Of a stretch of DNA of 64,000 nt, positions 1 to 64,000 are shown piece by piece. The position numbers and the translations under genes were made by a program. Positions within the stretch are counted from its first letter, which is position 1, and every line of letters starts with the position of its first letter. The stretch comes from a virus. The notes beneath the pieces are model-generated. The model was given only the letters and a program-made list of their open reading frames with translations, was not told where the DNA came from and did no database searches. Where the stretch lies: IMG/VR virus record IMGVR_UViG_3300025057_000003, positions 51,585 through 115,584 of that record, one strand, 5' to 3'.

Positions 1-177
1 GATAGGGGTGTTCCAATAACTCAAGCCAATAGAAATTACTTAGATTTTTATATGAATCAATTTTTATATGAATTTGAAAAAATTGGAACTAGCCAAACAG
101 ATTTAAAAAATGCTTGGAAGAAAGCTAATCCTACTGCTTTAGTTGAAGAACCAGAAATGTTATTTGCAAATAATTAA
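1..177 (+). CDS. 3' end of an upstream gene (partial, 58 aa), probably another virion cargo protein
   Basis: Frame +1 is open from base 1 (DRGVPITQANRNY...EMLFANN) to TAA at 175-177, 4 nt before the ATG at 182. Function is inferred from context only. Confidence 0.7.
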   Translation, partial: DRGVPITQANRNYLDFYMNQFLYEFEKIGTSQTDLKNAWKKANPTALVEEPEMLFANN

Positions 178-181
178 ACAT

Positions 182-3100
182 ATGTCAAATTTAGATAATA
201 CGGTATTTAATAATGAAATTGCAAATACTCCAGTTGGTGTTCCACCGGATCAGTTTACATTTGAAACAATTTCAGATTTAGAGATACCTGCAGATCTTGA
301 AGCTTTTGATGAAGCTGTAGATCCGCAGTATCAAGCAATGTTAAACTCTGCTTCAGATGAGATTAACAAAACTATTGCATCTCCGATAGCTAATATGAAT
401 AATTTACCTGGTGCGGCTGGAGGAAGATATAATCCTGCTGCTCAGCAAGAAATACCCTCTCCAGATACAATGGAAGGTAAAATTAGATTATTTCAGAATA
501 TTAATAAAAGAACTCCTCAAATAAGTAAGACGGATAATATATTTGGAGATAATACTGTAAATATAAAAGATCCAACATATTCTGGTATAGCTGCAACGCA
601 GTTTGATAGATATTATGCTCATCCTGCTTTTTCTAGATTAGGGTTTCGTCCTTATAGAAATAATGAAGAGTTTTACAATACCCATAGTAGTGGTTGGGAA
701 GATGCTCAACGTATGTTTGGCCAACTAAATAAACTTATGGGAACTGGTTATCTAAGTTCTTATAGAAGCTGGTTTGAGGATGATGTAATGGATCTTAAGT
801 CTGCTATTGAATATGAAGACGCTGTAAGAATAGGTAGTTCTAGTAGAGGCGGTTTTGGTGCTGGTCTTAATAACTTTGTATTAAACTCAGGTTATACTTT
901 AGGTATTATTGGTTCAATTGCAGTTGAAGAACTTGCAATGTGGGGAGCTACTGTAGCTTTAGGTTTAGCAACTCCTGTTACAGGCGGGGCTTCTGGTGCT
1001 GCTGCTGTAGCAACAGGTACAGCTGCTGCTGCAAGAACTGCATATAATGCTGGCAGATTGGCAAAAGCATTTAGATCTATAGGTCAAAGTTTTAAAATAG
1101 GTAAGGCATTTCAGGCTACAAGAACAATGGTTAACAGCTTTAAGAATATAGATAAAGTAAGAGACTTACATTCAGCTGTTAGAGGAACCGGAAATGTTTT
1201 AGGTAAGATACTTGCACCTGAAACAGTAAGAGCATTTAAACAATTAAATAGTGCTAAAAAAGCTGGTGAAAATATAACAAACATGGCAAAAGTTTCTAAG
1301 ACAATTGGAGGCTTTTATAGGGATCTTAGATCAATGAACTTTGCTTTGTCTGAAGGTAGAATGGAAGGTGGTTCTGTATATAAAGAACAATGGGAAAAAG
1401 AATTTATAATTGCATTAGATAAAAATAGAGAAGCCGGTTTAGGGGATAACTTATCATATGAGCAACTGCAAGGTGTAAATGAAAGAGCTAAGGCTGCAGC
1501 ATTAACAACAACATTGTTTAATGCTCCAGTTATATATTTGTCTAATCAGTTGCTTTTAGGAAATGCCTTTGGTGGATATAAAAGAAGTATAAATCAAATT
1601 GCTAGAGAAGGTATTGAGGGTGCCGCATCTAGAGTTATTAGAGGAAAGGCTGCAACTAAAGTTATAAAAGATACTGTTAAAAAACAAGCAGGAAAGGAAG
1701 CTGGAAAGCAAGGTAAAAGACAAGTACAAAAACAATTATATGAAAGTGTAGAAGATGGTTTTATGAACTGGAGATCTACACTTAAGAAAGTAAAATCAGC
1801 TGGTCTAAGAGGCGGTGCTACTATGGCTGGTGCAGCTGCTCTACGATTTACTGCAAATAATTTATCTGAAGGTATTCAGGAAGTTTATCAAGAAGCCGTA
1901 GCAGAAGGTATTAAAGATTACTATACTAATTTAGCATTTGATCCTTTAGCTGGAGGATCAGATATGTTTAATGCATCATTAAGTCATGGTATAAAATCAC
2001 AAATGAGTGCTCAAGGTTTACATACTTTTGCATCTGGATTTTTCATGAGTACTTTAGTTGGGGGACCTCAAAAATTAATATTCCAAACAATGCCTGAATT
2101 GTATCAGGCAACATTTAACAAGGAACAATATCAAAATTATAAAGCTCAAAAAGAAGCTGAAGTAACTAGAATAGTAGATTCCATGAATGAGTATGGTGAT
2201 GCACTTGCTCAAGATCCAACTAATTTATTTGGTCTTGAAAAAATGCAATATGCTACTCAAAAACAAGCAGCAGAAGCAATGGAAGAAGCTCAAGCAAATG
2301 ATGATTTGATGGGCTTTATTGACATGAAGGATCATGCTAAGTTCCATAATATGTTTACTTTATTTGAAACTGGGAAAACAGATTTCTTTAAAGAACAGCT
2401 TGAAGATTATTTATCATTAACAGATCAAGAGTTAGCTGAAGCATTTCCAGATAGAAAAGCAGATGCAAAATCAGGAAAGCTTAGGAATAGTATACAAAAT
2501 CAGATTACTAAGCTTGATAAAATGGAGCAATGGTTTGCTCAAAATAAAGATAAAATTCAAGTTACAGCAAAGCCGGAAAACTTTGAAAAAGGTAGTAGAG
2601 AACATCAAGATGAGCAAATAAAATTTTTAGCGCAAAGACATGCTAAGTATTTATATCTATTTACTAAAGATGGATTTGAAAGAGCTGCAGAAAGAACAGA
2701 TGCTATATATGAAAAACTAGCAACAGATCCTATAATAAAAGATTTAGCTGCAAATGATCTTACAGTATTTTTAACCAAAGATGCTTTACTAACAGAGATT
2801 GGACAACTTAAAGGTGAGGTAGAAATTCTTGGCGATCCAGGTTCAAAACAAGCAAAAAAACAGAAAGAAAAAAAGCTAGCACATTTAGAAAAGATAGCGG
2901 ATGTACTATACAATGAAGAATATCTAAATAAAGATGGGAGCTTTGATAAAAGGAGAATTGGAAAACTTATGCCATTAATAGGCGCTTATCTAGATGATGT
3001 AGCTAAAACTAGAAATGGCTTTGTAGATAATGAAATGCTTTTGGATACTGTTAAGAGTATTATTGATCATAATCATTTAAGTGTTAGACAAGCAATGTAT

Positions 3101-6100
3101 GATAGAGCTCTTAGAGTAATGACTGATCCAGCATATCTAGATGATTTGCTTACAGCTGGTAAGTTATATTTTAAATTTGCTTATGAAAATAGAAAGGCTT
3201 TATTTAGAGAGGCTATTGAAAAATTTATTAATAAGCAAGAGATAAACCAACTCTTAAATGCACTTGCAGATTTAGGTGTATATCCAGATATGGATAGTAC
3301 AATACTATTTTCACAAACAGGAGATCCAAAAGATCTAGGGTCATTTTATAATGCTGAAGGTATAGTAAATAAAGTAGATGATCCAGAGCTATATGAAAAG
3401 ATTGAAAATGCAATTGATATATATAGACAAACTGCAACAGATGCATTAAAAAAAGCTGCAGAAAAAGCCAAGAAAGAAGCTGAAGAAGAAGCTAAAGCTA
3501 GAACTGCAGAAAAAGCATCAAGTAGTGTTGATCAAATATTAGCAGAAGAAGGTGTAGATGCACCCGAGTCTAAGATTATAGGTAAAACAAAAGAAGAATC
3601 CCCTGTATTAGATCAAACTCTGCAAAGATTGTTTTCTGAAATGAAGGCTTTAGGTCTTAAAAAAGGCTTTACTATAAATCCATCTTGGGAAAAATTTCTT
3701 GAAAGTGATTTAGCCAAAGAGCATATAACTGCTTATAATGGTCTTAAAAAACTTTGGTATCAAACTCTTACAGCCTTACCGGAAGAAGAGAGAATGAATA
3801 GATTTAATAAAGACATAGGATTTATTGATTGGTTAAAGCTTCAAGGCACTAATGATCTTGTACAAAAAGTTTTAGCAGAAAGTGCTATTGGTGTTGGTGC
3901 TATAAGAATTCAAGCTTTTATACCAGAAGTAGAAGCTGAAATTAGGTCAGATGAAAAAAGAGAAGTAGATTCAAAAACTAGTGACTCTATCAATATTCAG
4001 ACTAGATTAATTTTTGATCATTCTACAGGAGAACAAACAACAATATTTATTCTTACGGATAAAAACAATAATATAATAGATGAAGAAATTTATACATCAG
4101 TAGGTATAGATCCAATAAGAGCTAATGCTGGATTCCGTACAAGGAAAGAAGCCAATGATGCAATAAAGCTAATGGCTAATTTAGTTCCTGTAACTGCAAG
4201 CTTTACTTTTGATGGTCAGACTTTAACCTATGCTGATGTTGTAGAAGATATAAATACTAAAAAGAAATATGTTATTATATCAGATGCAAATACAGTTGAC
4301 AGGTATGGTAATCTTCTATTAATGAAAATAGAAGATATAGGTAAACTTAATCCCAAACAAGCAATAGCCAAAGCAGTTAAAAGCAAGGAGTTAAATTTAT
4401 CTGAAGGTGATTTTCAGAAAAGATTTGCAACGGAACAATTGAATGCTGGCATAGCTTCTTTACCTGCAAATGTTACTAAATTAAACGTAAGAGAAGCTAC
4501 AAGATTAATTCCTCATAGAACTAACTTTGATACAAACTTCCCTGAAAATGAAGAGCTTGCTAGAAGACGTTATGATTTTATAATTAAAAATCTTACACCA
4601 GAGCAGTTAAAACAATTAAAAGTTAAAGTAAGAGTAAGACCTGATGGTGGGAAAGATATAGGTTATGTTAAGTTTGAAGATAAGGCAGCAAATCCATTTA
4701 TTAAAAAAACTAGAGCTCCTTATGATATAGAGATAATAGTTCCTGATGAGATACTTTCACCTATACTTGAAAAATTACCAAAAGAAATTAAAAAACCTGA
4801 AGGTAATGCATTAGGTTATATACCTAACGGTAACGTTGTACTTTTGGATAGAACTAATGGTACTGTTATAAATCCTTTGAGTATTACAGCAGATCAAGTA
4901 AAGGATTTATTTGATATTACCGGAAGCAGCAAAGAACAAGCTGCTGAAGATATTAAGCAAAATTTTGCAATTCAGTTTACAATTATGAACTCAATTGCAG
5001 AAAAGCTAGGAGATTCTGCAGAAATGGAAATGAGCCTTGAGGATATAGGAGGTGTTAATTTCTTTAGTACTCCAGGAGCAATGTTATTTGATGGGATAGA
5101 CAAACCTGTAAATGATTTAAATATTAGAACGGTTGACGGTCTAACTATTATATTAGAAAATACTAAGCTAAAGAATGGCAAGGTAGCTACTAGATTAATA
5201 CATAATGGTGAACGCGGTGAGGGTCCAACACTTCAGAGAAAGATTAAAAATGAAATGGATGCTCAAAATCCTAATTTATATGAGGGAGCTACAGGAACGT
5301 CTAGATATACAATGGTTGTAAAAAGTGCTTCAGGAGTATATTCTTACTTTCCAGTTAAAACACCACCATTATCCGATGAGTCTTTGCAAACTATAGCTGA
5401 CACTCTTATAAAAAGATCTGTAGAAACAGCCAAAGAAAACTTTACTTTAGAAGGCAAGGGAAAAACACAAAAGACAAAACTTAAAAATCTACAATATAAT
5501 AGTACGTTTAATGCAGACTTAAATTCTAATGAGTCACAAGATATTCCTAAATTCTATATTGCAGGTAAACCCGGATATACTTTTGAATTAGCTGTAACAG
5601 CAAATGGATCTGTATCAATTAAAGTTTATGATAGAAAATTACAACAATCTCAATATGTAGGACTTTCTGCAGAAGACGTGGCTACATATGCCGAATCAGA
5701 AAACAAAGCAGATTTTATAAAAGCATTAATAACTAATTATAATGATTATCTATCTAATCTTGATCCTGAAAAAGTAGATACAAAAAAGAAAGCATTCTTT
5801 ACAAATCTTAAGAAAAATGGTGCATTAAAAGAGAATGCGCTTAAAGAATCTTTTGAAGAGCTTGCTCCAGCTGAAGAAATTTCTGATGCTGTAACAACAC
5901 AGGTTGGACCTAGTGTTAGAAAAAAGTCTGCCTTAGTTGCAAATATTAGTGGAGTAGATTCTCAGAATATAAAATCTACACCTATTATATCTAGAACAAC
6001 TAGTGGTGTATTTACACCAAGTGAAAGATTTACAGATGCCCAAGGTAAGCCAATACCTAAAGGGCCTGCTATGACTACATCAACTGAGTCATTAAATATA

Positions 6101-9100
6101 GCTGGAGAAATTGGAAGCTTAGAACAGCTTAGTGATGATGAGTTTACTGAATTACAATCAAAAGACTTTTTAACATTAACTAAAGATCAGCAAGAATATT
6201 TAGCAAAAAGAGTTGCAACTCTAAAACAAGAGGAGTTAACAGATAGAGAGCTAACCGTATTAAGTTCTCCTGCGTCTAGTTTAATTAATGTTAGAGCTCA
6301 GGCATATAAGATAAATGAAGGTCAACCTAAATCTAATGCAACAAGTGCAAGTACAATTGAGAATCAAAAGAAAGAGGTATCACTTGAAAAGCAATTAGAA
6401 GATCTTAAGTCTCAGTTAGACGCTAGAATGAATCAAGTTAAAGAAAATAACTCTGATCTTTTTGGTTTAGCTTTAATAAAAGCAATACAACAGGATAGCA
6501 CTGTTAAGAGTCTTGAAAAGAAAATTCAAGAGGTTAGATTAAAACAAGGTGGCGCTAATAAAATATCAGATGATTTATCATTAGATGATGTAAGGCACAT
6601 TGATGAGTTTGCTGCATGGGCTGCTTCCAATTTACCTGAATTTATTACACTAGATAATATTGCAACTTTAACAGACAATATGAAGTCTGGTGGAGAAAGA
6701 GTGGGTGCTTTTGTTATGTCTCTTGAAAAAATAGCAGGTAAAGAGAGAATAGGCGGTAAGTTATATGTTGGAGCAACATCTAAGTATGCATACCATGAAG
6801 CTTTCCATTCTGTATTTAGATTGCTATTAACAAAAGAACAACAAGAACAATACTATAAACTAGCTAAGAAAGAAGTTCTAGCTAAATTACGTGGAGAAGG
6901 TAAAAGCTTAAAAGAAGAAATAGAAGGTTTAAGAAATACAGACATTGCTAAATATAAAGATTACTCAAATGATAGAATGGAGAAAGAGTATTTGGAAGAA
7001 TACATGGCAGATGAATTTGAAGTCTTCAAACAAAGTCCAAGAAAAACAAAGACAGATTCTTGGATCAAGTCTCTTTTTAATAAAATACTTGAGTGGATTA
7101 GAAATGTTCTTGGGAATTTCAACGGGCCTCAGCTTAGCCTCTTGTATAAAGATATTAGTTCAGGTAAATATAGACAGGCTGAAGTGGTGTCAAACCCATT
7201 TACGGATGATTTATTTAGTGGCGCTACTATTGACGCTAGTAAGCTTATTAGGTATAAAAAAGAAGTTTTAGAAAATGGAAAGGAGTTATATAAAAACCTT
7301 CCAAATAAACAGAGTGTTGGTATTATATCATCTATTGCAGCTAGAGTTGTTGATCTAGAAATGAAAAATGAAAGTGCAGACTTTGATATTAAGGATGCAG
7401 TAAAAAAGTCAATAGAGTTATACAAGGATTTATATAATCCAGATAATGCTCAGTATAGAAATTTATCTATACAGCAGCTTTTAGATGTAGGTAATATCTA
7501 TGAAGCCTTTACTAATTATGATAAAGATATATTAGAAAGTGTTGTAGATACTCTGGCAATTTATGATATCAAGCTAGAAGTAATTGAAGAATTAGATGAG
7601 GAGAATGAAGTAGAATATGGTTTAAGAACTACAGAACAATACGGTAAAGATGCTTCTCAAATAGGAGGAGCTAGATCACTATCTTCATTTTTAAGAAAGT
7701 ATATTGCATCAACTACATTATCAGAAAAAGATGAATTTGGGAATGAGTATTTGAGCAATGGAGAACGTTTAATTGTTCCTGTAGATTTTAGTGTAGCATA
7801 TTCTGGCTTCTTAAAAGCTGCAGCTGGTACAACAGATCCTATAAGAATTTTACAAAAGTTATATATATTTTCACAAAATAACCCACAAACAAGAGCAATT
7901 GTAGAAAGGTTATATGGAGATTTAAATTTAGTTTGGGAAGATCAACTTGAAGATGGTATTATACCAGCAGAAACTAGCAATAATTTATTGTTCCAATCAA
8001 TGCTAAAAGGTTTTGAAAACTTTAAGATTGATTACTTATTCTTACATACAAATACAAAAGATGGTTCCGTAGTAGGTTATTCTGCTGCAAATAGAGATGA
8101 TGCTCATACTCAAATTGAGAGATGGGAAACTGAGTATAAACATAGAAGAAGATTATACTTAGCAGATCCTAAATTAAAAGAAGAAGCTTCTGATGAACTT
8201 GCTAGACTATTGGAGTTTATCAATACTGATCAGCCTATAAATAAAATGACTAATGTTAAATTAGCAGAGGTATCAAAGAATATATCAGAGGCGCTAGCTA
8301 AAACAATGGGTATCAAACTCCATCCTGATTATATTGCATATACTATTGCAAACAATATTACTAAACCAACTAAATATCAATCAGCATTATTAGAATCTCA
8401 AAAAGATGTTATTCTAATAGATCCAGAGGCTATAATGTATATGAAGCAACAGTTTGATGGAGATGCAGATTTAATGTCACAGGCTGAAGACGAAGGTGTT
8501 TATAATAGATTGAGGAGATTAGGTTTAGGTAATGCAATGTTTGATGAAACAGTTGGAGCATCAGTCTTCAAAAATGCTAATGGAGATTTAGTTTATTCTC
8601 ATCAATTGCCTACAATGCACTTGAAAAAAATGGCAGAGCTAAATGATATTGTTAGCGATCCTACTAAAGTTGCAGAGCTTATTGAAAATGAACCTTACGT
8701 TGCAACTAATTATTTATTAAATGATCCGGCATTCCGTCAAATGGCTAAGGAAGGCTTGCTTAAAATAACTAGAATATCTGGTAGTAAATCAAGTAAAGGT
8801 ATTGAAGTAGATAGTGATGGAGGTGTAATTGAAGGATATGATAGAAATGAAAAAGGAACTGTTTATGGAGATTATGATCCTAAACAATTCTTGGCTTCTT
8901 TGCTAAGCGCTTATATATCAGGTGTTAATCCAAAGTCTGGTAGATTGCAAGCTGGTGTAATTCCAGAGGGTCAAGATGATATGGTTGCATTAGCTCCGGT
9001 ATTACTGAGAGTTATTGAAGCATCTAACACTGGTGACTTGTCTGCCTTACCTATAATAAAAGCAGTTGAAGAAAATGCAAAGGGTGAAGCTCAAATTACA

Positions 9101-12100
9101 GATCAAGCTTTAGACGCATATGTAAAAAATATAACTGCAGAGTTTGATAGAATACAAAGAGAGTTAAATCCATATACAAAAACTAAAAATTTAAAACCTG
9201 GATATAATGCAGATAAGAAAGGTCAAAAACCAGATCTAAATGGAAGAGCTTACAGATTTGCTAATAATAAACTTATATTAACTCCATCCAATTCAATAAC
9301 TCCTGATGTAGAATCTGGAAAACTTTTAGATAGTAGCTCTACAATAACTAGAATTAGAGAAGGAAGTCAAAAACTATTTATAAAGACAGATGCTGCAGCA
9401 GTAGCAATGGGATTCTTTGCGGAAGGAGAAAGTACTAATTTAGAAATAGGAATAGGTGAGGAAACTAAAGTTGGAAAAGGTAAAAGAAGAGTATTTAAAC
9501 AAGCTGCTAAAGACAAATCTACATTCCATAGAGTTAAGTTAATTGGTAAGAAATCTGTAAATAACTTAACATTATTCAATGTTGAGGATATGTTAGGAGA
9601 GGCTATATCAGATAAAAAGACAAACACCCATACTAAAGAAGTAGAGATTGGAAATCAAACAAGATGGGTTGAGTCTGATGCAATGAAGGCATTTTTATTG
9701 GGTGAAAAGGAGTTCTTTGTTTATGAAGTAATTGAAAATGACTTAACTAATCTAACAGACGAAGAGCTTGACATACTAGAGAAAGAAGCTGTAGATCAAG
9801 AAGATTATGCTAAAGCTAAAGAAATAGCAGATCTAAGATCATATGGTGAAATAAATTATGCATCTGAATTAGAAAGAATTTTAAAAGAACATGCTAAAGA
9901 ACAAGAAGGAAAATCTGAAGAAGATTATGAAACACTAACTTTAGAAGAAGCTCTTTCTAAAATTCCTAGCGATAAAGACATTAATCTAGATTCTTTAAAA
10001 GCTTTTATTACTGAAAGAATAGATCAAGAGTTTAAGCAATTTAATAAAGACATAAATAATGAATTCTATAGAGTAGAGGAAGATGGTAGTGTATACTTAG
10101 ATTTACCTAGATTCATATCAACGGGTCTTAAGAGAAATGAGAACTCAACAGGTAGTGAAGCTGCATTTGAAAATGCAAATCAAAAGTTAAACCTTACAAA
10201 TAATAGAACTCATAATTTAAAGCAAATCTTTATTAATGACTGGATTAATACTACAGCAATAAATGATCTTTTGCTTGGTGATCAAGCAGTGTCCCTTAAA
10301 GATGGGGTTGATGCAGTTAAAAGAGCCAAAATGCAAAATGCTGCATACTATAGTGCAGCAAGCAGAATATCTTCTAAAAAACATAATGTATTGAATCCTC
10401 TGCAAAAGATATCAATGTTTGCTGTGACAGATCCAATTGCGTCTTCAATACATACTAAAGAAAATATAGAGCAAGCAGATGCACAAAACTGGATGACTGT
10501 AAAAGCATTTAGATATATGTGGTTTGGCTTTGGAAAACTTACAGAAACTCAATCTAAATTGCTAGATAAAATAGAAGCTGGAGCTGAGATTTCAGTAGAG
10601 GAAATATTTGGAGCAGCCGGTGCCGTTAAAAAGCAAGAGATGTTAAACTCTAAAAAACTTGTTTATGGTGATGGTAAAGTGTTTGACAAATTCTCGGTAA
10701 TACCTCTTAGTAAGGCAATGACATCTATGAAGGACAAAAACGGAAACTGGATTGCAAAACCAGGACGTGAGATACTTCATAATATGAGGGTAAAGATGGA
10801 GCAGTATGAACAAGATCAGCTTGATCAAGGTATTGATACTGTTGCAATGGTGGCCCCTTTATCTGCTTTAAAAATGATGAAGGAGAATGTTTCATTAATT
10901 GATGATTTAGTAAATCCTAATGAAACTATTATTCAATCTCAAGGTAAAGGTACTGATGCTCAGTATATGGGTAGAAGCCTTTCATATGAGGCAGTTAAGT
11001 CAGGTAAACCCAATAGACTTACTACGGATAATGTAATGGATCTTGATGCTAATTATATGGGTCTGCAAGTATTAAACCCTTCTAATAAAGAAGAGATTAT
11101 AGATCCTACTCAGATTAAAACATTATTAACTGGTGAGCAAGATGACAAGGCCACAGTAAGAATTGATGGCGAGGTAGTTTCAATAGGAGCTTTAAGAAAA
11201 AGATACAATGAATTAGTTAGTGCAAGGCTAACTCAAAAGTATATAGATAAAAGAAATCTTATATTTGATATTGATCCTGAATATGCAATGGATCAGTTAC
11301 ATAAAAGTATTGAAGCAAAAAAGATAACACCTGATTTATATTCTTTCTTGAATTATGCTCAGACATCATTGCTAGCAAGTCAGTCATCATCACAATTATT
11401 AGAGTTCTTTTCATTTGATGAGGACGGCAATCCTACTTTTGATTTTGTCCAAGATTCACCAATGGTTGAAGCTAAGTTTAAGCAGTTATTCTTAAGCTAT
11501 TTTAGTAAAGGAGTAATGGCTGAAAAAATACCAGGTACCGGTGCGGCATTGCTTTCTGATTATGGTTTTTCTCAATATAGAAAGGTTTATAGTGTAGATG
11601 AAAATAACTATATAGATAGACAAGAAATAATAAGAACAAATGATTTTGCTCAGAACTATTCTATGAGTGATGTGCAAATGGAAGGTAATGATGTTCTTGA
11701 TTTATCCAATGATGATAAGTTTGATGTATTAGCTCAAAGAGTTAATAAACTTAAGAAGGGTGAGTTTATTATAGTAAAAGATAGACTTAGACCTAATATG
11801 AAAGAATATAACATTAAAGGTGAATATACTGGAGTTAAATATTCCGAGGCTTTAATGCCTGCACATTCAAAAGAAGTTTATGAAAATTTAGATCTTTTAA
11901 AACCTGATGCAGCAATTCCAGATTCAGTTGGTAAGATGTTTGGTATACGTATTCCATCCCAAGATAATCACTCTACTATAAATGTTAAGGTTGTAGATTT
12001 TTTACCTGTGTTTAATGGATCAACGATAGTTGCATCAAGAGAACTTGTTGAGGTATCAGGAGCTGACTTTGATATTGATAAGTTATATCTTCAAATGAAA

Positions 12101-15100
12101 GAATACTATCTTAAGGATGGTGAGTTCTTTGAGTATAAAAACAACTTTGAAGACTATGTAAGATATATTAATAAAAAAGTTAAGAAGAAAGGAAGTACTT
12201 ATGCTGAAGCTGCAATGAAAGCTAAGAAAAGAAAAGGTAAACTTTTATCTGACGCAAAGTTTGAAGCAGCTAAAAAAAGAGGTTTTGATGTTCAGGCAAT
12301 TCATGCTTTAAGAATATTAAACCTTCCTTTAACTAAACCAGAATACAATAAATATGTAGAAACAACAGGAAGAGCTCCTTTTGCGGCAGGGTATAATAAT
12401 GAAATATTAGATGTTAAGTTTAGGCTTATGGGTCATGATGGTGTAACAACTTCTGCAGATGGAAGTACGCCTATTTCATATGAAGCAGCGAATCTTTTAC
12501 CATTAACTAACCCTAAAGATAGAACTGGCGTTTGGGAAATGATACAGACTGAAATGCCTGAGTTAGCTGAAACATTAGCTGAAGACAATTTAGATATAAA
12601 TAATTTACGTGGTAAGGGTATATCATTTGGAAATAATAAAGAGGGAGCCAAATCTATTGGTGCTGCTGTACTACCAAATTTGTATCTAAGTTTAATGCAA
12701 GAGGTAGATATAAGATTAGCTAAAGGTAGAGGCTATGAATTAAACTTGGGTGGTCAAGTATATGATGGTTTTTATAATTATGATCCAATAAAAAAACAGG
12801 CTAGAACTAGAGAATTACTAGAAGATGGATCAGAAGGTTTTAGAAAACAATATATTATATCTGCTTTGATTACAGCTATGACCGATAACGCCAAAGAAAG
12901 ACTTGCAAAAAAATTAGGTCTTAGTCAAAATGGTTTAGGTATTGTAACTGCTATGACAGCAATGGGTGTTCCAATTAAAACATCAATAGGAATGATGAAT
13001 CATCCTATAATAAGAAGAGCATATGAATTAGAAAAAAGAGCTCCTGAATTTGAATTTGATGTTAAAGAACATATTGAAGAAAAAATAACAAGCTTAAAAC
13101 TTGCCGGTAATCAATATGAATTATTTGAAGATGATGTTTCTGTTGGTGTAAATCAAGATAATCTAATAAAAGCTGTTAATGAACCAATGCTTTCATTTAG
13201 AAATGATGGAGAGTTGGAGCAAAAGTTAGATAACTTAGAAGAGTTTGAATTAGAAGATATAGGAAATAAAATGCTATTAGATATAGCAATATTAGAAGAG
13301 TTCCTAAAGGCATATGATATTGCATCATTCTTAAGACCAGTTGGAGATTTATTAAATTTATCAAAAGGTTTTGGTGTAGATACAGCTTCTATTGCTAAAG
13401 TTAAAAAAGCAAGACAAAAATTAAAGCTTGATTTAACTGATCAAGAGATGGCAAAGTTACCTCCAAACGAGGTTCCAATGTTTGATCTTAGAAAAGTATT
13501 TAGCAGTGATAGATGGCAAACAACAATGCTAGATATATATGATGAGTTTGTTGATAGCTTACTACCGAAAGTATTTCTTAATGAAAGCAAACCTTTTAAT
13601 AATATATTTACATCTTTTCAAGATAACTTTAAATATCTAAACAAAGAAGATAGAGCTATGGTAGAAAAAGATCTTCTATCATATATAACTATTTCTGGTT
13701 ACATGCATTGGTTAGGTCAGAATAAATCTTCTGTTTTAGGCATGCCTACAAATAAATTAATTTATCCTGAAGAAGGTCAAACTGATATTGTAGACGTATA
13801 TGAAAAACTTAAAACTGTAAATGGAGAAAAGTATAATTATTTCTTAGATGGTTTTGTGAGACCTGAGAGAGCAACTGATCCTGGTAATAAAACAGGTATT
13901 AGCATGCTAACTTCAAATACATTAACAACTTTAAATGATTCACAAAGGATAGATGTACAAAATGGATTTAAAGAGTTGTTTGTAGATCCTGCAACTAGAT
14001 ATGGTGCAATGCAGGTGCTTAATTATATGATAGTTAAAGATGGTCTACAACCTTTATATAGAAGTATAATGAATGCAGTTGATCCAGAAATGTTTGCAGA
14101 ATATTTAGGGACATTACCAAATACATCAAATGTCTTTGCAACTATGAGTGAAGCTCAAATGCAAAGTAATTTTGGAATGTCATTTAAAGAGTTAAAGCTT
14201 AACTTCTTAAAAGAATATGGTCTTCATCCAAAAACTGCAAGATTATTAAAATCAGGATGGGCTCCTAAAGAACTTGTACTAAATTCTAAAGCATTCTTTA
14301 CACAGAGTTTTGGAGAGTTTAAAAAGTCCACTGTAGAAAATAATCCAGATAAGCTTTTTGTAATATTTGATAATCAAGCAGGTGTTGGATCTTCAAATAA
14401 CAAAGAGGTTAGAGACTATCCTAATGTAATAAGCATTAATATTAAAAAGAATGCCGGTAGTGCTGAAACAGATTTCTATAATAAAGAAGAAGAATCTGCA
14501 GCAATACAACATATGGAAGCTATGATGGCTTACTTAGAACAAGCAGCAGAAGGTTATGATTCTGTAGTAATACAAGATAGAATAGCTGAAGAAGAGTTAA
14601 AAGGTATATTAAAATACACTCCGAATTTTCATGAAAACTTATTAAGTAAATTAGATAAGTTAGTTGGTTATAAACCAAAAGGCTTGACAGATAAAGACAA
14701 GAAGTCTGAAAGAAAGGCTGTAAATATAGCGGCAAAAAAGAAATCTGTGTTTATAAATAATACCGTATCTGGTAGAGCTGTATTAACTGTAGATATAGAA
14801 AAAGGTTTGAGCGGATCAGTAAATCCTTCTTTTAAAAATACAGATGATTTGTTTGCTGAAAGAAAACTTGCAGACCCTAAAAAGAAAGGTTTTGAATTTA
14901 CAACAAGAAGTCAGCAAATAGCAACAGCTAAGACTATATTTCAAATTGATAGTATTCCAGAAGGAAAGTATGTTCAGTATGTTGCAACATTCCCACAGAC
15001 AATAAGAGTAAATGTAGAGGGTGAAGGAAACAAATATTTTCAGTTGGTTAGATATGCTGGACCTGCATATGGAGAAATAGGACCTGGATTGTCTAGAGGT

Positions 15101-15877
15101 ACAGCTCTTGGTACATATGCTCAATATGTTGAAGTAGATATTATGGGATCATCTGCTCAGACACCAATTGGGTTTATATTTGGAGAAAGACAAACAAATG
15201 ATAAGATTAAGGAAATAGTATCTATAGCTAATGAACCACAGATAGAACAGGGTGGTGAAATAGATAATGAATCTTATGAGTATGGAACCATAGAGGTAAT
15301 TGATAGAAAAATGGAGGATCTTTATAATAAGACTCTTGAAACAATGAGAAGACAAGCTGAAGAAGGCGGAGGTTTAATAACTAAAGCTGTGGTTGAACAA
15401 ACTGAAAAGGCTGGAATACAAGCTTGGATAAATATGAGTTTAAGTGGAATACCTAGTAAAGAAGTTGTAGCTGTTATAAATGAATTTAATAATGGCGATA
15501 GTGCAGATGTATCATATGACTCTGAAACAAAAACTGTAAAAATAGATACTGAGAATATGACAAAATCAGGAAGTTTTAAATTTGATACAGGTGAGTCAAT
15601 GACTGAAGAAAATATAGATTTATCTAAAATAGATACAAGTAATATGAAAAAGACTAGTTTTAATCTTGGAGAAACTAGTGATACACAAGGTATACCAGAA
15701 GATATTACTGAGGAAAAAGTAGAAGAGTTTTGGGATAGTTTAGCAATCCCTCAAAAAACAAAATTAAAAGAGTTATATAAAATTAATAACTTAGAAGATC
15801 TTATTAAAGAAAGTAAGAAATCATATTATCAAAATATAGATCAATTCATTGAAGAAATAAATTCATGTTTTAAATAG
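182..15877 (+). CDS. Giant virion-packaged RNA polymerase polyprotein (crAss-type two-barrel RNAP) fused with an ejection-like region and a zincin domain
   Basis: MFGIRIPSQ (~11948) and VSGADFDIDKLY (DFDID at 12065-12079) are characteristic of crAss-like/phi14:2 gp66 vRNAP. HEAFH zincin motif at 6794-6808 with downstream EEYMADEF. Gly/Ala-rich hydrophobic N-terminal segments. ATG 182 preferred over TTG 143, which overlaps the upstream gene. Confidence 0.9.
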   Translation: MSNLDNTVFNNEIANTPVGVPPDQFTFETISDLEIPADLEAFDEAVDPQYQAMLNSASDEINKTIASPIANMNNLPGAAGGRYNPAAQQEIPSPDTMEGKIRLFQNINKRTPQISKTDNIFGDNTVNIKDPTYSGIAATQFDRYYAHPAFSRLGFRPYRNNEEFYNTHSSGWEDAQRMFGQLNKLMGTGYLSSYRSWFEDDVMDLKSAIEYEDAVRIGSSSRGGFGAGLNNFVLNSGYTLGIIGSIAVEELAMWGATVALGLATPVTGGASGAAAVATGTAAAARTAYNAGRLAKAFRSIGQSFKIGKAFQATRTMVNSFKNIDKVRDLHSAVRGTGNVLGKILAPETVRAFKQLNSAKKAGENITNMAKVSKTIGGFYRDLRSMNFALSEGRMEGGSVYKEQWEKEFIIALDKNREAGLGDNLSYEQLQGVNERAKAAALTTTLFNAPVIYLSNQLLLGNAFGGYKRSINQIAREGIEGAASRVIRGKAATKVIKDTVKKQAGKEAGKQGKRQVQKQLYESVEDGFMNWRSTLKKVKSAGLRGGATMAGAAALRFTANNLSEGIQEVYQEAVAEGIKDYYTNLAFDPLAGGSDMFNASLSHGIKSQMSAQGLHTFASGFFMSTLVGGPQKLIFQTMPELYQATFNKEQYQNYKAQKEAEVTRIVDSMNEYGDALAQDPTNLFGLEKMQYATQKQAAEAMEEAQANDDLMGFIDMKDHAKFHNMFTLFETGKTDFFKEQLEDYLSLTDQELAEAFPDRKADAKSGKLRNSIQNQITKLDKMEQWFAQNKDKIQVTAKPENFEKGSREHQDEQIKFLAQRHAKYLYLFTKDGFERAAERTDAIYEKLATDPIIKDLAANDLTVFLTKDALLTEIGQLKGEVEILGDPGSKQAKKQKEKKLAHLEKIADVLYNEEYLNKDGSFDKRRIGKLMPLIGAYLDDVAKTRNGFVDNEMLLDTVKSIIDHNHLSVRQAMYDRALRVMTDPAYLDDLLTAGKLYFKFAYENRKALFREAIEKFINKQEINQLLNALADLGVYPDMDSTILFSQTGDPKDLGSFYNAEGIVNKVDDPELYEKIENAIDIYRQTATDALKKAAEKAKKEAEEEAKARTAEKASSSVDQILAEEGVDAPESKIIGKTKEESPVLDQTLQRLFSEMKALGLKKGFTINPSWEKFLESDLAKEHITAYNGLKKLWYQTLTALPEEERMNRFNKDIGFIDWLKLQGTNDLVQKVLAESAIGVGAIRIQAFIPEVEAEIRSDEKREVDSKTSDSINIQTRLIFDHSTGEQTTIFILTDKNNNIIDEEIYTSVGIDPIRANAGFRTRKEANDAIKLMANLVPVTASFTFDGQTLTYADVVEDINTKKKYVIISDANTVDRYGNLLLMKIEDIGKLNPKQAIAKAVKSKELNLSEGDFQKRFATEQLNAGIASLPANVTKLNVREATRLIPHRTNFDTNFPENEELARRRYDFIIKNLTPEQLKQLKVKVRVRPDGGKDIGYVKFEDKAANPFIKKTRAPYDIEIIVPDEILSPILEKLPKEIKKPEGNALGYIPNGNVVLLDRTNGTVINPLSITADQVKDLFDITGSSKEQAAEDIKQNFAIQFTIMNSIAEKLGDSAEMEMSLEDIGGVNFFSTPGAMLFDGIDKPVNDLNIRTVDGLTIILENTKLKNGKVATRLIHNGERGEGPTLQRKIKNEMDAQNPNLYEGATGTSRYTMVVKSASGVYSYFPVKTPPLSDESLQTIADTLIKRSVETAKENFTLEGKGKTQKTKLKNLQYNSTFNADLNSNESQDIPKFYIAGKPGYTFELAVTANGSVSIKVYDRKLQQSQYVGLSAEDVATYAESENKADFIKALITNYNDYLSNLDPEKVDTKKKAFFTNLKKNGALKENALKESFEELAPAEEISDAVTTQVGPSVRKKSALVANISGVDSQNIKSTPIISRTTSGVFTPSERFTDAQGKPIPKGPAMTTSTESLNIAGEIGSLEQLSDDEFTELQSKDFLTLTKDQQEYLAKRVATLKQEELTDRELTVLSSPASSLINVRAQAYKINEGQPKSNATSASTIENQKKEVSLEKQLEDLKSQLDARMNQVKENNSDLFGLALIKAIQQDSTVKSLEKKIQEVRLKQGGANKISDDLSLDDVRHIDEFAAWAASNLPEFITLDNIATLTDNMKSGGERVGAFVMSLEKIAGKERIGGKLYVGATSKYAYHEAFHSVFRLLLTKEQQEQYYKLAKKEVLAKLRGEGKSLKEEIEGLRNTDIAKYKDYSNDRMEKEYLEEYMADEFEVFKQSPRKTKTDSWIKSLFNKILEWIRNVLGNFNGPQLSLLYKDISSGKYRQAEVVSNPFTDDLFSGATIDASKLIRYKKEVLENGKELYKNLPNKQSVGIISSIAARVVDLEMKNESADFDIKDAVKKSIELYKDLYNPDNAQYRNLSIQQLLDVGNIYEAFTNYDKDILESVVDTLAIYDIKLEVIEELDEENEVEYGLRTTEQYGKDASQIGGARSLSSFLRKYIASTTLSEKDEFGNEYLSNGERLIVPVDFSVAYSGFLKAAAGTTDPIRILQKLYIFSQNNPQTRAIVERLYGDLNLVWEDQLEDGIIPAETSNNLLFQSMLKGFENFKIDYLFLHTNTKDGSVVGYSAANRDDAHTQIERWETEYKHRRRLYLADPKLKEEASDELARLLEFINTDQPINKMTNVKLAEVSKNISEALAKTMGIKLHPDYIAYTIANNITKPTKYQSALLESQKDVILIDPEAIMYMKQQFDGDADLMSQAEDEGVYNRLRRLGLGNAMFDETVGASVFKNANGDLVYSHQLPTMHLKKMAELNDIVSDPTKVAELIENEPYVATNYLLNDPAFRQMAKEGLLKITRISGSKSSKGIEVDSDGGVIEGYDRNEKGTVYGDYDPKQFLASLLSAYISGVNPKSGRLQAGVIPEGQDDMVALAPVLLRVIEASNTGDLSALPIIKAVEENAKGEAQITDQALDAYVKNITAEFDRIQRELNPYTKTKNLKPGYNADKKGQKPDLNGRAYRFANNKLILTPSNSITPDVESGKLLDSSSTITRIREGSQKLFIKTDAAAVAMGFFAEGESTNLEIGIGEETKVGKGKRRVFKQAAKDKSTFHRVKLIGKKSVNNLTLFNVEDMLGEAISDKKTNTHTKEVEIGNQTRWVESDAMKAFLLGEKEFFVYEVIENDLTNLTDEELDILEKEAVDQEDYAKAKEIADLRSYGEINYASELERILKEHAKEQEGKSEEDYETLTLEEALSKIPSDKDINLDSLKAFITERIDQEFKQFNKDINNEFYRVEEDGSVYLDLPRFISTGLKRNENSTGSEAAFENANQKLNLTNNRTHNLKQIFINDWINTTAINDLLLGDQAVSLKDGVDAVKRAKMQNAAYYSAASRISSKKHNVLNPLQKISMFAVTDPIASSIHTKENIEQADAQNWMTVKAFRYMWFGFGKLTETQSKLLDKIEAGAEISVEEIFGAAGAVKKQEMLNSKKLVYGDGKVFDKFSVIPLSKAMTSMKDKNGNWIAKPGREILHNMRVKMEQYEQDQLDQGIDTVAMVAPLSALKMMKENVSLIDDLVNPNETIIQSQGKGTDAQYMGRSLSYEAVKSGKPNRLTTDNVMDLDANYMGLQVLNPSNKEEIIDPTQIKTLLTGEQDDKATVRIDGEVVSIGALRKRYNELVSARLTQKYIDKRNLIFDIDPEYAMDQLHKSIEAKKITPDLYSFLNYAQTSLLASQSSSQLLEFFSFDEDGNPTFDFVQDSPMVEAKFKQLFLSYFSKGVMAEKIPGTGAALLSDYGFSQYRKVYSVDENNYIDRQEIIRTNDFAQNYSMSDVQMEGNDVLDLSNDDKFDVLAQRVNKLKKGEFIIVKDRLRPNMKEYNIKGEYTGVKYSEALMPAHSKEVYENLDLLKPDAAIPDSVGKMFGIRIPSQDNHSTINVKVVDFLPVFNGSTIVASRELVEVSGADFDIDKLYLQMKEYYLKDGEFFEYKNNFEDYVRYINKKVKKKGSTYAEAAMKAKKRKGKLLSDAKFEAAKKRGFDVQAIHALRILNLPLTKPEYNKYVETTGRAPFAAGYNNEILDVKFRLMGHDGVTTSADGSTPISYEAANLLPLTNPKDRTGVWEMIQTEMPELAETLAEDNLDINNLRGKGISFGNNKEGAKSIGAAVLPNLYLSLMQEVDIRLAKGRGYELNLGGQVYDGFYNYDPIKKQARTRELLEDGSEGFRKQYIISALITAMTDNAKERLAKKLGLSQNGLGIVTAMTAMGVPIKTSIGMMNHPIIRRAYELEKRAPEFEFDVKEHIEEKITSLKLAGNQYELFEDDVSVGVNQDNLIKAVNEPMLSFRNDGELEQKLDNLEEFELEDIGNKMLLDIAILEEFLKAYDIASFLRPVGDLLNLSKGFGVDTASIAKVKKARQKLKLDLTDQEMAKLPPNEVPMFDLRKVFSSDRWQTTMLDIYDEFVDSLLPKVFLNESKPFNNIFTSFQDNFKYLNKEDRAMVEKDLLSYITISGYMHWLGQNKSSVLGMPTNKLIYPEEGQTDIVDVYEKLKTVNGEKYNYFLDGFVRPERATDPGNKTGISMLTSNTLTTLNDSQRIDVQNGFKELFVDPATRYGAMQVLNYMIVKDGLQPLYRSIMNAVDPEMFAEYLGTLPNTSNVFATMSEAQMQSNFGMSFKELKLNFLKEYGLHPKTARLLKSGWAPKELVLNSKAFFTQSFGEFKKSTVENNPDKLFVIFDNQAGVGSSNNKEVRDYPNVISINIKKNAGSAETDFYNKEEESAAIQHMEAMMAYLEQAAEGYDSVVIQDRIAEEELKGILKYTPNFHENLLSKLDKLVGYKPKGLTDKDKKSERKAVNIAAKKKSVFINNTVSGRAVLTVDIEKGLSGSVNPSFKNTDDLFAERKLADPKKKGFEFTTRSQQIATAKTIFQIDSIPEGKYVQYVATFPQTIRVNVEGEGNKYFQLVRYAGPAYGEIGPGLSRGTALGTYAQYVEVDIMGSSAQTPIGFIFGERQTNDKIKEIVSIANEPQIEQGGEIDNESYEYGTIEVIDRKMEDLYNKTLETMRRQAEEGGGLITKAVVEQTEKAGIQAWINMSLSGIPSKEVVAVINEFNNGDSADVSYDSETKTVKIDTENMTKSGSFKFDTGESMTEENIDLSKIDTSNMKKTSFNLGETSDTQGIPEDITEEKVEEFWDSLAIPQKTKLKELYKINNLEDLIKESKKSYYQNIDQFIEEINSCFK

Positions 15878-15879
15878 TT

Positions 15880-18800
15880 ATGGCAGTAAGATGTATAAAT
15901 AAAAATCTAAGTGAGTTTACTGATATTGCAGATGCTTTAGGATCAGCAATACAAGCAAACAGTTTAATTGTAAGATGGCAGGATTCAAATAAAACAGATG
16001 CACTTCCTACTGTAAAGGAGGCCCTGGATTTTAATAAATCCACAATGGCTAATCATAATTTAAAAACAAAAGAGTTTGCGGGATCACTATATGGAAACTT
16101 AACTAGACTTGGTATAATTTCTAAATATCATGGTAGTTATTATATTGTTTCATCTAGAAACAGGGTATTTGATCCTTCTATACGTGACTTCAACTTAAGA
16201 AGATTGTACAGCTATTTAAGAGTTAATAACATACCAAAAGAATCTATTGTTACAATGCAAAAAGGCAAAGGTCTAGCAATAGAAATAAAGGATAATGTTT
16301 TTACTCCTAGGGATATATTACCAGCAACTAGAGGATTTAATACACCTCATTCAAGAGAAGTAGTAAGACATCTTATGCGGATGTTCCCACAGGTAAGCAT
16401 AACAATGCTATCCGTATCTAAAGCTAAAATATTATATGATTCTTTACCTGATAGTCAAAAAGCTAATGTACCATTTGACCAGGTTAATTCTTTTTATGTA
16501 GATGGTCAAGCCGTCTTAATAAAAGGTAGGGTTACTGATGATGTGGCTATAGAAGAAATGTTACATCCTTTTATAGATAGTGTATATGTAGAAAATCAAG
16601 AACTATTTAATAATCTTTTAGAAGAGTCAAGAAAAAACTTTCCTCAGCTAAGGCAAGAGATTAATGATGCTTATTCAGACAAAAGAGGATTTACTCAAAA
16701 GCATAGAGATCTTGAATTAGTTACTCAAGCTTTAAGTAGGCATTTTAACAAAGAGTATAAACAAAATGAAACTAAATCATTTAAAGATGCAGTTAAGCAG
16801 TTCTTGAATTGGTTCATGGAAATTATTCAAAACTTATCTGAATACTTAACGGGTAAACCTCTTGGTGCTAGATCTATATCAGCTAAGGCTAACTTAACAG
16901 ATATAGCTAAGTTATTAAATACATCAGATATTCAATTTAAACTTGAAAAAGTTGCGGATAGAAAAGTTAGATATAACCTAACTGGTACCGCAAAAATAGC
17001 ATATGATAATGCAATTGGTTCTTCAAATGCTGTACAAAAACAAATAATAGAAACTTTATTTCATGCTGCTGTACATTCTCCAGAAAACATAGGAAATCTT
17101 GCAGCAACTACTTTAGAAGATGGAGCGCCAATTTTAGTTTTAGATGAAGCAACTCATACATATCAAGACTTAAATAATTTGACAAGACCTTGGATGAGCA
17201 CTACAACTGCAATTAAAGGTAAAATGTCAAAAGAGCAAGAAGAAAAATACAAGTTAAATAGAGAACTTGGAAATGACTTTGATAATTTATTAAATGCACT
17301 ATCTGCAGGTTTAAGTGTAGAAGATGTAGTTAATGAAATGAAAATTCTTGATGATCAGCAAGCTAGAGATGCATACAATGATTTATCAGATCAGTTAGAG
17401 ATATTAAAGACAACACCGCAAGGAAAGGCAATTGCTCTTCCACAGGTTGTAGTATATGATGATGCAACTGGTATGGCTGGTACTATTGACTTATTATTAA
17501 TAGAGCCAAATGGAACATTGAGAATAGTAGATCTTAAGACTTCAAAAAATGGACTTAAGGATTATTCAGGATATACGCAAAGAACATTGAAGTATGATAC
17601 ACAATGGGATTTATCTGAAGAAAGTCAAATTAGACAAAAACTTGGCGTAACTAGATTATCAACCAGACAACAGCATAATACACAAGTAAATGTGTATAGA
17701 AGAATGTTGGAAAATATGGGTTATACCATATCAACAAATGATAATGCTACGTCTACAATTCATGTTAAAGTAGATGTAAAAGGTGAAGGAAAGAAGCAAG
17801 AATTTAAAGGCACATTTAAAGTTGAAGAGTCTAGGGAGCACCCGATAGATCAAAATAAAGAATATGTAGATGCAATTGTTCCTTCTAATGTAAATGAAAA
17901 TAGAAAGTCTAAGATAGATGAAGCCATGGATGGTTCACCAGAATCTTATGATCATTCATTTAAGCTAAACAATTTAACAAAAGAAGAGCAAGTTCCAGAT
18001 GATAGTGTTATACAAGATCCTGAATTTGCTATTGTAACTCAAGCTTTAAAAACTTATCAATTAGGATTAATAAAAAAGAATGATGCCATTGATCAGTTGA
18101 ATAAACAAGTATATTTAGGTAGACATAAAACAACAGCAGATCTTCAAGAGCAAATATTAAATTCAATTAGTGCTATTAATGTTGCGCTAAGTTCTGCCCC
18201 ACAAGCTAGATCTAGAATATATTCTTCATTGCTTAGAGATGCTTTGGCTCAAATGAGAGAGTTTAAATCATATGTCCAAGATCCAAAAAACTTTGGTAAA
18301 CCTGAGTATATAACTTATGTTTTAAATTTTAATAATTTCTTAGGTACTTTCCAGGGTCTATATACACTGCAAGATTCTTCAGAGTTAAACGGCACTCAAA
18401 AAAGTTTAGTACTAAACCTACAAACTGAAGCTAATGGTTTAGTGGGTGTTGGAAATTTTGATAATTATAAAGAAGGTATTATTGATAGAGCTATTCAGGA
18501 TTATGTAAGAACTGTTGTTAAAGACAAGAGTAAAAAAGATATGACTGATGATGAGCTAGATAGAATAATGAAGATTGGAGAAGAAATTGGAATCATGGAT
18601 CTAGGTACTAGAGATATGGCTACACAGCGGGATACACTTCTTGCTATAATGGATAAAATATATAAGGCCAAGAAACAAGAACTTCTAGATAAAATACAAA
18701 CACGAGAGGATTCAATTAGAAGAACAGCATTAAAGTTGCAAAAATTAGCTCCTGAAAAAGATGCTCAAAAGATGTTTGACTTTATGCTTGTATTTGATGA

Positions 18801-21576
18801 GAATGGTGAATTTACAGGACGTTATGTTCAAAAGATAGGCCGCGTTTATTACGATAAGCTTAATGAACTGCGAGATAAACTTTATGATGCAGCGGGTAAT
18901 CCTTTACAGTTTAAAGATATTACTGATGCATCAACTGCAAGTGTAGAGGATCTTGAATGGAATATTAAACTAGCTAAAATGAAGAAAGATTTTTCTGACT
19001 TCTTTAGAGCTGAAACAATAGGATTGAATGAACAACCAATTGATGGTAAGTATCATTACTATACTAAGGAGTTTAAAGATGCTAGAGCTAAGTACGAATA
19101 TTTTGTAGCTGCGGGAGATCACGGTTACTGGAGAAGAAAAGATAATATATCAGACAGAGAATGGGATAGATATCAAGCTAAATATTTTACTTCAGGTATA
19201 GAAGTAGAAACAAGAACGATTGCTAAGAGAGTTGATGGAGAGTTTACCGGTGAGGTAATTCATGACTTTGGTAAACCATTTGTACGAAATGAATATAGAA
19301 AGATTAGAGATGATGTAAAGATTGATGGTAAAGATATTAAAAGTGATAAGTATAATGCGATAATGAATGATACTTCAGCTCTTGGTATGGCTAGGAAAGA
19401 GTTCTATTTAATGTTTAAAGAATTGTTTGAAGAAGATCTATTAAAGAAACTACCTAAATCTACAAGAGATAAAATGATAGGGCGAGTTCCTGTTATTAGA
19501 GGTAGAATAACTCAAGACCTAAAGGCAAAACCTAGTATAGTAACAAAGATGTTTGCTAAAACAACCCGTGGCATCAAAAATCTTTTTAGAGAGACTGGTC
19601 AAAATAGAACAATGTTTGCTAATGAGGATGGTGAATTAGTTGACTCATTACCTATATTTTATACAGGTAGCACTAGAACAGATGCTCAGCTTGAAGCTCT
19701 TGATCTAGAAATAGAAGCTTTAAAACAAGATAGAGCAGATGGTAAAATAAAAATAGAACCATATAAAAAGAAACTTAAAGAACTTGAAGGCACAAGAGCT
19801 CAGTTAGAAAATAAACCTACCAAAGAAGAATTAAACAGAGATATGGGTAATGCTTTGTTAAAATTTGCAGGTATGGCTGAGCACTATGAAACAATGGGTA
19901 CAATTGAAGATACAATGAAAGCTTTCTTATACCAACTTGAAAAGCGTCAGTATACTACACCCGAAGGTTCTGTAAAAAAAGGTGTGAGGACTGTATTAGG
20001 ATTTCAAGAAAAGGCTTCAATTAAAGGTTCAGATTCTAGAGTTTTAACTAGAGCTAAGAAGTGGATGAACATGGTGTATTATGATAATGATCAGATAACA
20101 AAAGGTTTCTGGGAAAAGGTCTCTGATGGACTTATTCAGTTATCATCATTATCTTATGTTGCATTTAACCCATTTGGTAACTTTAATAACTACGTCCTGG
20201 GTCGGGTCAATGATAACATTGAAGCAATAGGTGGTAGATTCTTTTCAGCTAGTTCATATGCCCGTGCTAGTTTAGAATACAATAAAAGAGCTATGCCAGA
20301 TCTAATCCATAGATTGTCAGCATCTGTTAACAAGTTAGGTAAATTAAAACAAGGTGATTATGATCCAGAAAAAGCTACTAGTAAATATGAAGCTTTTGTA
20401 GAACTGTATAGAATGATGGATGATGCATCAGATATACGTGAATCAGGATCAGCTATAGATAGAGCTGGAAAATCTTTATGGAGAAGATTTTTAGATTTTG
20501 GTTATGTAATGCAAGATGCTGCAGAATGGAATGTTCAAACTAAGGTTGGTATGGCTATGATCATAGATACTAGAATCAGAAACAATGAGACTGGTGAAAT
20601 ACTAAGTTTATATGATGCATTTGATTTTGATGGAAATACAAAAGAACTAAAGTTAAAAGAAGGTTTTAAAACTATAGTTAAGATAGATCCAAAAAATGTA
20701 GATGAAAATGGAAATTCTAAAGTACTAAAAGAAATAGGAGAATATAATGATGATTTTAGATATCAACTAAGAAATGAGATCCGTGAAGTAAATAAACAAA
20801 TTCATGGTAACTACGCCTATGAAGATAGAATGGTTATTCAATCTCATACTTTAGGAAAGCTAGCAGCACAGTTCCATAAGTGGATTGCACCTGCATATAG
20901 AGCAAGATTTGAAAGAGAATATTTTGATGAAAATCTTGGCTGGATGGAAGGAAGATATAAGTCTTGGGGTAAGTTTGTATGGTATGCTTCAAAACAATTA
21001 GCTAAAGGAAATATGGCCTTTAATAAATATGCTTCAGGTTTCTTAGATGACTATGGTTATTTAAAAGATGGGGACGAGCAAGATAATCAAAGAGCTTTAA
21101 ATAAACTTCAAGGTTTTTATAGAACTACTGGTGAAATTGGTATAACAATGTTAACCCTTGTTATATTAGAATTAATGAAGACACTGTGGAGAGATGGTGA
21201 TGATGAGGATAATGAAATACTTAAAAGATTTCAAAATATAGCAATGTATCAAGCAGATAGAACATTTAAAGAACTTATATTATTCTGGCCTGTATTCGGA
21301 TCTACACAACAAATGCAAATGGTTAAGTCTCCAATTGCATCAACAAGAACCATGGGTGAACTTGGTGAGGCTTTATGGGGATCAATTGAAACTCCGTTTT
21401 ATTTCTTAACCCAAGATGAAAATGAAATTAAAGGTAATTCAAATGTATACTATCAAAGAGGTTCACGTAAGGGCTCATTAAAATTAAAGAAACAATGGCA
21501 AGATGTTGTTCCTATTTGGTATAGCATTAAGAAATGGCAAAATTATCTTGAGATGAATAACTTCTTTATTAAATAA
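15880..21576 (+). CDS. Large virion cargo/ejection protein with a PD-(D/E)xK nuclease domain and a degenerate zincin-like domain
   Basis: 1898 aa directly after the vRNAP. AGTIDLLLIEPNGTLRIVDLKTS...QVNVYRRML nuclease motifs at ~17476-17710. IEEMLHPF at 16549-16572. Helical C-terminal region typical of large polyvalent crAss proteins. Confidence 0.8.
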   Translation: MAVRCINKNLSEFTDIADALGSAIQANSLIVRWQDSNKTDALPTVKEALDFNKSTMANHNLKTKEFAGSLYGNLTRLGIISKYHGSYYIVSSRNRVFDPSIRDFNLRRLYSYLRVNNIPKESIVTMQKGKGLAIEIKDNVFTPRDILPATRGFNTPHSREVVRHLMRMFPQVSITMLSVSKAKILYDSLPDSQKANVPFDQVNSFYVDGQAVLIKGRVTDDVAIEEMLHPFIDSVYVENQELFNNLLEESRKNFPQLRQEINDAYSDKRGFTQKHRDLELVTQALSRHFNKEYKQNETKSFKDAVKQFLNWFMEIIQNLSEYLTGKPLGARSISAKANLTDIAKLLNTSDIQFKLEKVADRKVRYNLTGTAKIAYDNAIGSSNAVQKQIIETLFHAAVHSPENIGNLAATTLEDGAPILVLDEATHTYQDLNNLTRPWMSTTTAIKGKMSKEQEEKYKLNRELGNDFDNLLNALSAGLSVEDVVNEMKILDDQQARDAYNDLSDQLEILKTTPQGKAIALPQVVVYDDATGMAGTIDLLLIEPNGTLRIVDLKTSKNGLKDYSGYTQRTLKYDTQWDLSEESQIRQKLGVTRLSTRQQHNTQVNVYRRMLENMGYTISTNDNATSTIHVKVDVKGEGKKQEFKGTFKVEESREHPIDQNKEYVDAIVPSNVNENRKSKIDEAMDGSPESYDHSFKLNNLTKEEQVPDDSVIQDPEFAIVTQALKTYQLGLIKKNDAIDQLNKQVYLGRHKTTADLQEQILNSISAINVALSSAPQARSRIYSSLLRDALAQMREFKSYVQDPKNFGKPEYITYVLNFNNFLGTFQGLYTLQDSSELNGTQKSLVLNLQTEANGLVGVGNFDNYKEGIIDRAIQDYVRTVVKDKSKKDMTDDELDRIMKIGEEIGIMDLGTRDMATQRDTLLAIMDKIYKAKKQELLDKIQTREDSIRRTALKLQKLAPEKDAQKMFDFMLVFDENGEFTGRYVQKIGRVYYDKLNELRDKLYDAAGNPLQFKDITDASTASVEDLEWNIKLAKMKKDFSDFFRAETIGLNEQPIDGKYHYYTKEFKDARAKYEYFVAAGDHGYWRRKDNISDREWDRYQAKYFTSGIEVETRTIAKRVDGEFTGEVIHDFGKPFVRNEYRKIRDDVKIDGKDIKSDKYNAIMNDTSALGMARKEFYLMFKELFEEDLLKKLPKSTRDKMIGRVPVIRGRITQDLKAKPSIVTKMFAKTTRGIKNLFRETGQNRTMFANEDGELVDSLPIFYTGSTRTDAQLEALDLEIEALKQDRADGKIKIEPYKKKLKELEGTRAQLENKPTKEELNRDMGNALLKFAGMAEHYETMGTIEDTMKAFLYQLEKRQYTTPEGSVKKGVRTVLGFQEKASIKGSDSRVLTRAKKWMNMVYYDNDQITKGFWEKVSDGLIQLSSLSYVAFNPFGNFNNYVLGRVNDNIEAIGGRFFSASSYARASLEYNKRAMPDLIHRLSASVNKLGKLKQGDYDPEKATSKYEAFVELYRMMDDASDIRESGSAIDRAGKSLWRRFLDFGYVMQDAAEWNVQTKVGMAMIIDTRIRNNETGEILSLYDAFDFDGNTKELKLKEGFKTIVKIDPKNVDENGNSKVLKEIGEYNDDFRYQLRNEIREVNKQIHGNYAYEDRMVIQSHTLGKLAAQFHKWIAPAYRARFEREYFDENLGWMEGRYKSWGKFVWYASKQLAKGNMAFNKYASGFLDDYGYLKDGDEQDNQRALNKLQGFYRTTGEIGITMLTLVILELMKTLWRDGDDEDNEILKRFQNIAMYQADRTFKELILFWPVFGSTQQMQMVKSPIASTRTMGELGEALWGSIETPFYFLTQDENEIKGNSNVYYQRGSRKGSLKLKKQWQDVVPIWYSIKKWQNYLEMNNFFIK

Positions 21577-21582
21577 AAGAAT

Positions 21583-21603
21583 AGGGGGACATTACATCCC
21601 CCT
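21583..21603. terminator. Bidirectional intrinsic terminator between convergent blocks
   Basis: AGGGGGA-cattaca-TCCCCCT stem with an A-rich left flank and a T-rich right flank. Confidence 0.75.
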
Positions 21604-21621
21604 TTCTTTCTCTCTCCAGAT

Positions 21622-21733
21622 GGTACAGACACCACTCTGCACCTTATATTGTAGCTAGTAAAAAGGTAGAGTCCAGGGCTTCAACCTGCGCGGCTTTACG
21701 TCCTCTACCTTGGCCAGTGTAACACCTGACTAT
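21622..21733 (-). ncRNA. GC-rich structured element 3' of the RNR gene (unassigned)
   Basis: Three hairpins on the minus strand with G-U pairs: GUCAG/CUGGC; AAGGUAGAG/CUCUACCUU enclosing CAGG-uugaagc-CCUG; GGUGCAGA/UCUGUACC. Confidence 0.4.
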
Positions 21734-21773
21734 ATTGGAAACCCATAATAAAGTTTCTCAATCCAACACATGT

Positions 21774-23633
21774 TTACTGGATTTCACAGGCTCCTCCAGC
21801 ACACGCTAGTTCACCTGTAAGATTTGTTTCATCCGTCTCTTCAGTCACTTTAGATAAATCAACTTCTTTGAGATATTTTAACATCTCATTGTATTTATCT
21901 TCTGTAATATCTTGAAACGGTGCTTGTTTATATGTACCACCATTATATGGCAATACAGATAGTCCGTTATAGAACTCTCTATTATTCCACATCCACTCAC
22001 CTGCTAGATCCCATTCATCTTCTTTCAAAGAGATAGTTGCAGATACATTATGTGAATTAGAACCATTTCTGTGACCTGGTTTAATCCACTCTGTAGCTAC
22101 ACGCTTAACTCTTTCTAAAAGAGCAAATGGTGATTCTGTTCTCATGATGGCTCCTTTTGGTGCCTTTTGAGGAACGCTAATTACAGCAGTAGTATGAGGG
22201 CTAAAGTATTCATCTTCAACCAACTCCGGGATGTTCTTAGAAAGATAATTATATATAGCTTCATTCTTACCTACACGGAGAGTACGTATATAGTAATCAT
22301 TATGCCATGCATGTATTCCTGAACTTGTACCTAATGTAAGAGAAGTTGTACCCGCAGGTTTTACAGTAGTTGTTCTAGCTGATTTGTTAATACCAATCAA
22401 CTTTGCAACTCTTGCGTTTTCATTCTTTACAACTTCAGCGGCTTCAGTCATATTATAACCTAAAACAGATCCGGATCCAATTCCTGTCATTGATACACCA
22501 ATCAGTGCATCTTTCTCAGTTGTTTCTCTCCAGATATCTCTTAGATAATGAAAGTCTGTATATCCTGCTTGTAAAGTTCCAATGAAAGCCGCGGCTTTCA
22601 CTCTAGCATTTAAATCTTCTTGAGATTCAATGTTAGATACATTGACTTCACATAAGTTACAGAATTGATATGGACGTAGTGCAATCTCACAACAAGGATT
22701 AGTTCCCCAATCTTTGTCATTATTAAAGTAGATACCTGGTTCACCAGCTCCACTCTTTTCTACACGGTCCCACAACTTCATGAAGAACTTCTTTGTAATC
22801 TTATGTCTCATTAAGACAGCAGAGTTATTAGCCCTACCTCTTTGTGGATTAAGTTCCCACCAAGATCCAGACTTACATGCAATCATATCATCATCATCTG
22901 CTGAAAACAAAGATATAAGTGCAGCTCTACGGATACCTCCTGCCAATACTGCATCTGCAATATGACAAACAATATCATGAACTTCTAATGTAGTAAGCTG
23001 ATCACCATCATCCTTTGAATCTAAGATACCTGTTACCTTAACAATGCACTCTTTCAATGGCTGAGGTCCTGGAGCTTTACCACCAGATGTTATAAGTCTA
23101 GCACCCTTTGGTCTAATATCAGAGTAATCAAACTCTATACGAGAACTTTTACCATTAAGATAAGACTTCATAAGAACTTTAATTGCATCTGCCCAACCCT
23201 CAATTGAATCACCAATTAAGAATCTTCTTTTGCGTTTTACATAAGGTTTATTAATAGGGGGTAGTTTTTCTACATGATGCTTCTGTACTGAATATCCTAC
23301 ACCAGTCCCACCTAGTAGTAAGAACATAATTTCACTAAAGGACTCACGATCATCAATGGGCAAATAAGCACAGTTATATATTCTATTAGGAGATATTTCA
23401 ATTGGCTTGCCGCCAAATTGCATTGATCTCATAGATGGTAATACTTTTTTATCATATACGAACTTGTAGGTTTCTTCAATCTGATCTTTTAACTCAGGAT
23501 ATTTTTTGATATGCATATCCTTGTTTCTAGTTACAAGTTCTTGCCAGGTTTCTCTTCTATTGAGTTCAGGGATGTACCGGGCATATTTCATGTGGACAGT
23601 AATGTCACTAAGAATTTTGTTACTTAATTCCAT
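21774..23633 (-). CDS. nrdJ: Class II (adenosylcobalamin-dependent) monomeric ribonucleotide reductase
   Basis: YNCAY, GGIRRAA, NPCCEI, FCNL, TVKPAGTTS and C-terminal ACAGGACEI motifs. Single 619-aa subunit with no beta subunit in the window. Confidence 0.93.
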   Translation of the reverse strand: MELSNKILSDITVHMKYARYIPELNRRETWQELVTRNKDMHIKKYPELKDQIEETYKFVYDKKVLPSMRSMQFGGKPIEISPNRIYNCAYLPIDDRESFSEIMFLLLGGTGVGYSVQKHHVEKLPPINKPYVKRKRRFLIGDSIEGWADAIKVLMKSYLNGKSSRIEFDYSDIRPKGARLITSGGKAPGPQPLKECIVKVTGILDSKDDGDQLTTLEVHDIVCHIADAVLAGGIRRAALISLFSADDDDMIACKSGSWWELNPQRGRANNSAVLMRHKITKKFFMKLWDRVEKSGAGEPGIYFNNDKDWGTNPCCEIALRPYQFCNLCEVNVSNIESQEDLNARVKAAAFIGTLQAGYTDFHYLRDIWRETTEKDALIGVSMTGIGSGSVLGYNMTEAAEVVKNENARVAKLIGINKSARTTTVKPAGTTSLTLGTSSGIHAWHNDYYIRTLRVGKNEAIYNYLSKNIPELVEDEYFSPHTTAVISVPQKAPKGAIMRTESPFALLERVKRVATEWIKPGHRNGSNSHNVSATISLKEDEWDLAGEWMWNNREFYNGLSVLPYNGGTYKQAPFQDITEDKYNEMLKYLKEVDLSKVTEETDETNLTGELACAGGACEIQ

Positions 23634-23720
23634 TTAAATAATTTTTGTTGTTAATAATTGATTTTTATTTGAGTTACTTTTTGAAAAAATGCCTTGTTAG
23701 TTTTTGTAACTCTCATATAC

Positions 23721-23752
23721 TTAATTTAAGAAAAATATGTCTTAAAATCAAG
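23721..23752 (-). promoter_or_regulatory. Bacteroidota sigma-type promoter upstream of the RNR gene
   Basis: CTTG-N20-TAAATTAA, resembling the -33 TTTG / -7 TAnnTTTG consensus. Confidence 0.5.
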
Positions 23753-23756
23753 ATGA

Positions 23757-23924
23757 TTAATTTAATATTCTCATAAATGAGAACCTGAAGAATAATAACC
23801 CTATTTCAATACCAAAAGTATCAAGAACATTTTGATCTTCATCTAAGAATTTATTATTTAAAATTTGAATACCCAGCAAAGGGGCTTTAGGTAATAATAC
23901 CATGTGGAAAGAGTTTTTTGACAT
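23757..23924 (-). CDS. Small hypothetical protein (55 aa, not in ORF track)
   Basis: ATG...TAA frame MSKNSFHMVLLPKAPLLGIQ...EIGLLFFRFSFMRILN that fills the intergenic gap. Confidence 0.6.
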   Translation of the reverse strand: MSKNSFHMVLLPKAPLLGIQILNNKFLDEDQNVLDTFGIEIGLLFFRFSFMRILN

Positions 23925-24038
23925 ATATTAAAATTTAAAGTTATATAATTTAAACTACAAAAATTCCAATGATTTTTGTATATTATAGTATAGAGTACTA
24001 AGTGATAGTACTGAATTTTGTTTCTACTTTATTGAAAA

Positions 24039-24410
24039 ATGTTTTCAAAAATAAAAAATATTTTGACGTACTATGATTCTGAACCTACAGAAATTATGCA
24101 GGGCATCATATGGTTTATATTATTCCCTATAATATATACAGTAGAACACGGTCTAAATTTATTTTTGGTTGTAACCTCAATGGTTATAGGATTCTGTGGG
24201 CTATATTCAGTTTGTTATCATTCTCTAAAGACAAGAAAAACTTTAGCCTTTAGCACTTTTTTATTTTCAACAATTGTTGTTTTAATGTATCTAATCAAAG
24301 GAGACTTTGTTTGCCCTACTCATTGGGGTTGGGCTGTAATTTGCTTTAGTGCTTTCTTCAATCTAAAAAGAATTACTAATCATTACTATAGATCTTTGCA
24401 AAATGGATAA
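24039..24410 (+). CDS. Membrane protein (about 4 TM), possible lysis-module component
   Basis: Several hydrophobic segments; first gene of the late block. Confidence 0.7.
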   Translation: MFSKIKNILTYYDSEPTEIMQGIIWFILFPIIYTVEHGLNLFLVVTSMVIGFCGLYSVCYHSLKTRKTLAFSTFLFSTIVVLMYLIKGDFVCPTHWGWAVICFSAFFNLKRITNHYYRSLQNG

Positions 24411-24708
24411 TCTAACAACAGCAGTAGTTACATTAATTACCGTACTCTTTTCAGCAGGAGCTTGGAAATTTTATGAAACAAGAATGAAATTAAAATCAGA
24501 ACTAATGAAAGGAGAAAAAAATGATCAAAACATGTATAGAGATGATCTTAGAGAACGTGTTAGAAATCTTGAAAGGTTATTAAACATTAGTGCTGATGAA
24601 AAAGATGAGATGCGTCAACAGATCTTGTCATTAACAGAAGAAGTGGGTGTACTTAGAACTAAAGTTGCATTTCTTGAAAAAGAAAATGAAAGACTCCGGA
24701 ATGTATAA
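24403..24708 (+). CDS. N-terminally anchored coiled-coil protein (holin/spanin-like architecture)
   Basis: N-terminal TM (TAVVTLITVLFSAGAW) followed by a heptad-rich charged tail. Confidence 0.65.
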   Translation: MDNLTTAVVTLITVLFSAGAWKFYETRMKLKSELMKGEKNDQNMYRDDLRERVRNLERLLNISADEKDEMRQQILSLTEEVGVLRTKVAFLEKENERLRNV

Positions 24709-24797
24709 ATGATATGATAGTCTTTGTTATATTAGTATTTTTTCTTATCTTATATAGTAGTATGGGAATAATTATGTCCCAGAATAAAATTACAATT

Positions 24798-25055
24798 ATG
24801 AAAGTTATTAAATTAATTTTTAAGGTGATATGGACTATATCACTTCAAAATATTTTTCTATGGTTAGGTATGGCTTGGAAATGGGCTTGGTCTAAAACTG
24901 AAGTTGATGAAAAAGCTATTGCTGTAGCTAAAGAAGTAAAACGTAGAGCTGAAAATGCAGCAGACGAAATGGGTGATGTTGTTGATGCTTTAAAAGGTAA
25001 AGAAATAAATCCAAATGGCAGCGCAAAAAAAACTAAACATAAAAAAAGCAATTAA
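24798..25055 (+). CDS. Hypothetical membrane-associated protein
   Basis: Likely start at ATG 24798 (AATTATG context). Amphipathic/hydrophobic N-terminus followed by a charged helix. Confidence 0.6.
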   Translation: MKVIKLIFKVIWTISLQNIFLWLGMAWKWAWSKTEVDEKAIAVAKEVKRRAENAADEMGDVVDALKGKEINPNGSAKKTKHKKSN

Positions 25056-25218
25056 GAAACCAGGTTCTTTAACTGCCACTGCAAAAAGAGCAGGAGCTGT
25101 AAAGAAGGATGGTACTATTAAAGTGTCTTGGCTACGTGAAAAAGCTAAAGGAGGAAATAGCAAAACCGCACAACGTGCTAGATTTGCTTTAACCTTAAGA
25201 AAGTTAAACAAAAAATAA
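25015..25218 (+). CDS. Small basic virion/DNA-binding protein
   Basis: IKKAIKKPGSL...AQRARFALTLRKL, a very Lys/Arg-rich type of small phage protein. Confidence 0.7.
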   Translation: MAAQKKLNIKKAIKKPGSLTATAKRAGAVKKDGTIKVSWLREKAKGGNSKTAQRARFALTLRKLNKK

Positions 25219-25235
25219 ATTAAAACTTAGAAATT

Positions 25236-25763
25236 ATGCCTTATAATATGAAAAAAGCTGGTATGAAATACCAAGATGGAGGGTCTATAAAAAAAACAGC
25301 AAAAAAAGCTGTAAATAAAGCAAAGTCAGTAGATGATGCAATTGAAAAAAAATATCCTTCAGTTGCAAAAAACCCTGCATACAAAGGGGCGAAGTCTGCA
25401 GCTAAAAGTACCTTAAAATATCTTGGCTTAATGCAGAAAGGTGGAGCAATGAAATCACCAGATGCTTCTAAATATGTGGGTAATCCAATGGGTTACTATG
25501 CTGATAAAGCAGCTTACGGAAGAGAGATGGCCCGTCAAAAGATGATGCAAGGTGGTGGTGCTTATGACAGTAACATTGAAGCTCTTAATGTAATAGAACA
25601 AGAGCGTGATGCTATGCGAGCTAGAAAACAAAACAGATTGGATTCTAAATTAAAAAGAAAGCAAACAAAAGAAAAAATCTCTAGTGTTAATGCAGATATA
25701 GCTAGAAATAGATCTGATAAAAGAGCAGCTAATCAATCTAATAGAATGTTTAAAAGAAGATAA
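25236..25763 (+). CDS. Basic virion protein with repeated (Y/M)QxGG motifs
   Basis: KYQDGG, LMQKGG and MMQGGG motifs; low complexity and basic. Confidence 0.7.
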   Translation: MPYNMKKAGMKYQDGGSIKKTAKKAVNKAKSVDDAIEKKYPSVAKNPAYKGAKSAAKSTLKYLGLMQKGGAMKSPDASKYVGNPMGYYADKAAYGREMARQKMMQGGGAYDSNIEALNVIEQERDAMRARKQNRLDSKLKRKQTKEKISSVNADIARNRSDKRAANQSNRMFKRR

Positions 25764-25765
25764 TT

Positions 25766-26212
25766 ATGGCAGCACCTTGGGTTACAAAATTATTTGGAGG
25801 TCTTCTTAGTAAAGCAGATACAATCATAGATGAGGTAGTCACTTCTAAAGAGGAAAAGATTACCCTTAAAAATGCTATGCAAAAAATGCTGCTTGACAGT
25901 GAGGCTGTTGTTCAAGAGAATGTAACAGAACGTTGGAAAGCAGATATGAGCTCTGATTCATGGTTATCCAAAAATGTCAGACCTATGGTTCTGATTTTTT
26001 TGGTTGTATGCACTATGATTTTAGTATTTATTGATGCGGGTTTTATTGACTTTAAAGTAGAAGATAAATGGATTAACTTACTAGAGATCACATTGCTTAC
26101 TGTTATTGGAGCATACTTTGGTGGTAGATCTATTGAGAAAGTTAAGAATACAAATGTTGTAAAAAATGAGACTAAACGTAAAGGTCTATTCAGAAAGAAA
26201 GAAGAAGAGTAG
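25766..26212 (+). CDS. Holin (GTA 3TM-holin family-like)
   Basis: ERWKADMSSDSWLSKNVRP, two TM segments and GAYFGGRSIEK. Confidence 0.85.
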   Translation: MAAPWVTKLFGGLLSKADTIIDEVVTSKEEKITLKNAMQKMLLDSEAVVQENVTERWKADMSSDSWLSKNVRPMVLIFLVVCTMILVFIDAGFIDFKVEDKWINLLEITLLTVIGAYFGGRSIEKVKNTNVVKNETKRKGLFRKKEEE

Positions 26213-26297
26213 ACCAGGTGTCCACGCTAAAAGTAAAACCTCTAGATCTAAAAGTAGTAAAAACTACAAGAAGAAATATAGGGGACAGGGAAAATGA
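26166..26297 (+). CDS. Small highly basic protein (43 aa, not in ORF track)
   Basis: MRLNVKVYSERKKKSRPGVHAKSKTSRSKSSKNYKKKYRGQGK*. Overlaps the holin 3' end, and its TGA overlaps the next ATG (ATGA). Confidence 0.65.
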   Translation: MRLNVKVYSERKKKSRPGVHAKSKTSRSKSSKNYKKKYRGQGK

Positions 26298-26383
26298 AGA
26301 TATTAGGATTAGTAGCGTTTATTATTGTAATGCTACTTCTTCATATAATAAAGATGAGGAGCAGATGGAGGACGTACCTTTAA
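26294..26383 (+). CDS. Single-TM micro-protein (29 aa, not in ORF track)
   Basis: MKILGLVAFIIVMLLLHIIKMRSRWRTYL*, ATGA-coupled to the previous ORF. Confidence 0.45.
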   Translation: MKILGLVAFIIVMLLLHIIKMRSRWRTYL

Positions 26384-26520
26384 TTGAAATTGTTTTTCAT
26401 TGGCCGCATGATCGGCTTGCTTTAGGTTGGGACTGGATTAGACCGGATGAACAATATGATTATACAACAGTTAGATTATATTTATTAATAACTACAATAA
26501 CAATAAATTATGGCAAATAA
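26365..26520 (+). CDS. Small hypothetical protein (51 aa; restart of the 26218 ORF)
   Basis: MEDVPLIEIVFHWPHDRLALGWDWIRPD...; the upstream part of the track ORF is better explained by two other frames. Confidence 0.6.
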   Translation: MEDVPLIEIVFHWPHDRLALGWDWIRPDEQYDYTTVRLYLLITTITINYGK

Positions 26521-26695
26521 AAAATATTACAGAGCAGGTGGTCAGCCATCATTGCTTACTTCATTACAAGGACGTTTAGATATGACTATGCCTGGTGCAA
26601 TTAATAATAAATACATGAAAGGTAAAGATTGTGGTTGTAGTAAAAAGATGCAATTAGGAGGCGGAACTCATAATACTTATTTTGGTAAGAAATGA
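26510..26695 (+). CDS. Small basic protein with xxGG motifs
   Basis: YYRAGG and KMQLGG motifs plus a CGC. Confidence 0.6.
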   Translation: MANKKYYRAGGQPSLLTSLQGRLDMTMPGAINNKYMKGKDCGCSKKMQLGGGTHNTYFGKK

Positions 26696-28296
26696 ATATT
26701 TTAACGGATATACTTAGTCTGATTAAAAGGAAAAAGTTTGTTGATCAAGCTAAAGCCAATGATGTATTAGTTCTTGGGATTAATGAAGAACCTGAGATAG
26801 AAGGTATAGCATCACCGGTTCCCTATAAAGACGTTAAGTTAATCAAAGTATCAGACTTTATTTCTGCAGGATCTGTAGATGCAGAGAATGTACCAATAGG
26901 TGCATCTGAAGCAGGATGTTTTAAAAATAAGGTTACGGATCCAGTTACTGGGGAAGCTACACTTAACTTTAGAAGATTAAAATCACTGTCTCTAGATCTT
27001 ACTATACAAGAAAACGGAGACTACGTTGAGTTTGATATTGATGTTATAGATGAAGGTGTTTGGTCTATACCTAATGCTGCAGGTAAAGATATATATTATG
27101 ATACATTTCAAGATGCTTTAGATGCAGCTTCTTCTGGAGATACCGTATATCTACATACTAATGTTATAGAAACTGGAGCAGTTACTGTAGTATTAAAAAC
27201 TGGAGTTAATGTTGACTTTAATGGATTTACATATATATTAGATGAACCATCTAATATAAGTGCAATTGGTGATGGTGGACTGGGTGTAACTGGTGTTGTA
27301 TTATCAAATGGAATAGTTCAAAGAAAAGGTGCTCTGGTTACAGGAACTGAAACGGATACCTTAGCTCTTTATATACAAAGTGGGTCATCAATAATTACAT
27401 ATGAAAATATGATCTTTACAAATAATAATGGTGTAGCTTGTAGAGTTGATGGTGAGACAAGAGGTATAAAAGGTAAAGGTACAGTAGTTGGTATATCATG
27501 TGGATTTTCTTCATATTTGTATAATTCAATAGGATTTGGTGCAAATACTGGTATAGGTATAAATTCAACTGCTGAAGGAAAAGTGGGTGAACTATATAAT
27601 TGTATAGGATATTCTGATCTTGGAGTTGGTATAAATTCAAATTTTGATATAATAAGTTGTAAAGGTTATTCAGGAGGAGATGACGGAATTAGAGTAAACG
27701 GACTTAGAATATATGACTCATTTGGATTTAGTACAAGGGCTAACGGGATCTCTTTATTAAACTGCGAGGCTCATTTCTGCAAAGGTGTATCTCTTGCTGC
27801 AACTGAGGAATTACCAATTGGTAGTTCTGGAATTAGAATAGAAGATTGTGTCAATATAAATAATTGTGCAGGTTATGGCTCACAGGCTAACGGTATGGGT
27901 GTTATAACTACCGGGATAATTACTAGATCTATAATTTCAAATTCATCAGCCAGCAGTACTAGAAATGCACTTAGAGTATATCAATATCTTGGAGTTGGTA
28001 CTCAGACAACAGATATGGTATTCATGAATTGTTCTTTTGATGGGTCTAGAGATGTTGCATTAATTGATAGAAATGATGTTGCTAAAACAACCTTTATGAA
28101 TTGTAGTTTTTACACAATTAATGATTTTTACAGTTGCATAAAAGGTATAAGCTCAGGTTCAACTACTATACCTGTTGATGTTAGTTATGCAAATTGTACA
28201 TTTAAGACAGAACAAAATTCTGCGGGTACACCGCTTGTTAATATAAATCAAGCAATAACAAATACTACAGATAACCAAGGTAATACTTACATATAA
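26692..28296 (+). CDS. Tailspike / receptor-binding protein with a right-handed beta-helix (pectate-lyase-like)
   Basis: N-cap YDTFQDALDAASSGDTVYL followed by Gly/Asn/Cys-rich repeats (NCIG, SCKG, NCSF). Confidence 0.75.
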   Translation: MNILTDILSLIKRKKFVDQAKANDVLVLGINEEPEIEGIASPVPYKDVKLIKVSDFISAGSVDAENVPIGASEAGCFKNKVTDPVTGEATLNFRRLKSLSLDLTIQENGDYVEFDIDVIDEGVWSIPNAAGKDIYYDTFQDALDAASSGDTVYLHTNVIETGAVTVVLKTGVNVDFNGFTYILDEPSNISAIGDGGLGVTGVVLSNGIVQRKGALVTGTETDTLALYIQSGSSIITYENMIFTNNNGVACRVDGETRGIKGKGTVVGISCGFSSYLYNSIGFGANTGIGINSTAEGKVGELYNCIGYSDLGVGINSNFDIISCKGYSGGDDGIRVNGLRIYDSFGFSTRANGISLLNCEAHFCKGVSLAATEELPIGSSGIRIEDCVNINNCAGYGSQANGMGVITTGIITRSIISNSSASSTRNALRVYQYLGVGTQTTDMVFMNCSFDGSRDVALIDRNDVAKTTFMNCSFYTINDFYSCIKGISSGSTTIPVDVSYANCTFKTEQNSAGTPLVNINQAITNTTDNQGNTYI

Positions 28297-28306
28297 AATA
28301 TACATT

Positions 28307-28549
28307 ATGAAAAAACCAAGTAAAACAGAAATGAGAAAATGGGAGATTGAATCAGCATTGTCAACTTTACAAAGAGCTGAGGAGATAAAAAAAGATGCAT
28401 CTTTAATGCGTGATGTAAAAAAGGCAGCTAAAAGTCAAGCAGATAGTTTAATGAAACTTGGCGGAGCTGTAACTAGTAAAAGAACTATTACTAGAAAATC
28501 TCCAGTAAGAACAACAACTACTAAGAGAACTCTTAGAAGAAAAAAGTAA
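28307..28549 (+). CDS. Small basic hypothetical protein
   Basis: 80-aa ORF with a basic tail, located between tail genes. Confidence 0.7.
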   Translation: MKKPSKTEMRKWEIESALSTLQRAEEIKKDASLMRDVKKAAKSQADSLMKLGGAVTSKRTITRKSPVRTTTTKRTLRRKK

Positions 28550-28556
28550 ATAAGAC

Positions 28557-31500
28557 ATGGCAGTAACAGTAGTAACAACTAAAATGGCAGGTGGTGTAAA
28601 TTACACACACACCACTGATACTTCGGCAGACTGGCCGTCAGTACCAGTTAGTACCTATTTCTATGATATAGATACAGAAATAGTATACTATAAAGATGCT
28701 GCCGGAACTGTTATAGATGCATATGAAGAAGGTGGTCTAACTACGGTTGCAACTGATGGTTTCACTATAACAGGTGATGGTACACCAACTAATCCTTTAG
28801 GTTCAGTTGGAGTATCTGGAGGAAATCTATTAATATCAGGTGGTGCATCATACTCTGGTACAGGATTAGACTTTGATATATCTATTCTTGTATTTAAGAT
28901 AGCGGGAATTCAATATACAACATCAGCTGAGACAACACTTACACTAGCCGCAGGTGATCCTACCTTTGCAAGATTTGATGCTATTATAGCCACATTAGAT
29001 ACTAATGATAATCCTATAGTAGATGTTGTACAAGGAACTCCTTCAGCTACTCCAGTTACTCCAGCACTTAACGCAGATCAAGTATTAGTTCAATATGTAG
29101 ATATTCAAGCAGCATCAACTACTCCAAATATTACAATACAGCAAGTATATAGAGAAGATCAAACATCTGATTGGTTAGGTAGTGTATCTGGAGGATTTGG
29201 GAACGCAGCTGTTTTTTCATCTACAACACCTTCTCCAACAGAGGGATCTTTTTGTTGCCTTAATACAGTAGGTAGATATGGTATTAGAAGAGGTACTAGA
29301 TTTACAGCACCTGCTGCAGTAAATAGAAGTCAATACACACAACTAAGTTTTAGAATATATTTAGTAGATGATTTTATAGCTAATTATGTCAATTACATTA
29401 GAGTATTTGGGTATAGTGCTCTTCCTCCAGAGGAAGGAGGTACTGGTACATATCTTGGTTTACTAGATGTAATACCTTACATGGATTTAACAGCTGTAGG
29501 TCAATGGCAGTTAGTTGTTGTCCCTACAGGACTAATGAATCAAAACTTAAGTGTAAGTGAAATTGGTTTCTTAAACTTTACTGTATACAACTGTCCACCT
29601 GCTTTAGTTAAATGCGGTGGTACTGCGCTCAAAGATAATACTGGTAATTTAATAACTCTTCAGTATGCTATAGATGATGTTAAATTACAAACAGGAACTA
29701 CCCCATCACCTGGAGCACCTACTGTTGATATTTTAGAAAATACTATTGCTGTAGGTTCTACTAGAACACTTGATTTTCAAGATGGTAACAATACTACAGT
29801 TAATGTAACAGATGATCTTATTAATAATAAAATAGATGTTCAAATAGACTATACAGGTTCTGATGAATTAGTTAAAGCTTCAGCTGCGGATACTATGCCT
29901 GGTTTTTTAGATACAAAGCTAACAGCAGGTACCAACGTTACATTTAATACTTTAAACCCTGGAGCTAATGAATCAGTTGAAATCAGTGCAACTGATACAG
30001 ATACAACATATGATCTTACATCAGCTCAGAATGTTTCTGATGTTGATATAACACTTACAGGATCTGATGCTACTACAGATACAGTAAAGCTTGTTGCTGG
30101 TACTAATATTACACTAACTGATAGCGGCACCAATCAAGTTACAATAGATGCTGCCGGTGGAGGTGAGGCAAACACTGCTTCTAATGTAGGTACAGGAGCA
30201 GGTCAAGTCTTTAAACAAAAGACGGGTGTTGATCTAGAACTCAAGACTATAAAAGCTGGTACTAACATTACTGTTACAAATAATGTAGATGATATAACAA
30301 TTGATGCAACAGGTGGCAGTGGTGAAGTTAATACAGCATCTAATGTTGGAGTTGGAGATGGAGTTTTCAAGCAAAAAACTGGAGTAGATTTAGAGTTTAA
30401 ATCATTAGTTGCAGGTACAAATATAACTTTAACTTCAGGAACAGATACAATTACCATTGATGCAGCAGGTGGTTCTGGTGGATCAGGTATATGGGGAATT
30501 GCTAATGCGGCTGGTGTTTATACTTTTTATTCTACAATAGCTTTAGCTAATGCTGCAGCTAGTGCAGGAGATACAATTGTACTATTTACAAATGTTACTG
30601 AAACAGGTGCAGTTACTTGGAATCTTGTTAATGGTGTAAATATAAATTTAAATGGTCATACTTACACTTTAGATAATGCCGCAGCTATTGCAGCAATTAC
30701 AGATAATGCAGTTGCGGTTGAATGTAAAATATCAAATGGAATTATACAAAGATTAAATGGTGCAGGATTAGCGATAGCTGCCGCATTTACAAACGCATCC
30801 AGTGAAATTATTCTTGATAATGTAAAAGTTATAGAAGCAGCAGCAGGTATTGCTTTAAGTACTGCAGGTAAAGTTTATGGTGGTATATACGAAAGTGGTT
30901 CCCCAGTAGGAGCAGTTTTAGCAAATAGTTCCACTAGTGAAATATATAATGCAATAATACTTGGCGGTAGAGTTGAAGTTAAGGGTGGTAAATTAGAAAA
31001 TTGTTATGTTTCTACTAATTCATATGTAGATCTTAGTCTCTCTGGAATATTAGAAAGATGTACAATTATAGGAGAATCTGGATCACTTGCAGCAGTAAAC
31101 TGTCAAAATACTGTATCAAATAATGGTAAAATGACTAACTGTGTAGTAAGATCTATAGGAGGTACTCCTGCCTTAGTTCAAAATACATCAATATCATTTT
31201 TCCATAATTGTTATTTTGAAAGTACTGCAGAGAATGCAGTAGAAACTACACTTGGTTATTTTTATGGTTGTACTTTTTATTCTGTATCTAGAGTAGCTGT
31301 TGATGCTCAACGATCTAAATTCCATAATTGTAATATGTATTCATTAACAAATGGAGGAGTGCAAACAGGTGCAGAAGGAGCTAATTACTTTTATGGTTGT
31401 AATATAACTTCTTTATTTGCAACTACAGATGCTTGTACAATAACTGCAACTGGTACTGCAGGAGCAAATATATTTTCAATGTGTAACTTTGAAGTACAAT

Positions 31501-31658
31501 CTTCAACTGATTTTGGAATTGCATCAACTGTAGCTTCAGATGTTTATTTAATTGGTAATACTTTTAATGGTATGGCTACAGCAATAGATGGTAATACAAC
31601 AAATATTCAAAGTACCGCAAATCAACATGATAAATTTGGTAACGTTTTAATAGGGTAA
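28557..31658 (+). CDS. Tail fibre/tailspike with a CBM-like domain, repeated shaft and C-terminal beta-helix
   Basis: Thr/Gly-rich. AGTNIT shaft repeats. Jelly-roll-like segment (QLSFRIY...GQWQLVVVP...IDDVKL). Beta-helix C-terminus homologous to 26692-28296. Confidence 0.8.
30157..30470 (+). repeat. Tandem duplication (2 x ~52 codons) in the fibre shaft
   Basis: [37 protein letters not shown] versus [36 protein letters not shown]. Confidence 0.85.
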
Positions 31659-31660
31659 TT

Positions 31661-33157
31661 ATGGCATATACAGCATTAAACTTAGGATATATACCAACAG
31701 CAGGTTATGAGTACACAGGTACTACAGATAGTAGTGCTGATTGGGCGAGTGTACCTAATGAAACTTATTTCTTTGATAAAACAGAGAGACAAGTTTATTA
31801 CAAAGATGTCAATGGTGGTGTATATGGTGCTTATGCAGGTGGTGAAGAAGGAGTATTAAATACATTTAATATATCATCTAGTCAGTGGAGTAGAACAGCT
31901 CCATTAACAAACTTACTTGATGGTCAAACTGCCAACGGTTTTACTTTTTTTAGAGATGATTTATACGCTAGTGAGTTGACATTGGGCACCCCAACTGGTT
32001 CTGGTTATACAATTGCCAATGATGTTCCTACTACTACTACTGGATCAGGAGATAATAATTTAACAGTAAATATTTTAGCTGTTGCAGGAGGGCGAATTAC
32101 CCAATTAGAAGTAGCTAATCCTGGATTTGGTTATACGTTACGTGATACAATTACAATAACTCAAGCTGGATCAACAAATGATCAAACAGCTACTATAACA
32201 GATGTAGCAAGTGATAAGTCTTTACCATCTGTAGCTATACTAACTATTGATAATCCTGGAACTGGTTATAGTACTGGTACAGCAATACAAGTATCTGGAG
32301 GTACTGGAGTTGGTTTATTAGTAAACATAGATTCTGTTGGTGGAAGTGGTGAGATTACCGGAGTATCAATTAATGATAAAGGTGACAGATATACAAATGG
32401 TGATTCAGTTACAGTAGAGTCTGGAAACCGTGATGCAACTTTAACTTTAACTTGTTATGAGGCAGGTACAACAGTATATGATCAGTACAATATAGCTTAT
32501 GGTCTTAGTGTTAGTTTAAGTGGTACAAGCGGAACGGCAAATATCCGTATTGGAGGGTCAGATTATTTAGCTACGTTCAATACTGATTTATTTACAACAG
32601 CACAAGATTGGGAAGATTTATATGGAGATACTTTAAGAGCTTTAAATATTAGATCTTTTGTTTTAGGAAGTGGTACAGATGCTAGAATAAGATTCTGTGC
32701 GCCAAGAGCTACATTATTAACTTTATCAATAGCTAATGTATCAGGAGACTTAAGTGGAACTATATTAAATGAATTTACTGGAGGGACACTTCCGCAACCT
32801 GATCATTTGTTAATACCTTATGTAGGCAAACCATACTTTGGTAAAAGAATACAGCATATTATCCGAGTAAACTTTAATGTAAATACAGGGCCTGTAAAAT
32901 ATGCAACTTTACAATTACGTAGATATGCAAATGACTCTGTGATTGGTAGTGGTATACCTGTTCAAAGATATGATAATACTTCTGGAATTACAGGACAGCA
33001 GCACAATTTTGTAACTTACACTGCAAGTCCTGTAGATAGTTTTGTATTAGGAGGTTTTTACTTTGCATTAGAAAATCAATCAGGTACAGATTGGGAAATT
33101 GAAGGTTCTGCTGGTATATTAGTTCAGAATACATTCTCCAACGAAACAAGTTTTTAA
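31661..33157 (+). CDS. Tail fibre / structural protein with NPGxGY repeats
   Basis: N-terminus homologous to that of the 28557 ORF; repeats ANPGFGY, DNPGTGY, DKGDRY. Confidence 0.7.
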   Translation: MAYTALNLGYIPTAGYEYTGTTDSSADWASVPNETYFFDKTERQVYYKDVNGGVYGAYAGGEEGVLNTFNISSSQWSRTAPLTNLLDGQTANGFTFFRDDLYASELTLGTPTGSGYTIANDVPTTTTGSGDNNLTVNILAVAGGRITQLEVANPGFGYTLRDTITITQAGSTNDQTATITDVASDKSLPSVAILTIDNPGTGYSTGTAIQVSGGTGVGLLVNIDSVGGSGEITGVSINDKGDRYTNGDSVTVESGNRDATLTLTCYEAGTTVYDQYNIAYGLSVSLSGTSGTANIRIGGSDYLATFNTDLFTTAQDWEDLYGDTLRALNIRSFVLGSGTDARIRFCAPRATLLTLSIANVSGDLSGTILNEFTGGTLPQPDHLLIPYVGKPYFGKRIQHIIRVNFNVNTGPVKYATLQLRRYANDSVIGSGIPVQRYDNTSGITGQQHNFVTYTASPVDSFVLGGFYFALENQSGTDWEIEGSAGILVQNTFSNETSF

Positions 33158-33163
33158 AGGTAC

Positions 33164-33189
33164 CCATCAGAACACCTTAACTGATGGGG
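33164..33189. terminator. Hairpin between the convergent late and middle blocks
   Basis: CCCATCAG-aacaccttaa-CTGATGGG immediately after the last + strand stop codon. Confidence 0.5.
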
Positions 33190-33242
33190 TTGGTTTACCT
33201 TTATTATGTACACAGAATTGGGTATGGTGTTTTTAAATTCCA

Positions 33243-33329
33243 CTAGGGCTGTGGATCCTTTCTACTAGCTACTAAGTAAATTAAAAGGATGGCAATTAAT
33301 GCCTTTAATATGAGCCCTAAGTCTATCAA
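33243..33329 (-). CDS. Single-TM micro-protein (28 aa, TTG start, not in ORF track)
   Basis: MIDLGLILKALIAILLIYLVASRKDPQP*; the start overlaps the TGA of the upstream gene (TTGA). Confidence 0.45.
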   Translation of the reverse strand: MIDLGLILKALIAILLIYLVASRKDPQP

Positions 33330-34207
33330 ATCTCAAAATCAAATTCATCATTAATCTCATCTTCATGAACATGAATGACTTCAGGGTTATTATCAACTCC
33401 ATATAATTGGGATGATAATTCATCTTCAGTAATTTCATCTTCAATCTGATCTTCTGTATTAACTGAATCTCTAGGAGTAACTCCCATTCCATTTAATACA
33501 TTAGCTACCATAAAGTCATGGAAGTTTTTTGTATCACTTAACCATGCTCTAGGATGAACTGATTTATACGAGTGTGTTACATGATTATAGAAAGCCCATG
33601 CATTCTCTTGATCACATTGGTAATCATATGATGGTTTTTCCATCTCATCTTTAACACAACTCATTTGTCTTGGACTAATAAGATCTTCATTAAAATACAT
33701 GCGTCCAAGTAATTGAGCTTGCTCTTTAAATGTTAGAGGAGTATTTCTTAGATTATCTCTATCATCTTTAATCCGGTCAAATGCTTTCTGAGCATTTTTA
33801 ATTTGACTTGATATCTGCATTTTAATTTCCTGATCTGCGGTACCTGTATGCTTTCTAGCATAATTCAGTTCTCCACAAACCATTCCATTACTACATGCAA
33901 ATACATGTGCTCCAATAGCACATTGGAATCTGATAGATTTATCATAAGAGTTTGTCCAGGCAAACATCATACCTATTTCATTGTCATCATGACCTGATAA
34001 AGGTTTTATATGATAAATACCTTGGGCTACTTCTCCACGATTATTAGCTCTATATAATTCATTTGTAACAATAAATCCACTATTAGCAAGCATTTGCTTA
34101 GTGGTATCAATTACAAATTTGTGTGATATAACCGTATACGTATCAGCATGTGATGGCAACGGTGCGTTTACTACAAAGTCTCTTGTTACTTCTATTTGAC
34201 TTTTCAT
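33326..34207 (-). CDS. DUF932/DUF945-like phage protein
   Basis: NSYDKSIRFQCAIGAHVFACSNG...RKHTG, AWAFYNHVT and an acidic tail. Confidence 0.75.
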   Translation of the reverse strand: MKSQIEVTRDFVVNAPLPSHADTYTVISHKFVIDTTKQMLANSGFIVTNELYRANNRGEVAQGIYHIKPLSGHDDNEIGMMFAWTNSYDKSIRFQCAIGAHVFACSNGMVCGELNYARKHTGTADQEIKMQISSQIKNAQKAFDRIKDDRDNLRNTPLTFKEQAQLLGRMYFNEDLISPRQMSCVKDEMEKPSYDYQCDQENAWAFYNHVTHSYKSVHPRAWLSDTKNFHDFMVANVLNGMGVTPRDSVNTEDQIEDEITEDELSSQLYGVDNNPEVIHVHEDEINDEFDFEI

Positions 34208-34226
34208 AAATTAAACTTTATAAGTG

Positions 34227-34258
34227 TAAATATATTAATAATGTTGGACTATTCCAAA
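34227..34258 (-). promoter_or_regulatory. Bacteroidota sigma-type promoter
   Basis: TTTG-N20-TATATTTA, ending 20 nt upstream of the ATG at 34207. Confidence 0.65.
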
Positions 34259-34341
34259 TTATACAATTATTAAAAACATAACAATCAAGCATATTATGCC
34301 GAATATTATAGCAGATAATATTGTATGAAGTTTATGATTCA

Positions 34342-36342
34342 TTAAAATAATTCTAATTGATTAATACTAGTATGTAATATTGAATTTATTTCAGATTCAA
34401 TAGCTTTAATATAATAAGCAAGATCAATATTATAATCTTCCCACTTGGGTTCTAACTTTATTTCATTGAATAAGGTTTGCATCCATCTTCCGGCTTCATT
34501 TTGTATTTCTCTTCCATCTTTATTATTAATCCTTAGTATTTTAACGCTTTTTTCACCATGTTTGGATATGAAGTATCTATTGATCTTTTGAAGATCTTCT
34601 TCTTTATATATACCGTTATTTGATGATATAGCTACTTGCTTCCAATCACCTTTTGATTTTTTACCTATACAGTAGTCAAGTATATTTTTATTCTTTGCAA
34701 GATAGTCTTCTGGTAAGACATCCTTAACAAAGTAATTATAAATAGCCTTTTTAACTACTAGTTTAGATTTATTCTTATGGAGTTGAAGTTCATGAAAATT
34801 AAATCTACCTTTTAACTTTACAGGAGCATACATAAAATCAGAACCTTTTACTTTAAATAAGTAATGTGGATTCTCTTCTTTTGCTTTTCTCCAGTTAGTT
34901 ATATCAACAGATTTAAAATCATTTACTGCAATGTAATTATTAACATCACCAAGAACAAGTCTTTGATATGTGTCATGCTCAAGATTTAGTTGAGTTAGAT
35001 CTTCCCACTGTTTGCAGATCTCTAAATATAGATCTTTTTTGTTTCTTGGAATTCTAATCTCTACACCATCTGTATTTTGCAATAAGCCAAATGCTTCTGG
35101 TATTGCGTCCAGTATCATATCATATAACATCATCAGACTAAGCTGACCATTGAGTGTTATACGCATGCATAGTTCAGGATCATAAAAGAAGCTATTCTCT
35201 TCATTGCTCAAACCAAATGTACTATTAAGTATAATTTTATATACATAGTTCATTGGATTAGACTTTGGGATTTTAACTCTCTCATTAAAGAACCATTCAT
35301 ACTGATCACAGAACTCTTCTTTTGGAAAGTGTGCGGGTGACCACTTATTCCGAATACATAGATTTGGATAGAAAGATGTAACATCCGAAGACATAATAAT
35401 ATGATCATCATCTGATTTATATACACCACTTTTTCTTGCACCGTGAATGCCACCTAATGCAAACGTTGTGTGTACACCTTTGTGTTCCATCTCATATCTA
35501 AACTGACCCTTAAGCCTCATTGCATCTAGCTCAAGAGATTTAAATCTTTCAAGAGCAGCTTTAAATTCAGGAGCATTAAACTTAATGTAAGGTAATATAA
35601 GATCTTTAACCTTAATTACATTTCTATAAGTCTTCATGTTCTTGATTTCCCCCGGGTTCATATCCAACTTCTTACCTAAATAATAAGCAAATAGTTCTTT
35701 AGCAATCTTTGGTTCAGAAGCACTAAATAGATTTATACCATATTGAGATGTAAGTTCTTTGCGTAACTTAATCTCTGATTTAGATCTATTAAATATTTCT
35801 TTAGTAGATGCAACATCATTAACACAATACTTAACTATTGTATCTAGCTCCTCTTGGGTTTTGATTTCTGTAGTATGATGTATAGGCATATCTAAAAGAT
35901 TTTCCCAATCCATACTATACTGAATCCATTTAAGGCTAGAACGTTTAGCTGGGTTGTCCCAGTGGTGTAACTTAAATAAATCAATCTGACCTATTTGTAT
36001 ATGCCACGGTGCAAATACTCCCCATTCTTTTTTATTTTGCCTAGCTATTGTGTCTTGAGCAAAGTCATAAATAATACCAGCTATGTCTTCAGCGCACATG
36101 CTATGCCACATATGGTAATTATTTAGTATATACTGAGTCACTTGAGCATCAAAAGCTAAACCATTATATGATATATGCCATTGCTTCTCATCTCTATTTG
36201 TATGTAAAAATTCTATGAAATCATCAAAATCATTTTGTAACTCATGTACTATAAATACTCTTTCCTCAGAGGTTTTATAATGCTGAAATACTGCTACAAA
36301 ACAATTTGATAATGTTTCATAATCCATTATGTAGTGATCCAT
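34342..36342 (-). CDS. polB: Family B DNA polymerase (crAss-type)
   Basis: Exonuclease motifs DYET, YNGLAFD and YCVND; polymerase motifs SDVTSFYP, KIILNSTFG and QNTDG. Confidence 0.92.
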   Translation of the reverse strand: MDHYIMDYETLSNCFVAVFQHYKTSEERVFIVHELQNDFDDFIEFLHTNRDEKQWHISYNGLAFDAQVTQYILNNYHMWHSMCAEDIAGIIYDFAQDTIARQNKKEWGVFAPWHIQIGQIDLFKLHHWDNPAKRSSLKWIQYSMDWENLLDMPIHHTTEIKTQEELDTIVKYCVNDVASTKEIFNRSKSEIKLRKELTSQYGINLFSASEPKIAKELFAYYLGKKLDMNPGEIKNMKTYRNVIKVKDLILPYIKFNAPEFKAALERFKSLELDAMRLKGQFRYEMEHKGVHTTFALGGIHGARKSGVYKSDDDHIIMSSDVTSFYPNLCIRNKWSPAHFPKEEFCDQYEWFFNERVKIPKSNPMNYVYKIILNSTFGLSNEENSFFYDPELCMRITLNGQLSLMMLYDMILDAIPEAFGLLQNTDGVEIRIPRNKKDLYLEICKQWEDLTQLNLEHDTYQRLVLGDVNNYIAVNDFKSVDITNWRKAKEENPHYLFKVKGSDFMYAPVKLKGRFNFHELQLHKNKSKLVVKKAIYNYFVKDVLPEDYLAKNKNILDYCIGKKSKGDWKQVAISSNNGIYKEEDLQKINRYFISKHGEKSVKILRINNKDGREIQNEAGRWMQTLFNEIKLEPKWEDYNIDLAYYIKAIESEINSILHTSINQLELF

Positions 36343-36357
36343 ACTAAAGTTTTAAGC

Positions 36358-36386
36358 AAAAAAAAAGAGGTTATAATACCTCTTTT
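36358..36386 (-). terminator. Intrinsic terminator
   Basis: AAAAGAGGT-N6-ACCTCTTTT stem followed by a long U-tract on the minus strand. Confidence 0.7.
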
Positions 36387-36405
36387 CTTTTTTATTTGAT
36401 ATAGT

Positions 36406-36831
36406 TTAAGCTGGCATGATAATGTTAGATATTTTAGTTTCCTTAGCATCAACATTCATAAAGTCTTTATAATTAAATGAGCCTGCATTAATTGCAAATA
36501 ATTCAATAAAGTTTTCAATCTCTTCTTTTTCTGTAATATAAAATTCAGAAAAAGTTTCAACCATAACTCTTTGTTCTTTCATTACCTTGCCAGTTTCGTT
36601 ATTAGGAAACTTTAATTTTTGAGGTTCACCATCATCATTTAATCTAGGCATCATGGTAAACGTTTGTTTTTTATTCTTGGAAATAACTACTATAATCCCG
36701 CTAGCAGGATCAAACATTGCTTCCACATATGGGCAGTCTTCACTGACTGCAATCATGTTAAATGATTTAACTCCTCTAAATGAAGAGGATATTAACATCA
36801 TGTTCTGACCAATTAGTTTTTTTACACTCAT
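36406..36831 (-). CDS. Hypothetical protein
   Basis: 141-aa ORF, TAATG-coupled to the upstream gene. Confidence 0.75.
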   Translation of the reverse strand: MSVKKLIGQNMMLISSSFRGVKSFNMIAVSEDCPYVEAMFDPASGIIVVISKNKKQTFTMMPRLNDDGEPQKLKFPNNETGKVMKEQRVMVETFSEFYITEKEEIENFIELFAINAGSFNYKDFMNVDAKETKISNIIMPA

Positions 36832-37412
36832 TAATTATTTTTTTCTAAAGATATAGAATTATTGTGTAATAAAGCAAACTCATCTGGAATTTTTTCAAAT
36901 AGTGTTTCTTTTTCTAGATCAGGAGGTGTGCATAGTTCATGTGTTTCCTTTATAATATCTAAGCTTACATCTAATGCTTCTGCATATGTTTCATGATGTT
37001 CACTTGGATCCAGGTAAGATTGTATATACTTACTTATTCTACCAACCTTACCAAAGTATTTTAATATCTTATGTTTTGTTTTAACTGAAAATTTAGAGTA
37101 ATGTCCTTTTACGAACATATCAAAGTCATGCTCATATTTAGAATAGTCAAAAATGTAAATTTGCTTGTCCTTCATTCTTTCTTTATGATCTAACAATGGA
37201 TGTGAATCCAAATGTCTTCTCTCAAAATTTCTGAACTTTAAGTTTGCATTTGTATGATAAATACAGATATACCTATAGTCATGTGGCTGATAAAGACCAT
37301 CCCAGCAGATATATGTTTCTACTGGGACGTAATCTTCACCTTTCCTTATGTCTAATAAAGGATACAAAAAAATCTTTGATTTTTGAAAATACTGCATATA
37401 AGCCTGAGTCAT
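36831..37412 (-). CDS. Hypothetical protein of the replication module
   Basis: 193-aa ORF tightly packed next to the exonuclease gene. Confidence 0.75.
   Translation of the reverse strand: MTQAYMQYFQKSKIFLYPLLDIRKGEDYVPVETYICWDGLYQPHDYRYICIYHTNANLKFRNFERRHLDSHPLLDHKERMKDKQIYIFDYSKYEHDFDMFVKGHYSKFSVKTKHKILKYFGKVGRISKYIQSYLDPSEHHETYAEALDVSLDIIKETHELCTPPDLEKETLFEKIPDEFALLHNNSISLEKNN
36846..36878 (-). promoter_or_regulatory. Internal Bacteroidota sigma-type promoter
   Basis: TTTG-N21-TATCTTTA inside the 3' end of the upstream CDS, ending 15 nt before the ATG at 36831. Confidence 0.55.
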
Positions 37413-37413
37413 A

Positions 37414-38400
37414 TTATAATTTTATTTTATTTGTTGCAAAATTATAAGGAAGGCTATAATCTTTCTCATTATAATGGTACTCAGCTACGTTCAATGCATC
37501 GGTTAACATAAAAGCCCATCCTCTCATAGTATCATCAAGAACTTCAAAAATGTAAACTTGATTATACTTGTCTATTACAACAAACTTAAACAAAATTTTG
37601 TAATCATCACGTATTTTTTCATCTAAATTTTCATATACAAGTTTAAAATATATTGCAGCCTGCAAGTAATATTTATAATACTCAACAGTCTCCTCAAACT
37701 CAACTATAGTCTTAGATGTAGTCTTGAGATCACAAATTGTGACAGTTTTATTTTCATGGTCTATTTTATAGAAATCTACGTAGCCGTGTAAGCCAAACTT
37801 TTTTTGTTTAAGTGTACACTTTAAATATTTTTCCACATATCTTTCTTCTGAATCTAACTCAAAGTCAGTCTCATTATTTGTAAATAGTTCCTTCACATCA
37901 GCGTGTGAGTTTAAAATATCCACGTAGTCATTGCAACGAGCAAGGGTATCTTGGTCAATAACATCCACAGTTTTATTGAGAATAAATTTCCAATATGTTT
38001 CATAATCATCAATTTTAATTTTAGCAATTCTTTGTTCATCAGTCTTAAGTGACTGATGCAAATTCACTTCTTTCAGAACATCTATTATTAGTTCATCATT
38101 AATATCTTCTAACTTTGCAGCATCTGTTTTCTCAGATAGTATGTGTAATACTTTTCTTACACTATCTGTAGGAGTTTTACCTGGTACAATCTTAAATTTC
38201 TTTTCAAGATTTTCAGGTTCTAGCAATAAGCAATGAACAAGCTTACCTTCAACTAGATGTTTGTCAGTACGGATCTCACGGTCCTGTAATATATACTCCT
38301 TATAAAATATAGAAGGAGAGAATAATAATTTATTTATAGAGGAGTAGCTAAAGTTAAAGTCTTTAGCATAGAACTCCTCTTCTTTTTGTTTGTCAATCAT
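37414..38400 (-). CDS. PD-(D/E)xK exonuclease (RecE/ExoVIII/Cas4-like)
   Basis: FSYSSIN, GKLVHCLLLE, GYVDFY...ICDLKTT and YYLQAAIY motifs. Confidence 0.85.
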   Translation of the reverse strand: MIDKQKEEEFYAKDFNFSYSSINKLLFSPSIFYKEYILQDREIRTDKHLVEGKLVHCLLLEPENLEKKFKIVPGKTPTDSVRKVLHILSEKTDAAKLEDINDELIIDVLKEVNLHQSLKTDEQRIAKIKIDDYETYWKFILNKTVDVIDQDTLARCNDYVDILNSHADVKELFTNNETDFELDSEERYVEKYLKCTLKQKKFGLHGYVDFYKIDHENKTVTICDLKTTSKTIVEFEETVEYYKYYLQAAIYFKLVYENLDEKIRDDYKILFKFVVIDKYNQVYIFEVLDDTMRGWAFMLTDALNVAEYHYNEKDYSLPYNFATNKIKL

Positions 38401-38403
38401 ACT

Positions 38404-39237
38404 TTAAAATATATATCTAATTGTATCAATATTAAAATAGGCTGAATATAAAAACTTCCAATGATCAAGATATGCTTCTTTATCTTTAAGCGGATATCTC
38501 ATTACACCAGATTCATTCTTTACTTCACATGAAGCAGCCATTAACTTCTGTGCTTGTTCTGATGCTTTAGCCATCTGATTAGCGTGATTAGTTAATGCAA
38601 TAACTTCACACTTATTCTCACCGGCTATAGCTCTAACCATTTTAAATAGATCAGAATAACGTTCTGACCATTTATAATCAAATACCACAGGACTGTAGTT
38701 TATATGAACTTCCCATCCTAATTTCTTAAGACGGTTAATATCATGTATCCTATCTTCTATCTTTTGCATTTTAGGTTCAAGAACATCAGCAAAAATCTGA
38801 GGCATTAGACTAACTCTAACTCTAGGCTTCTTATTAAAATGATTAACATCTAAATTTAACAAACCTGGATACTTAGTAGCCATGGTTGTATTAAGTCTTG
38901 GATGATCATCATATCTTTTAAGATAGTCTATCAATGGTTCTGGTGTATGTTTTTGCATCAATACTAAATCAGTATTACATGCAATATCCACCATAGTATA
39001 TATAGGGTCTTGTTGATCAGGTACCTTAGTAAAGCCCTCTTCCCATTTAACAACCGAATTAAATATGTCATCTACATTTGTATTTACAAAGACTCTTGTA
39101 CCGTTATACCGGGACATGTAACAATAAGTATTTACACAGCCACCAAAGCATCCGTAGATTAAATTGGGAGCTATGCAATTAGCACTATTGTTATTGTTCT
39201 TTGTTGTTAGAGTCTTTGTCTTCTGTTCTTTGATCAT
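38404..39237 (-). CDS. Spore photoproduct lyase-like radical SAM protein
   Basis: IAPNLIYGCFGGCVNTYCYM cysteine cluster, DIACNTD, ATKY, RVRVSLMP, GWEVHINYSPV and C-terminal MRYP...IRYIF, all typical of SplB-like proteins. Confidence 0.85.
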   Translation of the reverse strand: MIKEQKTKTLTTKNNNNSANCIAPNLIYGCFGGCVNTYCYMSRYNGTRVFVNTNVDDIFNSVVKWEEGFTKVPDQQDPIYTMVDIACNTDLVLMQKHTPEPLIDYLKRYDDHPRLNTTMATKYPGLLNLDVNHFNKKPRVRVSLMPQIFADVLEPKMQKIEDRIHDINRLKKLGWEVHINYSPVVFDYKWSERYSDLFKMVRAIAGENKCEVIALTNHANQMAKASEQAQKLMAASCEVKNESGVMRYPLKDKEAYLDHWKFLYSAYFNIDTIRYIF

Positions 39238-39376
39238 AGATTCTTTTTAATCTTTCTGGTAGTACAACTCCATAGTTACACTTATCACAGCATCTGCCAT
39301 CATTTACAGGCTCAGCATTATGCCCAATGGGCTCAAAGTTTTTGCCACATATACTACAAATATATTCTTTATCCAT
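39191..39376 (-). CDS. Small Zn-finger protein
   Basis: CSIC...HNAEPV..GRCCDKC. Confidence 0.7.
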   Translation of the reverse strand: MDKEYICSICGKNFEPIGHNAEPVNDGRCCDKCNYGVVLPERLKRIYDQRTEDKDSNNKEQ

Positions 39377-39396
39377 ACATCTAACTTTAGTTTAGT

Positions 39397-39431
39397 AAAA
39401 AAAGGGGTGGTGTGCAGACGTTCTGCACACC
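39397..39431 (-). terminator. Intrinsic terminator ending the MoxR-vWA operon
   Basis: GGTGTGCAGA-acg-TCTGCACACC stem, then ACCCC and a 7-U tract. Confidence 0.7.
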
Positions 39432-39455
39432 ATTTCTAATCAATTATGGCTACCC

Positions 39456-40607
39456 CTAAAACGGTAAGTCTTCAGTATATTCAGACTTCAGTTTTAAATC
39501 TTTAGGTCTTATATCAAATACAGACTCAGAGTTTGTAAGGCCTACATGACTCAATATAGTCTTGCACATTTTATTAGATATTGCACCTACAGCAAAAGGA
39601 GTTAAACAACCTTTTACATGCAAAGCTCTAACTAACATATTAAAACCATATCCATTATTACCCTCAACATAAGGAATATCTACTAATTGTTTCCTTAATG
39701 ATTTTACATTTACACTATTCCAGTTTCTTGCATTACCAAGTAACTCTTTATAGAATGCAAATATTAAAGCCAATTTATCAAATGATTTTTCAATATTGCA
39801 ATTAGCCATCATTTCTAAAGCTAAAGCTATACTATCTCTATCACCAGATTTAATCATCTGAGATATAGATTTGCATTCTTCTGGCGTAAGAACAACCGAA
39901 TCTTCATTACAATAGTTTATAAGATCAGTATCTTTAACTAACTTATCAGGGTTATTTATTAAATAAGTTAAATTTTCAGAGTGTGTAACTAACCAAAATT
40001 CATGACCTTTATCTCTAAGTTTATCATGTCTATCACTAAAAGCATCTCTAACAGTATGATTAAAGCCATAAGGTATTCTATTATCAATAAAAATAAAACC
40101 ATCTTTATTTATAACATGATCAACAAAGTGACAGATTTTATCATATATAGTTTCAGAAACATAAGCTTTTATTTTAGGTAGATATACTTCTTTTATATCT
40201 GATCCTGAGTAAAAGCTATGCCAGTTATATTCAGTTAAACTTTCAAAATATTTATCTGATGTAATAATATAATCTGCTTTATCCATATCTCTTACAACTT
40301 TTATATTATACTTATCTTTTAAAAGTTGCAATTTAACTTGCGGCAATGCTAATTTTGGAGTTCTATAGAAACTTGTATCTTGTAAATTGTTTTTATCAAA
40401 CTTAGGTATACTAAATGCTGGATTAGATCTTCTACCGTTAGAAATAGAACTTAGACCCCCAATATATGAGTAGTCTTCATTAGATCCTACATGATAATTT
40501 TTATGTTTATTTACAAAGGTAATGGCATCTTCATCAACTAAAACAGATTTTACCCACGATGAATCAGTTGGGTAAATGCTTAATGTATATAATTTTTCTA
40601 TTTTCAT
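39456..40607 (-). CDS. BRCT-like domain protein, paralog 1 (MoxR operon)
   Basis: LPQVKLQLLKDKYNIKVVRDMDKADYII segment plus helical motif ISQMIKSGDRDSIALALEMMANCN. Confidence 0.6.
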   Translation of the reverse strand: MKIEKLYTLSIYPTDSSWVKSVLVDEDAITFVNKHKNYHVGSNEDYSYIGGLSSISNGRRSNPAFSIPKFDKNNLQDTSFYRTPKLALPQVKLQLLKDKYNIKVVRDMDKADYIITSDKYFESLTEYNWHSFYSGSDIKEVYLPKIKAYVSETIYDKICHFVDHVINKDGFIFIDNRIPYGFNHTVRDAFSDRHDKLRDKGHEFWLVTHSENLTYLINNPDKLVKDTDLINYCNEDSVVLTPEECKSISQMIKSGDRDSIALALEMMANCNIEKSFDKLALIFAFYKELLGNARNWNSVNVKSLRKQLVDIPYVEGNNGYGFNMLVRALHVKGCLTPFAVGAISNKMCKTILSHVGLTNSESVFDIRPKDLKLKSEYTEDLPF

Positions 40608-41620
40608 TTTAAGTACTTTTTATATTCTGGTTTTACACTCACTTTAAACGTATAAAGATTGCGGTTATGAATTGAAATATCTTTTCTAACTATTTTCTCT
40701 AAATATTTAAATGATTCAGTGTCTAATCTATTTTCTACTTCCAACTGTAGAATCATATCTTCAGCTGAATTATGATATAATTTACTTAGATCTGATTGTT
40801 CCTCCCAAAACTGTACATCTTTATCTCTACTAAACTTATGTATATAAGAATATATATTTTGAGCCAATTGCCACATTAAATGTGGTTTCTTTGTATAGTT
40901 TATTGTAGGAAGAATCTTAGCTGCTACAGCTATGTTCTCTTCATCATATGAATTTACCCACTGCGTTATTTCATTAAGAAGGTCTTCAGTTAGATCTATT
41001 AGATTTGCAGAAGCATGTAACAATGTTTCACCACCGATTACTTTTAATTCACCTATATCTATAAGATATGCTATGTTTAAAGCTAAGGCTGAAATACCCC
41101 ACTCATCAATGAGAGTTGTTTGTCCAGAACAGTTATATGAACTTATTCTTCCTTCAAGTTTCTCATCATAAATTACAGCTTTATCATGATTATCTATCAT
41201 ATGATGACCTCCGGTAAATGCTTCATAATTCCAAAGCCTGTACATCATTACAGTAGATTGAATTTTTTCTCCATGTTCAAATCTTTGAAAAAATTCATCA
41301 TGTGTAATAATTACATCTGCTTTTTCATAATCATTAGTAATTGTTAAACCTTTTTCTTTAGCTACAGCTTTTAATCTATCCTGTGTTATTGGAGATCTTG
41401 GTAGTATAAAAGCCCTCTTATAGTTATTAAGAGCTGTTGGTTTTATATTCTGTATAGAAAGCATATTTTTAATGTTCTCATATCTAGTTTCATCTTGTGT
41501 TATAAGCACATCAGACACTTCAAAATCAGATGAAAGAACCCCATAAAGGGGCTCTTTATCCAATTTAAAATGATCTAGTGCATCTTGATTGTATTCTTGA
41601 TATACACTCTTATTTGCCAT
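40604..41620 (-). CDS. BRCT-like domain protein, paralog 2 (MoxR operon)
   Basis: ITQDRLKAVAKEKGLTITNDYEKADVII segment plus ITQWVNSYDEENIAVAAKILPTIN. Confidence 0.6.
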   Translation of the reverse strand: MANKSVYQEYNQDALDHFKLDKEPLYGVLSSDFEVSDVLITQDETRYENIKNMLSIQNIKPTALNNYKRAFILPRSPITQDRLKAVAKEKGLTITNDYEKADVIITHDEFFQRFEHGEKIQSTVMMYRLWNYEAFTGGHHMIDNHDKAVIYDEKLEGRISSYNCSGQTTLIDEWGISALALNIAYLIDIGELKVIGGETLLHASANLIDLTEDLLNEITQWVNSYDEENIAVAAKILPTINYTKKPHLMWQLAQNIYSYIHKFSRDKDVQFWEEQSDLSKLYHNSAEDMILQLEVENRLDTESFKYLEKIVRKDISIHNRNLYTFKVSVKPEYKKYLK

Positions 41621-41621
41621 A

Positions 41622-42896
41622 TTATTTTACAGTCATTTTAATTATTTCAGGCTTCATCATAAGCTTATTAAACTTCTGCTTGTTCCCGTTAAAAATAGTT
41701 CTTACAACTAAGTACTTAAGATCATTAGTGAAATACTCTTTTGTGCAAAGAGTTTCCAATCTATCAGTAATCTTTTGACTAATTGTATTATCCTTAGAAT
41801 ATACTACTGCAAAGTTTGCAAGTCTGGTTGCTAGGGTAGATGCAATATCTGCACGATAGTTATCATCTTTACCAATACAACCGGTTAACTCACCAAGAAT
41901 ATATTGCTCATTGTCATGAGTCAATAGATCTTTTGGTGTAACTAGTTTATCTAACTTATTATTAATAAATACAGTAAACATAGAAGCAAACTCTTCACCT
42001 ACTGATCCTTCACCAATCATTTGAATATATGAAAGGTTAGCCTCAAAGCTTTCAAAGCTAGAGATAGAATTAAAGAAAGTGGTGATTGCACGAGCATTTG
42101 TCTCTTGAGTCACAAGCTCAGGGTGTAGTAGCATGAAGTTAATACAACGTGTATCAATTCCTTCTTCTTCCGCCCAACGAGCCCATACGTTTACATCAAA
42201 CTGCAAGTTAGCAGTAATATAACGTGTTTTCTGTGCAGCATCAATAGAGTTAACCATATAGTCTCCGTTATCTGGATTTGCGGTTAACACAATATGCCAG
42301 TCTTGCGGTAGTGACCACGAGATGTACGTCTGACGATCAATCAGTTCCATTACGGCCTGAATAAATCTAACGTCTGCACGGTTCCAGTCATCAAGAAGTA
42401 GGATACCACCTTTCTTCTTGTCTGAGATCCACTCAGGTGCAGCATATGACATACGGTTCTTACCTGTCATCTTGTAACCATTGCTTAAATAGTCACTTAC
42501 TGCGAGCTCACTTACCCACTGCCCAATCTTCTTTGTAACAGAAGCATTATTGGCTAGCTGGGCAACATCTTTAGATGCGGCAGTCTTTGCACCGTAAGCT
42601 ACAGCGTCTTTGTTGTTATTAATAGATACAACTTTCTCTTTATACATTTGGAACTCTCTAACTGGGAAACCCACGAGATCACCTAGCTCCTCAATCTGAG
42701 CTAAGTTTAGTTTTACAAAATCAAGGTTATGTTCCTCAGCAATTTGTTTTACTGTGGATGTTTTACCAATACCTGATTCACCTAGAACTTCTATAGCAAC
42801 AGGAAGTTTTCCCTGTCCCTGTAGAAATCTATTATTGTTTATAATGTGGCCCATAAAGCCTCTTAAGTCATCAATGTTTAAATTTACTTGTGCCAT
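41622..42896 (-). CDS. MoxR-like AAA+ ATPase
   Basis: Walker A GESGIGKT, GDLVGFP, Walker B LLLDDWNRA, VLTANP and DAAQKTR. Confidence 0.9.
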   Translation of the reverse strand: MAQVNLNIDDLRGFMGHIINNNRFLQGQGKLPVAIEVLGESGIGKTSTVKQIAEEHNLDFVKLNLAQIEELGDLVGFPVREFQMYKEKVVSINNNKDAVAYGAKTAASKDVAQLANNASVTKKIGQWVSELAVSDYLSNGYKMTGKNRMSYAAPEWISDKKKGGILLLDDWNRADVRFIQAVMELIDRQTYISWSLPQDWHIVLTANPDNGDYMVNSIDAAQKTRYITANLQFDVNVWARWAEEEGIDTRCINFMLLHPELVTQETNARAITTFFNSISSFESFEANLSYIQMIGEGSVGEEFASMFTVFINNKLDKLVTPKDLLTHDNEQYILGELTGCIGKDDNYRADIASTLATRLANFAVVYSKDNTISQKITDRLETLCTKEYFTNDLKYLVVRTIFNGNKQKFNKLMMKPEIIKMTVK

Positions 42897-42902
42897 AATT
42901 GT

Positions 42903-44057
42903 TTAATTTAATTGTATTTTTTTTCCGGGTAATTCTTCGTTTATTCTGCAATGACTGCTATGTACCCACAAAGCATTCTTTGGACAGTTCTCTGGGGCCC
43001 ATGCCTCACCATCCGTAAAATATATAAGAGCTGTATAACGCCCGTGTTCATTGTAGTGATCTATGACAGGTTGAAATGATGTACCACCTCTACCATGTAT
43101 TTGCCAATCACGCTTAGGATTAAAAGGTTCAATTGAATTGATACTTGTATCACACTGCACTACTGTAATCTGATGACCAGTCTTGTGCATATGTGTTAAC
43201 TCAGACCAAAATTCCTCAAGTTCCTTTTGACTTACAGATCCTGAAGTATCAACACCTACGCAGATGTGATTTTTGAATTTAATCTTTAGTCCTGGATTTT
43301 CAGAATACCTTTTATTATACTTTCTTCTTAGCTTCTTTGTATAAACTATAGATGAATTACCAACAAACCTTCTAAGGTAACCACGCCAATCAAACTTGGG
43401 TGGTTCTACATGACGGAGTCTTTTAATTAAGTCCGCCAACTCACCTGGAATATTACCGCATCTCTTCTCAGTCATCTCAGCATTTTCTTTGAGCTGATGC
43501 TCAACCTGCTTTTGGATTAACTTCTTTTCTGCTTCAGATAAATCTTCAATCTCTTCCCATGTGGCATGATCATATGGAGTACTTCCATCCATTTGATCCA
43601 TTAATTCATCAAGAGATGGAGATGAGCCATCTTCACGAGCTTGTTGTAATAACTCATAATATGTTTTAGTACCAGCTCTTGCAGGAAGATCTAACTCTGG
43701 AAATGAATCCATTGTTATACCTCCATCAGGAAGATAATCTTGATCAATGTATTGATTGATCTCCAAATCCGCAGCTATATTAAATAACTTCTTATCTGCA
43801 TACTGATCTCTGACCAACAAATGCCCAAATGATATATGAAGAAGTTCATGTTTTAATAAACCAATCCTGTGTTTATCATTCAATCCTGTAAAAAATTCAG
43901 GGTTAATTGCAAGCTGTACACCAATGCCGTGTTTACTAACACCAGCAGTAGGAAGCTTATCTGTATAAACCTTATTAAGGCCAACTAAAAAGAGCCCATA
44001 AAAGGGCTCTGTAAAAATTAGGGTTTTACTTGCTTTTGAAACTAAATTTGCTACCAT
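42903..44057 (-). CDS. Metallopeptidase-vWA protein (DUF2201-like)
   Basis: HELLH zincin motif and NIAADLEIN; MIDAS elements DTSGS, GGTSF and FTDG. Confidence 0.9.
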   Translation of the reverse strand: MVANLVSKASKTLIFTEPFYGLFLVGLNKVYTDKLPTAGVSKHGIGVQLAINPEFFTGLNDKHRIGLLKHELLHISFGHLLVRDQYADKKLFNIAADLEINQYIDQDYLPDGGITMDSFPELDLPARAGTKTYYELLQQAREDGSSPSLDELMDQMDGSTPYDHATWEEIEDLSEAEKKLIQKQVEHQLKENAEMTEKRCGNIPGELADLIKRLRHVEPPKFDWRGYLRRFVGNSSIVYTKKLRRKYNKRYSENPGLKIKFKNHICVGVDTSGSVSQKELEEFWSELTHMHKTGHQITVVQCDTSINSIEPFNPKRDWQIHGRGGTSFQPVIDHYNEHGRYTALIYFTDGEAWAPENCPKNALWVHSSHCRINEELPGKKIQLN

Positions 44058-44428
44058 TTTACTTTGAATTTACCATCTATGAATTTATATTCTTCTGTTA
44101 AAGCATGAAAATGCTCAACAACCAATGATTCATAAATGAGTTTTATATTTTCTATATTATCACTTTTTAATTTTGATATGCTGTTATACAGCTCTTGCAT
44201 TGTGAGATCTTGATAATTCCACATGCTCTGACCAAGCATCTCTATAAGATGACGTCTGCCACCATATGAAGTTTTTTTAAGAATAAGCCTTATAATCTCT
44301 TCCTCAGGGTTTAAGTTTTTAATTGTCTCCAAGGCCATCTCAACATCTTCAGTATTTGAAGAGTTTAACATCTTAGATAAATTATTAAATACCTCTAAAT
44401 CTATTTTTAATATTTCTTTTGTATCCAT
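44051..44428 (-). CDS. Small helical protein sharing the SxDxE-LA motif with the BRCT-like paralogs
   Basis: Likely start at ATG 44428 (TAATG coupling); LSKMLNSSNTEDVEMALETIKNLN. Confidence 0.7.
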   Translation of the reverse strand: MDTKEILKIDLEVFNNLSKMLNSSNTEDVEMALETIKNLNPEEEIIRLILKKTSYGGRRHLIEMLGQSMWNYQDLTMQELYNSISKLKSDNIENIKLIYESLVVEHFHALTEEYKFIDGKFKVKW

Positions 44429-44775
44429 TAGTCCTCTATTTTTAAGGTTTTTCTCATCCAATCTGGTTTTTCCTTTCTGTTCATATGAACAATCCATTCC
44501 TTTGCAGATGGGATGTAATTATTGCAATCTTCTTTGACATGTTGTTCACCAACATATCTTGTATACACGGTCTTACCGTCTGAATTAATAAATGATTTAC
44601 CAAAGATTATTTCACATTCAAAAATACCTTCACTGTGATGACGATATAATCTGTGCATAGAATGACCTATCCACTTTTTAGTTTCATCAAACCACTCATG
44701 TATTTTAATGTAATCTTCAGGAATGCCACCCCATTTTCTCACTGAGGATTTAGCATGTAAAGAAGGATGAGCCAT
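44428..44775 (-). CDS. His-rich conserved protein (DUF6915-like)
   Basis: MAHPSLHAKSSVRKWGG...IHEWFDETK...HRLYRHHSEG...EQHVKED. Confidence 0.75.
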   Translation of the reverse strand: MAHPSLHAKSSVRKWGGIPEDYIKIHEWFDETKKWIGHSMHRLYRHHSEGIFECEIIFGKSFINSDGKTVYTRYVGEQHVKEDCNNYIPSAKEWIVHMNRKEKPDWMRKTLKIED

Positions 44776-45131
44776 TAATCATCAAATATTAAAGCATCCC
44801 ATGAGTATGGATCTACAGTTCTTTGATTATAATCAGCCTCAATGGATTTATCTTTTACATTAATTGTTACACTGCCATATCCACCGTCATTATTTACCCA
44901 ATCTCCACCATAGCTATTAACACAATCTTCAATTAAAGAATATATATAATCTTCTAAGTTTTGATCTGCTCTATAGTCTATTAGATTATCATCAATATCA
45001 TAGAAAGTATAATCATGAACTTCTCCAGAATCACCTTGACCATCAAAGTCAGCTATTACTTTTTCTATTCCGTGATCCATTAATCTGCTCAGTAGTGGTA
45101 GCAGTTCCATTGGTTCTTTTTGTTTTGCCAT
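44775..45131 (-). CDS. Acidic conserved protein (DUF6878-like)
   Basis: FDGQGDSGEV...DWVNNDGGYG. Confidence 0.7.
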   Translation of the reverse strand: MAKQKEPMELLPLLSRLMDHGIEKVIADFDGQGDSGEVHDYTFYDIDDNLIDYRADQNLEDYIYSLIEDCVNSYGGDWVNNDGGYGSVTINVKDKSIEADYNQRTVDPYSWDALIFDD

Positions 45132-45498
45132 AATTTATAATTTCAATTATTACTCCTGGCTTTTCTTTATCATATTGATATGGTTTGAATATGGGAATGA
45201 TAAATTCCATATTATCATCTTCTATCCAACCATGTGTTACCATATCATCTTGCACTGTTTGTGCAGGATTTATGTAATCAAACTTATGTTTAGTACCACG
45301 AATAAAAGTGAAAGCAATTGTGACCGGTAGTTTATGCTTCTTTAGTTCCTTCTGAAACTGAGATGCATATTTTTGATAGAAAGGTTTTGTGTCCTTTCTA
45401 TATTTCATAACTGTTTTACTAGATATGAAGTACTTGCCTGTCCATCTTCTTCCATTTTTACTACTAGGTACATTACCTGGTATAAAATATTTAGCCAT
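45049..45498 (-). CDS. RusA-like Holliday junction resolvase
   Basis: GNVPSSKN...DYINPAQTVQDDMVTHGWIEDDN. Confidence 0.8.
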   Translation of the reverse strand: MAKYFIPGNVPSSKNGRRWTGKYFISSKTVMKYRKDTKPFYQKYASQFQKELKKHKLPVTIAFTFIRGTKHKFDYINPAQTVQDDMVTHGWIEDDNMEFIIPIFKPYQYDKEKPGVIIEIINYGKTKRTNGTATTTEQINGSRNRKSNS

Positions 45499-45499
45499 A

Positions 45500-46477
45500 T
45501 TATTTATGTATAGTCTCCTTAAGGAGAGGTTTTAAATTAGCATGAACTTCATCAAAGCCATACTCTTTTACTGCATCTGATATATCTTTTGCTAGATCTA
45601 AAGCACAACCATTTATATCATAGTTCTTTTTATAAACAGCAATTGCTTTTTTACCGGCATCATCATTATCAAATAAAGTTATTACTTTTTTATATTTACT
45701 CTTTAGATTCTCAATTATATAAGGCTTAATCAAAGTATTCTCACTGTCTGGAGCAATGACCTCAAGATTATAACCAAATCCGGCTAGAGACATCACATCT
45801 TTTAATGAAGAAGCAATAACCAAATAAGGCTGCTTATACTCCAACTGATCTAAACCTTGAATATAAGATTCAATTTTGTAAAACTTAAACCCATCACGAA
45901 GAGGCTGATAGATTTTAAATATCTGACCATGTTTATTGTAATAACCATACATGTTCTTACCACGTATAGTCTTTTTTTCCACGGTCCCATTATCAGACTT
46001 TATTAAATTATAGTAATCAATAGGTCTAACATTATATTTAGATAGCATAGAGCTACCAATCCTGTATTGTAACCAGTAAACCGCATCATCCTGGTTCCAG
46101 GACCGTGTCTTTACTAGTTCAACTTCCCATTTAGGTTGAGGTTTAAATTCTATCTTAACTGCTCCATTTTGCGCTACAAATTTATTATAGTCATTGATCA
46201 TCTTTTCAACTGCAGAAGCATAATTTAAATCAAATATATCTTGTATAAGATTAATCTTGTTACCACCTTTACCGGTTGAAAAGTCTTTATACATATAGCA
46301 ACGTTTCATTTTATCTACATATATGCATAAACTAGCTGTACGTTCTGAAGGATTCCAAATAGATTTTATTTTTATATCCTGTCCACTAAGATGTTCATTG
46401 AGTTTTAAATAATACTGAAAAACCCAATAGCTAGGAACAGATGATTCGTTTGCAACTAAGTTTTTTGTACTAATCAT
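45500..46477 (-). CDS. DNA primase (TOPRIM, crAss-type)
   Basis: ERTASL, YKDFSTG, SSLKDVM, APDSE, FDNDDAG and KDISD motifs. Confidence 0.85.
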   Translation of the reverse strand: MISTKNLVANESSVPSYWVFQYYLKLNEHLSGQDIKIKSIWNPSERTASLCIYVDKMKRCYMYKDFSTGKGGNKINLIQDIFDLNYASAVEKMINDYNKFVAQNGAVKIEFKPQPKWEVELVKTRSWNQDDAVYWLQYRIGSSMLSKYNVRPIDYYNLIKSDNGTVEKKTIRGKNMYGYYNKHGQIFKIYQPLRDGFKFYKIESYIQGLDQLEYKQPYLVIASSLKDVMSLAGFGYNLEVIAPDSENTLIKPYIIENLKSKYKKVITLFDNDDAGKKAIAVYKKNYDINGCALDLAKDISDAVKEYGFDEVHANLKPLLKETIHK

Positions 46478-46488
46478 ATTTCAAATTT

Positions 46489-46520
46489 AAAAAAAAATTG
46501 CCGGCACAAGACCGGCAATT
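46489..46520 (-). terminator. Intrinsic terminator
   Basis: ATTGCCGG-N7-CCGGCAAT followed by a U-tract that runs into a TAAATTTG (-7-like) box before the primase gene. Confidence 0.8.
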
Positions 46521-46532
46521 TCAAACCCTAAA

Positions 46533-46715
46533 CTATTCTACAGTTTCTATAGATAATGAATCAGCTTCTACAGCTGGTTCTTCAGCTGGTGCTTCTTCTA
46601 CACTAGAACTTTCTGAAACTTCTACTTTTTCAGCTGAATCTGTGCATTCTCCTTTGCTACAAGACACAAGAGTTAACGCACTTACCGCAATAAAACTTAA
46701 AAATAACTTTTTCAT
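46533..46715 (-). CDS. Small acidic lipoprotein
   Basis: MKK, a hydrophobic core and lipobox LVSC, then a Glu/Ser/Ala-rich tail. Confidence 0.75.
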   Translation of the reverse strand: MKKLFLSFIAVSALTLVSCSKGECTDSAEKVEVSESSSVEEAPAEEPAVEADSLSIETVE

Positions 46716-46742
46716 AATAAAAAAATTAAGGGATTAATAAAA

Positions 46743-46805
46743 AAGTAGAGGGGACACGCCAAACAGTCCCCCTGAATTAGTGATTTAGGCCTACTAAAAC
46801 TACTT
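46743..46805 (-). ncRNA. Three-way-junction RNA motif, copy A (unassigned)
   Basis: AAGUAG-UU-UUAGU[AGGCCUAAAUC]ACUAA-UUCA-GGGGGAC[UGUUUGGCGU]GUCCCCU-CUACUU; homologous to 55444-55507 with compensatory changes. Confidence 0.7.
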
Positions 46806-46853
46806 GCTTGTTATGTTTTACATTAAAACACCCGCGCACGCAGGAAAAAAAAT

Positions 46854-47519
46854 TTATAGATCAAAGTCATCCCCTGTATTAGAACTAGCAGGTTCAAAAC
46901 TTGATGTAGTTTGAGTTTTCTTTAACTCTTTTACATGATCTTCTTTAGAAAACTTATATAATTTTGAATTTTCTACATCCAAAGCTTCTAATGAAACTCC
47001 GTCTTTAGAATTTCTTGGTAAGAATAAGTCATAGTTAATATAACCTTCCTTATTTTCCCACTCTCTACCGCCAACACATGCATTTATGAATGTATCTCCA
47101 GATAAAACGGAATCTGCAGATTTCATAAATTGTTCAATAGTGTCAGCTTCAATCATATCTAAGTCATCACGCTTATTTAATACTTCAGATAAATAAATCA
47201 TAGATTTAAGAACTTCTGTATCTCTTTTTACTTCTCTACCACTTGGTAAAGTAGCATCTTTAAACGGATATGGACTTAATCTAATCCTACCAACTTGACC
47301 TTCATATCTAGGCCCATTTGCATCATTAGGGTCTATAAGAAAACCCTCAAACTCTCCGCCTACTGGCTCTGATTCTACATGCAATACTACATTATATGCA
47401 TCCTTATCATAAGGTGTTTGATCAAATGTGATGCTATTAATTTTTACTTTCTGATTACCTACTCCGATAACAGGTCTTGCTTTGCCTGAACCGGCACTCA
47501 TGTCTTTTGTACTTAACAT
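46854..47519 (-). CDS. Single-stranded DNA-binding protein (putative)
   Basis: Beta-rich with an acidic C-terminus (GDDFDL); lies between the Sak4-like ATPase and the primase. Confidence 0.65.
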   Translation of the reverse strand: MLSTKDMSAGSGKARPVIGVGNQKVKINSITFDQTPYDKDAYNVVLHVESEPVGGEFEGFLIDPNDANGPRYEGQVGRIRLSPYPFKDATLPSGREVKRDTEVLKSMIYLSEVLNKRDDLDMIEADTIEQFMKSADSVLSGDTFINACVGGREWENKEGYINYDLFLPRNSKDGVSLEALDVENSKLYKFSKEDHVKELKKTQTTSSFEPASSNTGDDFDL

Positions 47520-47540
47520 ACTTTTTAATTAATTAATTAT

Positions 47541-48224
47541 TTATTTACTATACTCAATGATGCAATCTTTAACATATTGCAAATCATTTTCAATGAAGGA
47601 TTCTTCAAACATACCCATTGGTGATTTACATGTGTTCTCACCATTAGTTTGTGTTTCAAATCCATATCTTAATGTTCCATCTTCTTCTTTGATAACCTTA
47701 CCAAAAAGTACAATAGAAAATAAGCCTTCCAAAGTTAATGCATTATCTATCATCTTACCTACAGTTTTTGCTTTAACTTTTCTATGGCCATTTATATCAG
47801 TTGACTCCTCTGAATGAGTTAGAAAAAAACAAAACAAATCATCTCTCAAATCTTTTGGCATTTTTGCAACCTGAGCTAGGTTTGAAGCTATTGAGGTAAA
47901 TTTATCATATCCTTTTTCATTTGCTCTATCAAAGTATTCAAAAGCAGACATATATTGCCAGTCATCAATAACTAAATTAGTTATATGTGGCATTTTATCA
48001 TTTACATGTTGTATAGCTTTCATAATCCCTGTAGCTGATGACGCATTTGTCATATTACCCGTGGGATTATCTTTGCTAATCAATGTGTATTTAGATTTCC
48101 AACCTTTAAAAGGTAAGGGTTTATTTGCAATATTAATCCAAAATGTTTCTTTTGGATCTAAATTTCTACCAGATGTAGATTTACCTGACCCTGAGTCAGC
48201 AATTACTAAAACGCTTTCTGCCAT
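47541..48224 (-). CDS. AAA_24 / Sak4-like ATPase
   Basis: ADSGSGKSTS, VIDDWQY, KTVGKMID and TCKSPMGMF motifs. Confidence 0.88.
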   Translation of the reverse strand: MAESVLVIADSGSGKSTSGRNLDPKETFWINIANKPLPFKGWKSKYTLISKDNPTGNMTNASSATGIMKAIQHVNDKMPHITNLVIDDWQYMSAFEYFDRANEKGYDKFTSIASNLAQVAKMPKDLRDDLFCFFLTHSEESTDINGHRKVKAKTVGKMIDNALTLEGLFSIVLFGKVIKEEDGTLRYGFETQTNGENTCKSPMGMFEESFIENDLQYVKDCIIEYSK

Positions 48225-48227
48225 TAT

Positions 48228-48731
48228 TTATTTATTTAATTGTTTTGCTATTGATTCTAAAGCTATTGCTATTCTTTTAAGATATTGTTTCATATTATCA
48301 TCAGGATTAGGAAGATCTTCTAATTCAAATATAGTTTTAGATTCTTCTTTCCTGCTTGTTACATCATTTATAACAATTAGCTCATTTACAGGTATAAGAT
48401 GTCTTTCAAAACCTGAATTACTGGTTATGAGTTCATACTCTTCCTTCCAGTGAGCATTATATTTATGAAGATATAATGTTCTTTTAGGATCTTCTGATTC
48501 ATAATCAATACTTACAAATTCTGTATATATGTCTTCACCTTTCTCAAGTTCACTTGGAAAGAATGATACATATAAATCATCTTTGCCATTTGGCCTATAA
48601 GCCATTTTTGGTATGTATAATGCATTAAGATTTCCAATTGTTTGAAAATAATCTTCATGCTCTTCTCTAAGTTCAGAGACTTTCTTTTTTCTTTCGGCTG
48701 GAGTCATTACTTTACTTTTAGTACTTATCAT
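48228..48731 (-). CDS. Hypothetical protein
   Basis: 167-aa ORF, ATGA-coupled to the helicase gene. Confidence 0.75.
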   Translation of the reverse strand: MISTKSKVMTPAERKKKVSELREEHEDYFQTIGNLNALYIPKMAYRPNGKDDLYVSFFPSELEKGEDIYTEFVSIDYESEDPKRTLYLHKYNAHWKEEYELITSNSGFERHLIPVNELIVINDVTSRKEESKTIFELEDLPNPDDNMKQYLKRIAIALESIAKQLNK

Positions 48732-49684
48732 CTTCTATCTTGTTGTTCTGGTGTGGCCATTTCAGATATCTGCATTTTTTCAAATTCTCCTCTAAAGAAA
48801 CTCATCCGTGTATCACCATTTCTTGCTTTAAGAAAGTGTAATACAAGAGTTCTATCATCTTTTATTATATATCTGTCTGGGCCATAATATCTGATCTTTT
48901 GTTTTGCAGGACGGTTAATACCAATTAAGTTATCTGCGTGTTGTAACATTGCATCTGAACCAAATATATCTGATTCTAATACATAGTTGCCATATTTACC
49001 ATCTACAGCCCGGTCAGGATTATCTATATTCCTATTAAGCTGAGACAGTGCAATAAATAAACACGGATAATCTCTTTTACATTGTGTAAAAAACTCACCT
49101 AACTCAAATAGCATATCTAATCTATTGTTTTGATAAGGAGCTCTTTTTACAAGTATAGTGTGATCCAGTGTAATAATAGTTTTGGCACCCTTGTGTTCAT
49201 CCATATACATATCAATCTGTTCACGCATCTGATTTACGGTCATAGGTCTGCTGATAATATCAACAGGATTCTTAACCCTATCTTTTGCATATTGATGACA
49301 TGTATTTATTACATCCGTAGATAATTTACTACCTGCACTACATAATTCTTTATAAGTTTTTCCAGTTAGTGAACTAAATTCACGCATAGCTGAGGTTCTA
49401 CCAACCATCTCAAATTGAAATTCTAGAACTCTAAAATTATCATCTGGATTTAAATCAAATGATTCTCTTATGATCTGATCTTTAATAAGAGTTTTACCTG
49501 AGCCAGGACGTCCCCCTATAACAGTTAAAGTATTCCACTCTAAACCATCTGTGGTTGCGTCATTAAACTTAGGCCACGGGGTATATACAGACTTTTCAAG
49601 TCCTTTTTGTCTATTTAGCATATATTTCAATGCTTCATTGAATGATTCATATTGACCACCCCATGCTGGTTTTTGTCTACTCAT
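48728..49684 (-). CDS. dnaB: DnaB-like replicative helicase (C-terminal ATPase domain only)
   Basis: GGRPGSGKT, FEM, LDH, LSQLNR, SDIFGSDAMLQHAD and LKARNG motifs. Confidence 0.9.
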   Translation of the reverse strand: MSRQKPAWGGQYESFNEALKYMLNRQKGLEKSVYTPWPKFNDATTDGLEWNTLTVIGGRPGSGKTLIKDQIIRESFDLNPDDNFRVLEFQFEMVGRTSAMREFSSLTGKTYKELCSAGSKLSTDVINTCHQYAKDRVKNPVDIISRPMTVNQMREQIDMYMDEHKGAKTIITLDHTILVKRAPYQNNRLDMLFELGEFFTQCKRDYPCLFIALSQLNRNIDNPDRAVDGKYGNYVLESDIFGSDAMLQHADNLIGINRPAKQKIRYYGPDRYIIKDDRTLVLHFLKARNGDTRMSFFRGEFEKMQISEMATPEQQDRR

Positions 49685-49904
49685 GCGGTATTTCCATTAT
49701 ATATCTTAAACATTCATAATAAAACTTCTTTCCTGATTCTTGAGCAAGTCTTTTGCAAGTAACATGGGTTGCCCATATTGCTTGATTTTTATTCATACTG
49801 CTACTAAAATCTTCTTTACTGAAGTTCTTATGTTCTTTTATTAATCCATTAACAAATTCAATTACCAAGTCTTTATCAATTTCTTCAACCGTTTGATCTT
49901 TCAT
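49677..49904 (-). CDS. Hypothetical protein
   Basis: 75-aa ORF overlapping both neighbouring genes. Confidence 0.65.
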   Translation of the reverse strand: MKDQTVEEIDKDLVIEFVNGLIKEHKNFSKEDFSSSMNKNQAIWATHVTCKRLAQESGKKFYYECLRYIMEIPHE

Positions 49905-50482
49905 ACTACTTTTTCTTTAAAATGATCACTTTCAGTAGTTATACCATCTCTAATCATATCACAGTAGTCTGCAAGTTTTGAAGTTTTGACCTTGTGTTTG
50001 TCTTGTTTAGATATAAAATACTGACTATTCTGCATGTAAAGATAATTGTTTCTTTGATACTCATTTACATACATTTTAGTAGCCTTTATAATCTCTTCCC
50101 AGCTATAATCATACTCTGCAAAGAACCATCTAAAATTTTCAGTTAGTATTTTAACATTATTTCTTGCAGGTACACCTGATGGTAATTTACCTTTGGGAAA
50201 TATATCTCTGTATTGACTAACATTCAACTGTCCGGAATTTCCTAACAGTTGCTTATTTGTTTTATTTTTATTTACAGTGAAGTAATTATTCAAAGTAGCT
50301 ATTACTTTTTCACCTTCAACAGTTATGGAGTTATCTTTATTGATATATCCTTCTTCTACAAGACTTTTTATATCAAATTCTCCCCATGTATATGGAGTTA
50401 TTCCTTCATTAAATGCAAATAATATCATGCATTGATTAGGAGTTATTCCGTACTTCTGTATTTTTTGAAATAGTTCTAACAT
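49901..50482 (-). CDS. Putative replication initiator/helicase loader (wHTH N-terminus)
   Basis: ITPNQCMIL...LVEEGYI...ITVEG winged-helix-like pattern; lies upstream of DnaB. Confidence 0.5.
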   Translation of the reverse strand: MLELFQKIQKYGITPNQCMILFAFNEGITPYTWGEFDIKSLVEEGYINKDNSITVEGEKVIATLNNYFTVNKNKTNKQLLGNSGQLNVSQYRDIFPKGKLPSGVPARNNVKILTENFRWFFAEYDYSWEEIIKATKMYVNEYQRNNYLYMQNSQYFISKQDKHKVKTSKLADYCDMIRDGITTESDHFKEKVV

Positions 50483-50903
50483 AATCTTTGTATTTTTTTA
50501 TTATTTCATCATGTATTTCTAAATAAAATTTATCCCCATACTCTAGAAAAGTTTTCACTTTTCTACGAGAATAAAGTATAGTAGCATGATGAGAATTTAA
50601 AAATCTTGATACTTCACTTACACCAAAGCCTAGATCTTCACATGCTATGTATATATAACATTGTTTAATTGTAACCCATTCTCTCTTTCTAGTTTTTTTC
50701 TGTAAGTCAAGATACTTTATATACTTAGGATAATTAGTTGTTACATATTCAGAAAATAGATTCCACAAACCAGATAATGATACATATCCAGCTTCTTTCA
50801 CACTATTGCAATATACATACAGCGTTATACCGTATTTGTTAAACATTTCAGATTTAAAATCAACAATTTTATTGTCAATTTCTTCTTGTAATTCTATAAT
50901 CAT
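50436..50903 (-). CDS. DnaA C-terminal HTH-like DNA-binding protein
   Basis: RKREWVTIKQCYIYIA...SEVSRFLNSHHATILYSRRKV resembles Bac_DnaA_C. Confidence 0.7.
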   Translation of the reverse strand: MIIELQEEIDNKIVDFKSEMFNKYGITLYVYCNSVKEAGYVSLSGLWNLFSEYVTTNYPKYIKYLDLQKKTRKREWVTIKQCYIYIACEDLGFGVSEVSRFLNSHHATILYSRRKVKTFLEYGDKFYLEIHDEIIKKYKDYVRTISKNTEVRNNS

Positions 50904-50912
50904 AGTGAACTA

Positions 50913-50944
50913 TAAATTTAATAAATTTATATGATTTTACCAAG
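50913..50944 (-). promoter_or_regulatory. Bacteroidota sigma-type promoter
   Basis: CTTG-N20-TAAATTTA, ending 10 nt upstream of the ATG at 50903. Confidence 0.55.
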
Positions 50945-51635
50945 TTATTGGTTGATGATTTTGGGTCAATAAATGGCTGTTTATATTGTTAAATACATCC
51001 TTACAATCCCACTCTCCACCTTTATATGCAGCAGATGCTGGATGAGGTGTTTTGTATATTTTTTGATTATTAAGACGTAGTTGCCATTCTTCAGCTTTTT
51101 TGCCTAATAATGCAACAGCTAAATCTTTATTATTATTATTTATTGCTGATAGTATCATTTGAGTTATAGGCTTCCATACGTCATAATGACTACCAATTTT
51201 ACCTATTTCTACAGTAAATGCTGTGTTAAGCATTAAAACACCTTGTTTTGACCATCTACTAAGATCTGGATTCATGCTATCATACTGACTTCCATTTAGT
51301 GCTTTAAATATATAACGCAATGATGGTTGTAATTTCATTGTTTTACTACAACTAAAAGATATGCCATCTGCAACACCTAACTGTGGGTATGGATCTTGGC
51401 CAATTATTATAACTTTCAGCTGATCAAATGGACATTCTTCAAATGCTCTAAATATCTCAGATAATTTGGGTGTAAATCTCTGATCATTTTCTACATAAGA
51501 TTTTAGTTTATATATGCTAATCTCAAATGCTTCTGAATCAATTATAGGATCCATTATCTTGTTCCAACCACTGCTATTTAATTGTGTTTTGAACTTTTTT
51601 CTTATATTGTTTATGTTAATATCAATTTTATTCAT
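50937..51635 (-). CDS. ung: Uracil-DNA glycosylase (family 1)
   Basis: IIGQDPYP, GISFS, PSLRYI, QGVLMLN and HPASA motifs. Confidence 0.95.
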   Translation of the reverse strand: MNKIDININNIRKKFKTQLNSSGWNKIMDPIIDSEAFEISIYKLKSYVENDQRFTPKLSEIFRAFEECPFDQLKVIIIGQDPYPQLGVADGISFSCSKTMKLQPSLRYIFKALNGSQYDSMNPDLSRWSKQGVLMLNTAFTVEIGKIGSHYDVWKPITQMILSAINNNNKDLAVALLGKKAEEWQLRLNNQKIYKTPHPASAAYKGGEWDCKDVFNNINSHLLTQNHQPITW

Positions 51636-51662
51636 AAATTTATACTATTAAAGTTTATAATT

Positions 51663-52085
51663 ATGTCTGAGGAAAAAATACCAGTGCAAGATACATATGA
51701 TTTTACAAAGAACATTGAAGATATATCTTTGAGTACAACGTATATATTTGGTCTTGAACAGTTGATGGTATACTTTTTAATGAAGAAGGATGATCCTTCT
51801 GGAATTTCAGTAATGTTTGACAAATTTAATAAATATGTTGATGGCAAACTAGACACTGAAAAAGATCCATTCACAGAAGAAGAAGCTCATTTATATACAA
51901 TCTTTTCTTTACAACAGCTGTTAAAAGCTAAGGCTTATGAACAGGGTCTTAATATAAAAGTTAATGCTACTATAGATCAATCTTTAATAACTGAGCTTCT
52001 TAAGGCTACTGAGGCAAATGATTATGATAAATTTAATGAGATTAATAAAAAAATGCAGGATCAGCTTAATGAACAGTTATCTTAA
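51663..52085 (+). CDS. Hypothetical protein (lone + strand gene)
   Basis: Likely start at ATG 51663 (AATTATG), MSEEKIP..., 140 aa. Fills the gap exactly. Confidence 0.75.
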   Translation: MSEEKIPVQDTYDFTKNIEDISLSTTYIFGLEQLMVYFLMKKDDPSGISVMFDKFNKYVDGKLDTEKDPFTEEEAHLYTIFSLQQLLKAKAYEQGLNIKVNATIDQSLITELLKATEANDYDKFNEINKKMQDQLNEQLS

Positions 52086-52460
52086 TTGAATACCAAGATC
52101 ATCTCCTAATCTCACACACTCCTGGATACATAGATTTAAATCATCTTTATCACAGTCTGCAAAAGATTTACAATACTCTTGTTTATCCTTCATAAAACAT
52201 AGTCCAACATTACGTTTAACCATAAGTTTTACTTCTTCAAAGGTATAACCAAGATCATTTGCAATCTCTCTTATCATAACATGCAATCTTGCAAGTTGTG
52301 CATTACTACCTTTTCCGGTAGTTACACTTATAAACATTTCTAAATTTGCACCATCAGGTAAATCTTTTAAAAATGTATTGAATCTTGTTTGTTGAATTTT
52401 AGCAGGAAAATCAAGCTCTCCATCTTTAACAGAGAGCTTTAAAAATATATTATTCTTCAT
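52077..52460 (-). CDS. NinB-like recombination-associated protein
   Basis: SNAQLARLHVMIREIANDLGYTFEEVK...SFADC. Confidence 0.6.
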   Translation of the reverse strand: MKNNIFLKLSVKDGELDFPAKIQQTRFNTFLKDLPDGANLEMFISVTTGKGSNAQLARLHVMIREIANDLGYTFEEVKLMVKRNVGLCFMKDKQEYCKSFADCDKDDLNLCIQECVRLGDDLGIQLR

Positions 52461-52701
52461 TAGCTGCTTTTTCTAATATATTAAATAAAGCTTGGACTAC
52501 ACCAAAGTGTCTGAATTTAGTTGGTGTGTCTATAATATGTATAAACCAATCACCATCTGTAGTTTCATCATTTGAACAAGATAAAAATAATACACCGCTT
52601 ACATCTTTTGTATAATAATGGTAGTCATAACCATTGTCAGATTCTTCACTTAATATTGTTTGCTTTTCAAACTCTAATAATTCTAATTGTCTTTCAGTCA
52701 T
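52450..52701 (-). CDS. Hypothetical protein
   Basis: 83-aa ORF coupled to its neighbours. Confidence 0.7.
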   Translation of the reverse strand: MTERQLELLEFEKQTILSEESDNGYDYHYYTKDVSGVLFLSCSNDETTDGDWFIHIIDTPTKFRHFGVVQALFNILEKAANEE

Positions 52702-52964
52702 TTTAATAATTTATCAGTTTCTAAATTTACTTGATCTTCTGTCCAGTCAGGATACTTAACATGTAATAACTCATGCACTATATCCTCTTCAGTTAGATCT
52801 CTATCATGGTATATTACTGCATCTTTGGTAAAAGAATCATATTTAACTCCTATAAAGTAACAATCTTCTGGTGGACAATCACATAAAACCTGTTCATTAC
52901 TTAAGGGTTCTAATCTAACTGTCCAATCAGTTAACTCTAACTTCTTAAGCCATTTGTTAATCAT
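52698..52964 (-). CDS. Minimal HExxH zincin-like protein
   Basis: IVHELLHVKYP. Confidence 0.6.
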   Translation of the reverse strand: MINKWLKKLELTDWTVRLEPLSNEQVLCDCPPEDCYFIGVKYDSFTKDAVIYHDRDLTEEDIVHELLHVKYPDWTEDQVNLETDKLLK

Positions 52965-52975
52965 TTTTCTTTCTT

Positions 52976-53221
52976 TTAATCTAAACTTAAATTATAATTT
53001 TCTAGTAGTCTTCTAATCTCTTCTCTAATCTTATCAGCTGTTTCCATTTCTTCTGAGGATGCTGTTTGATTATGGTTAATAATTGAGTTTTGGTACTTAG
53101 CTATGCTTCTTAGTTCTTGGTCAAGGTCCCACATTGCTAGTTTCCATTTATAGCCATCCAATGCTGTTCTAGCATCTTCTGCCTCTTCTACTCCGTCAAA
53201 TTCTAGTGTTATTTTCATCAT
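52976..53221 (-). CDS. Hypothetical protein
   Basis: 81-aa ORF containing LAMWDLDQELR. Confidence 0.7.
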   Translation of the reverse strand: MMKITLEFDGVEEAEDARTALDGYKWKLAMWDLDQELRSIAKYQNSIINHNQTASSEEMETADKIREEIRRLLENYNLSLD

Positions 53222-53281
53222 TTTTCAGTTTATAATCTTACTTTATTACACTTTTTATCAGTCTTTAGCCTTACTTTTTAA

Positions 53282-53358
53282 AAAGACTTAACCACCTCAC
53301 TGTCTGCAGGTGCAAGAGATTACGGAGCTAATTGCATACATAATCTAGTTAAGCCTTT
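53282..53358 (-). ncRNA. Three-way-junction structured RNA candidate (unassigned)
   Basis: 12-bp outer stem with G-U pairs enclosing the hairpins AGAUUAUG/CGUAAUCU and ACCU/AGGU. Confidence 0.55.
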
Positions 53359-53699
53359 ATTCATCTTTGTTTTGGTTTAAATACTTTTTACAGATTCACC
53401 ACTTTGGTAAATACTATTTTACATTACTTGCCAGGAAATAAGTCCTCTAGTTTTTTCTCTAGTTTATCATCTCCAAACACCATAGCCACTAATACTAAGC
53501 ATAGAATACTCAGTATCACCACTAAAAATAACATAACCATACCAAATGCAAGATGTAAAATGAATTGTCCTACTGATTCAGACTCTAAGAGTTTCATGGC
53601 TCCCCATCCTATTCCATAAACCACTGCAATGTTGCAGATCATCCAGGTTAAATAACCCATTCCTAATAATATCTTATTCATCTTTGTTTTGATTTAAAT
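53357..53699. repeat. 26-bp direct repeat (53357-53382 and 53674-53699, 1 mismatch)
   Basis: TTATTCATCTTTGTTTTG(G/A)TTTAAAT; on the minus strand it contains an overlapping stop and start codon (GATGAATAA). Confidence 0.85.
53424..53681 (-). CDS. Two-TM membrane protein
   Basis: Two long hydrophobic segments; the start codon lies in the 26-bp repeat. Confidence 0.7.
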   Translation of the reverse strand: MNKILLGMGYLTWMICNIAVVYGIGWGAMKLLESESVGQFILHLAFGMVMLFLVVILSILCLVLVAMVFGDDKLEKKLEDLFPGK

Positions 53700-53826
53700 C
53701 TTCAAACTCTAAAAGTTGATTTATTTTATACTCAAACTCTTCCTGCATATGTTCTATATCATACACCTTTTTACCATCTTCATCTACATACCAGCAGATA
53801 TGAATTTCTATTATATCTTCATTCAT
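53674..53826 (-). CDS. Small acidic protein (50 aa, not in ORF track)
   Basis: MNEDIIEIHICWYVDEDGKKVYDIEHMQEEFE...NQNKDE*. Confidence 0.65.
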   Translation of the reverse strand: MNEDIIEIHICWYVDEDGKKVYDIEHMQEEFEYKINQLLEFEDLNQNKDE

Positions 53827-53935
53827 CTTTTTTTAGTTTAATTAAACGTTTTTCACAACAATTAAGTATTTTACATTATATGCTTTTGCATTGAATAGTG
53901 CAGTTAAGTACACTTTTATATGCTTTTGCACATAA

Positions 53936-54352
53936 CTATAAGTTTTCTTTTTCTGCACCAAGTGCAGTCTTTACAACTTTACCTCTTAACGGTTTAACAA
54001 AATCATATATAATACGAGCTTCTAGTTCTGCCCAAGATATTATATCTTCTTCTTTATTTTTTATATCATAGTCATATTTCCATAACCCATGATGCATGCA
54101 TTCATGAAATATTAAAAGTGTAGTTTGCACATCAGTTTTACAACGTGACAAATTTATATAAATAAACCTTTTGTTAGGATCATTAGGATCTTCATTAGTA
54201 AGTCCTGCTATATATGATCCATCTCCTGTATATTCTTTACACTTTTTAAGTGAAAGACCGTGCATTTCAGTCACATCAAAATAATCAAATAAATCACAGG
54301 GGTCATAGCTTAATAATAAACTATAATCCCCCATTCTTATTGACATTATCAT
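53936..54352 (-). CDS. HExxH zincin-like protein
   Basis: FIYINL...IFHECMHH...KEEDIISWAE. Confidence 0.65.
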   Translation of the reverse strand: MIMSIRMGDYSLLLSYDPCDLFDYFDVTEMHGLSLKKCKEYTGDGSYIAGLTNEDPNDPNKRFIYINLSRCKTDVQTTLLIFHECMHHGLWKYDYDIKNKEEDIISWAELEARIIYDFVKPLRGKVVKTALGAEKENL

Positions 54353-54353
54353 A

Positions 54354-54923
54354 TTAGTATAATTTAGTTAAAGACTCACTTGTTAAAATGAATAACTTGG
54401 CTTTTAGGCCACATTTCTTAAATGTTTGATTTACCCATGTATTACAAGTGTTTAGAAAATAGTATGATCCATTTGCTTCATAAAAATTATCACGTATTCT
54501 AATTCTATTGCCAAAAGCATCATGTTTCATTTTATTTTCTATTTCATATTTTAGTTGAATTAGCTGCTCATCAGTAACTTTTACAGTTTTCCAATTTGAA
54601 TCTTTATAAAAGTACTCAGTAATCCGCATACAGGATGCAGGTTGTGTAAATAAAGCTTTAAATCCAACATTATATGTTAAATCATCCCATGTGGGTACAT
54701 CCATGAAGAATATTTTAGATCCCCAGCCATAAGCTACGTATCTATCATCTTCTGGAATAATTATATCTATATGCATACCATTATCATAAAGATAAACTTC
54801 ACGATCTCCGTTGCTATATTCACCTACCGGTATATAATGCAATGTAAATACTACTAAGCTTGCTATTCCCGTTGATAAAAGTGCTATTAATATGAATTTC
54901 AGTAATTTTTTCAATATTTTCAT
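54354..54923 (-). CDS. DUF2459-like permuted papain/NlpC-type protein, membrane anchored
   Basis: N-terminal TM, NGMHIDIIIP, YGWG and YYFLNTCNTWVNQ. Confidence 0.75.
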   Translation of the reverse strand: MKILKKLLKFILIALLSTGIASLVVFTLHYIPVGEYSNGDREVYLYDNGMHIDIIIPEDDRYVAYGWGSKIFFMDVPTWDDLTYNVGFKALFTQPASCMRITEYFYKDSNWKTVKVTDEQLIQLKYEIENKMKHDAFGNRIRIRDNFYEANGSYYFLNTCNTWVNQTFKKCGLKAKLFILTSESLTKLY

Positions 54924-54940
54924 TACGTTTGGTTTGGTGG

Positions 54941-55162
54941 CTATTTAAATCTTACAGTGTTATCATCTATTTTAATAAATTCATATCCACATTTTGTACA
55001 TGATAGATCTACTGAACTATATTGAACCAGTTTATCTTTCATACAATTTGGACATAATATATTTGTGGGTGATGTAACATCATTTATTTCACGCATGTAT
55101 TCTGTATACTTTTCTGGATTTTGTTCCAGTTGTTGCATGAAAAGTTCTTTCATTCTTCCCAT
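54941..55162 (-). CDS. Small Zn-ribbon protein
   Basis: MGRMKELFM N-terminus; CPNC...CTKCG. Confidence 0.7.
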   Translation of the reverse strand: MGRMKELFMQQLEQNPEKYTEYMREINDVTSPTNILCPNCMKDKLVQYSSVDLSCTKCGYEFIKIDDNTVRFK

Positions 55163-55428
55163 TATTCTATTTCTGCATTTAATTTATGCACTAACAATTG
55201 TGCTTTAATAGGTATTAAATCTAAAAGGTCACCTGTTTTAACTGAGCATTTACCATTATTGTGTACAATATTAGCACACTGCTCTGCTTGTATAGGTGTA
55301 TGATCACAATACAACACAAGACATGTTATAACATGTTCAAATGTGTTGACATCATCATTATATAAAATGATAGATTTCTTATCACTCAATGCACTCTTAA
55401 GATTTTCTTCTAATTCTTTTACATTCAT
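55162..55428 (-). CDS. clpS: ATP-dependent Clp protease adaptor ClpS
   Basis: IILYNDDVNTFEHVI...AEQCANIVHNNGKCSVKTG. Confidence 0.92.
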   Translation of the reverse strand: MNVKELEENLKSALSDKKSIILYNDDVNTFEHVITCLVLYCDHTPIQAEQCANIVHNNGKCSVKTGDLLDLIPIKAQLLVHKLNAEIE

Positions 55429-55443
55429 AATAATTAAGAATTT

Positions 55444-55507
55444 GCGGGGGAAAACTTGCCTTACAGTCTCCCCTATTTATTCAGTGATCTGGCCTACTGA
55501 AACCCGC
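55444..55507 (-). ncRNA. Three-way-junction RNA motif, copy B (unassigned)
   Basis: GCGGG-UU-UCAGU[AGGCCAGAUC]ACUGA-AUAAAUAG-GGGAGAC[UGUAAGGCAA]GUUUUCC-CCCGC. Confidence 0.7.
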
Positions 55508-55516
55508 TAATTCAAC

Positions 55517-56617
55517 TTAAGTATTTAAAGGATTAAAATATTGTATTTTACTCTGATCAAATGTTTTTAGTGCGTCTTCAACCCATTTCTCATCCTGAGT
55601 GCCTTTATAACATAATATATGACACACAGCTTGTTGATCTGGTGATAAACGTAGTAGTCTACCTATTCTTTGTGCACTTTTCCTATTATTACCATAAGCA
55701 TGCATAATAATACCTTGACGCAGATTAGGAATAGATATACCCTCACTGAGCTGTAATACACAAGATAGTTTATCAATTCTTCCATCACTAAATAATTCTA
55801 AGTTTTCTTCTGACTTTGAGTTCCCAGAATGGTAACTATGTTTACACATTCTATCTGCTTGAGCCTGCGTATTTGCAAATATAATACACTTACTACTTAT
55901 GTTGTTTAACATTCCTTTTAAGTATTCTTCTTTAGTCTTATATTCCATTAAACCACGCATTCTCATAATTGCAGCCATTTGTTGCTGCTTTGCACTTAGG
56001 GCATCTCTACAACGGTTAGTTAAATAACCATAGTCTAGTGCTTCTGATGTATACCATACACCCCCATTTTTGGATTTCTTTGCTAAATCTTTAATTTTAG
56101 ATAATTCCAGTTGATGAATAATTATTTTATAATCATTTAAGATATTGCTATCTGTAGCTTCATCTACGGAAAACTCAAATATAATAGGGCAGTATTTATT
56201 TACCATTTTATATTTAACTGAAGATTTTCTTGCTGGTGGAGTACCAGTTAAACCTAGTATTTTACCATTAAACTGATCTAAAAACTCTTCATGAGACTCT
56301 AATAAACTATGACATTCATCTAGATAGACTATATCATATTCTTTAGGATCTTGTTTATTAAGAGATAAATAAGTTGTAAATGTAAAATGACTTTCTAATG
56401 CAGTTAATTCCATCTTCTCAAGCTCATCTAACCATGCATCTTTAACTGATAATTTTGGTATAACAACCAAAGCCCGTATAAAGGAGTTATAATTTTTCTG
56501 GAAATGCTGTATAGCAATTCTAGTTTTACCAACTCCCATTGAAATCCCTAAGCCACAGCGTTTGTGACTTAGGGTTTTCTCTAAAGCTTCCTGTTGTACT
56601 TTTTCTCTATTTGACAT
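55517..56617 (-). CDS. Superfamily 2 (DExH) helicase
   Basis: MGVGKT, LDECH, LTGTP, EGISIP and QRIGRLLR motifs. Likely start at ATG 56617. Confidence 0.9.
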   Translation of the reverse strand: MSNREKVQQEALEKTLSHKRCGLGISMGVGKTRIAIQHFQKNYNSFIRALVVIPKLSVKDAWLDELEKMELTALESHFTFTTYLSLNKQDPKEYDIVYLDECHSLLESHEEFLDQFNGKILGLTGTPPARKSSVKYKMVNKYCPIIFEFSVDEATDSNILNDYKIIIHQLELSKIKDLAKKSKNGGVWYTSEALDYGYLTNRCRDALSAKQQQMAAIMRMRGLMEYKTKEEYLKGMLNNISSKCIIFANTQAQADRMCKHSYHSGNSKSEENLELFSDGRIDKLSCVLQLSEGISIPNLRQGIIMHAYGNNRKSAQRIGRLLRLSPDQQAVCHILCYKGTQDEKWVEDALKTFDQSKIQYFNPLNT

Positions 56618-57314
56618 AATATTTAAAATCATAATATGCATTGTACTCAAAAGTACAATCTTTTTGCATCTTTTTGATCATATCATCTGTAAGCCTATAT
56701 GCTTCAGTTGGAGCATAATAGCTTGCAAAATTTTCCGCTTGTGGGCCAGCTCCAATATTATGTATAACCAAATACTCATTAGTACCTTCTATACGTATAT
56801 TGCTTACTATTCCCGTGTGTCCGGCACCAATTTGATCCCAGAATAAAATATCACCAGGTTTATATTTACCATTTGCTGGTATCTTTGCACCTAGACCTGT
56901 AAGATAGGTCTGGATATTTTGAGTTCTTCTATGATCAATATTTCTATCTATAGTTTTTGTACGATATCTTTTATTATAATCAGATAACCTTAATTTCATA
57001 TCTTCATGAATTAATTCTTGTAAATCAATATCAATACATCTTAAAGCTCTGATTACAACATCAGTACAAACACCTTGTTGGTATCCAGGATCACCTCCTG
57101 GATATCCAATCTTAACCCAACTTCCATCATAAACAGTATTATGTTTAGTTTGTAACTCAGCATGATAAGCAGCTTTTTCTAAACTTGGTATACTATCTGT
57201 TCTTATTAACTGATTTAAAGTATATCTAGTGGGTCTATCATTTTCATCTACATGTGAACATGCTACTGCATTAAATCCTATTACTATTAATGACAATAAA
57301 ATTAACTTTTTCAT
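56607..57314 (-). CDS. DUF1287 (YijF-like) NlpC/P60-type lipoprotein
   Basis: Lipobox AVAC; YPGGD...GVCTDVVIRALR, NIDHRR, GHTGIVS and IHNIGAG. Confidence 0.85.
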   Translation of the reverse strand: MKKLILLSLIVIGFNAVACSHVDENDRPTRYTLNQLIRTDSIPSLEKAAYHAELQTKHNTVYDGSWVKIGYPGGDPGYQQGVCTDVVIRALRCIDIDLQELIHEDMKLRLSDYNKRYRTKTIDRNIDHRRTQNIQTYLTGLGAKIPANGKYKPGDILFWDQIGAGHTGIVSNIRIEGTNEYLVIHNIGAGPQAENFASYYAPTEAYRLTDDMIKKMQKDCTFEYNAYYDFKYYVK

Positions 57315-57320
57315 AATTTT

Positions 57321-57590
57321 TTATTTTACTAGTTCTTGAATTTCCTCAGACTTAAGTTTTATATATTCTAACCAGTCTTGGGATTTATCTCCTTGTTTAA
57401 TGTTTTCAACATAATATCTTATGTCATCTAAACCTTCTTCTATATAATAAGCATCCTCATCACTCAAGCATTCTCCATTGATGCATTGTTTATGTACAAA
57501 AATTGTTTCTGTTTTTTTTATACCAACACCTGCACCAAAACCAAAAATAGCTGCTATGATTATACTTAGCATAAACATTATCTTTTTCAT
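57321..57590 (-). CDS. Membrane-anchored hypothetical protein
   Basis: N-terminal signal/TM segment. Confidence 0.65.
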   Translation of the reverse strand: MKKIMFMLSIIIAAIFGFGAGVGIKKTETIFVHKQCINGECLSDEDAYYIEEGLDDIRYYVENIKQGDKSQDWLEYIKLKSEEIQELVK

Positions 57591-57597
57591 AATTCTA

Positions 57598-58242
57598 TTA
57601 TTTATAAATCCACATAAGAGTAGATTTTGTTTGACTTTTTAATAATTCATCTACATAACGAAAGTTATTATCTGATATAGCAGGACAACCCCATCCTTCT
57701 GGAGTACCAGCAGGATAAGTTTCTTGATCATCAATTGCACTCCAAGAATGAAATACAACATCTCTTTTACATGCGTTAGAATTAGTTTTTTCTAAACCGT
57801 GTAAAAGATATTTAGTGTGAACACCAAACATGCTGTAACCTCTTTCTCCAATCTTATATTTACCTAAAGAAGATAAATGACTGTCTTGAACATTACTAAA
57901 GCTTGGACTATCTTTGCTATCATCTAATGACCATCCATTTTCACCACATCCATGACTAACTAAACACTCTCTAATAATTAGACCTTTGTTTAAATCATAT
58001 ACAAAGAATCTATCTTTACCAGAATGAATACTCATATCAATAAGAATACAAAAGTCTGTATTCATATTATTTTCTAAACAATATTTTTTTGCTTCTGCAG
58101 CTTTCTCTGTTAATTCCTTATTTTCTGATATAATGTTTTGTTTTGTTAGATCTATTTTACTCATACTATAGCCAGCAAATATTATTATAGAGCATGTGAT
58201 AATAAAAATAAATGCGGCTATTCCTTTTATTAAATTTTTCAT
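57598..58242 (-). CDS. Murein L,D-transpeptidase catalytic domain protein (YkuD_2-like)
   Basis: IDMSIHSGKDRF, VSHGCG, SSLGKY, LHGLE and VFHSW...GWGCPA. Confidence 0.88.
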   Translation of the reverse strand: MKNLIKGIAAFIFIITCSIIIFAGYSMSKIDLTKQNIISENKELTEKAAEAKKYCLENNMNTDFCILIDMSIHSGKDRFFVYDLNKGLIIRECLVSHGCGENGWSLDDSKDSPSFSNVQDSHLSSLGKYKIGERGYSMFGVHTKYLLHGLEKTNSNACKRDVVFHSWSAIDDQETYPAGTPEGWGCPAISDNNFRYVDELLKSQTKSTLMWIYK

Positions 58243-58511
58243 TCTTTTTTACTTCTTGATATACTAAATCCTAACTCTTTTGCATCTTCAGGATTTACTT
58301 CTATCCAATTATGGCAATTTCTACATACTGATAACCAGGTACTTACATCTAATAGATATTTTCCCCTACCTTTTTTGTGATGTACATCTGTAGATCTTAA
58401 TGTACATCTATTAATCTTTGCTTGACACATGGGATGTTCAGCAAGCCACGTTTTACGCAGCTTACTGTATTCCCTCTGTTCTTGTGCTAACTTTGTGCTA
58501 ACTTTCTTCAT
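58239..58511 (-). CDS. Small HNH-like nuclease
   Basis: CQAK..C...DVHHKKGR...VCRNCHNWI. Confidence 0.75.
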   Translation of the reverse strand: MKKVSTKLAQEQREYSKLRKTWLAEHPMCQAKINRCTLRSTDVHHKKGRGKYLLDVSTWLSVCRNCHNWIEVNPEDAKELGFSISRSKKE

Positions 58512-59023
58512 TTTACCAATAAGAAGTTTTTAGGTAATAAACCTAAATACATAAATCTTAGTATTACATCTTCATATGTAATACCTAAACTCTTTAATGA
58601 AGTCTTATTTATATAGCTAGGATCAATATCTGTTACAGGAACATTTATTAAATCTCTTACAAAAGGACTTCTCTCACCAAAAGTAACATATAAAAACTGA
58701 TTAAGCCTTTTGTTACATATTATTTGCTTCCACTCATTAATAACATTTTGACCTTTACGCCATACTTTACTAATTCTTTTTTTCTTTTGCGGATGCATTC
58801 TGGCAATTTCTTCTTTTGAATAAACGTTTAAGCCGTGTAATACACGCTTAAATAAGAAATGTTGTTGTGGGTTGAGTTTTGTGTAGTCTAATTTTTCAAT
58901 ATTAGCCTTGTTTGCACAGTAAGACTCATATATTCCATAATACATAAATCTTTCTTCTCTTTGTTTTAGTTGCATTATAGCTTTTTCTTTTTCTAGTAAT
59001 GCTTGTTGATCTTGAGATAACAT
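58508..59023 (-). CDS. Hypothetical protein
   Basis: 171-aa basic ORF. Confidence 0.75.
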   Translation of the reverse strand: MLSQDQQALLEKEKAIMQLKQREERFMYYGIYESYCANKANIEKLDYTKLNPQQHFLFKRVLHGLNVYSKEEIARMHPQKKKRISKVWRKGQNVINEWKQIICNKRLNQFLYVTFGERSPFVRDLINVPVTDIDPSYINKTSLKSLGITYEDVILRFMYLGLLPKNFLLVK

Positions 59024-59045
59024 AATATATTGGTTTTAATTAATA

Positions 59046-59089
59046 AAAAAAGGGGTCTTCCAGCTATGATTTTACTGGAAGATACCCCC
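59046..59089 (-). terminator. Intrinsic terminator preceded by a structured region
   Basis: GGGG-ta-TCTTCCAG...CTGGAAGA-CCCC followed by a U-tract. Confidence 0.75.
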
Positions 59090-59173
59090 GTCTGCTTAAT
59101 ATCACTGACTTTACAGTGCCCAATCTTTGGATACAATGCCATTAAGGACTTACATAATCACCTGTATTGGCTT

Positions 59174-59731
59174 TTATAATTCAAATGAATCTTCTTCTTC
59201 TAATTCATCCCCTTCTGCTTCAGCTACAACTTCTTCTTCTTCTTCTAATTCAGGTTCTGCCGTTTCTTCAGGAAATTCATCTTCAGCTATTGCTTCTGCA
59301 CCTGCACCTTCTGCATTTGCAGCTCTAATAGCATCACCATTTGCATGAGGAATCATGACATCCTCTTGTAAACCAGTTGCATCATAGAACGTAGTTCTAT
59401 AAATTGGCTCACCATCAGCAGTACAACAAATAATTCCCGTACTACCTGCAATTTTAAGATCACGATCTGGATCCTCTGAATTAAATGGTTCTGTAGATTC
59501 TTTAACTACAATTTTACCATCTAACGTCTGACCATTCTTGAATTTTAATTCTTTAAGGTCATCTATATTACCCAAAATAAGGGCGCTTCTTGTTTTTCTT
59601 TGAACCCATCCATTAGCACTATAGCTTACTGCATCTTGGGTTACTCTTACATATCCAATGTCTGGATTCTTTGACTGACGTATAACATTATTGTTATCAT
59701 CAGCAACAACTGTTACTTTGCTGTTTGACAT
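59174..59731 (-). CDS. Beta-rich protein with a long acidic tail (second SSB-like or DNA-mimic candidate)
   Basis: Beta-strand-rich core and a Glu-rich C-terminus ending in DSFEL. Confidence 0.55.
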   Translation of the reverse strand: MSNSKVTVVADDNNNVIRQSKNPDIGYVRVTQDAVSYSANGWVQRKTRSALILGNIDDLKELKFKNGQTLDGKIVVKESTEPFNSEDPDRDLKIAGSTGIICCTADGEPIYRTTFYDATGLQEDVMIPHANGDAIRAANAEGAGAEAIAEDEFPEETAEPELEEEEEVVAEAEGDELEEEDSFEL

Positions 59732-59763
59732 AATAAAAAAATTTAAAAGGTTTTAGAATACTA

Positions 59764-60036
59764 TTATTCTATATCATCTGGATAAAAATCTGAATCAATC
59801 ATTTTATCTTCATCATCTATTTCATGTAACTCAGGCTCATATTCTTCAAGATAATCTTCTTCAAATACTTGTTTAGCCGTTGTATCTGTAAATGATTTAT
59901 AAAATGGATTGTTAGATTCTTCTGAAGTATACTGAACTCCCAGTCCGTTTAGCTCTTTGAATTCCTGATCAGATAAATCTAAATAGATCTCAACTGAGCA
60001 TTCAATAATCTTTCCGGATGGTAATTGTATAATCAT
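59764..60036 (-). CDS. Small acidic protein
   Basis: MIIQLPSGKIIECSVE..., highly acidic; a TAAATTTG box lies at 60051-60058 upstream. Confidence 0.7.
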   Translation of the reverse strand: MIIQLPSGKIIECSVEIYLDLSDQEFKELNGLGVQYTSEESNNPFYKSFTDTTAKQVFEEDYLEEYEPELHEIDDEDKMIDSDFYPDDIE

Positions 60037-60138
60037 GGCATAAGAGTAACCAAATTTAACAATTAAACGTTCAATTTATAAGAAAGTATTGCGTTATTGA
60101 ACTTAAAAACAAAAAAAAGTTATAATAATATAGCTAAC

Positions 60139-60378
60139 TCAAATAAGTTTGATTTTACGTCCCACTCTTTTTATGTAATTAAGTTCTTTTAATTCTGAAA
60201 TATAGACAGATATTTGTGTTTGACTCTTATTTGATATATCTGCAAGTGTTGATATGGAAGGATAACATGTTCTAGATTTATCAGCATAGCATGTTAACAA
60301 TGCATACAAACCTTTTGCTTGTAAAGATAGCTCTGGATCTGTTATCACATCATAATTTACTATACCAAATCTTTTCAT
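60139..60378 (-). CDS. Winged HTH protein (HTH_36-like)
   Basis: DPELSLQAKGLYALL...CYPSISTLA...ISELKELNYI. Confidence 0.8.
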   Translation of the reverse strand: MKRFGIVNYDVITDPELSLQAKGLYALLTCYADKSRTCYPSISTLADISNKSQTQISVYISELKELNYIKRVGRKIKLI

Positions 60379-60587
60379 TTATAATCTTCAGGATTCTCTA
60401 TTACATAAGTTTTTAGGATATGATCATAAGCATCTTTATCATCTAATTTTAATAGTGCATCATCTTGCCATGTATACTTACTGTTCATATCTTCTCCAAA
60501 AGAATTTTGTTTATTCTTTAGAAAATATTTAAAACCTAAGTATGTTTCATATTCAGTATCAAGTAGTTGAGGTGATATTTGAGGCAT
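60375..60587 (-). CDS. Hypothetical protein
   Basis: 70-aa ORF coupled to its neighbours. Confidence 0.6.
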   Translation of the reverse strand: MPQISPQLLDTEYETYLGFKYFLKNKQNSFGEDMNSKYTWQDDALLKLDDKDAYDHILKTYVIENPEDYK

Positions 60588-61023
60588 TGTTAAAGTATTT
60601 AATTTCTGATTTATTTATTTTTATAAGACTAGCTGTAAAAATCTTAACGTCTAATATAGCAAGTTTTAGGTTATCATCATATAAATATAATCCACACTGC
60701 ATTTTATAATAATAAGGATCAAATTTGTCACCCCAGTCATCTGAATTATGTACATGACCATAAACATAACCATCTTTATATAAACCTAAATCATATAATT
60801 GATCTATGTCTGTAGCTCCACCAAATTCATTCTCATCCCATTCAGTTTTAAAATAGTCACCTTTCTTTAAGAACTGATAATTATCATCATACATAACAGT
60901 TGCTATATATTCTAATTGATTTTGAGATAATATACCTGCTAATAATTCTACAACTTTTGGTGAAGCATCTTGTTTTAATACATTTTTCAATAGTAATGCA
61001 TTCAATTTAGTCTTACTTGTCAT
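60559..61023 (-). CDS. Hypothetical protein
   Basis: 154-aa ORF with an A-rich leader. Confidence 0.7.
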   Translation of the reverse strand: MTSKTKLNALLLKNVLKQDASPKVVELLAGILSQNQLEYIATVMYDDNYQFLKKGDYFKTEWDENEFGGATDIDQLYDLGLYKDGYVYGHVHNSDDWGDKFDPYYYKMQCGLYLYDDNLKLAILDVKIFTASLIKINKSEIKYFNNASNITSTT

Positions 61024-61154
61024 TTAATTGTTTTTTTAAAGGTAAGAACGCAGGCAGGCACCACACCTACCTGCATCACTTACCTACCACTCATCAACCT
61101 AACCAATGTTGATTTTTAATACTGGTATTGTTAGTATACGGTATACCGGAATTA

Positions 61155-61661
61155 TTAATAAAAAATATCTTCAGGTAGTACTAAGAATCTTTCATATGGA
61201 TGATCATCATCACGTTCAAATGAACATAAATCTTCATCTGTCAATTGTTTTACATTTTCTCTTATTGTAGAGTACATATGTCTTATCTTACGAAAAGTAC
61301 CTATGTTTACATAATGGTTATTAAAATTAATACCCTTGTATTCTTCAGAATAAGTAAATATAATTTGAGTTCCTCCATAGAAATTACAAGTGTAACCATC
61401 TCTTTTTAATACCATCTTGCTTGGTAATGCTAATGCTTCCAATCTTCTTCCAAGTTCTCGATACCATTTAGGTATTTTGGCACCAATAGGATAATAATTA
61501 TAATCACTTGTTGTTATATTTTTGTTGGTGTTATAGGTTACTGTTAATACATTGTTGAAATAACTATGAACTAATATTATTTCATTGTCTGTATGAACTA
61601 GTTCCATGGCATGACCTTTAAAAGTCTTGCCACGGTCTAGTTTAAAAATGGATCTCCACAT
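61155..61661 (-). CDS. Hypothetical protein
   Basis: 168-aa ORF. Confidence 0.7.
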   Translation of the reverse strand: MWRSIFKLDRGKTFKGHAMELVHTDNEIILVHSYFNNVLTVTYNTNKNITTSDYNYYPIGAKIPKWYRELGRRLEALALPSKMVLKRDGYTCNFYGGTQIIFTYSEEYKGINFNNHYVNIGTFRKIRHMYSTIRENVKQLTDEDLCSFERDDDHPYERFLVLPEDIFY

Positions 61662-61868
61662 ATTATGTTACTATTAAAGCAAGAACTGTCATAAATGTGA
61701 ACCAAGATACAGTTGCTACTGTTGTGTTGAATCTAATTTTCTTTTTCATTGTTTAAAATTTAGGGGGTTAATACTTTGATTTCTTTGTCTTCATCACTTC
61801 TTTTATAAGCAATGGCTAAAGATGGGGTTATAAACTTAACCCCATTTCTTATGTATAAATACAATTCT

Positions 61869-62069
61869 TTATCTTCCATGATATTTCTTTACATTTATTT
61901 CAAATACTAAAAATGGTATAACAATATTATACCTTCTGGTTGTATAATTGCTATATGTACTTTTAGGATCTATTGCAAATCCAAATGCTATAATAAACCC
62001 AGCGTCAACATCAAATGTTATTGACTTAGCTTTTCTTTTGATAGTGTAACTCATAATTATAGTTTTCAT
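61869..62069 (-). CDS. Hypothetical protein
   Basis: 66-aa ORF, ATGA-coupled. Confidence 0.55.
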   Translation of the reverse strand: MKTIIMSYTIKRKAKSITFDVDAGFIIAFGFAIDPKSTYSNYTTRRYNIVIPFLVFEINVKKYHGR

Positions 62070-62311
62070 AAGGATTTTTTATTTTGATAGTTATATAATT
62101 TAGGATCCATCCAAGAACATCTTATTCCTTTACGTAATCTTTTACGATCCATTCTTTTTGATTTTCTGTAATGTTTCTTATAATTAAATCCTTTGGGTTT
62201 AACTCCTCCATCTGCAGTTTTAGCAATAGATATAGGTGTTTGTGCTTGTACTGTCTCAGTCAATGAGACTGATAAAATCATAATAATGCTGGTAGCAATA
62301 ATTTTAATCAT
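62066..62311 (-). CDS. Secreted/basic hypothetical protein
   Basis: Signal-peptide-like N-terminus (..VQAQ) and a basic tail. Confidence 0.6.
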   Translation of the reverse strand: MIKIIATSIIMILSVSLTETVQAQTPISIAKTADGGVKPKGFNYKKHYRKSKRMDRKRLRKGIRCSWMDPKLYNYQNKKSL

Positions 62312-62331
62312 GTTTTTTAAATTTAAGAGAG

Positions 62332-62357
62332 AAAAAAATCCCCGGACTTTCCGGGGA
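62332..62357 (-). terminator. Intrinsic terminator
   Basis: TCCCCGGA-aag-TCCGGGGA followed by 7 U. Confidence 0.85.
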
Positions 62358-62363
62358 ATATGT

Positions 62364-62585
62364 TTACTTTGTTTGTGACATGGTTGATAATTGATCTTCT
62401 AAGCTTTCTATATAGTTACCACATATAATTAATGCACAAGCTAGAGATCCAGGTGCAATTGATAGTGTTAACCATTCTTGATCTATTGGGCCACCAAAAA
62501 TTGTAATGTAAAGTGGTGCCATAAACAATAAACTACATATCATACCTAGTATGATACATAGTTGTCCTTTATTTTTCTTTTTCAT
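62364..62585 (-). CDS. Two-TM membrane protein
   Basis: Two hydrophobic segments. Confidence 0.6.
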   Translation of the reverse strand: MKKKNKGQLCIILGMICSLLFMAPLYITIFGGPIDQEWLTLSIAPGSLACALIICGNYIESLEDQLSTMSQTK

Positions 62586-62693
62586 TTGGTTGATTTTTGT
62601 GTTTAACTTTTCTACGATATTTCTTTTTGTTTCTGTGTATTCTATGCTTCATAGCTTCTTGTATCTCTTGTTGAGTTACTTGAATCTTTTCCA

Positions 62694-62900
62694 TCAGTTT
62701 GATCCTGAAGACTCTTTATGTCTTCTATCATTACCTCTATAGGTATGATCAGAAACTGTTAGCATTGGCATAAACATACATCCCCAGAAACAATAGCATA
62801 ATAAAAATGCTAGGATGTTTAAGTCACCCATACTTCCCAGTATGGCTGTGAACGTTCCTAATAACAGGACCGCCCACAAATACATTGCTAAATTTTTCAT
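62694..62900 (-). CDS. Two-TM membrane protein
   Basis: Hydrophobic; ATGA-coupled. Confidence 0.6.
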   Translation of the reverse strand: MKNLAMYLWAVLLLGTFTAILGSMGDLNILAFLLCYCFWGCMFMPMLTVSDHTYRGNDRRHKESSGSN

Positions 62901-63157
62901 AATGTTTCTTTTACAGTGTTAGGAAATAATTGCTCATCAACAGATCTATGATTAACAAAATCAATTTGTTTAATCATATATTTGACAGTATCATATCTTT
63001 CTTCAAGACTATCTGCCCCAAAACCTTCTTTGTTATCTGCAATTTCAATAGCAAGTTTAGTTTTTTCTTCTAATAGCATATTCTTTATACTATCTCTTTC
63101 TTCTTTTGGTAGATGGTTTATCATCTTTCTTAATACGTTTAATTCTGACGTGTCCAT
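62897..63157 (-). CDS. Hypothetical protein
   Basis: 86-aa helical ORF. Confidence 0.65.
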   Translation of the reverse strand: MDTSELNVLRKMINHLPKEERDSIKNMLLEEKTKLAIEIADNKEGFGADSLEERYDTVKYMIKQIDFVNHRSVDEQLFPNTVKETL

Positions 63158-63162
63158 AATTT

Positions 63163-63498
63163 TTATTTTTTGTGGTTAATAATTTTTAATTCAGATCTAT
63201 AAAATTCATTTAACATTTGTTGTGGTGCTTCATGAAACCATTTTAAATAATCAAAAAAGTATTTACTATTATAATGAGATCCATCCATAACGTCTCTTTC
63301 TTCAAGTTCACCGTCTTTGATCAAGTAAATAAATAAGGCTATTCCAATAGGTTTAATATGAAATCCATCATTGCATGTGTATTCATAGTCTGGTATGACA
63401 TGTAATTCAAAATTACTATCAGCTTTGCTGGTAATAATAGTAGGCTTTTCTATCTCCATGTCAAATAGATAGATAGCATCTTCAAATAAGTTTCTCAT
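63163..63498 (-). CDS. Hypothetical protein
   Basis: 111-aa ORF. Confidence 0.65.
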   Translation of the reverse strand: MRNLFEDAIYLFDMEIEKPTIITSKADSNFELHVIPDYEYTCNDGFHIKPIGIALFIYLIKDGELEERDVMDGSHYNSKYFFDYLKWFHEAPQQMLNEFYRSELKIINHKK

Positions 63499-63509
63499 GA
63501 TGATGTAGT

Positions 63510-64000
63510 TTACTTGGGTAGAAGTTTTCTCCTACCCAAGATGAATGTTAAAATAAATACAATAAGTATAACTCCTGATACTAATAGATCTACAAATTCA
63601 CTATTAAGCTGAGGTATAAATACAGATAAAACTAACTTCAATCCTAATACACCTATGATACCGAATGCTATTTTTTCAAGGTTAGGTATTTGGTTAAGTA
63701 ATGAGATAAGTTTTACTGTGGCAAATCTGATTGCAAGTATACCAATAAACACACCTATACAAATTAGGATGTAGTTATCAGTAAATGCTACAGCTGAAAA
63801 GATATTATCTATACTAAATACAATATCTACAAACTCAATAAGAACTACTGTTGACCAGAATTTATTTAAGAATGGTATCTTAAATGTTTTTGCTTCCGGA
63901 TTATCAGAGTTTCTAAATGAACTTATACAAAGATATACGAGATATAATCCACCTATAACTTTGAGGTATGTAAGTTGTATAAGATATACAGCAAACAACA
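63510..64000 (-). CDS. terC: TerC-family membrane protein (5'-truncated by the window edge)
   Basis: LKVIGGLYL, FWSTVVLIEFVDIVFSIDNIFSAVAFT, GVFIGILAIRF and IGVLGLKL motifs. Confidence 0.9.
   Translation of the reverse strand, partial: LFAVYLIQLTYLKVIGGLYLVYLCISSFRNSDNPEAKTFKIPFLNKFWSTVVLIEFVDIVFSIDNIFSAVAFTDNYILICIGVFIGILAIRFATVKLISLLNQIPNLEKIAFGIIGVLGLKLVLSVFIPQLNSEFVDLLVSGVILIVFILTFILGRRKLLPK

What the first reader, a model, noticed from the sequence alone, without database searches (positions are those of the whole stretch)
39456..45131. MoxR AAA+ / vWA-metallopeptidase operon with three proteins sharing a putative docking helix
Seen: a translationally coupled run ending in a terminator: DUF6878-like, His-rich DUF6915-like, 125-aa protein, HExxH-vWA, MoxR ATPase, then two BRCT-like paralogs. 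Three members share one motif: LSKMLNSSNTEDVEMALETIKNLN (125 aa), ITQWVNSYDEENIAVAAKILPTIN (338 aa) and ISQMIKSGDRDSIALALEMMANCN (383 aa). The ATPase has Walker B LLLDD (not DE) and a low-complexity insert after GDLVGFP. Known: MoxR-vWA pairs are chaperone/remodelling machines, and some are cores of conflict systems. Inference: a phage-encoded multi-adaptor remodelling/proteolysis system in which the shared helix docks interchangeable substrate adaptors onto the vWA-MoxR machine to disable host complexes or defences.
Basis: partly seen in the sequence, partly recalled or inferred. Interest (0 to 1): 0.78.

Follow-up and report, generated by a model that had tools for sequence, protein, structure and literature searches.

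The report
Phage MoxR-vWA engine, BRCT/HEAT partners
An uncultured marine phage carries a strongly conserved ATP-driven motor and a protease-adaptor protein, flanked by fast-evolving partner proteins that share one small helical module; the same module marks the partner proteins of the closest bacterial versions of this machine, which gives a first handle on what this widespread but unexplained gene pair acts on.

Summary
All seven genes exist, are coupled and end at a terminator-like hairpin. Pfam confirms DUF6878, DUF6915 and DUF2201_N+DUF2201, with HExxH and the DxSxS MIDAS motif invariant. The ATPase is AAA_5/MoxR-like, with an invariant Walker B DD and a ~65-residue insertion.

The shared motif is real homology. 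It is not a lone helix but the first helix-turn-helix of a small HEAT/ARM-like domain. That domain follows a BRCT-like domain in the 338- and 383-aa paralogues and stands alone in the 125-aa protein.

New here: the closest relatives of the vWA and ATPase genes are in Bacteroidota, not in cultured phages. There the pair sits next to leucine-rich-repeat proteins carrying BRCT plus the same motif. A model built only from those bacterial proteins picks the three phage proteins as its top three hits among 735 ORFs.

In the phage lineage the ATPase and vWA are more conserved than the DNA polymerase, and the partners are the fastest-evolving genes.

The module is therefore the constant part of interchangeable partners. 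Docking onto the engine, proteolysis and the biological target remain inferred.

The scan has already reported this cassette on several related marine crAss-like phage contigs. I rate it a new variant of a known kind.

The parts
44775..45131 (-). DUF6878 protein (118 aa), an optional accessory gene
   Evidence: Pfam PF21798 6.6e-15; found in 20 of 80 related loci
44428..44775 (-). DUF6915 protein (115 aa, His-rich), an optional accessory gene
   Evidence: Pfam PF21866 8.7e-40, PHROG 8143; found in 20 of 80 related loci
44051..44428 (-). p125: small all-helical protein consisting of the motif (HEAT-like) domain alone. The 148-aa ORF from 44497 is an over-extension.
   Evidence: Most homologues are 125 aa. 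AF2 pLDDT 86.6, seven helices. Residues 4-75 resemble TOG/HEAT, CpcE/F and VHS, Z 5-6. hhalign to the p383 family 88%, E 3e-6. A motif-bearing small ORF lies just upstream of vWA in 38 of 80 loci.
44309..44380 (-). Motif copy in p125 (LSKMLNSSNTEDVEMALETIKNLN)
42903..44057 (-). Zincin (HExxH) plus vWA protein of DUF2201 type (384 aa)
   Evidence: Pfam DUF2201_N and DUF2201 above cut-off, PHROG 1314 7e-66. HELLH and DTSGS are invariant in 52 relatives.
41622..42896 (-). AAA_5/MoxR-like ATPase (424 aa)
   Evidence: PHROG 1297 2.7e-34. The family profile matches midasin AAA modules in the PDB. Bacterial orthologues (HMM E 1e-65 to 1e-78) pass the Pfam AAA_5 cut-off.
42387..42404 (-). Walker B ILLLDD (Asp-Asp instead of Asp-Glu)
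   Evidence: Invariant in 52/52 relatives. Also DD in the Bacteroidota orthologues; DE in an Arcobacter plasmid homologue.
42453..42656 (-). ~65-residue insertion in the ATPase, between GDLVGFP and the strand before Walker B. The first half is variable and low-complexity; the second half is conserved.
   Evidence: Phage HMM positions 81-148 have no counterpart in the bacterial orthologues. Conservation pattern from A2. Its position at the helix-2 insert is my inference.
40604..41620 (-). p338: BRCT-like domain followed by the motif domain; paralogue of p383
   Evidence: BLASTP to p383 8e-7; full-length hhalign; present in 80/80 related loci
41285..41422 (-). BRCT-like core of p338
   Evidence: Aligns with the p383 BRCT-like block; most conserved region of the family, 0.67 pairwise identity
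40898..40969 (-). Motif copy in p338 (ITQWVNSYDEENIAVAAKILPTIN)
39456..40607 (-). p383: variable N-terminal beta region, BRCT-like domain split by an insertion, HEAT/ARM-like helical domain
   Evidence: AF2 pLDDT 86. VIA: residues 71-237 vs BRCT domains, Z 5.2-5.9; residues 238-315 vs ARM/HEAT, Z 6-6.8. No Pfam hit. 1,003 cluster representatives in metagenomes.
40236..40397 (-). BRCT-like core of p383
39795..39866 (-). Motif copy in p383 (ISQMIKSGDRDSIALALEMMANCN)
   Evidence: Most conserved block of the family; helices 242-253 and 257-268 in the model
39408..39432 (-). Terminator-like hairpin closing the unit
   Evidence: 11-bp stem with 6 GC pairs, then CCCCTTTTTT
45049..46477 (-). Upstream genes of the same probable transcription unit: DnaG-like primase (45500-46477) and RusA-like resolvase (45049-45498)
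   Evidence: Pfam Toprim_2 and CHC2 zinc finger; PHROG 1682 RusA-like; no terminator-like site between them and the cassette
46494..46522 (-). Terminator-like hairpin upstream of the primase gene (probable 5' boundary of the unit)
   Evidence: 12-bp stem followed by a T-run

Best explanation
This is the phage version of a self-contained three-part machine that also exists in Bacteroidota.

Parts:
1. An AAA_5/MoxR-like ATPase with Walker B DD.
2. A zincin-vWA protein (DUF2201 type, intact HExxH and MIDAS).
3. One to three partner proteins, each built from a constant BRCT-like plus HEAT-like module joined to a variable part.

In bacteria the variable part is a leucine-rich-repeat array. In the phage it is a fast-evolving N-terminal/insert region (p338, p383), or nothing (p125).

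The shared motif is the first helix-turn-helix of the HEAT-like module.

Most likely mechanism (inferred):
- The constant module couples each partner to the vWA-ATPase core.
- The variable part selects what is acted on.
- The ATPase remodels the bound complex, and the zincin may cut it.

The cassette lies in one probable transcription unit with primase and RusA, next to a PD-(D/E)XK nuclease and the DNA polymerase, and BRCT domains are typical of replication and repair proteins. My best guess for its role is therefore remodelling of protein complexes during phage DNA replication or host takeover in mid-infection.

Shown: the gene content, the homology, the link between motif and engine, and the conservation pattern. 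Inferred: docking, cleavage and the target.
For: Genes and domains.

Motif homology among the three proteins.

Folds: the p383 model has a BRCT-like part (Z 5.2-5.9) and an ARM/HEAT-like part (Z 6-6.8). The p125 model is HEAT/TOG-like (Z 5-6).

Specificity: among 8,704 ORFs of 80 related loci, every motif hit (E<=0.01) is p383, p338 or a small ORF directly upstream of vWA.

Bacterial link:
- The best vWA match outside the lineage is 37% identical, on Cytophagales plasmids.
- Phage HMMs match Bacteroidota vWA proteins at 1e-69 to 1e-89 and ATPases at 1e-65 to 1e-78, against 1e-27 to 1e-49 for the vWA of cultured phages and other plasmids.
- The order vWA-ATPase-partner is the same in four of those loci; in G140 the partners lie upstream of ATPase-vWA.
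- The partners there are LRR proteins with a Pfam BRCT hit, followed ~45 residues later by the same motif, e.g. ...NLRDMLHS.NPESEALALEM.KNGGLP.
- The bacterial-only module HMM ranks p125, p383 and p338 as numbers 1-3 of 735 phage ORFs.

Co-occurrence in 301 Bacteroidia genomes: DUF2201 in 5, the module clearly in 2, and in both the module lies within about 5 kb of the pair. A further pair has an LRR neighbour with a motif-like N-terminus (hhalign E 1e-3). Flanking genes in bacteria are unrelated metabolic genes, so the trio is its own unit.

No motif near 8 more distant pairs.

Conservation, median identity to the window over 15 relatives: ATPase 79%, vWA 74%, DNA polymerase 66%, primase 58%, p338 46%, p383 31%. 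Within p383 the BRCT core (0.51) and motif (0.54) are conserved, while the N-terminus (0.18) and insert (0.22) are variable.
Against: - No physical or predicted interaction was tested; no multimer tool was available.
- The motif does not occur in vWA or the ATPase, so any docking would be heterotypic and has no sequence signature.
- One module-bearing LRR protein in genome G001 lies far from any DUF2201 gene, so the module can exist away from the pair.
- Fold matches are middling (Z<8) and could reflect common helical packing.
- All 80 phage loci belong to one lineage, so their synteny is one observation, not 80.
- The bacterial sample is small and two loci were found through the module itself.
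- Walker B DD might mean slow or no ATP hydrolysis.
- The conserved acidic residue of the motif may simply cap a helix, as in other HEAT-like repeats.
- Nothing shows a link to replication beyond gene position.
Confidence: 0.5

Rival explanations
1. The partners are clients, not adaptors. The ATPase-vWA-zincin pair folds, assembles or cleaves p125, p338 and p383 themselves, and the shared module is the handle by which the engine grips its own substrates. This would resemble midasin, which grips Rsa4 and Ytm1 through a shared domain.
For: The motif is exclusive to proteins encoded next to the engine. The ATPase profile matches midasin AAA modules best in the PDB. The midasin/MIDAS docking on a domain shared by Ytm1 and Rsa4 is established knowledge, recalled and not tested here. 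HExxH is invariant.
Against: Fast-evolving variable regions, and LRR arrays in the bacterial partners, look like target-recognition surfaces rather than passive cargo. No cleavage-site signature was found.
Confidence: 0.2
2. The motif has no coupling role. It is only a structural HEAT-like repeat inherited by paralogues. p338 and p383 are BRCT-type replication or repair factors that work independently of the ATPase-vWA pair and lie beside it because the whole replication block is syntenic.
For: The whole block from the AAA_24 ATPase to the DNA polymerase is collinear in all 80 relatives. BRCT-like folds are typical of replication and repair proteins. One bacterial module protein lies away from the pair.
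Against: In Bacteroidota, module-bearing proteins sit next to the orthologous pair in non-replication contexts. Motif proteins lie on both sides of the pair in the phage. The small motif-only protein has no BRCT.
Confidence: 0.12
3. The cassette is a virion-assembly chaperone and maturation protease, as proposed for the MoxR plus zincin-vWA pair of group 2.2 jumbo phages and shown for the MoxR-vWA pair of Acidianus two-tailed virus.
For: Proposal in Iyer et al. 2021 (PMC7824862). The engine is very strongly conserved.
Against: The cassette is in the replication block, probably co-transcribed with primase and RusA, far from the structural genes. N4 genes 24 and 25 are middle genes (PMC4193335). 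The bacterial orthologues have no virion to assemble.
Confidence: 0.08
4. The cassette is a counter-defence or host-takeover weapon. The partners aim the protease engine at host defence or housekeeping complexes.
For: The partners evolve fast. The bacterial relatives carry LRR arrays, which are typical of recognition proteins. The closest relatives are in the probable host phylum, which suggests capture from hosts.
Against: No PADLOC match. The bacterial loci are not in obvious defence islands. The engine is more conserved than the DNA polymerase, which fits a core function better than an arms-race gene.
Confidence: 0.1

Closest known systems
Phage N4 genes 24 and 25 (unknown/ATPase and vWFA protein), core genes of N4-like phages (Schitoviridae); PHROG 1297 and 1314
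   Same: Same two families. The ATPase matches PHROG 1297 (2.7e-34) and the vWA protein matches PHROG 1314 (7e-66). tblastn finds the vWA protein in 476 phage records, many of them N4-like, at 24-31% identity. They are core genes and middle genes in N4, with unknown function (PMC4193335).
   Different: No BRCT/HEAT-like partner or motif was found next to the pair in the sampled cultured phages (Vibrio N4-like, Moorella, Alteromonas). The window's ATPase is very divergent from theirs, with only two weak tblastn hits.
MoxR AAA+ plus metallopeptidase-vWA pair of group 2.2 jumbo phages (Iyer et al. 2021, PMC7824862)
   Same: Same architecture: a MoxR-type ATPase with a vWA co-chaperone fused to an N-terminal zincin.
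   Different: That paper describes no third component and proposes virion assembly. Here the pair has dedicated partners and lies among replication genes.
vWA-MoxR ternary conflict systems (Kaur, Burroughs, Iyer, Aravind 2020, PMC7159879)
   Same: Same logic: a MoxR-vWA core plus a third component that carries variable modules. Short shared adaptor domains link the components.
   Different: The third components there are VMAP, iSTAND, FtsH or a beta-propeller. BRCT does not occur in that paper (0 occurrences). The vWA there lacks the DUF2201 zincin. The window's proteins match no Pfam or PADLOC model of those components.
Bacteroidota vWA / AAA_5 / LRR-BRCT triads (Fulvitalea axinellae pFA5, Chondrinema litorale plasmid, Cytophagales MAGs); annotated only as VWA-like, AAA family ATPase and hypothetical
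   Same: These are the closest relatives of both engine proteins. They share Walker B DD, and four of the loci share the gene order. Their partners carry BRCT plus the same helix-turn-helix motif.
   Different: The bacterial partners are 475-1,156 aa with LRR arrays (one also has WGR and TPR). The phage partners have no LRR, their BRCT is split by a ~100-residue insertion, and the phage ATPase carries an extra ~65-residue insertion.
Midasin/Rea1, whose MIDAS domain docks on a domain shared by Ytm1 and Rsa4 (recalled, not tested)
   Same: An AAA_5-type ring works with a MIDAS/vWA domain that grips different proteins through one shared small domain. Midasin is the best PDB sequence match of the ATPase profile.
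   Different: In midasin the shared domain is ubiquitin-like, not BRCT/HEAT-like. It is a single giant eukaryotic polypeptide without a protease.

Membership tests
DUF2201-type zincin-vWA proteins (Pfam PF13203 + PF09967; N4 gp25-like) | Both Pfam domains above the gathering score | tested here: met
   68.4 bits (cut-off 23.2) and 63.8 bits (cut-off 26.4)
DUF2201-type zincin-vWA proteins (Pfam PF13203 + PF09967; N4 gp25-like) | HExxH zinc motif and DxSxS MIDAS motif present | tested here: met
   HELLH and DTSGS, invariant in 52 relatives
MoxR/AAA_5 (helix-2-insert clade of AAA+) | Pfam AAA_5 or AAA_3 above the gathering score | tested here: inconclusive
   The window protein scores 18.6 bits against a cut-off of 22. 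Its bacterial orthologues (HMM E 1e-65 to 1e-78) score 37-45 bits. The family profile matches midasin AAA modules.
MoxR/AAA_5 (helix-2-insert clade of AAA+) | Walker A GxxGxGK[ST] and canonical Walker B hhhhDE | tested here: not met
   Walker A GESGIGKTS is invariant. Walker B is LLLDD, invariant in 52/52 relatives and also DD in the Bacteroidota orthologues. The Glu is replaced by Asp.
MoxR/AAA_5 (helix-2-insert clade of AAA+) | Adjacent vWA co-chaperone gene | tested here: met
   A 6-nt gap separates the vWA stop from the ATPase start. The two genes are adjacent in every related locus that holds both (76 of 80; the others are cut at a contig end).
BRCT domain | Pfam BRCT/PTCB-BRCT hit | tested here: not met
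   No hit for p338 or p383. The bacterial counterparts reach the cut-off (21.3 and 23.5 bits).
BRCT domain | BRCT fold (beta-alpha-beta-beta-alpha-beta-alpha) | tested here: inconclusive
   p383 model residues 71-237 align to several BRCT domains (7scy_K, 6qsz_A, 9dev_A, 3qvg_B, 4bmd_A) with Z 5.2-5.9, 76-84 residues aligned and rmsd 3.1-3.6, across a ~100-residue insertion.
HEAT/ARM-like helical repeats | Stacked helix-turn-helix repeats | tested here: inconclusive
   p383 residues 238-315, Z 6.0-6.8, against AP-complex, beta-catenin and COPI repeats. p125 residues 4-75, Z 5-6, against TOG, CpcE/F and VHS. Foldseek gives nothing significant. No Pfam HEAT hit.
vWA-MoxR ternary conflict systems (VMAP / iSTAND / FtsH / beta-propeller) | One of the four defining third components | tested here: not met
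   No Pfam or PADLOC match in any of the seven proteins. The paper does not mention BRCT.
N4 gp24/gp25-type phage pair | Membership of PHROG 1297 (ATPase) and PHROG 1314 (vWA) | tested here: met
   2.7e-34 and 7e-66

The most novel reading that the evidence does not exclude
The BRCT-like/HEAT-like module is a dedicated docking handle. Through it, one AAA_5 plus zincin-vWA engine can be armed with interchangeable recognition proteins, much as midasin grips its clients through a shared domain. On this reading Bacteroidota use the handle on LRR-based sensors. A large lineage of marine crAss-like phages captured the whole system and replaced the LRRs with its own fast-evolving heads, in order to remodel or cleave host or replication complexes. 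This would also point to the long-unknown job of the N4 gp24/gp25 pair.
Probability: 0.2. Interest if true: 0.8.

Novelty: new variant of a known kind. Interest (0 to 1): 0.58.

Why it matters
The ATPase plus zincin-vWA pair is a core gene pair of N4-like phages, occurs in jumbo phages and many plasmids, and has no known function. Here it comes with a dedicated, previously unnamed partner family: about 1,000 cluster representatives in metagenomes and no Pfam model. The constant module of that family recurs on the partners of the closest bacterial systems. This yields concrete, testable hypotheses about what binds what and which part is variable. It also offers a tractable bacterial model, the operons on the Fulvitalea and Chondrinema plasmids, for a machine that in this phage lineage is more conserved than the DNA polymerase.

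Tried and rejected
- megablast of the region and tblastn of p383 against cultured phages: no match.
- Foldseek against the PDB for both models: nothing with E<=0.001.
- ESM Atlas for p383: only unnamed clusters at scores of 0.76-0.77, which is uninformative.
- The listing of cluster members: no names.
- The genes next to the pair in Moorella phage MTATph1 and Alteromonas phage AD45-P4 are unrelated to p383. The 330-aa gene between the ATPase and vWA on an Arcobacter plasmid is also unrelated.
- The genome-contig scan with the bacterial module found only 2 loci, because the chosen patterns were narrow. The 'longer' protein search found only 3 proteins.
- Homotypic docking was rejected: no motif copy in vWA or the ATPase.
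- Membership of known defence systems was rejected: PADLOC shows only P-loop-level hits.
- The idea that Walker B DD is a phage peculiarity was rejected: the Bacteroidota orthologues share it.
- The idea that p125, DUF6878 and DUF6915 are all core members was rejected. DUF6878 and DUF6915 occur in 20 of 80 relatives. A small motif ORF upstream of vWA is detectable in 38 of 80.
- I did not test the 'crAss-like' label given by earlier notes.

Full report
**Observation.**
- Successive genes overlap by 1-7 nt or are separated by 1-6 nt.
- The only strong terminator-like hairpins in the neighbourhood are at 39408-39432, 24 nt after the last stop, and at 46494-46522, upstream of a DnaG-like primase. 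The likely transcription unit is therefore primase, RusA-like resolvase, DUF6878, DUF6915, p125, zincin-vWA, ATPase, p338, p383.
- Pfam confirms DUF6878, DUF6915 and DUF2201_N plus DUF2201.
- The ATPase gets only sub-threshold AAA/AAA_5/AAA_3 hits but matches PHROG 1297. The vWA protein matches PHROG 1314.
- The 148-aa ORF should be read as 125 aa. That ATG overlaps the DUF6915 stop by one base, and most homologues are 125 aa.

**The engine.**
- In 52 non-identical relatives the Walker A (GESGIGKTS), Walker B (LLLDD), HExxH (HELLH) and MIDAS (DTSGS) motifs are invariant.
- A profile of the ATPase family matches the AAA modules of midasin best among solved structures.
- Compared with bacterial orthologues, the phage ATPase carries a ~65-residue insertion right after GDLVGFP. 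Its first half is variable and its second half conserved. I infer that it sits at the helix-2 insert that defines the MoxR clade.
- The DD Walker B is not a phage oddity, because the Bacteroidota orthologues also have it. A more distant Arcobacter plasmid homologue has DE.

**The motif.**
- p338 and p383 are paralogues (BLASTP 8e-7 over 195 residues; full-length profile alignment).
- p125 matches the helical part of p383 (profile-profile probability 88%, E 3e-6, 97 columns) and of p338 (E 8e-4).
- A motif HMM built from p383 relatives alone ranks p125 and p338 first among all 735 six-frame ORFs of the 115.6-kb phage genome.
- The AlphaFold model of p383 (pLDDT 86) has four parts: a variable beta-rich N-terminus; a BRCT-like domain (residues 71-237, Z 5.2-5.9 to several BRCT structures) interrupted by about 100 residues; a helical domain whose first part (238-315) resembles ARM/HEAT repeats (Z 6-6.8); and further C-terminal helices (316-383) with no fold match.
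- The motif is helices 242-253 and 257-268, that is, a helix-turn-helix and not a single helix.
- The p125 model (pLDDT 86.6) is all-helical, and its first four helices resemble TOG/HEAT, CpcE/F and VHS repeats (Z 5-6).
- These Z scores are middling, so the fold labels are tentative. The homology among the three proteins does not depend on them.

**Distribution in phages.**
- The p383 family has no Pfam model and no relative in cultured phages. It is nevertheless large in metagenomes: 1,003 cluster representatives at E<=1e-3 and 180 at E<=1e-30.
- Eighty viral contigs fetched with the family profile all show the same order: AAA_24 ATPase, a 221-aa protein, primase, RusA, [optional genes], vWA, ATPase, p338, p383, [optional genes], PD-(D/E)XK nuclease, two small proteins, DNA polymerase.
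- These contigs are one lineage, so the synteny counts as one observation.
- DUF6878 and DUF6915 are present in only 20 of the 80.
- With the motif HMM, every hit at E<=0.01 among 8,704 ORFs of these loci is p383, p338 or a small ORF immediately upstream of vWA. That small ORF is seen in 38 loci, most of which were not in the training set. There were no hits elsewhere.

**Bacterial counterparts (the main new result).**
- The best matches to the window's vWA protein outside the lineage are not phages (at most 31.5% identity). They are two Cytophagales plasmids at 37%.
- On both plasmids the order is vWA, AAA_5 ATPase, then one or two large hypothetical proteins.
- Those proteins are LRR proteins. 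One has a Pfam BRCT hit at the cut-off.
- By eye and by HMM, all three carry a BRCT-like stretch followed about 45 residues later by a segment such as ...IENLRDMLHSCNPESEALALEMFKNGGLP. This aligns with the phage motif.
- A genome scan with this bacterial module found two more genomes, each with the pair about 3 kb upstream.
- In a sample of 301 Bacteroidia genomes:
  - DUF2201 occurs in five and the module clearly in two, both among those five and both within about 5 kb of the pair. One of the two was the genome used as the centre of the sample.
  - One partner there has the architecture WGR-TPR-LRR-BRCT-LRR.
  - Two of the remaining three DUF2201 loci have the full pair with an LRR protein nearby. 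One of these has a motif-like N-terminus, MLARIKDLFAS...LALTLIQAHGLPE (hhalign E 1e-3); the other gives only a doubtful match (E 0.1).
  - The fifth locus shows only a more distant vWA match and no ATPase.
  - One extra module-bearing LRR protein lies far from any pair.
- Reciprocally, an HMM built only from three bacterial sequences ranks p125 (1.7e-4), p383 (1.1e-3) and p338 (0.05) as the top three of 735 phage ORFs, with the next hit at E=1.
- Eight more distant pairs (three cultured phages and plasmids of Arcobacter, Priestia, Pontibacillus, Synechocystis and Simplicispira) have no motif protein nearby.
- The motif-bearing partner therefore goes with one sub-family of the pair: the one with Walker B DD that includes this phage lineage and Bacteroidota.

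**Evolutionary rates.** Median identity to the window over 15 diverse relatives:

| Protein | Median identity |
|---|---|
| ATPase | 79% |
| vWA | 74% |
| DNA polymerase | 66% |
| Primase | 58% |
| p338 | 46% |
| p383 | 31% |

- Within the p383 family the BRCT-like core and the motif are the best-conserved segments (0.51 and 0.54 mean pairwise identity). The N-terminus and the insertion are the most variable (0.18 and 0.22).
- This is the pattern expected of a constrained engine served by partners that have a constant coupling part and a variable head.

**Interpretation.**
- I conclude with fair confidence that this is a three-component system: AAA_5 ATPase, zincin-vWA, and BRCT/HEAT-like partners. 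It is shared between a large marine phage lineage and Bacteroidota.
- The shared motif is the hallmark of the constant module of the partners.
- It is inference, not demonstration, that the module docks on the engine, that the ATPase remodels, that the zincin cleaves, and that the targets are replication-related or host proteins.
- The motif is absent from vWA and the ATPase, so the contact would be heterotypic.
- The rivals are: partners as clients; no coupling at all; virion assembly as proposed for jumbo phages (PMC7824862); and counter-defence. They are listed with their tests in the Rival explanations section.
- PADLOC and NCBIfam give no further identity.

**Literature.**
- N4 genes 24 and 25 are core genes of N4-like phages, are middle genes, and have no assigned function beyond 'vWFA domain' (PMC4193335).
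- Iyer et al. 2021 noted the MoxR plus metallopeptidase-vWA pair in jumbo phages and suggested virion assembly.
- Kaur et al. 2020 defined vWA-MoxR ternary systems whose third components are VMAP, iSTAND, FtsH or a beta-propeller. BRCT is not mentioned in that paper.
- No paper in the searchable library combines MoxR with BRCT, or crAss-like with MoxR.

**Earlier notes of this scan.**
- The same cassette has been followed up on several related phage contigs. BRCT/LRV or LRR partners beside MoxR-DUF2201 pairs have been noted in Campylobacterota, Clostridia and a flavobacterium.
- Those notes led me to look in bacteria. The Bacteroidota evidence above is my own test, on different genomes.
- The label 'crAss-like' comes from those notes and was not tested here. 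A Bacteroidota host would fit both that label and the origin of the closest engine homologues.

**Verdict.** This is a new variant of a known kind, of moderate to good interest. The finding is not new to this scan.

Noticed in passing
window 39408-39432 and 46494-46522 (- strand): Two strong terminator-like hairpins bracket a nine-gene unit that runs from the DnaG-like primase to p383. The MoxR-vWA cassette is therefore probably co-transcribed with primase and RusA.
   Followed up: partly
window 38404-39237; related loci L014, L019, L029, L056, L070, L080: The spore-photoproduct-lyase-like gene is mobile within the lineage. Here it lies directly after the cassette, but in many relatives it lies downstream of the DNA polymerase or is missing from the fetched stretch.
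   Followed up: no
L001:4413-4688 (Vibrio phage 1.025.O, N4-like): A 91-aa ORF two genes upstream of the zincin-vWA gene starts with ...LENLKPMLLSMDSDIVSE, which resembles the motif. The HMM E-value is only 0.07-0.1. If real, N4-like phages would also have a motif-bearing small partner.
   Followed up: partly
window 62900-63175 (- strand): A 92-aa ORF gives several weak repeated hits to the p383 motif HMM (whole-protein E 0.024). It may be another HEAT-like repeat protein or chance.
   Followed up: no
L100 (G140:C28:92000-110000), ORF 7320-10790: A bacterial partner of the pair has the architecture WGR-TPR-LRR-BRCT-motif-LRR (1,156 aa). WGR and BRCT together hint at a nucleic-acid or DNA-damage link for the bacterial system.
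   Followed up: no
L101 (G001:C22), ORF 9618-11468 (- strand): A third module-bearing LRR protein of the same genome lies far from the single DUF2201/AAA_5 pair, among secreted-protein genes. It may be a partner that acts in trans, or an independent use of the module.
   Followed up: partly
L091 (PBYL01000393.1, labelled Thalassovita sp. MAG): A contig binned as an alphaproteobacterium carries a trio whose gene order and gene lengths match the Chondrinema (Cytophagales) plasmid trio. It may be a mis-binned contig or a recent transfer.
   Followed up: no
window 41622-44057 compared with 34342-36342: Within the lineage the ATPase (79%) and vWA (74%) are more conserved than the DNA polymerase (66%) and primase (58%).
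   Followed up: yes

Follow-up and report, generated by a model that had tools for sequence, protein, structure and literature searches.

The 64,000-nucleotide window analyzed here comprises bases 51585-115584 of a 115.6-kb virus genome that is rated complete in IMG/VR (IMGVR_UViG_3300025057_000003). Its minus strand carries two copies of a three-way-junction RNA, one between the genes for a 221-amino-acid SSB-like protein and a predicted lipoprotein (copy A), the other between the genes for an SF2 helicase and a ClpS-like adaptor (copy B; Table 1). Relatives of this helicase in isolated phages are distant (27-28% identity) and belong mostly to crAss-like phages of Flavobacterium, Cellulophaga and Bacteroides, so the genome is considered to be that of a marine crAss-like phage; no near-identical phage DNA was found in INPHARED.

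Table 1. Positions in the window of the two copies of the RNA element, their parts and the neighboring genes
Feature	Position	Strand	Remarks
SSB-like gene (221 aa), upstream of copy A	46854..47519	minus	acidic DDFDL C-terminus
Terminator-like hairpin of the SSB-like gene	46831..46844	minus	CCUGCG..CGCGGG + UGUUUU; 25 nt upstream of copy A
Copy A, three-way-junction RNA	46743..46805	minus	RNAfold; covariance model, 81.8 bits; family covariation
Copy A, P1	46800-46805/46743-46748	minus	AAGUAG/CUACUU
Copy A, P2	46793-46797/46777-46781	minus	
Copy A, P3	46766-46772/46749-46755	minus	
Copy A, J1/2	46798-46799	minus	UU
Copy A, J2/3	46773-46776	minus	
Copy A, L2	46782-46792	minus	A bulge, inner pairs G-C and G.U, loop CCUAAA
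Copy A, L3	46756-46765	minus	inner pairs U-G and G-C, loop UUUGG, U bulge
U-rich tract of copy A	46733..46742	minus	UUUUAUUAAU, directly 3' of P1
Predicted lipoprotein gene (60 aa), downstream of copy A	46533..46715	minus	signal peptide, LVSC lipobox
Terminator of the lipoprotein gene	46494-46522		strong; the gene's own
SF2 helicase gene, upstream of copy B	55517..56650	minus	ResIII + Helicase_C; stop codon 55517-55519
Copy B with outer helix P0	55438..55513	minus	GAAUU (55509-55513) pairs with AAUUC (55438-55442); 1x1 internal loop between P0 and P1
Copy B, three-way-junction RNA	55444..55507	minus	RNAfold; covariance model, 70.5 bits; family covariation
Copy B, P1	55503-55507/55444-55447(8)	minus	
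Copy B, P2	55496-55500/55481-55485	minus	
Copy B, P3	55466-55473/55448-55455	minus	
Copy B, J1/2	55501-55502	minus	
Copy B, J2/3	55474-55480	minus	
Copy B, L2	55486-55495	minus	
Copy B, L3	55456-55465	minus	
ClpS-like adaptor gene, downstream of copy B	55162..55428	minus	PF02617, E 1.7e-14; AUG 55426-55428

A preliminary description of this DNA, made from the sequence, had copy A following an SSB gene. The 221-amino-acid protein has no sequence match in Pfam, PHROG or PDB, but its AlphaFold model (pLDDT 74) matches almost only SSB/OB-fold chains, although weakly (best E 5e-3), and SSB is a plausible assignment on the modeled fold. The terminator-like hairpin behind this gene covaries among close relatives. 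On the other side of copy A, the call of a lipoprotein gene agrees with the lipobox that can be read in the 60-amino-acid open reading frame; this gene is missing at locus L278, where the element stands immediately ahead of a primase gene.

RNAfold predicts a three-way junction for both copies, and the sequence, the coordinates and the predicted folds agree with the architecture P1-UU-P2-linker-P3-P1 that was first proposed for these two minus-strand elements. The z-scores of the single sequences are modest (-0.9 for copy A and -2.5 for copy B), so the support for the fold is comparative and not energetic. The window contains exactly two matches to the motif AGTAGGCC(N0-3)ATCACT, 100 shuffles contain none, and a covariance model searched against the complete genome recovers copies A and B only. 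The two copies end differently. Copy A runs into a U-tract (UUUUAUU) right behind P1, as had been noted before, and its P1/P3 stems plus this tract have the geometry of an intrinsic terminator, in a branched form that a simple terminator scanner does not call, whereas copy B has no U-tract. The closing helix of copy B, counted with P0, is separated by 3 nt from the stop codon of the helicase gene and by 9 nt from the ClpS AUG; in the relatives L087 and L294, P0 reads GAAUA/UAUUC, which is a compensatory change.

A structure-conserved RNA family

Pattern scans of IMG/VR and metagenome contigs, filtered with a covariance model, yielded 30 members beyond copies A and B. The element had been described as a two-copy motif, and there are indeed two copies in this genome, but it is no peculiarity of this genome, since the family to which it belongs comprises at least 32 distinct members, ~63 nt in length, that occur in at least eight gene contexts. 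An initial 14-base pattern scan of IMG/VR gave mostly chance matches, 4 of 118 being real, and weak model matches at three loci (L267, L161 and L135; 14-19 bits) were not accepted as members.

Across the three helices of the 32-sequence alignment, 94.4% of the pair cells hold standard pairs, as compared to only 35-55% in controls with slid partners, and both sides have changed in 15 of the 19 pairs. The observed covariation score (0.578) was reached by none of 500 shuffles. P1 takes forms as varied as AAGUAG, GCGG, AAACAU, AUGCAG, AUACAG, GAAAAG and CGGAG, the second pair of P2 can be U-A, C-G, A-U or G-C, and P3 is almost wholly variable. The preliminary description had suggested a search of IMG/VR with a covariance model built from both copies; the model-filtered pattern scans returned further homologs with covariation above that of all shuffles, and the earlier observation that the stems differ yet stay paired now holds for the family as a whole. 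The compensatory changes that had been seen between the two copies have to be read differently, as the P1 sequences of copies A and B are those of diverged paralogs at different junctions; it is across the family that covariation proper is found. The G-U pairs that were taken to fix the strand also recur, in 9 of the 32 sequences at one P3 pair and in 5 of the 32 at another, and they give the RNA the sense orientation of the genes on either side. The existence of a 63-nt, sense-strand phage RNA family with a conserved structure is confirmed by these data.

Sequence conservation in the family is concentrated in two stretches, AGU-A-GGCC(N1-4)AAUC-ACU and C-UGUNNGGCRN-G, which together contain ~25 near-invariant bases; all members were found by a pattern that requires the loops, so the invariance of the loops is partly a matter of ascertainment. 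Diverged copies were sought with the covariance model in 130 related loci and none were found, and a scan in which the GG and CC positions were freed gave no variants. P2 consists of 5 bp, a bulged A and two inner pairs, and P3 of 6-8 bp and two inner pairs with a bulged base. In both arms, the stem extends into the loop past a one-base bulge, through G-C and G.U pairs in L2 and U-R and G-C pairs in L3; the sole change at L3 position 9, from G to A in copy B, retains the pairing with U1. Once these inner pairs are counted, the true loops are predicted to be CC(N)AAA and UNNGG, both of them near-invariant. None of the junction segments J1/2 (1-3 nt, mostly UU), J2/3 (3-9 nt) and J3/1 (0-3 nt) has a conserved base.

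A search of the entire window against Rfam 15 gave no match at the gathering threshold, and when each copy and its surroundings were searched at E<=10, only chance matches came up (among them VrrA, miRNA and snoRNA models; 11-18 bits). A search of the literature found no described motif that corresponds to the element, so the proposal that it is undescribed stands. ARAGORN reports no tRNA or tmRNA gene in the window and no model of the Rfam tRNA clan matches at either copy, L3 being a 10-nt loop as opposed to the 7-nt T-loop. The model scores thus bear out the early statement that the element is not a tRNA, a hammerhead or a purine riboswitch. When 185,579 genomes of prokaryote species were scanned with the strict pattern, three matches were obtained, none of which scored with the covariance model, and a host-derived or REP-like repeat was rejected on this basis, even though the element has the GTAGGCC heptamer in common with E. 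coli REP.

Likeness of the loops to those of the purine riboswitch

In the xpt guanine aptamer, L2 reads GAUAUGG followed by C and L3 reads CCGUAAA followed by U (PMC4521916). Residues A33, U34, G37 and G38 of L2 and C60, C61, A65 and A66 of L3 form two base quadruples, and these loop bases are strictly conserved for the sake of a structure that forms without ligand and is stable outside the riboswitch (PMC1802621). The L2 core of the element, CCUAAAU, corresponds to the xpt L3 sequence CCGUAAAU minus one base, and its L3 core, most often UAUGGC, corresponds to the 3' part of the xpt L2 sequence AUAUGGC, with the GG loop two bases shorter than in xpt. The 5' arm of the element bears the CC loop, which xpt has on its 3' arm, and both arms of the element have a one-base bulge below the loop. 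This near-copy relation of the loops to L3 and L2 of the purine riboswitch, on swapped arms, was absent from the preliminary description.

By analogy with L2 and L3 of the purine riboswitch, we infer that the two loops kiss via GG:CC plus U:A. The GCC and GGC letters, in which a kissing interaction had been suspected earlier, would then be part of a known tertiary lock that is mounted in the opposite order. One of the two xpt quadruples cannot form alike in the element because its L3 is two bases shorter, and the GG and CC letters never vary in the family, so no covariation signal is possible at these positions. As judged from sequence, the likeness may reflect either re-use or convergence of a structural module. 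If so, the purine L2-L3 lock would be a reusable module, reversed on a three-way junction that has no pocket, which bears on the origins of riboswitch scaffolds and on RNA design.

The element also shares its layout with the purine riboswitch (RF00167; B. subtilis xpt, V. vulnificus add), in that both are three-way junctions with similar P2 and P3 lengths and in both the stability of P1 would matter for what lies downstream. One possible reading is a sensor (a riboswitch, or an ion or temperature switch) in which control of the kiss or junction by a ligand, Mg2+ or temperature is passed to P1 and tunes termination at copy A or the start of translation at copy B. Such a sensor would make use of the tuning-fork architecture and the loops of the purine aptamer, of a P1 that is short and AU-rich and whose formation could depend on the tertiary lock, and of the position of P1, which is followed by a U-tract in copy A and lies 9 nt from the AUG in copy B. 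However, the nucleotides of the purine pocket (U22, U47, U51 and C/U74) have no conserved counterpart in J1/2, J2/3 or J3/1, and junction segments of such varied length and sequence leave no common ligand pocket. The RF00167 model finds nothing in the whole genome, nor at E<=10 at the two copies, while B. subtilis and L. lactis controls are positive. The genes 3' of the element encode ClpS, a lipoprotein, a primase or unknown proteins, or there are none; purine genes are not among them, and the element is found in phages only. Nor is there an alternative pairing that could act as an expression platform. Since model score, junction and gene context are all lacking, the element is not filed as a purine riboswitch, and a metabolite riboswitch is disfavored because the junction is unconserved, the downstream genes are unrelated and some copies lie in tRNA or tmRNA regions. 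A sensor of any of these kinds strikes us as very improbable.

Gene contexts and portability

Most copies lie in short gaps between genes on the same strand, with P1 beginning 6-14 nt past the upstream stop codon and ending 10-28 nt ahead of the next AUG, and a U-tract is present behind the element in copy A and in about half of the family. The carriers are all AT-rich (24-36% GC), the element forming a local GC island. The flanking genes differ from one group of members to another: an SSB-like gene is followed by a lipoprotein or primase gene (the context of copy A), a helicase gene by clpS (the context of copy B), a gene for a 429-aa or 416-aa ATPase by one for an unknown 346-aa or 374-aa protein, a gene for a 171-176-aa protein with an acidic tail by one for an unknown 141-157-aa protein, and a gene for a 250-aa protein by one for a 158-aa protein (L290). 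BLASTP detected no homology among the three acidic-tailed proteins that are encoded upstream of the element. Other copies are found in long non-coding stretches (L306 and L291), between the genes for tRNA-Met and tRNA-Lys (L281), in tandem behind a module of the L187 type, which is described below (L289), and directly past the 3' end of the acceptor piece of a permuted tmRNA, inside its 280-nt excised segment (L276; the tmRNA match is to RF04321, with 48 bits against a threshold of 47 bits). Four of these loci (L276, L281, L290 and L291) have no detectable protein in common with the genome analyzed here.

The copies in tRNA or tmRNA regions and in non-coding stretches far from open reading frames (L281, L276, L306 and L291) bring to mind the T4 tRNA cluster, which encodes small stable RNAs. 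Such copies could indicate that the element is released and works in trans as a stable small RNA, for instance by serving as the decoy of a host defense nuclease or RNA-binding factor, and the occurrence of the family in phages only, as well as the bracketing of copy A by an upstream terminator and by its own stem and U-tract, would fit this role. Most copies, though, are wedged into gaps too small for a promoter, 3-10 nt past a stop codon. A scan for sigma-70-like promoters, which does not cover Bacteroidota or phage-RNAP promoters, found none near copy A and a chance-level number near copy B. As the element resembles no host RNA family and has no identifiable target or mimicry partner, we regard a decoy as a quite improbable explanation.

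The tRNA-like neighbors could also be explained if the element were a new class of small self-cleaving ribozyme, with an active site made up of the docked loops, that cuts polycistronic transcripts and tRNA or tmRNA precursors at its own position or close to it. The hammerhead, twister, pistol and hatchet ribozymes are comparable to the element in size, invariant unpaired bases, phage habitat, sporadic spread and proximity to tRNA-like genes; the L276 copy sits right behind the 3' end of the tmRNA acceptor piece, a point that has to be cut, and the L289 copy is in tandem with another structured module. Yet none of the Rfam models for known small ribozymes (hammerhead, twister, twister-sister, pistol, hatchet or HDV-like) matches at E<=10, and the element has an unconserved junction, which is the part that harbors the core in three-way-junction ribozymes. 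In addition, the bases that are conserved resemble a purely structural kiss, and a cut in a terminal loop would leave pieces that are still joined by helices. On this evidence, a ribozyme would be a surprising answer and we give it little credence.

The distribution among relatives of this phage is patchy. Among 14 near-complete relatives, one has a clear copy and 12 have none, a weak match (E 0.009) in the remaining genome not being accepted. Behind the SSB-like gene, the element is kept only where the SSB-like protein is at least 86% identical. In ~60 other relatives, the SSB-like/primase junction contains mostly a plain GC hairpin with a U-tract, and three alternative branched modules, each of them closed by a stem and followed by a U-tract, are found at the same junction (L187/L200/L202, L189/L191/L221/L255 and L210/L211/L213). 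The element thus occupies the place of the hairpin and U-tract of its relatives and is one of at least four interchangeable modules, which makes the SSB-like/primase junction a hot spot in marine crAss-like phages, where plain hairpins and branched modules interchange. It appears that gene boundaries in these phages are built from exchangeable folded RNA parts. On the 3' side of the helicase gene, the relatives have variable small genes that are tightly packed, and clpS can be found directly behind the helicase gene without the element, with an ATGA overlap in G009 and a 15-nt gap in L176; a partnership of ClpS with the element was rejected for this reason.

The copy A unit is 91% identical, P1 included, to the unit that lies behind an ATPase gene at L293, whereas the flanks of the two are unrelated. 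From such comparisons, the element is sporadic and portable, and it probably moves as a block that includes P1. A different history, in which only the interior was inserted into a hairpin that already existed at the site and owned P1, was suggested by L188, where the hairpin arm AGCAAGCAG nearly equals AGCAAGUAG in the window, and by the segment at 59100-59175, but is contradicted by the copy A and L293 units, which have a common P1 at different junctions. An interpretation of 59100-59175 as a decayed remnant of the element was also set aside, as the alignment was not convincing.

Portable units of this kind are familiar from T4-type phages, in which PeSLs are mobile cassettes of a promoter and a stem-loop (Arbiol et al., 2010; PMC2839356). 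Like the element, PeSLs are short conserved intergenic units of variable regions, where accessory genes flank them, and related phages have them at different junctions. A PeSL combines a strong sigma-70 promoter with a simple hairpin, exists in many copies and is conserved as DNA, whereas the element has no detected promoter, one or two copies per genome, a branched fold, compensatory stems and invariant loops; what it has in common with a PeSL-type cassette is portability, and what it lacks are the promoter and the many copies. A selfish or recombination-promoting cassette joint, PeSL-like in that it provides homology or a safe insertion point and has little function otherwise, would account for the sporadic presence of the element, for clean insertions and deletions at junctions, for the near-identical units at different junctions, for its place in variable accessory regions beside morons such as clpS and the lipoprotein gene, and for the several other modules that alternate with it at the SSB-like/primase spot. 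It would not account for compensatory stems and fixed loops, which are the mark of selection on RNA structure and not on DNA homology. No sigma-70-type promoter lies beside copy A, the copy number is far below that of PeSLs or of REP/MITE-type repeats, and no transposase-type ends or target duplications were seen, so a cassette joint with little function is rather unlikely.

A candidate boundary element

The position of the copies in gene gaps, where they replace the hairpin and U-tract of relatives, supports a role at gene boundaries. We tentatively propose that the element is a ligand-independent stem clamp, locked by tertiary contacts, that acts in cis as the apex of a terminator or as a protector of transcript ends; this reading is possible, though far from assured. 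The kiss between L2 and L3 would pack P2 against P3 and pre-organize the junction, and the short, AU-rich P1 (P0 plus P1 in copy B) would thereby be clamped without a ligand, so that the locked unit could serve as a portable boundary element on polycistronic phage transcripts. Where a U-tract follows, as in copy A and about half of the family, the unit would be the hairpin part of an intrinsic terminator. In the copy B, tRNA and tmRNA contexts, it may instead be a mechanically stable cap that halts exonucleases, or a mark for processing; such a cap would both define and shield the RNA ends at the boundary, the 3' end on the upstream side and the 5' end on the downstream side, and it could leave the AU-rich region where the next gene starts free of pairing. 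Among the functions listed in the preliminary description, an RNase-blocking or processing element fits best.

Termination is not the function that all copies have in common, because copy B and several other members have no U-tract. Neither does termination alone explain ~25 invariant bases, because plain GC hairpins terminate in relatives. The degree of conservation would fit equally well with a protein site or a catalytic core.

The first of these possibilities is a binding site for a specific protein or RNP that reads the shape of the RNA and uses the two loops as recognition surfaces; candidates include a phage translational repressor, an RNA chaperone, a host RNase (P, Z or E), the ribosome, and RNA polymerase in a put-like antitermination mechanism. 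Conservation of this extent across unrelated phages exceeds the apparent need of a nuclease barrier, and a location just 5' of start codons would suit translational control. The copies next to tRNA-like 3' ends would suit an enzyme of the RNase P or Z type, and a coaxial stack of P1 and P3 (12-14 bp) with the second arm docked against it would be roughly tRNA-sized. On the other hand, the conserved bases are largely explained by a purine-type kiss, no tRNA, T-loop or known operator model matches, and no phage protein co-occurs with the element, the sole nearby candidate, ClpS, being found also without it. We consider a protein site unlikely, but worth keeping in view next to the stem clamp.

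Structures that protect transcript ends are known from other viruses and allow the proposed stem clamp to be compared with characterized systems. The RNase III sites of T7 (R1.1 and others) and plain terminators are also sense-strand structures in operon gaps, are few per genome, and both set the ends of transcripts and protect them. Hairpins of these types are recognized by shape alone and have no conserved loops, whereas the element has ~25 fixed bases, a proposed tertiary lock and a distribution over unrelated phages. The xrRNAs of flaviviruses and plant viruses are compact three-way-junction or pseudoknot folds that serve for mechanical resistance alone and whose conserved bases uphold tertiary structure and not ligand binding, and a functional analogy between them and the element may be proposed. 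They differ in that an xrRNA encircles its own 5' end as a ring and stops the eukaryotic nuclease Xrn1, whereas no ring is evident in the element and the bacterial nucleases are different ones. A bolder reading, which we regard as distinctly doubtful, would make the element an autonomous 63-nt RNA machine, either a bacterial-virus counterpart of xrRNAs or a new class of small ribozyme, built on a reversed purine kissing module. If this were true, the element would cut or cap transcripts and tRNA or tmRNA precursors independently of the host, which would explain its presence in unrelated AT-rich marine phages that possibly infect different host phyla. An element that blocks nucleases or cleaves itself could also be used as a compact insulator that does not depend on the host, in Bacteroidota as well as in other bacteria.

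The list of phage non-coding RNAs is short, and the element adds to it a family that is very small and well supported; 63 nt and 19 pairs make it well suited to crystallography or NMR.

Neighborhood of the two element copies

The three-way-junction element is also present at both sites in L300 (WLWH01000018.1), a close relative with a mean protein identity of 86%, and the only change seen in the bulge of loop L2, which caps the 5' arm, is in the A copy of this relative (AGUGGGCC). The ClpS-like adaptor gene next to copy B is a variable accessory gene that just 3 of the 15 near-complete relatives possess. Beside the helicase gene there is also a gene for a DUF1287 protein, whose weak match to CHAP (E 1.3e-4, 22.8 bits) falls under the 26-bit cut-off. 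Between copy A and the primase gene lies the lipoprotein gene, a self-contained insert whose own terminator is 12 bp long; related contigs have different small lipoprotein genes, or none, in the same place.

Coordinates of the features discussed (W, window)
Feature	Position	Strand	Remarks
Element, A copy	L300:4584-4657	-	
Element, B copy	L300:12130-12207	-	
Second module, ~80 nt	L187:3685-3765	+	SSB-like/primase junction
Third module, ~100 nt	e.g. L189:3700-3830		L189, L191, L221, L255; gap 3' of SSB-like gene
Fourth module, larger, branched			L210, L211, L213; 133-nt gap 3' of SSB-like gene
60-aa lipoprotein gene and own terminator	W:46494-46715	-	
ClpS-like adaptor gene	W:55162-55428	-	PF02617
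DUF1287 protein gene	W:56607-57314	-	Beside helicase; weak CHAP match
Non-coding gap, ~155 nt	W:59035-59175	-	3' of acidic-tailed homolog of L283 upstream protein
Permuted tmRNA gene	L276:5180-5676	-	RF04321, 48 bits (threshold 47)

Other structured modules after the SSB-like gene

The second module, present in L187, is unrelated to the three-way-junction element. It is closed by AAGGCA/UGCCUU followed by a U-tract, contains inner hairpins CACGU/ACGUG, GGUU/AACC and GGAG/CCUC, and had no match in Rfam; it also occurs in L200 and L202, and in L289 it stands in tandem with the three-way-junction element, on its 5' side. The third module (sequence AAGGCAGUCC ... AAGGCAGGGUGGC ... CCCUGCC) is closed by AAGAUG/CAUCUU plus a U-tract, and L195 looks as if it contains its last hairpin alone. 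In the fourth module, CUAGUAG/CUACU(U) encloses GGGGAGCUG...CAGCUCCC.

A permuted tmRNA and a further gap

A copy of the three-way-junction element also opens the intervening segment, unusually long at ~280 nt, of a phage-borne permuted (two-piece) tmRNA gene in L276, which lies 3.5 kb from five tRNA genes. The gene order of this permuted tmRNA may hint at an alphaproteobacterial or cyanobacterial host. Within the window, the tabulated non-coding gap begins with AAUACAG...UUGUAU, an arm shared with P1 (the closing helix) of the L283-type element. At its other end stands a strong terminator, GGGGUAUCUUCCAG...CUGGAAGACCCC followed by U7. The gap may be a decayed element copy or yet another module.
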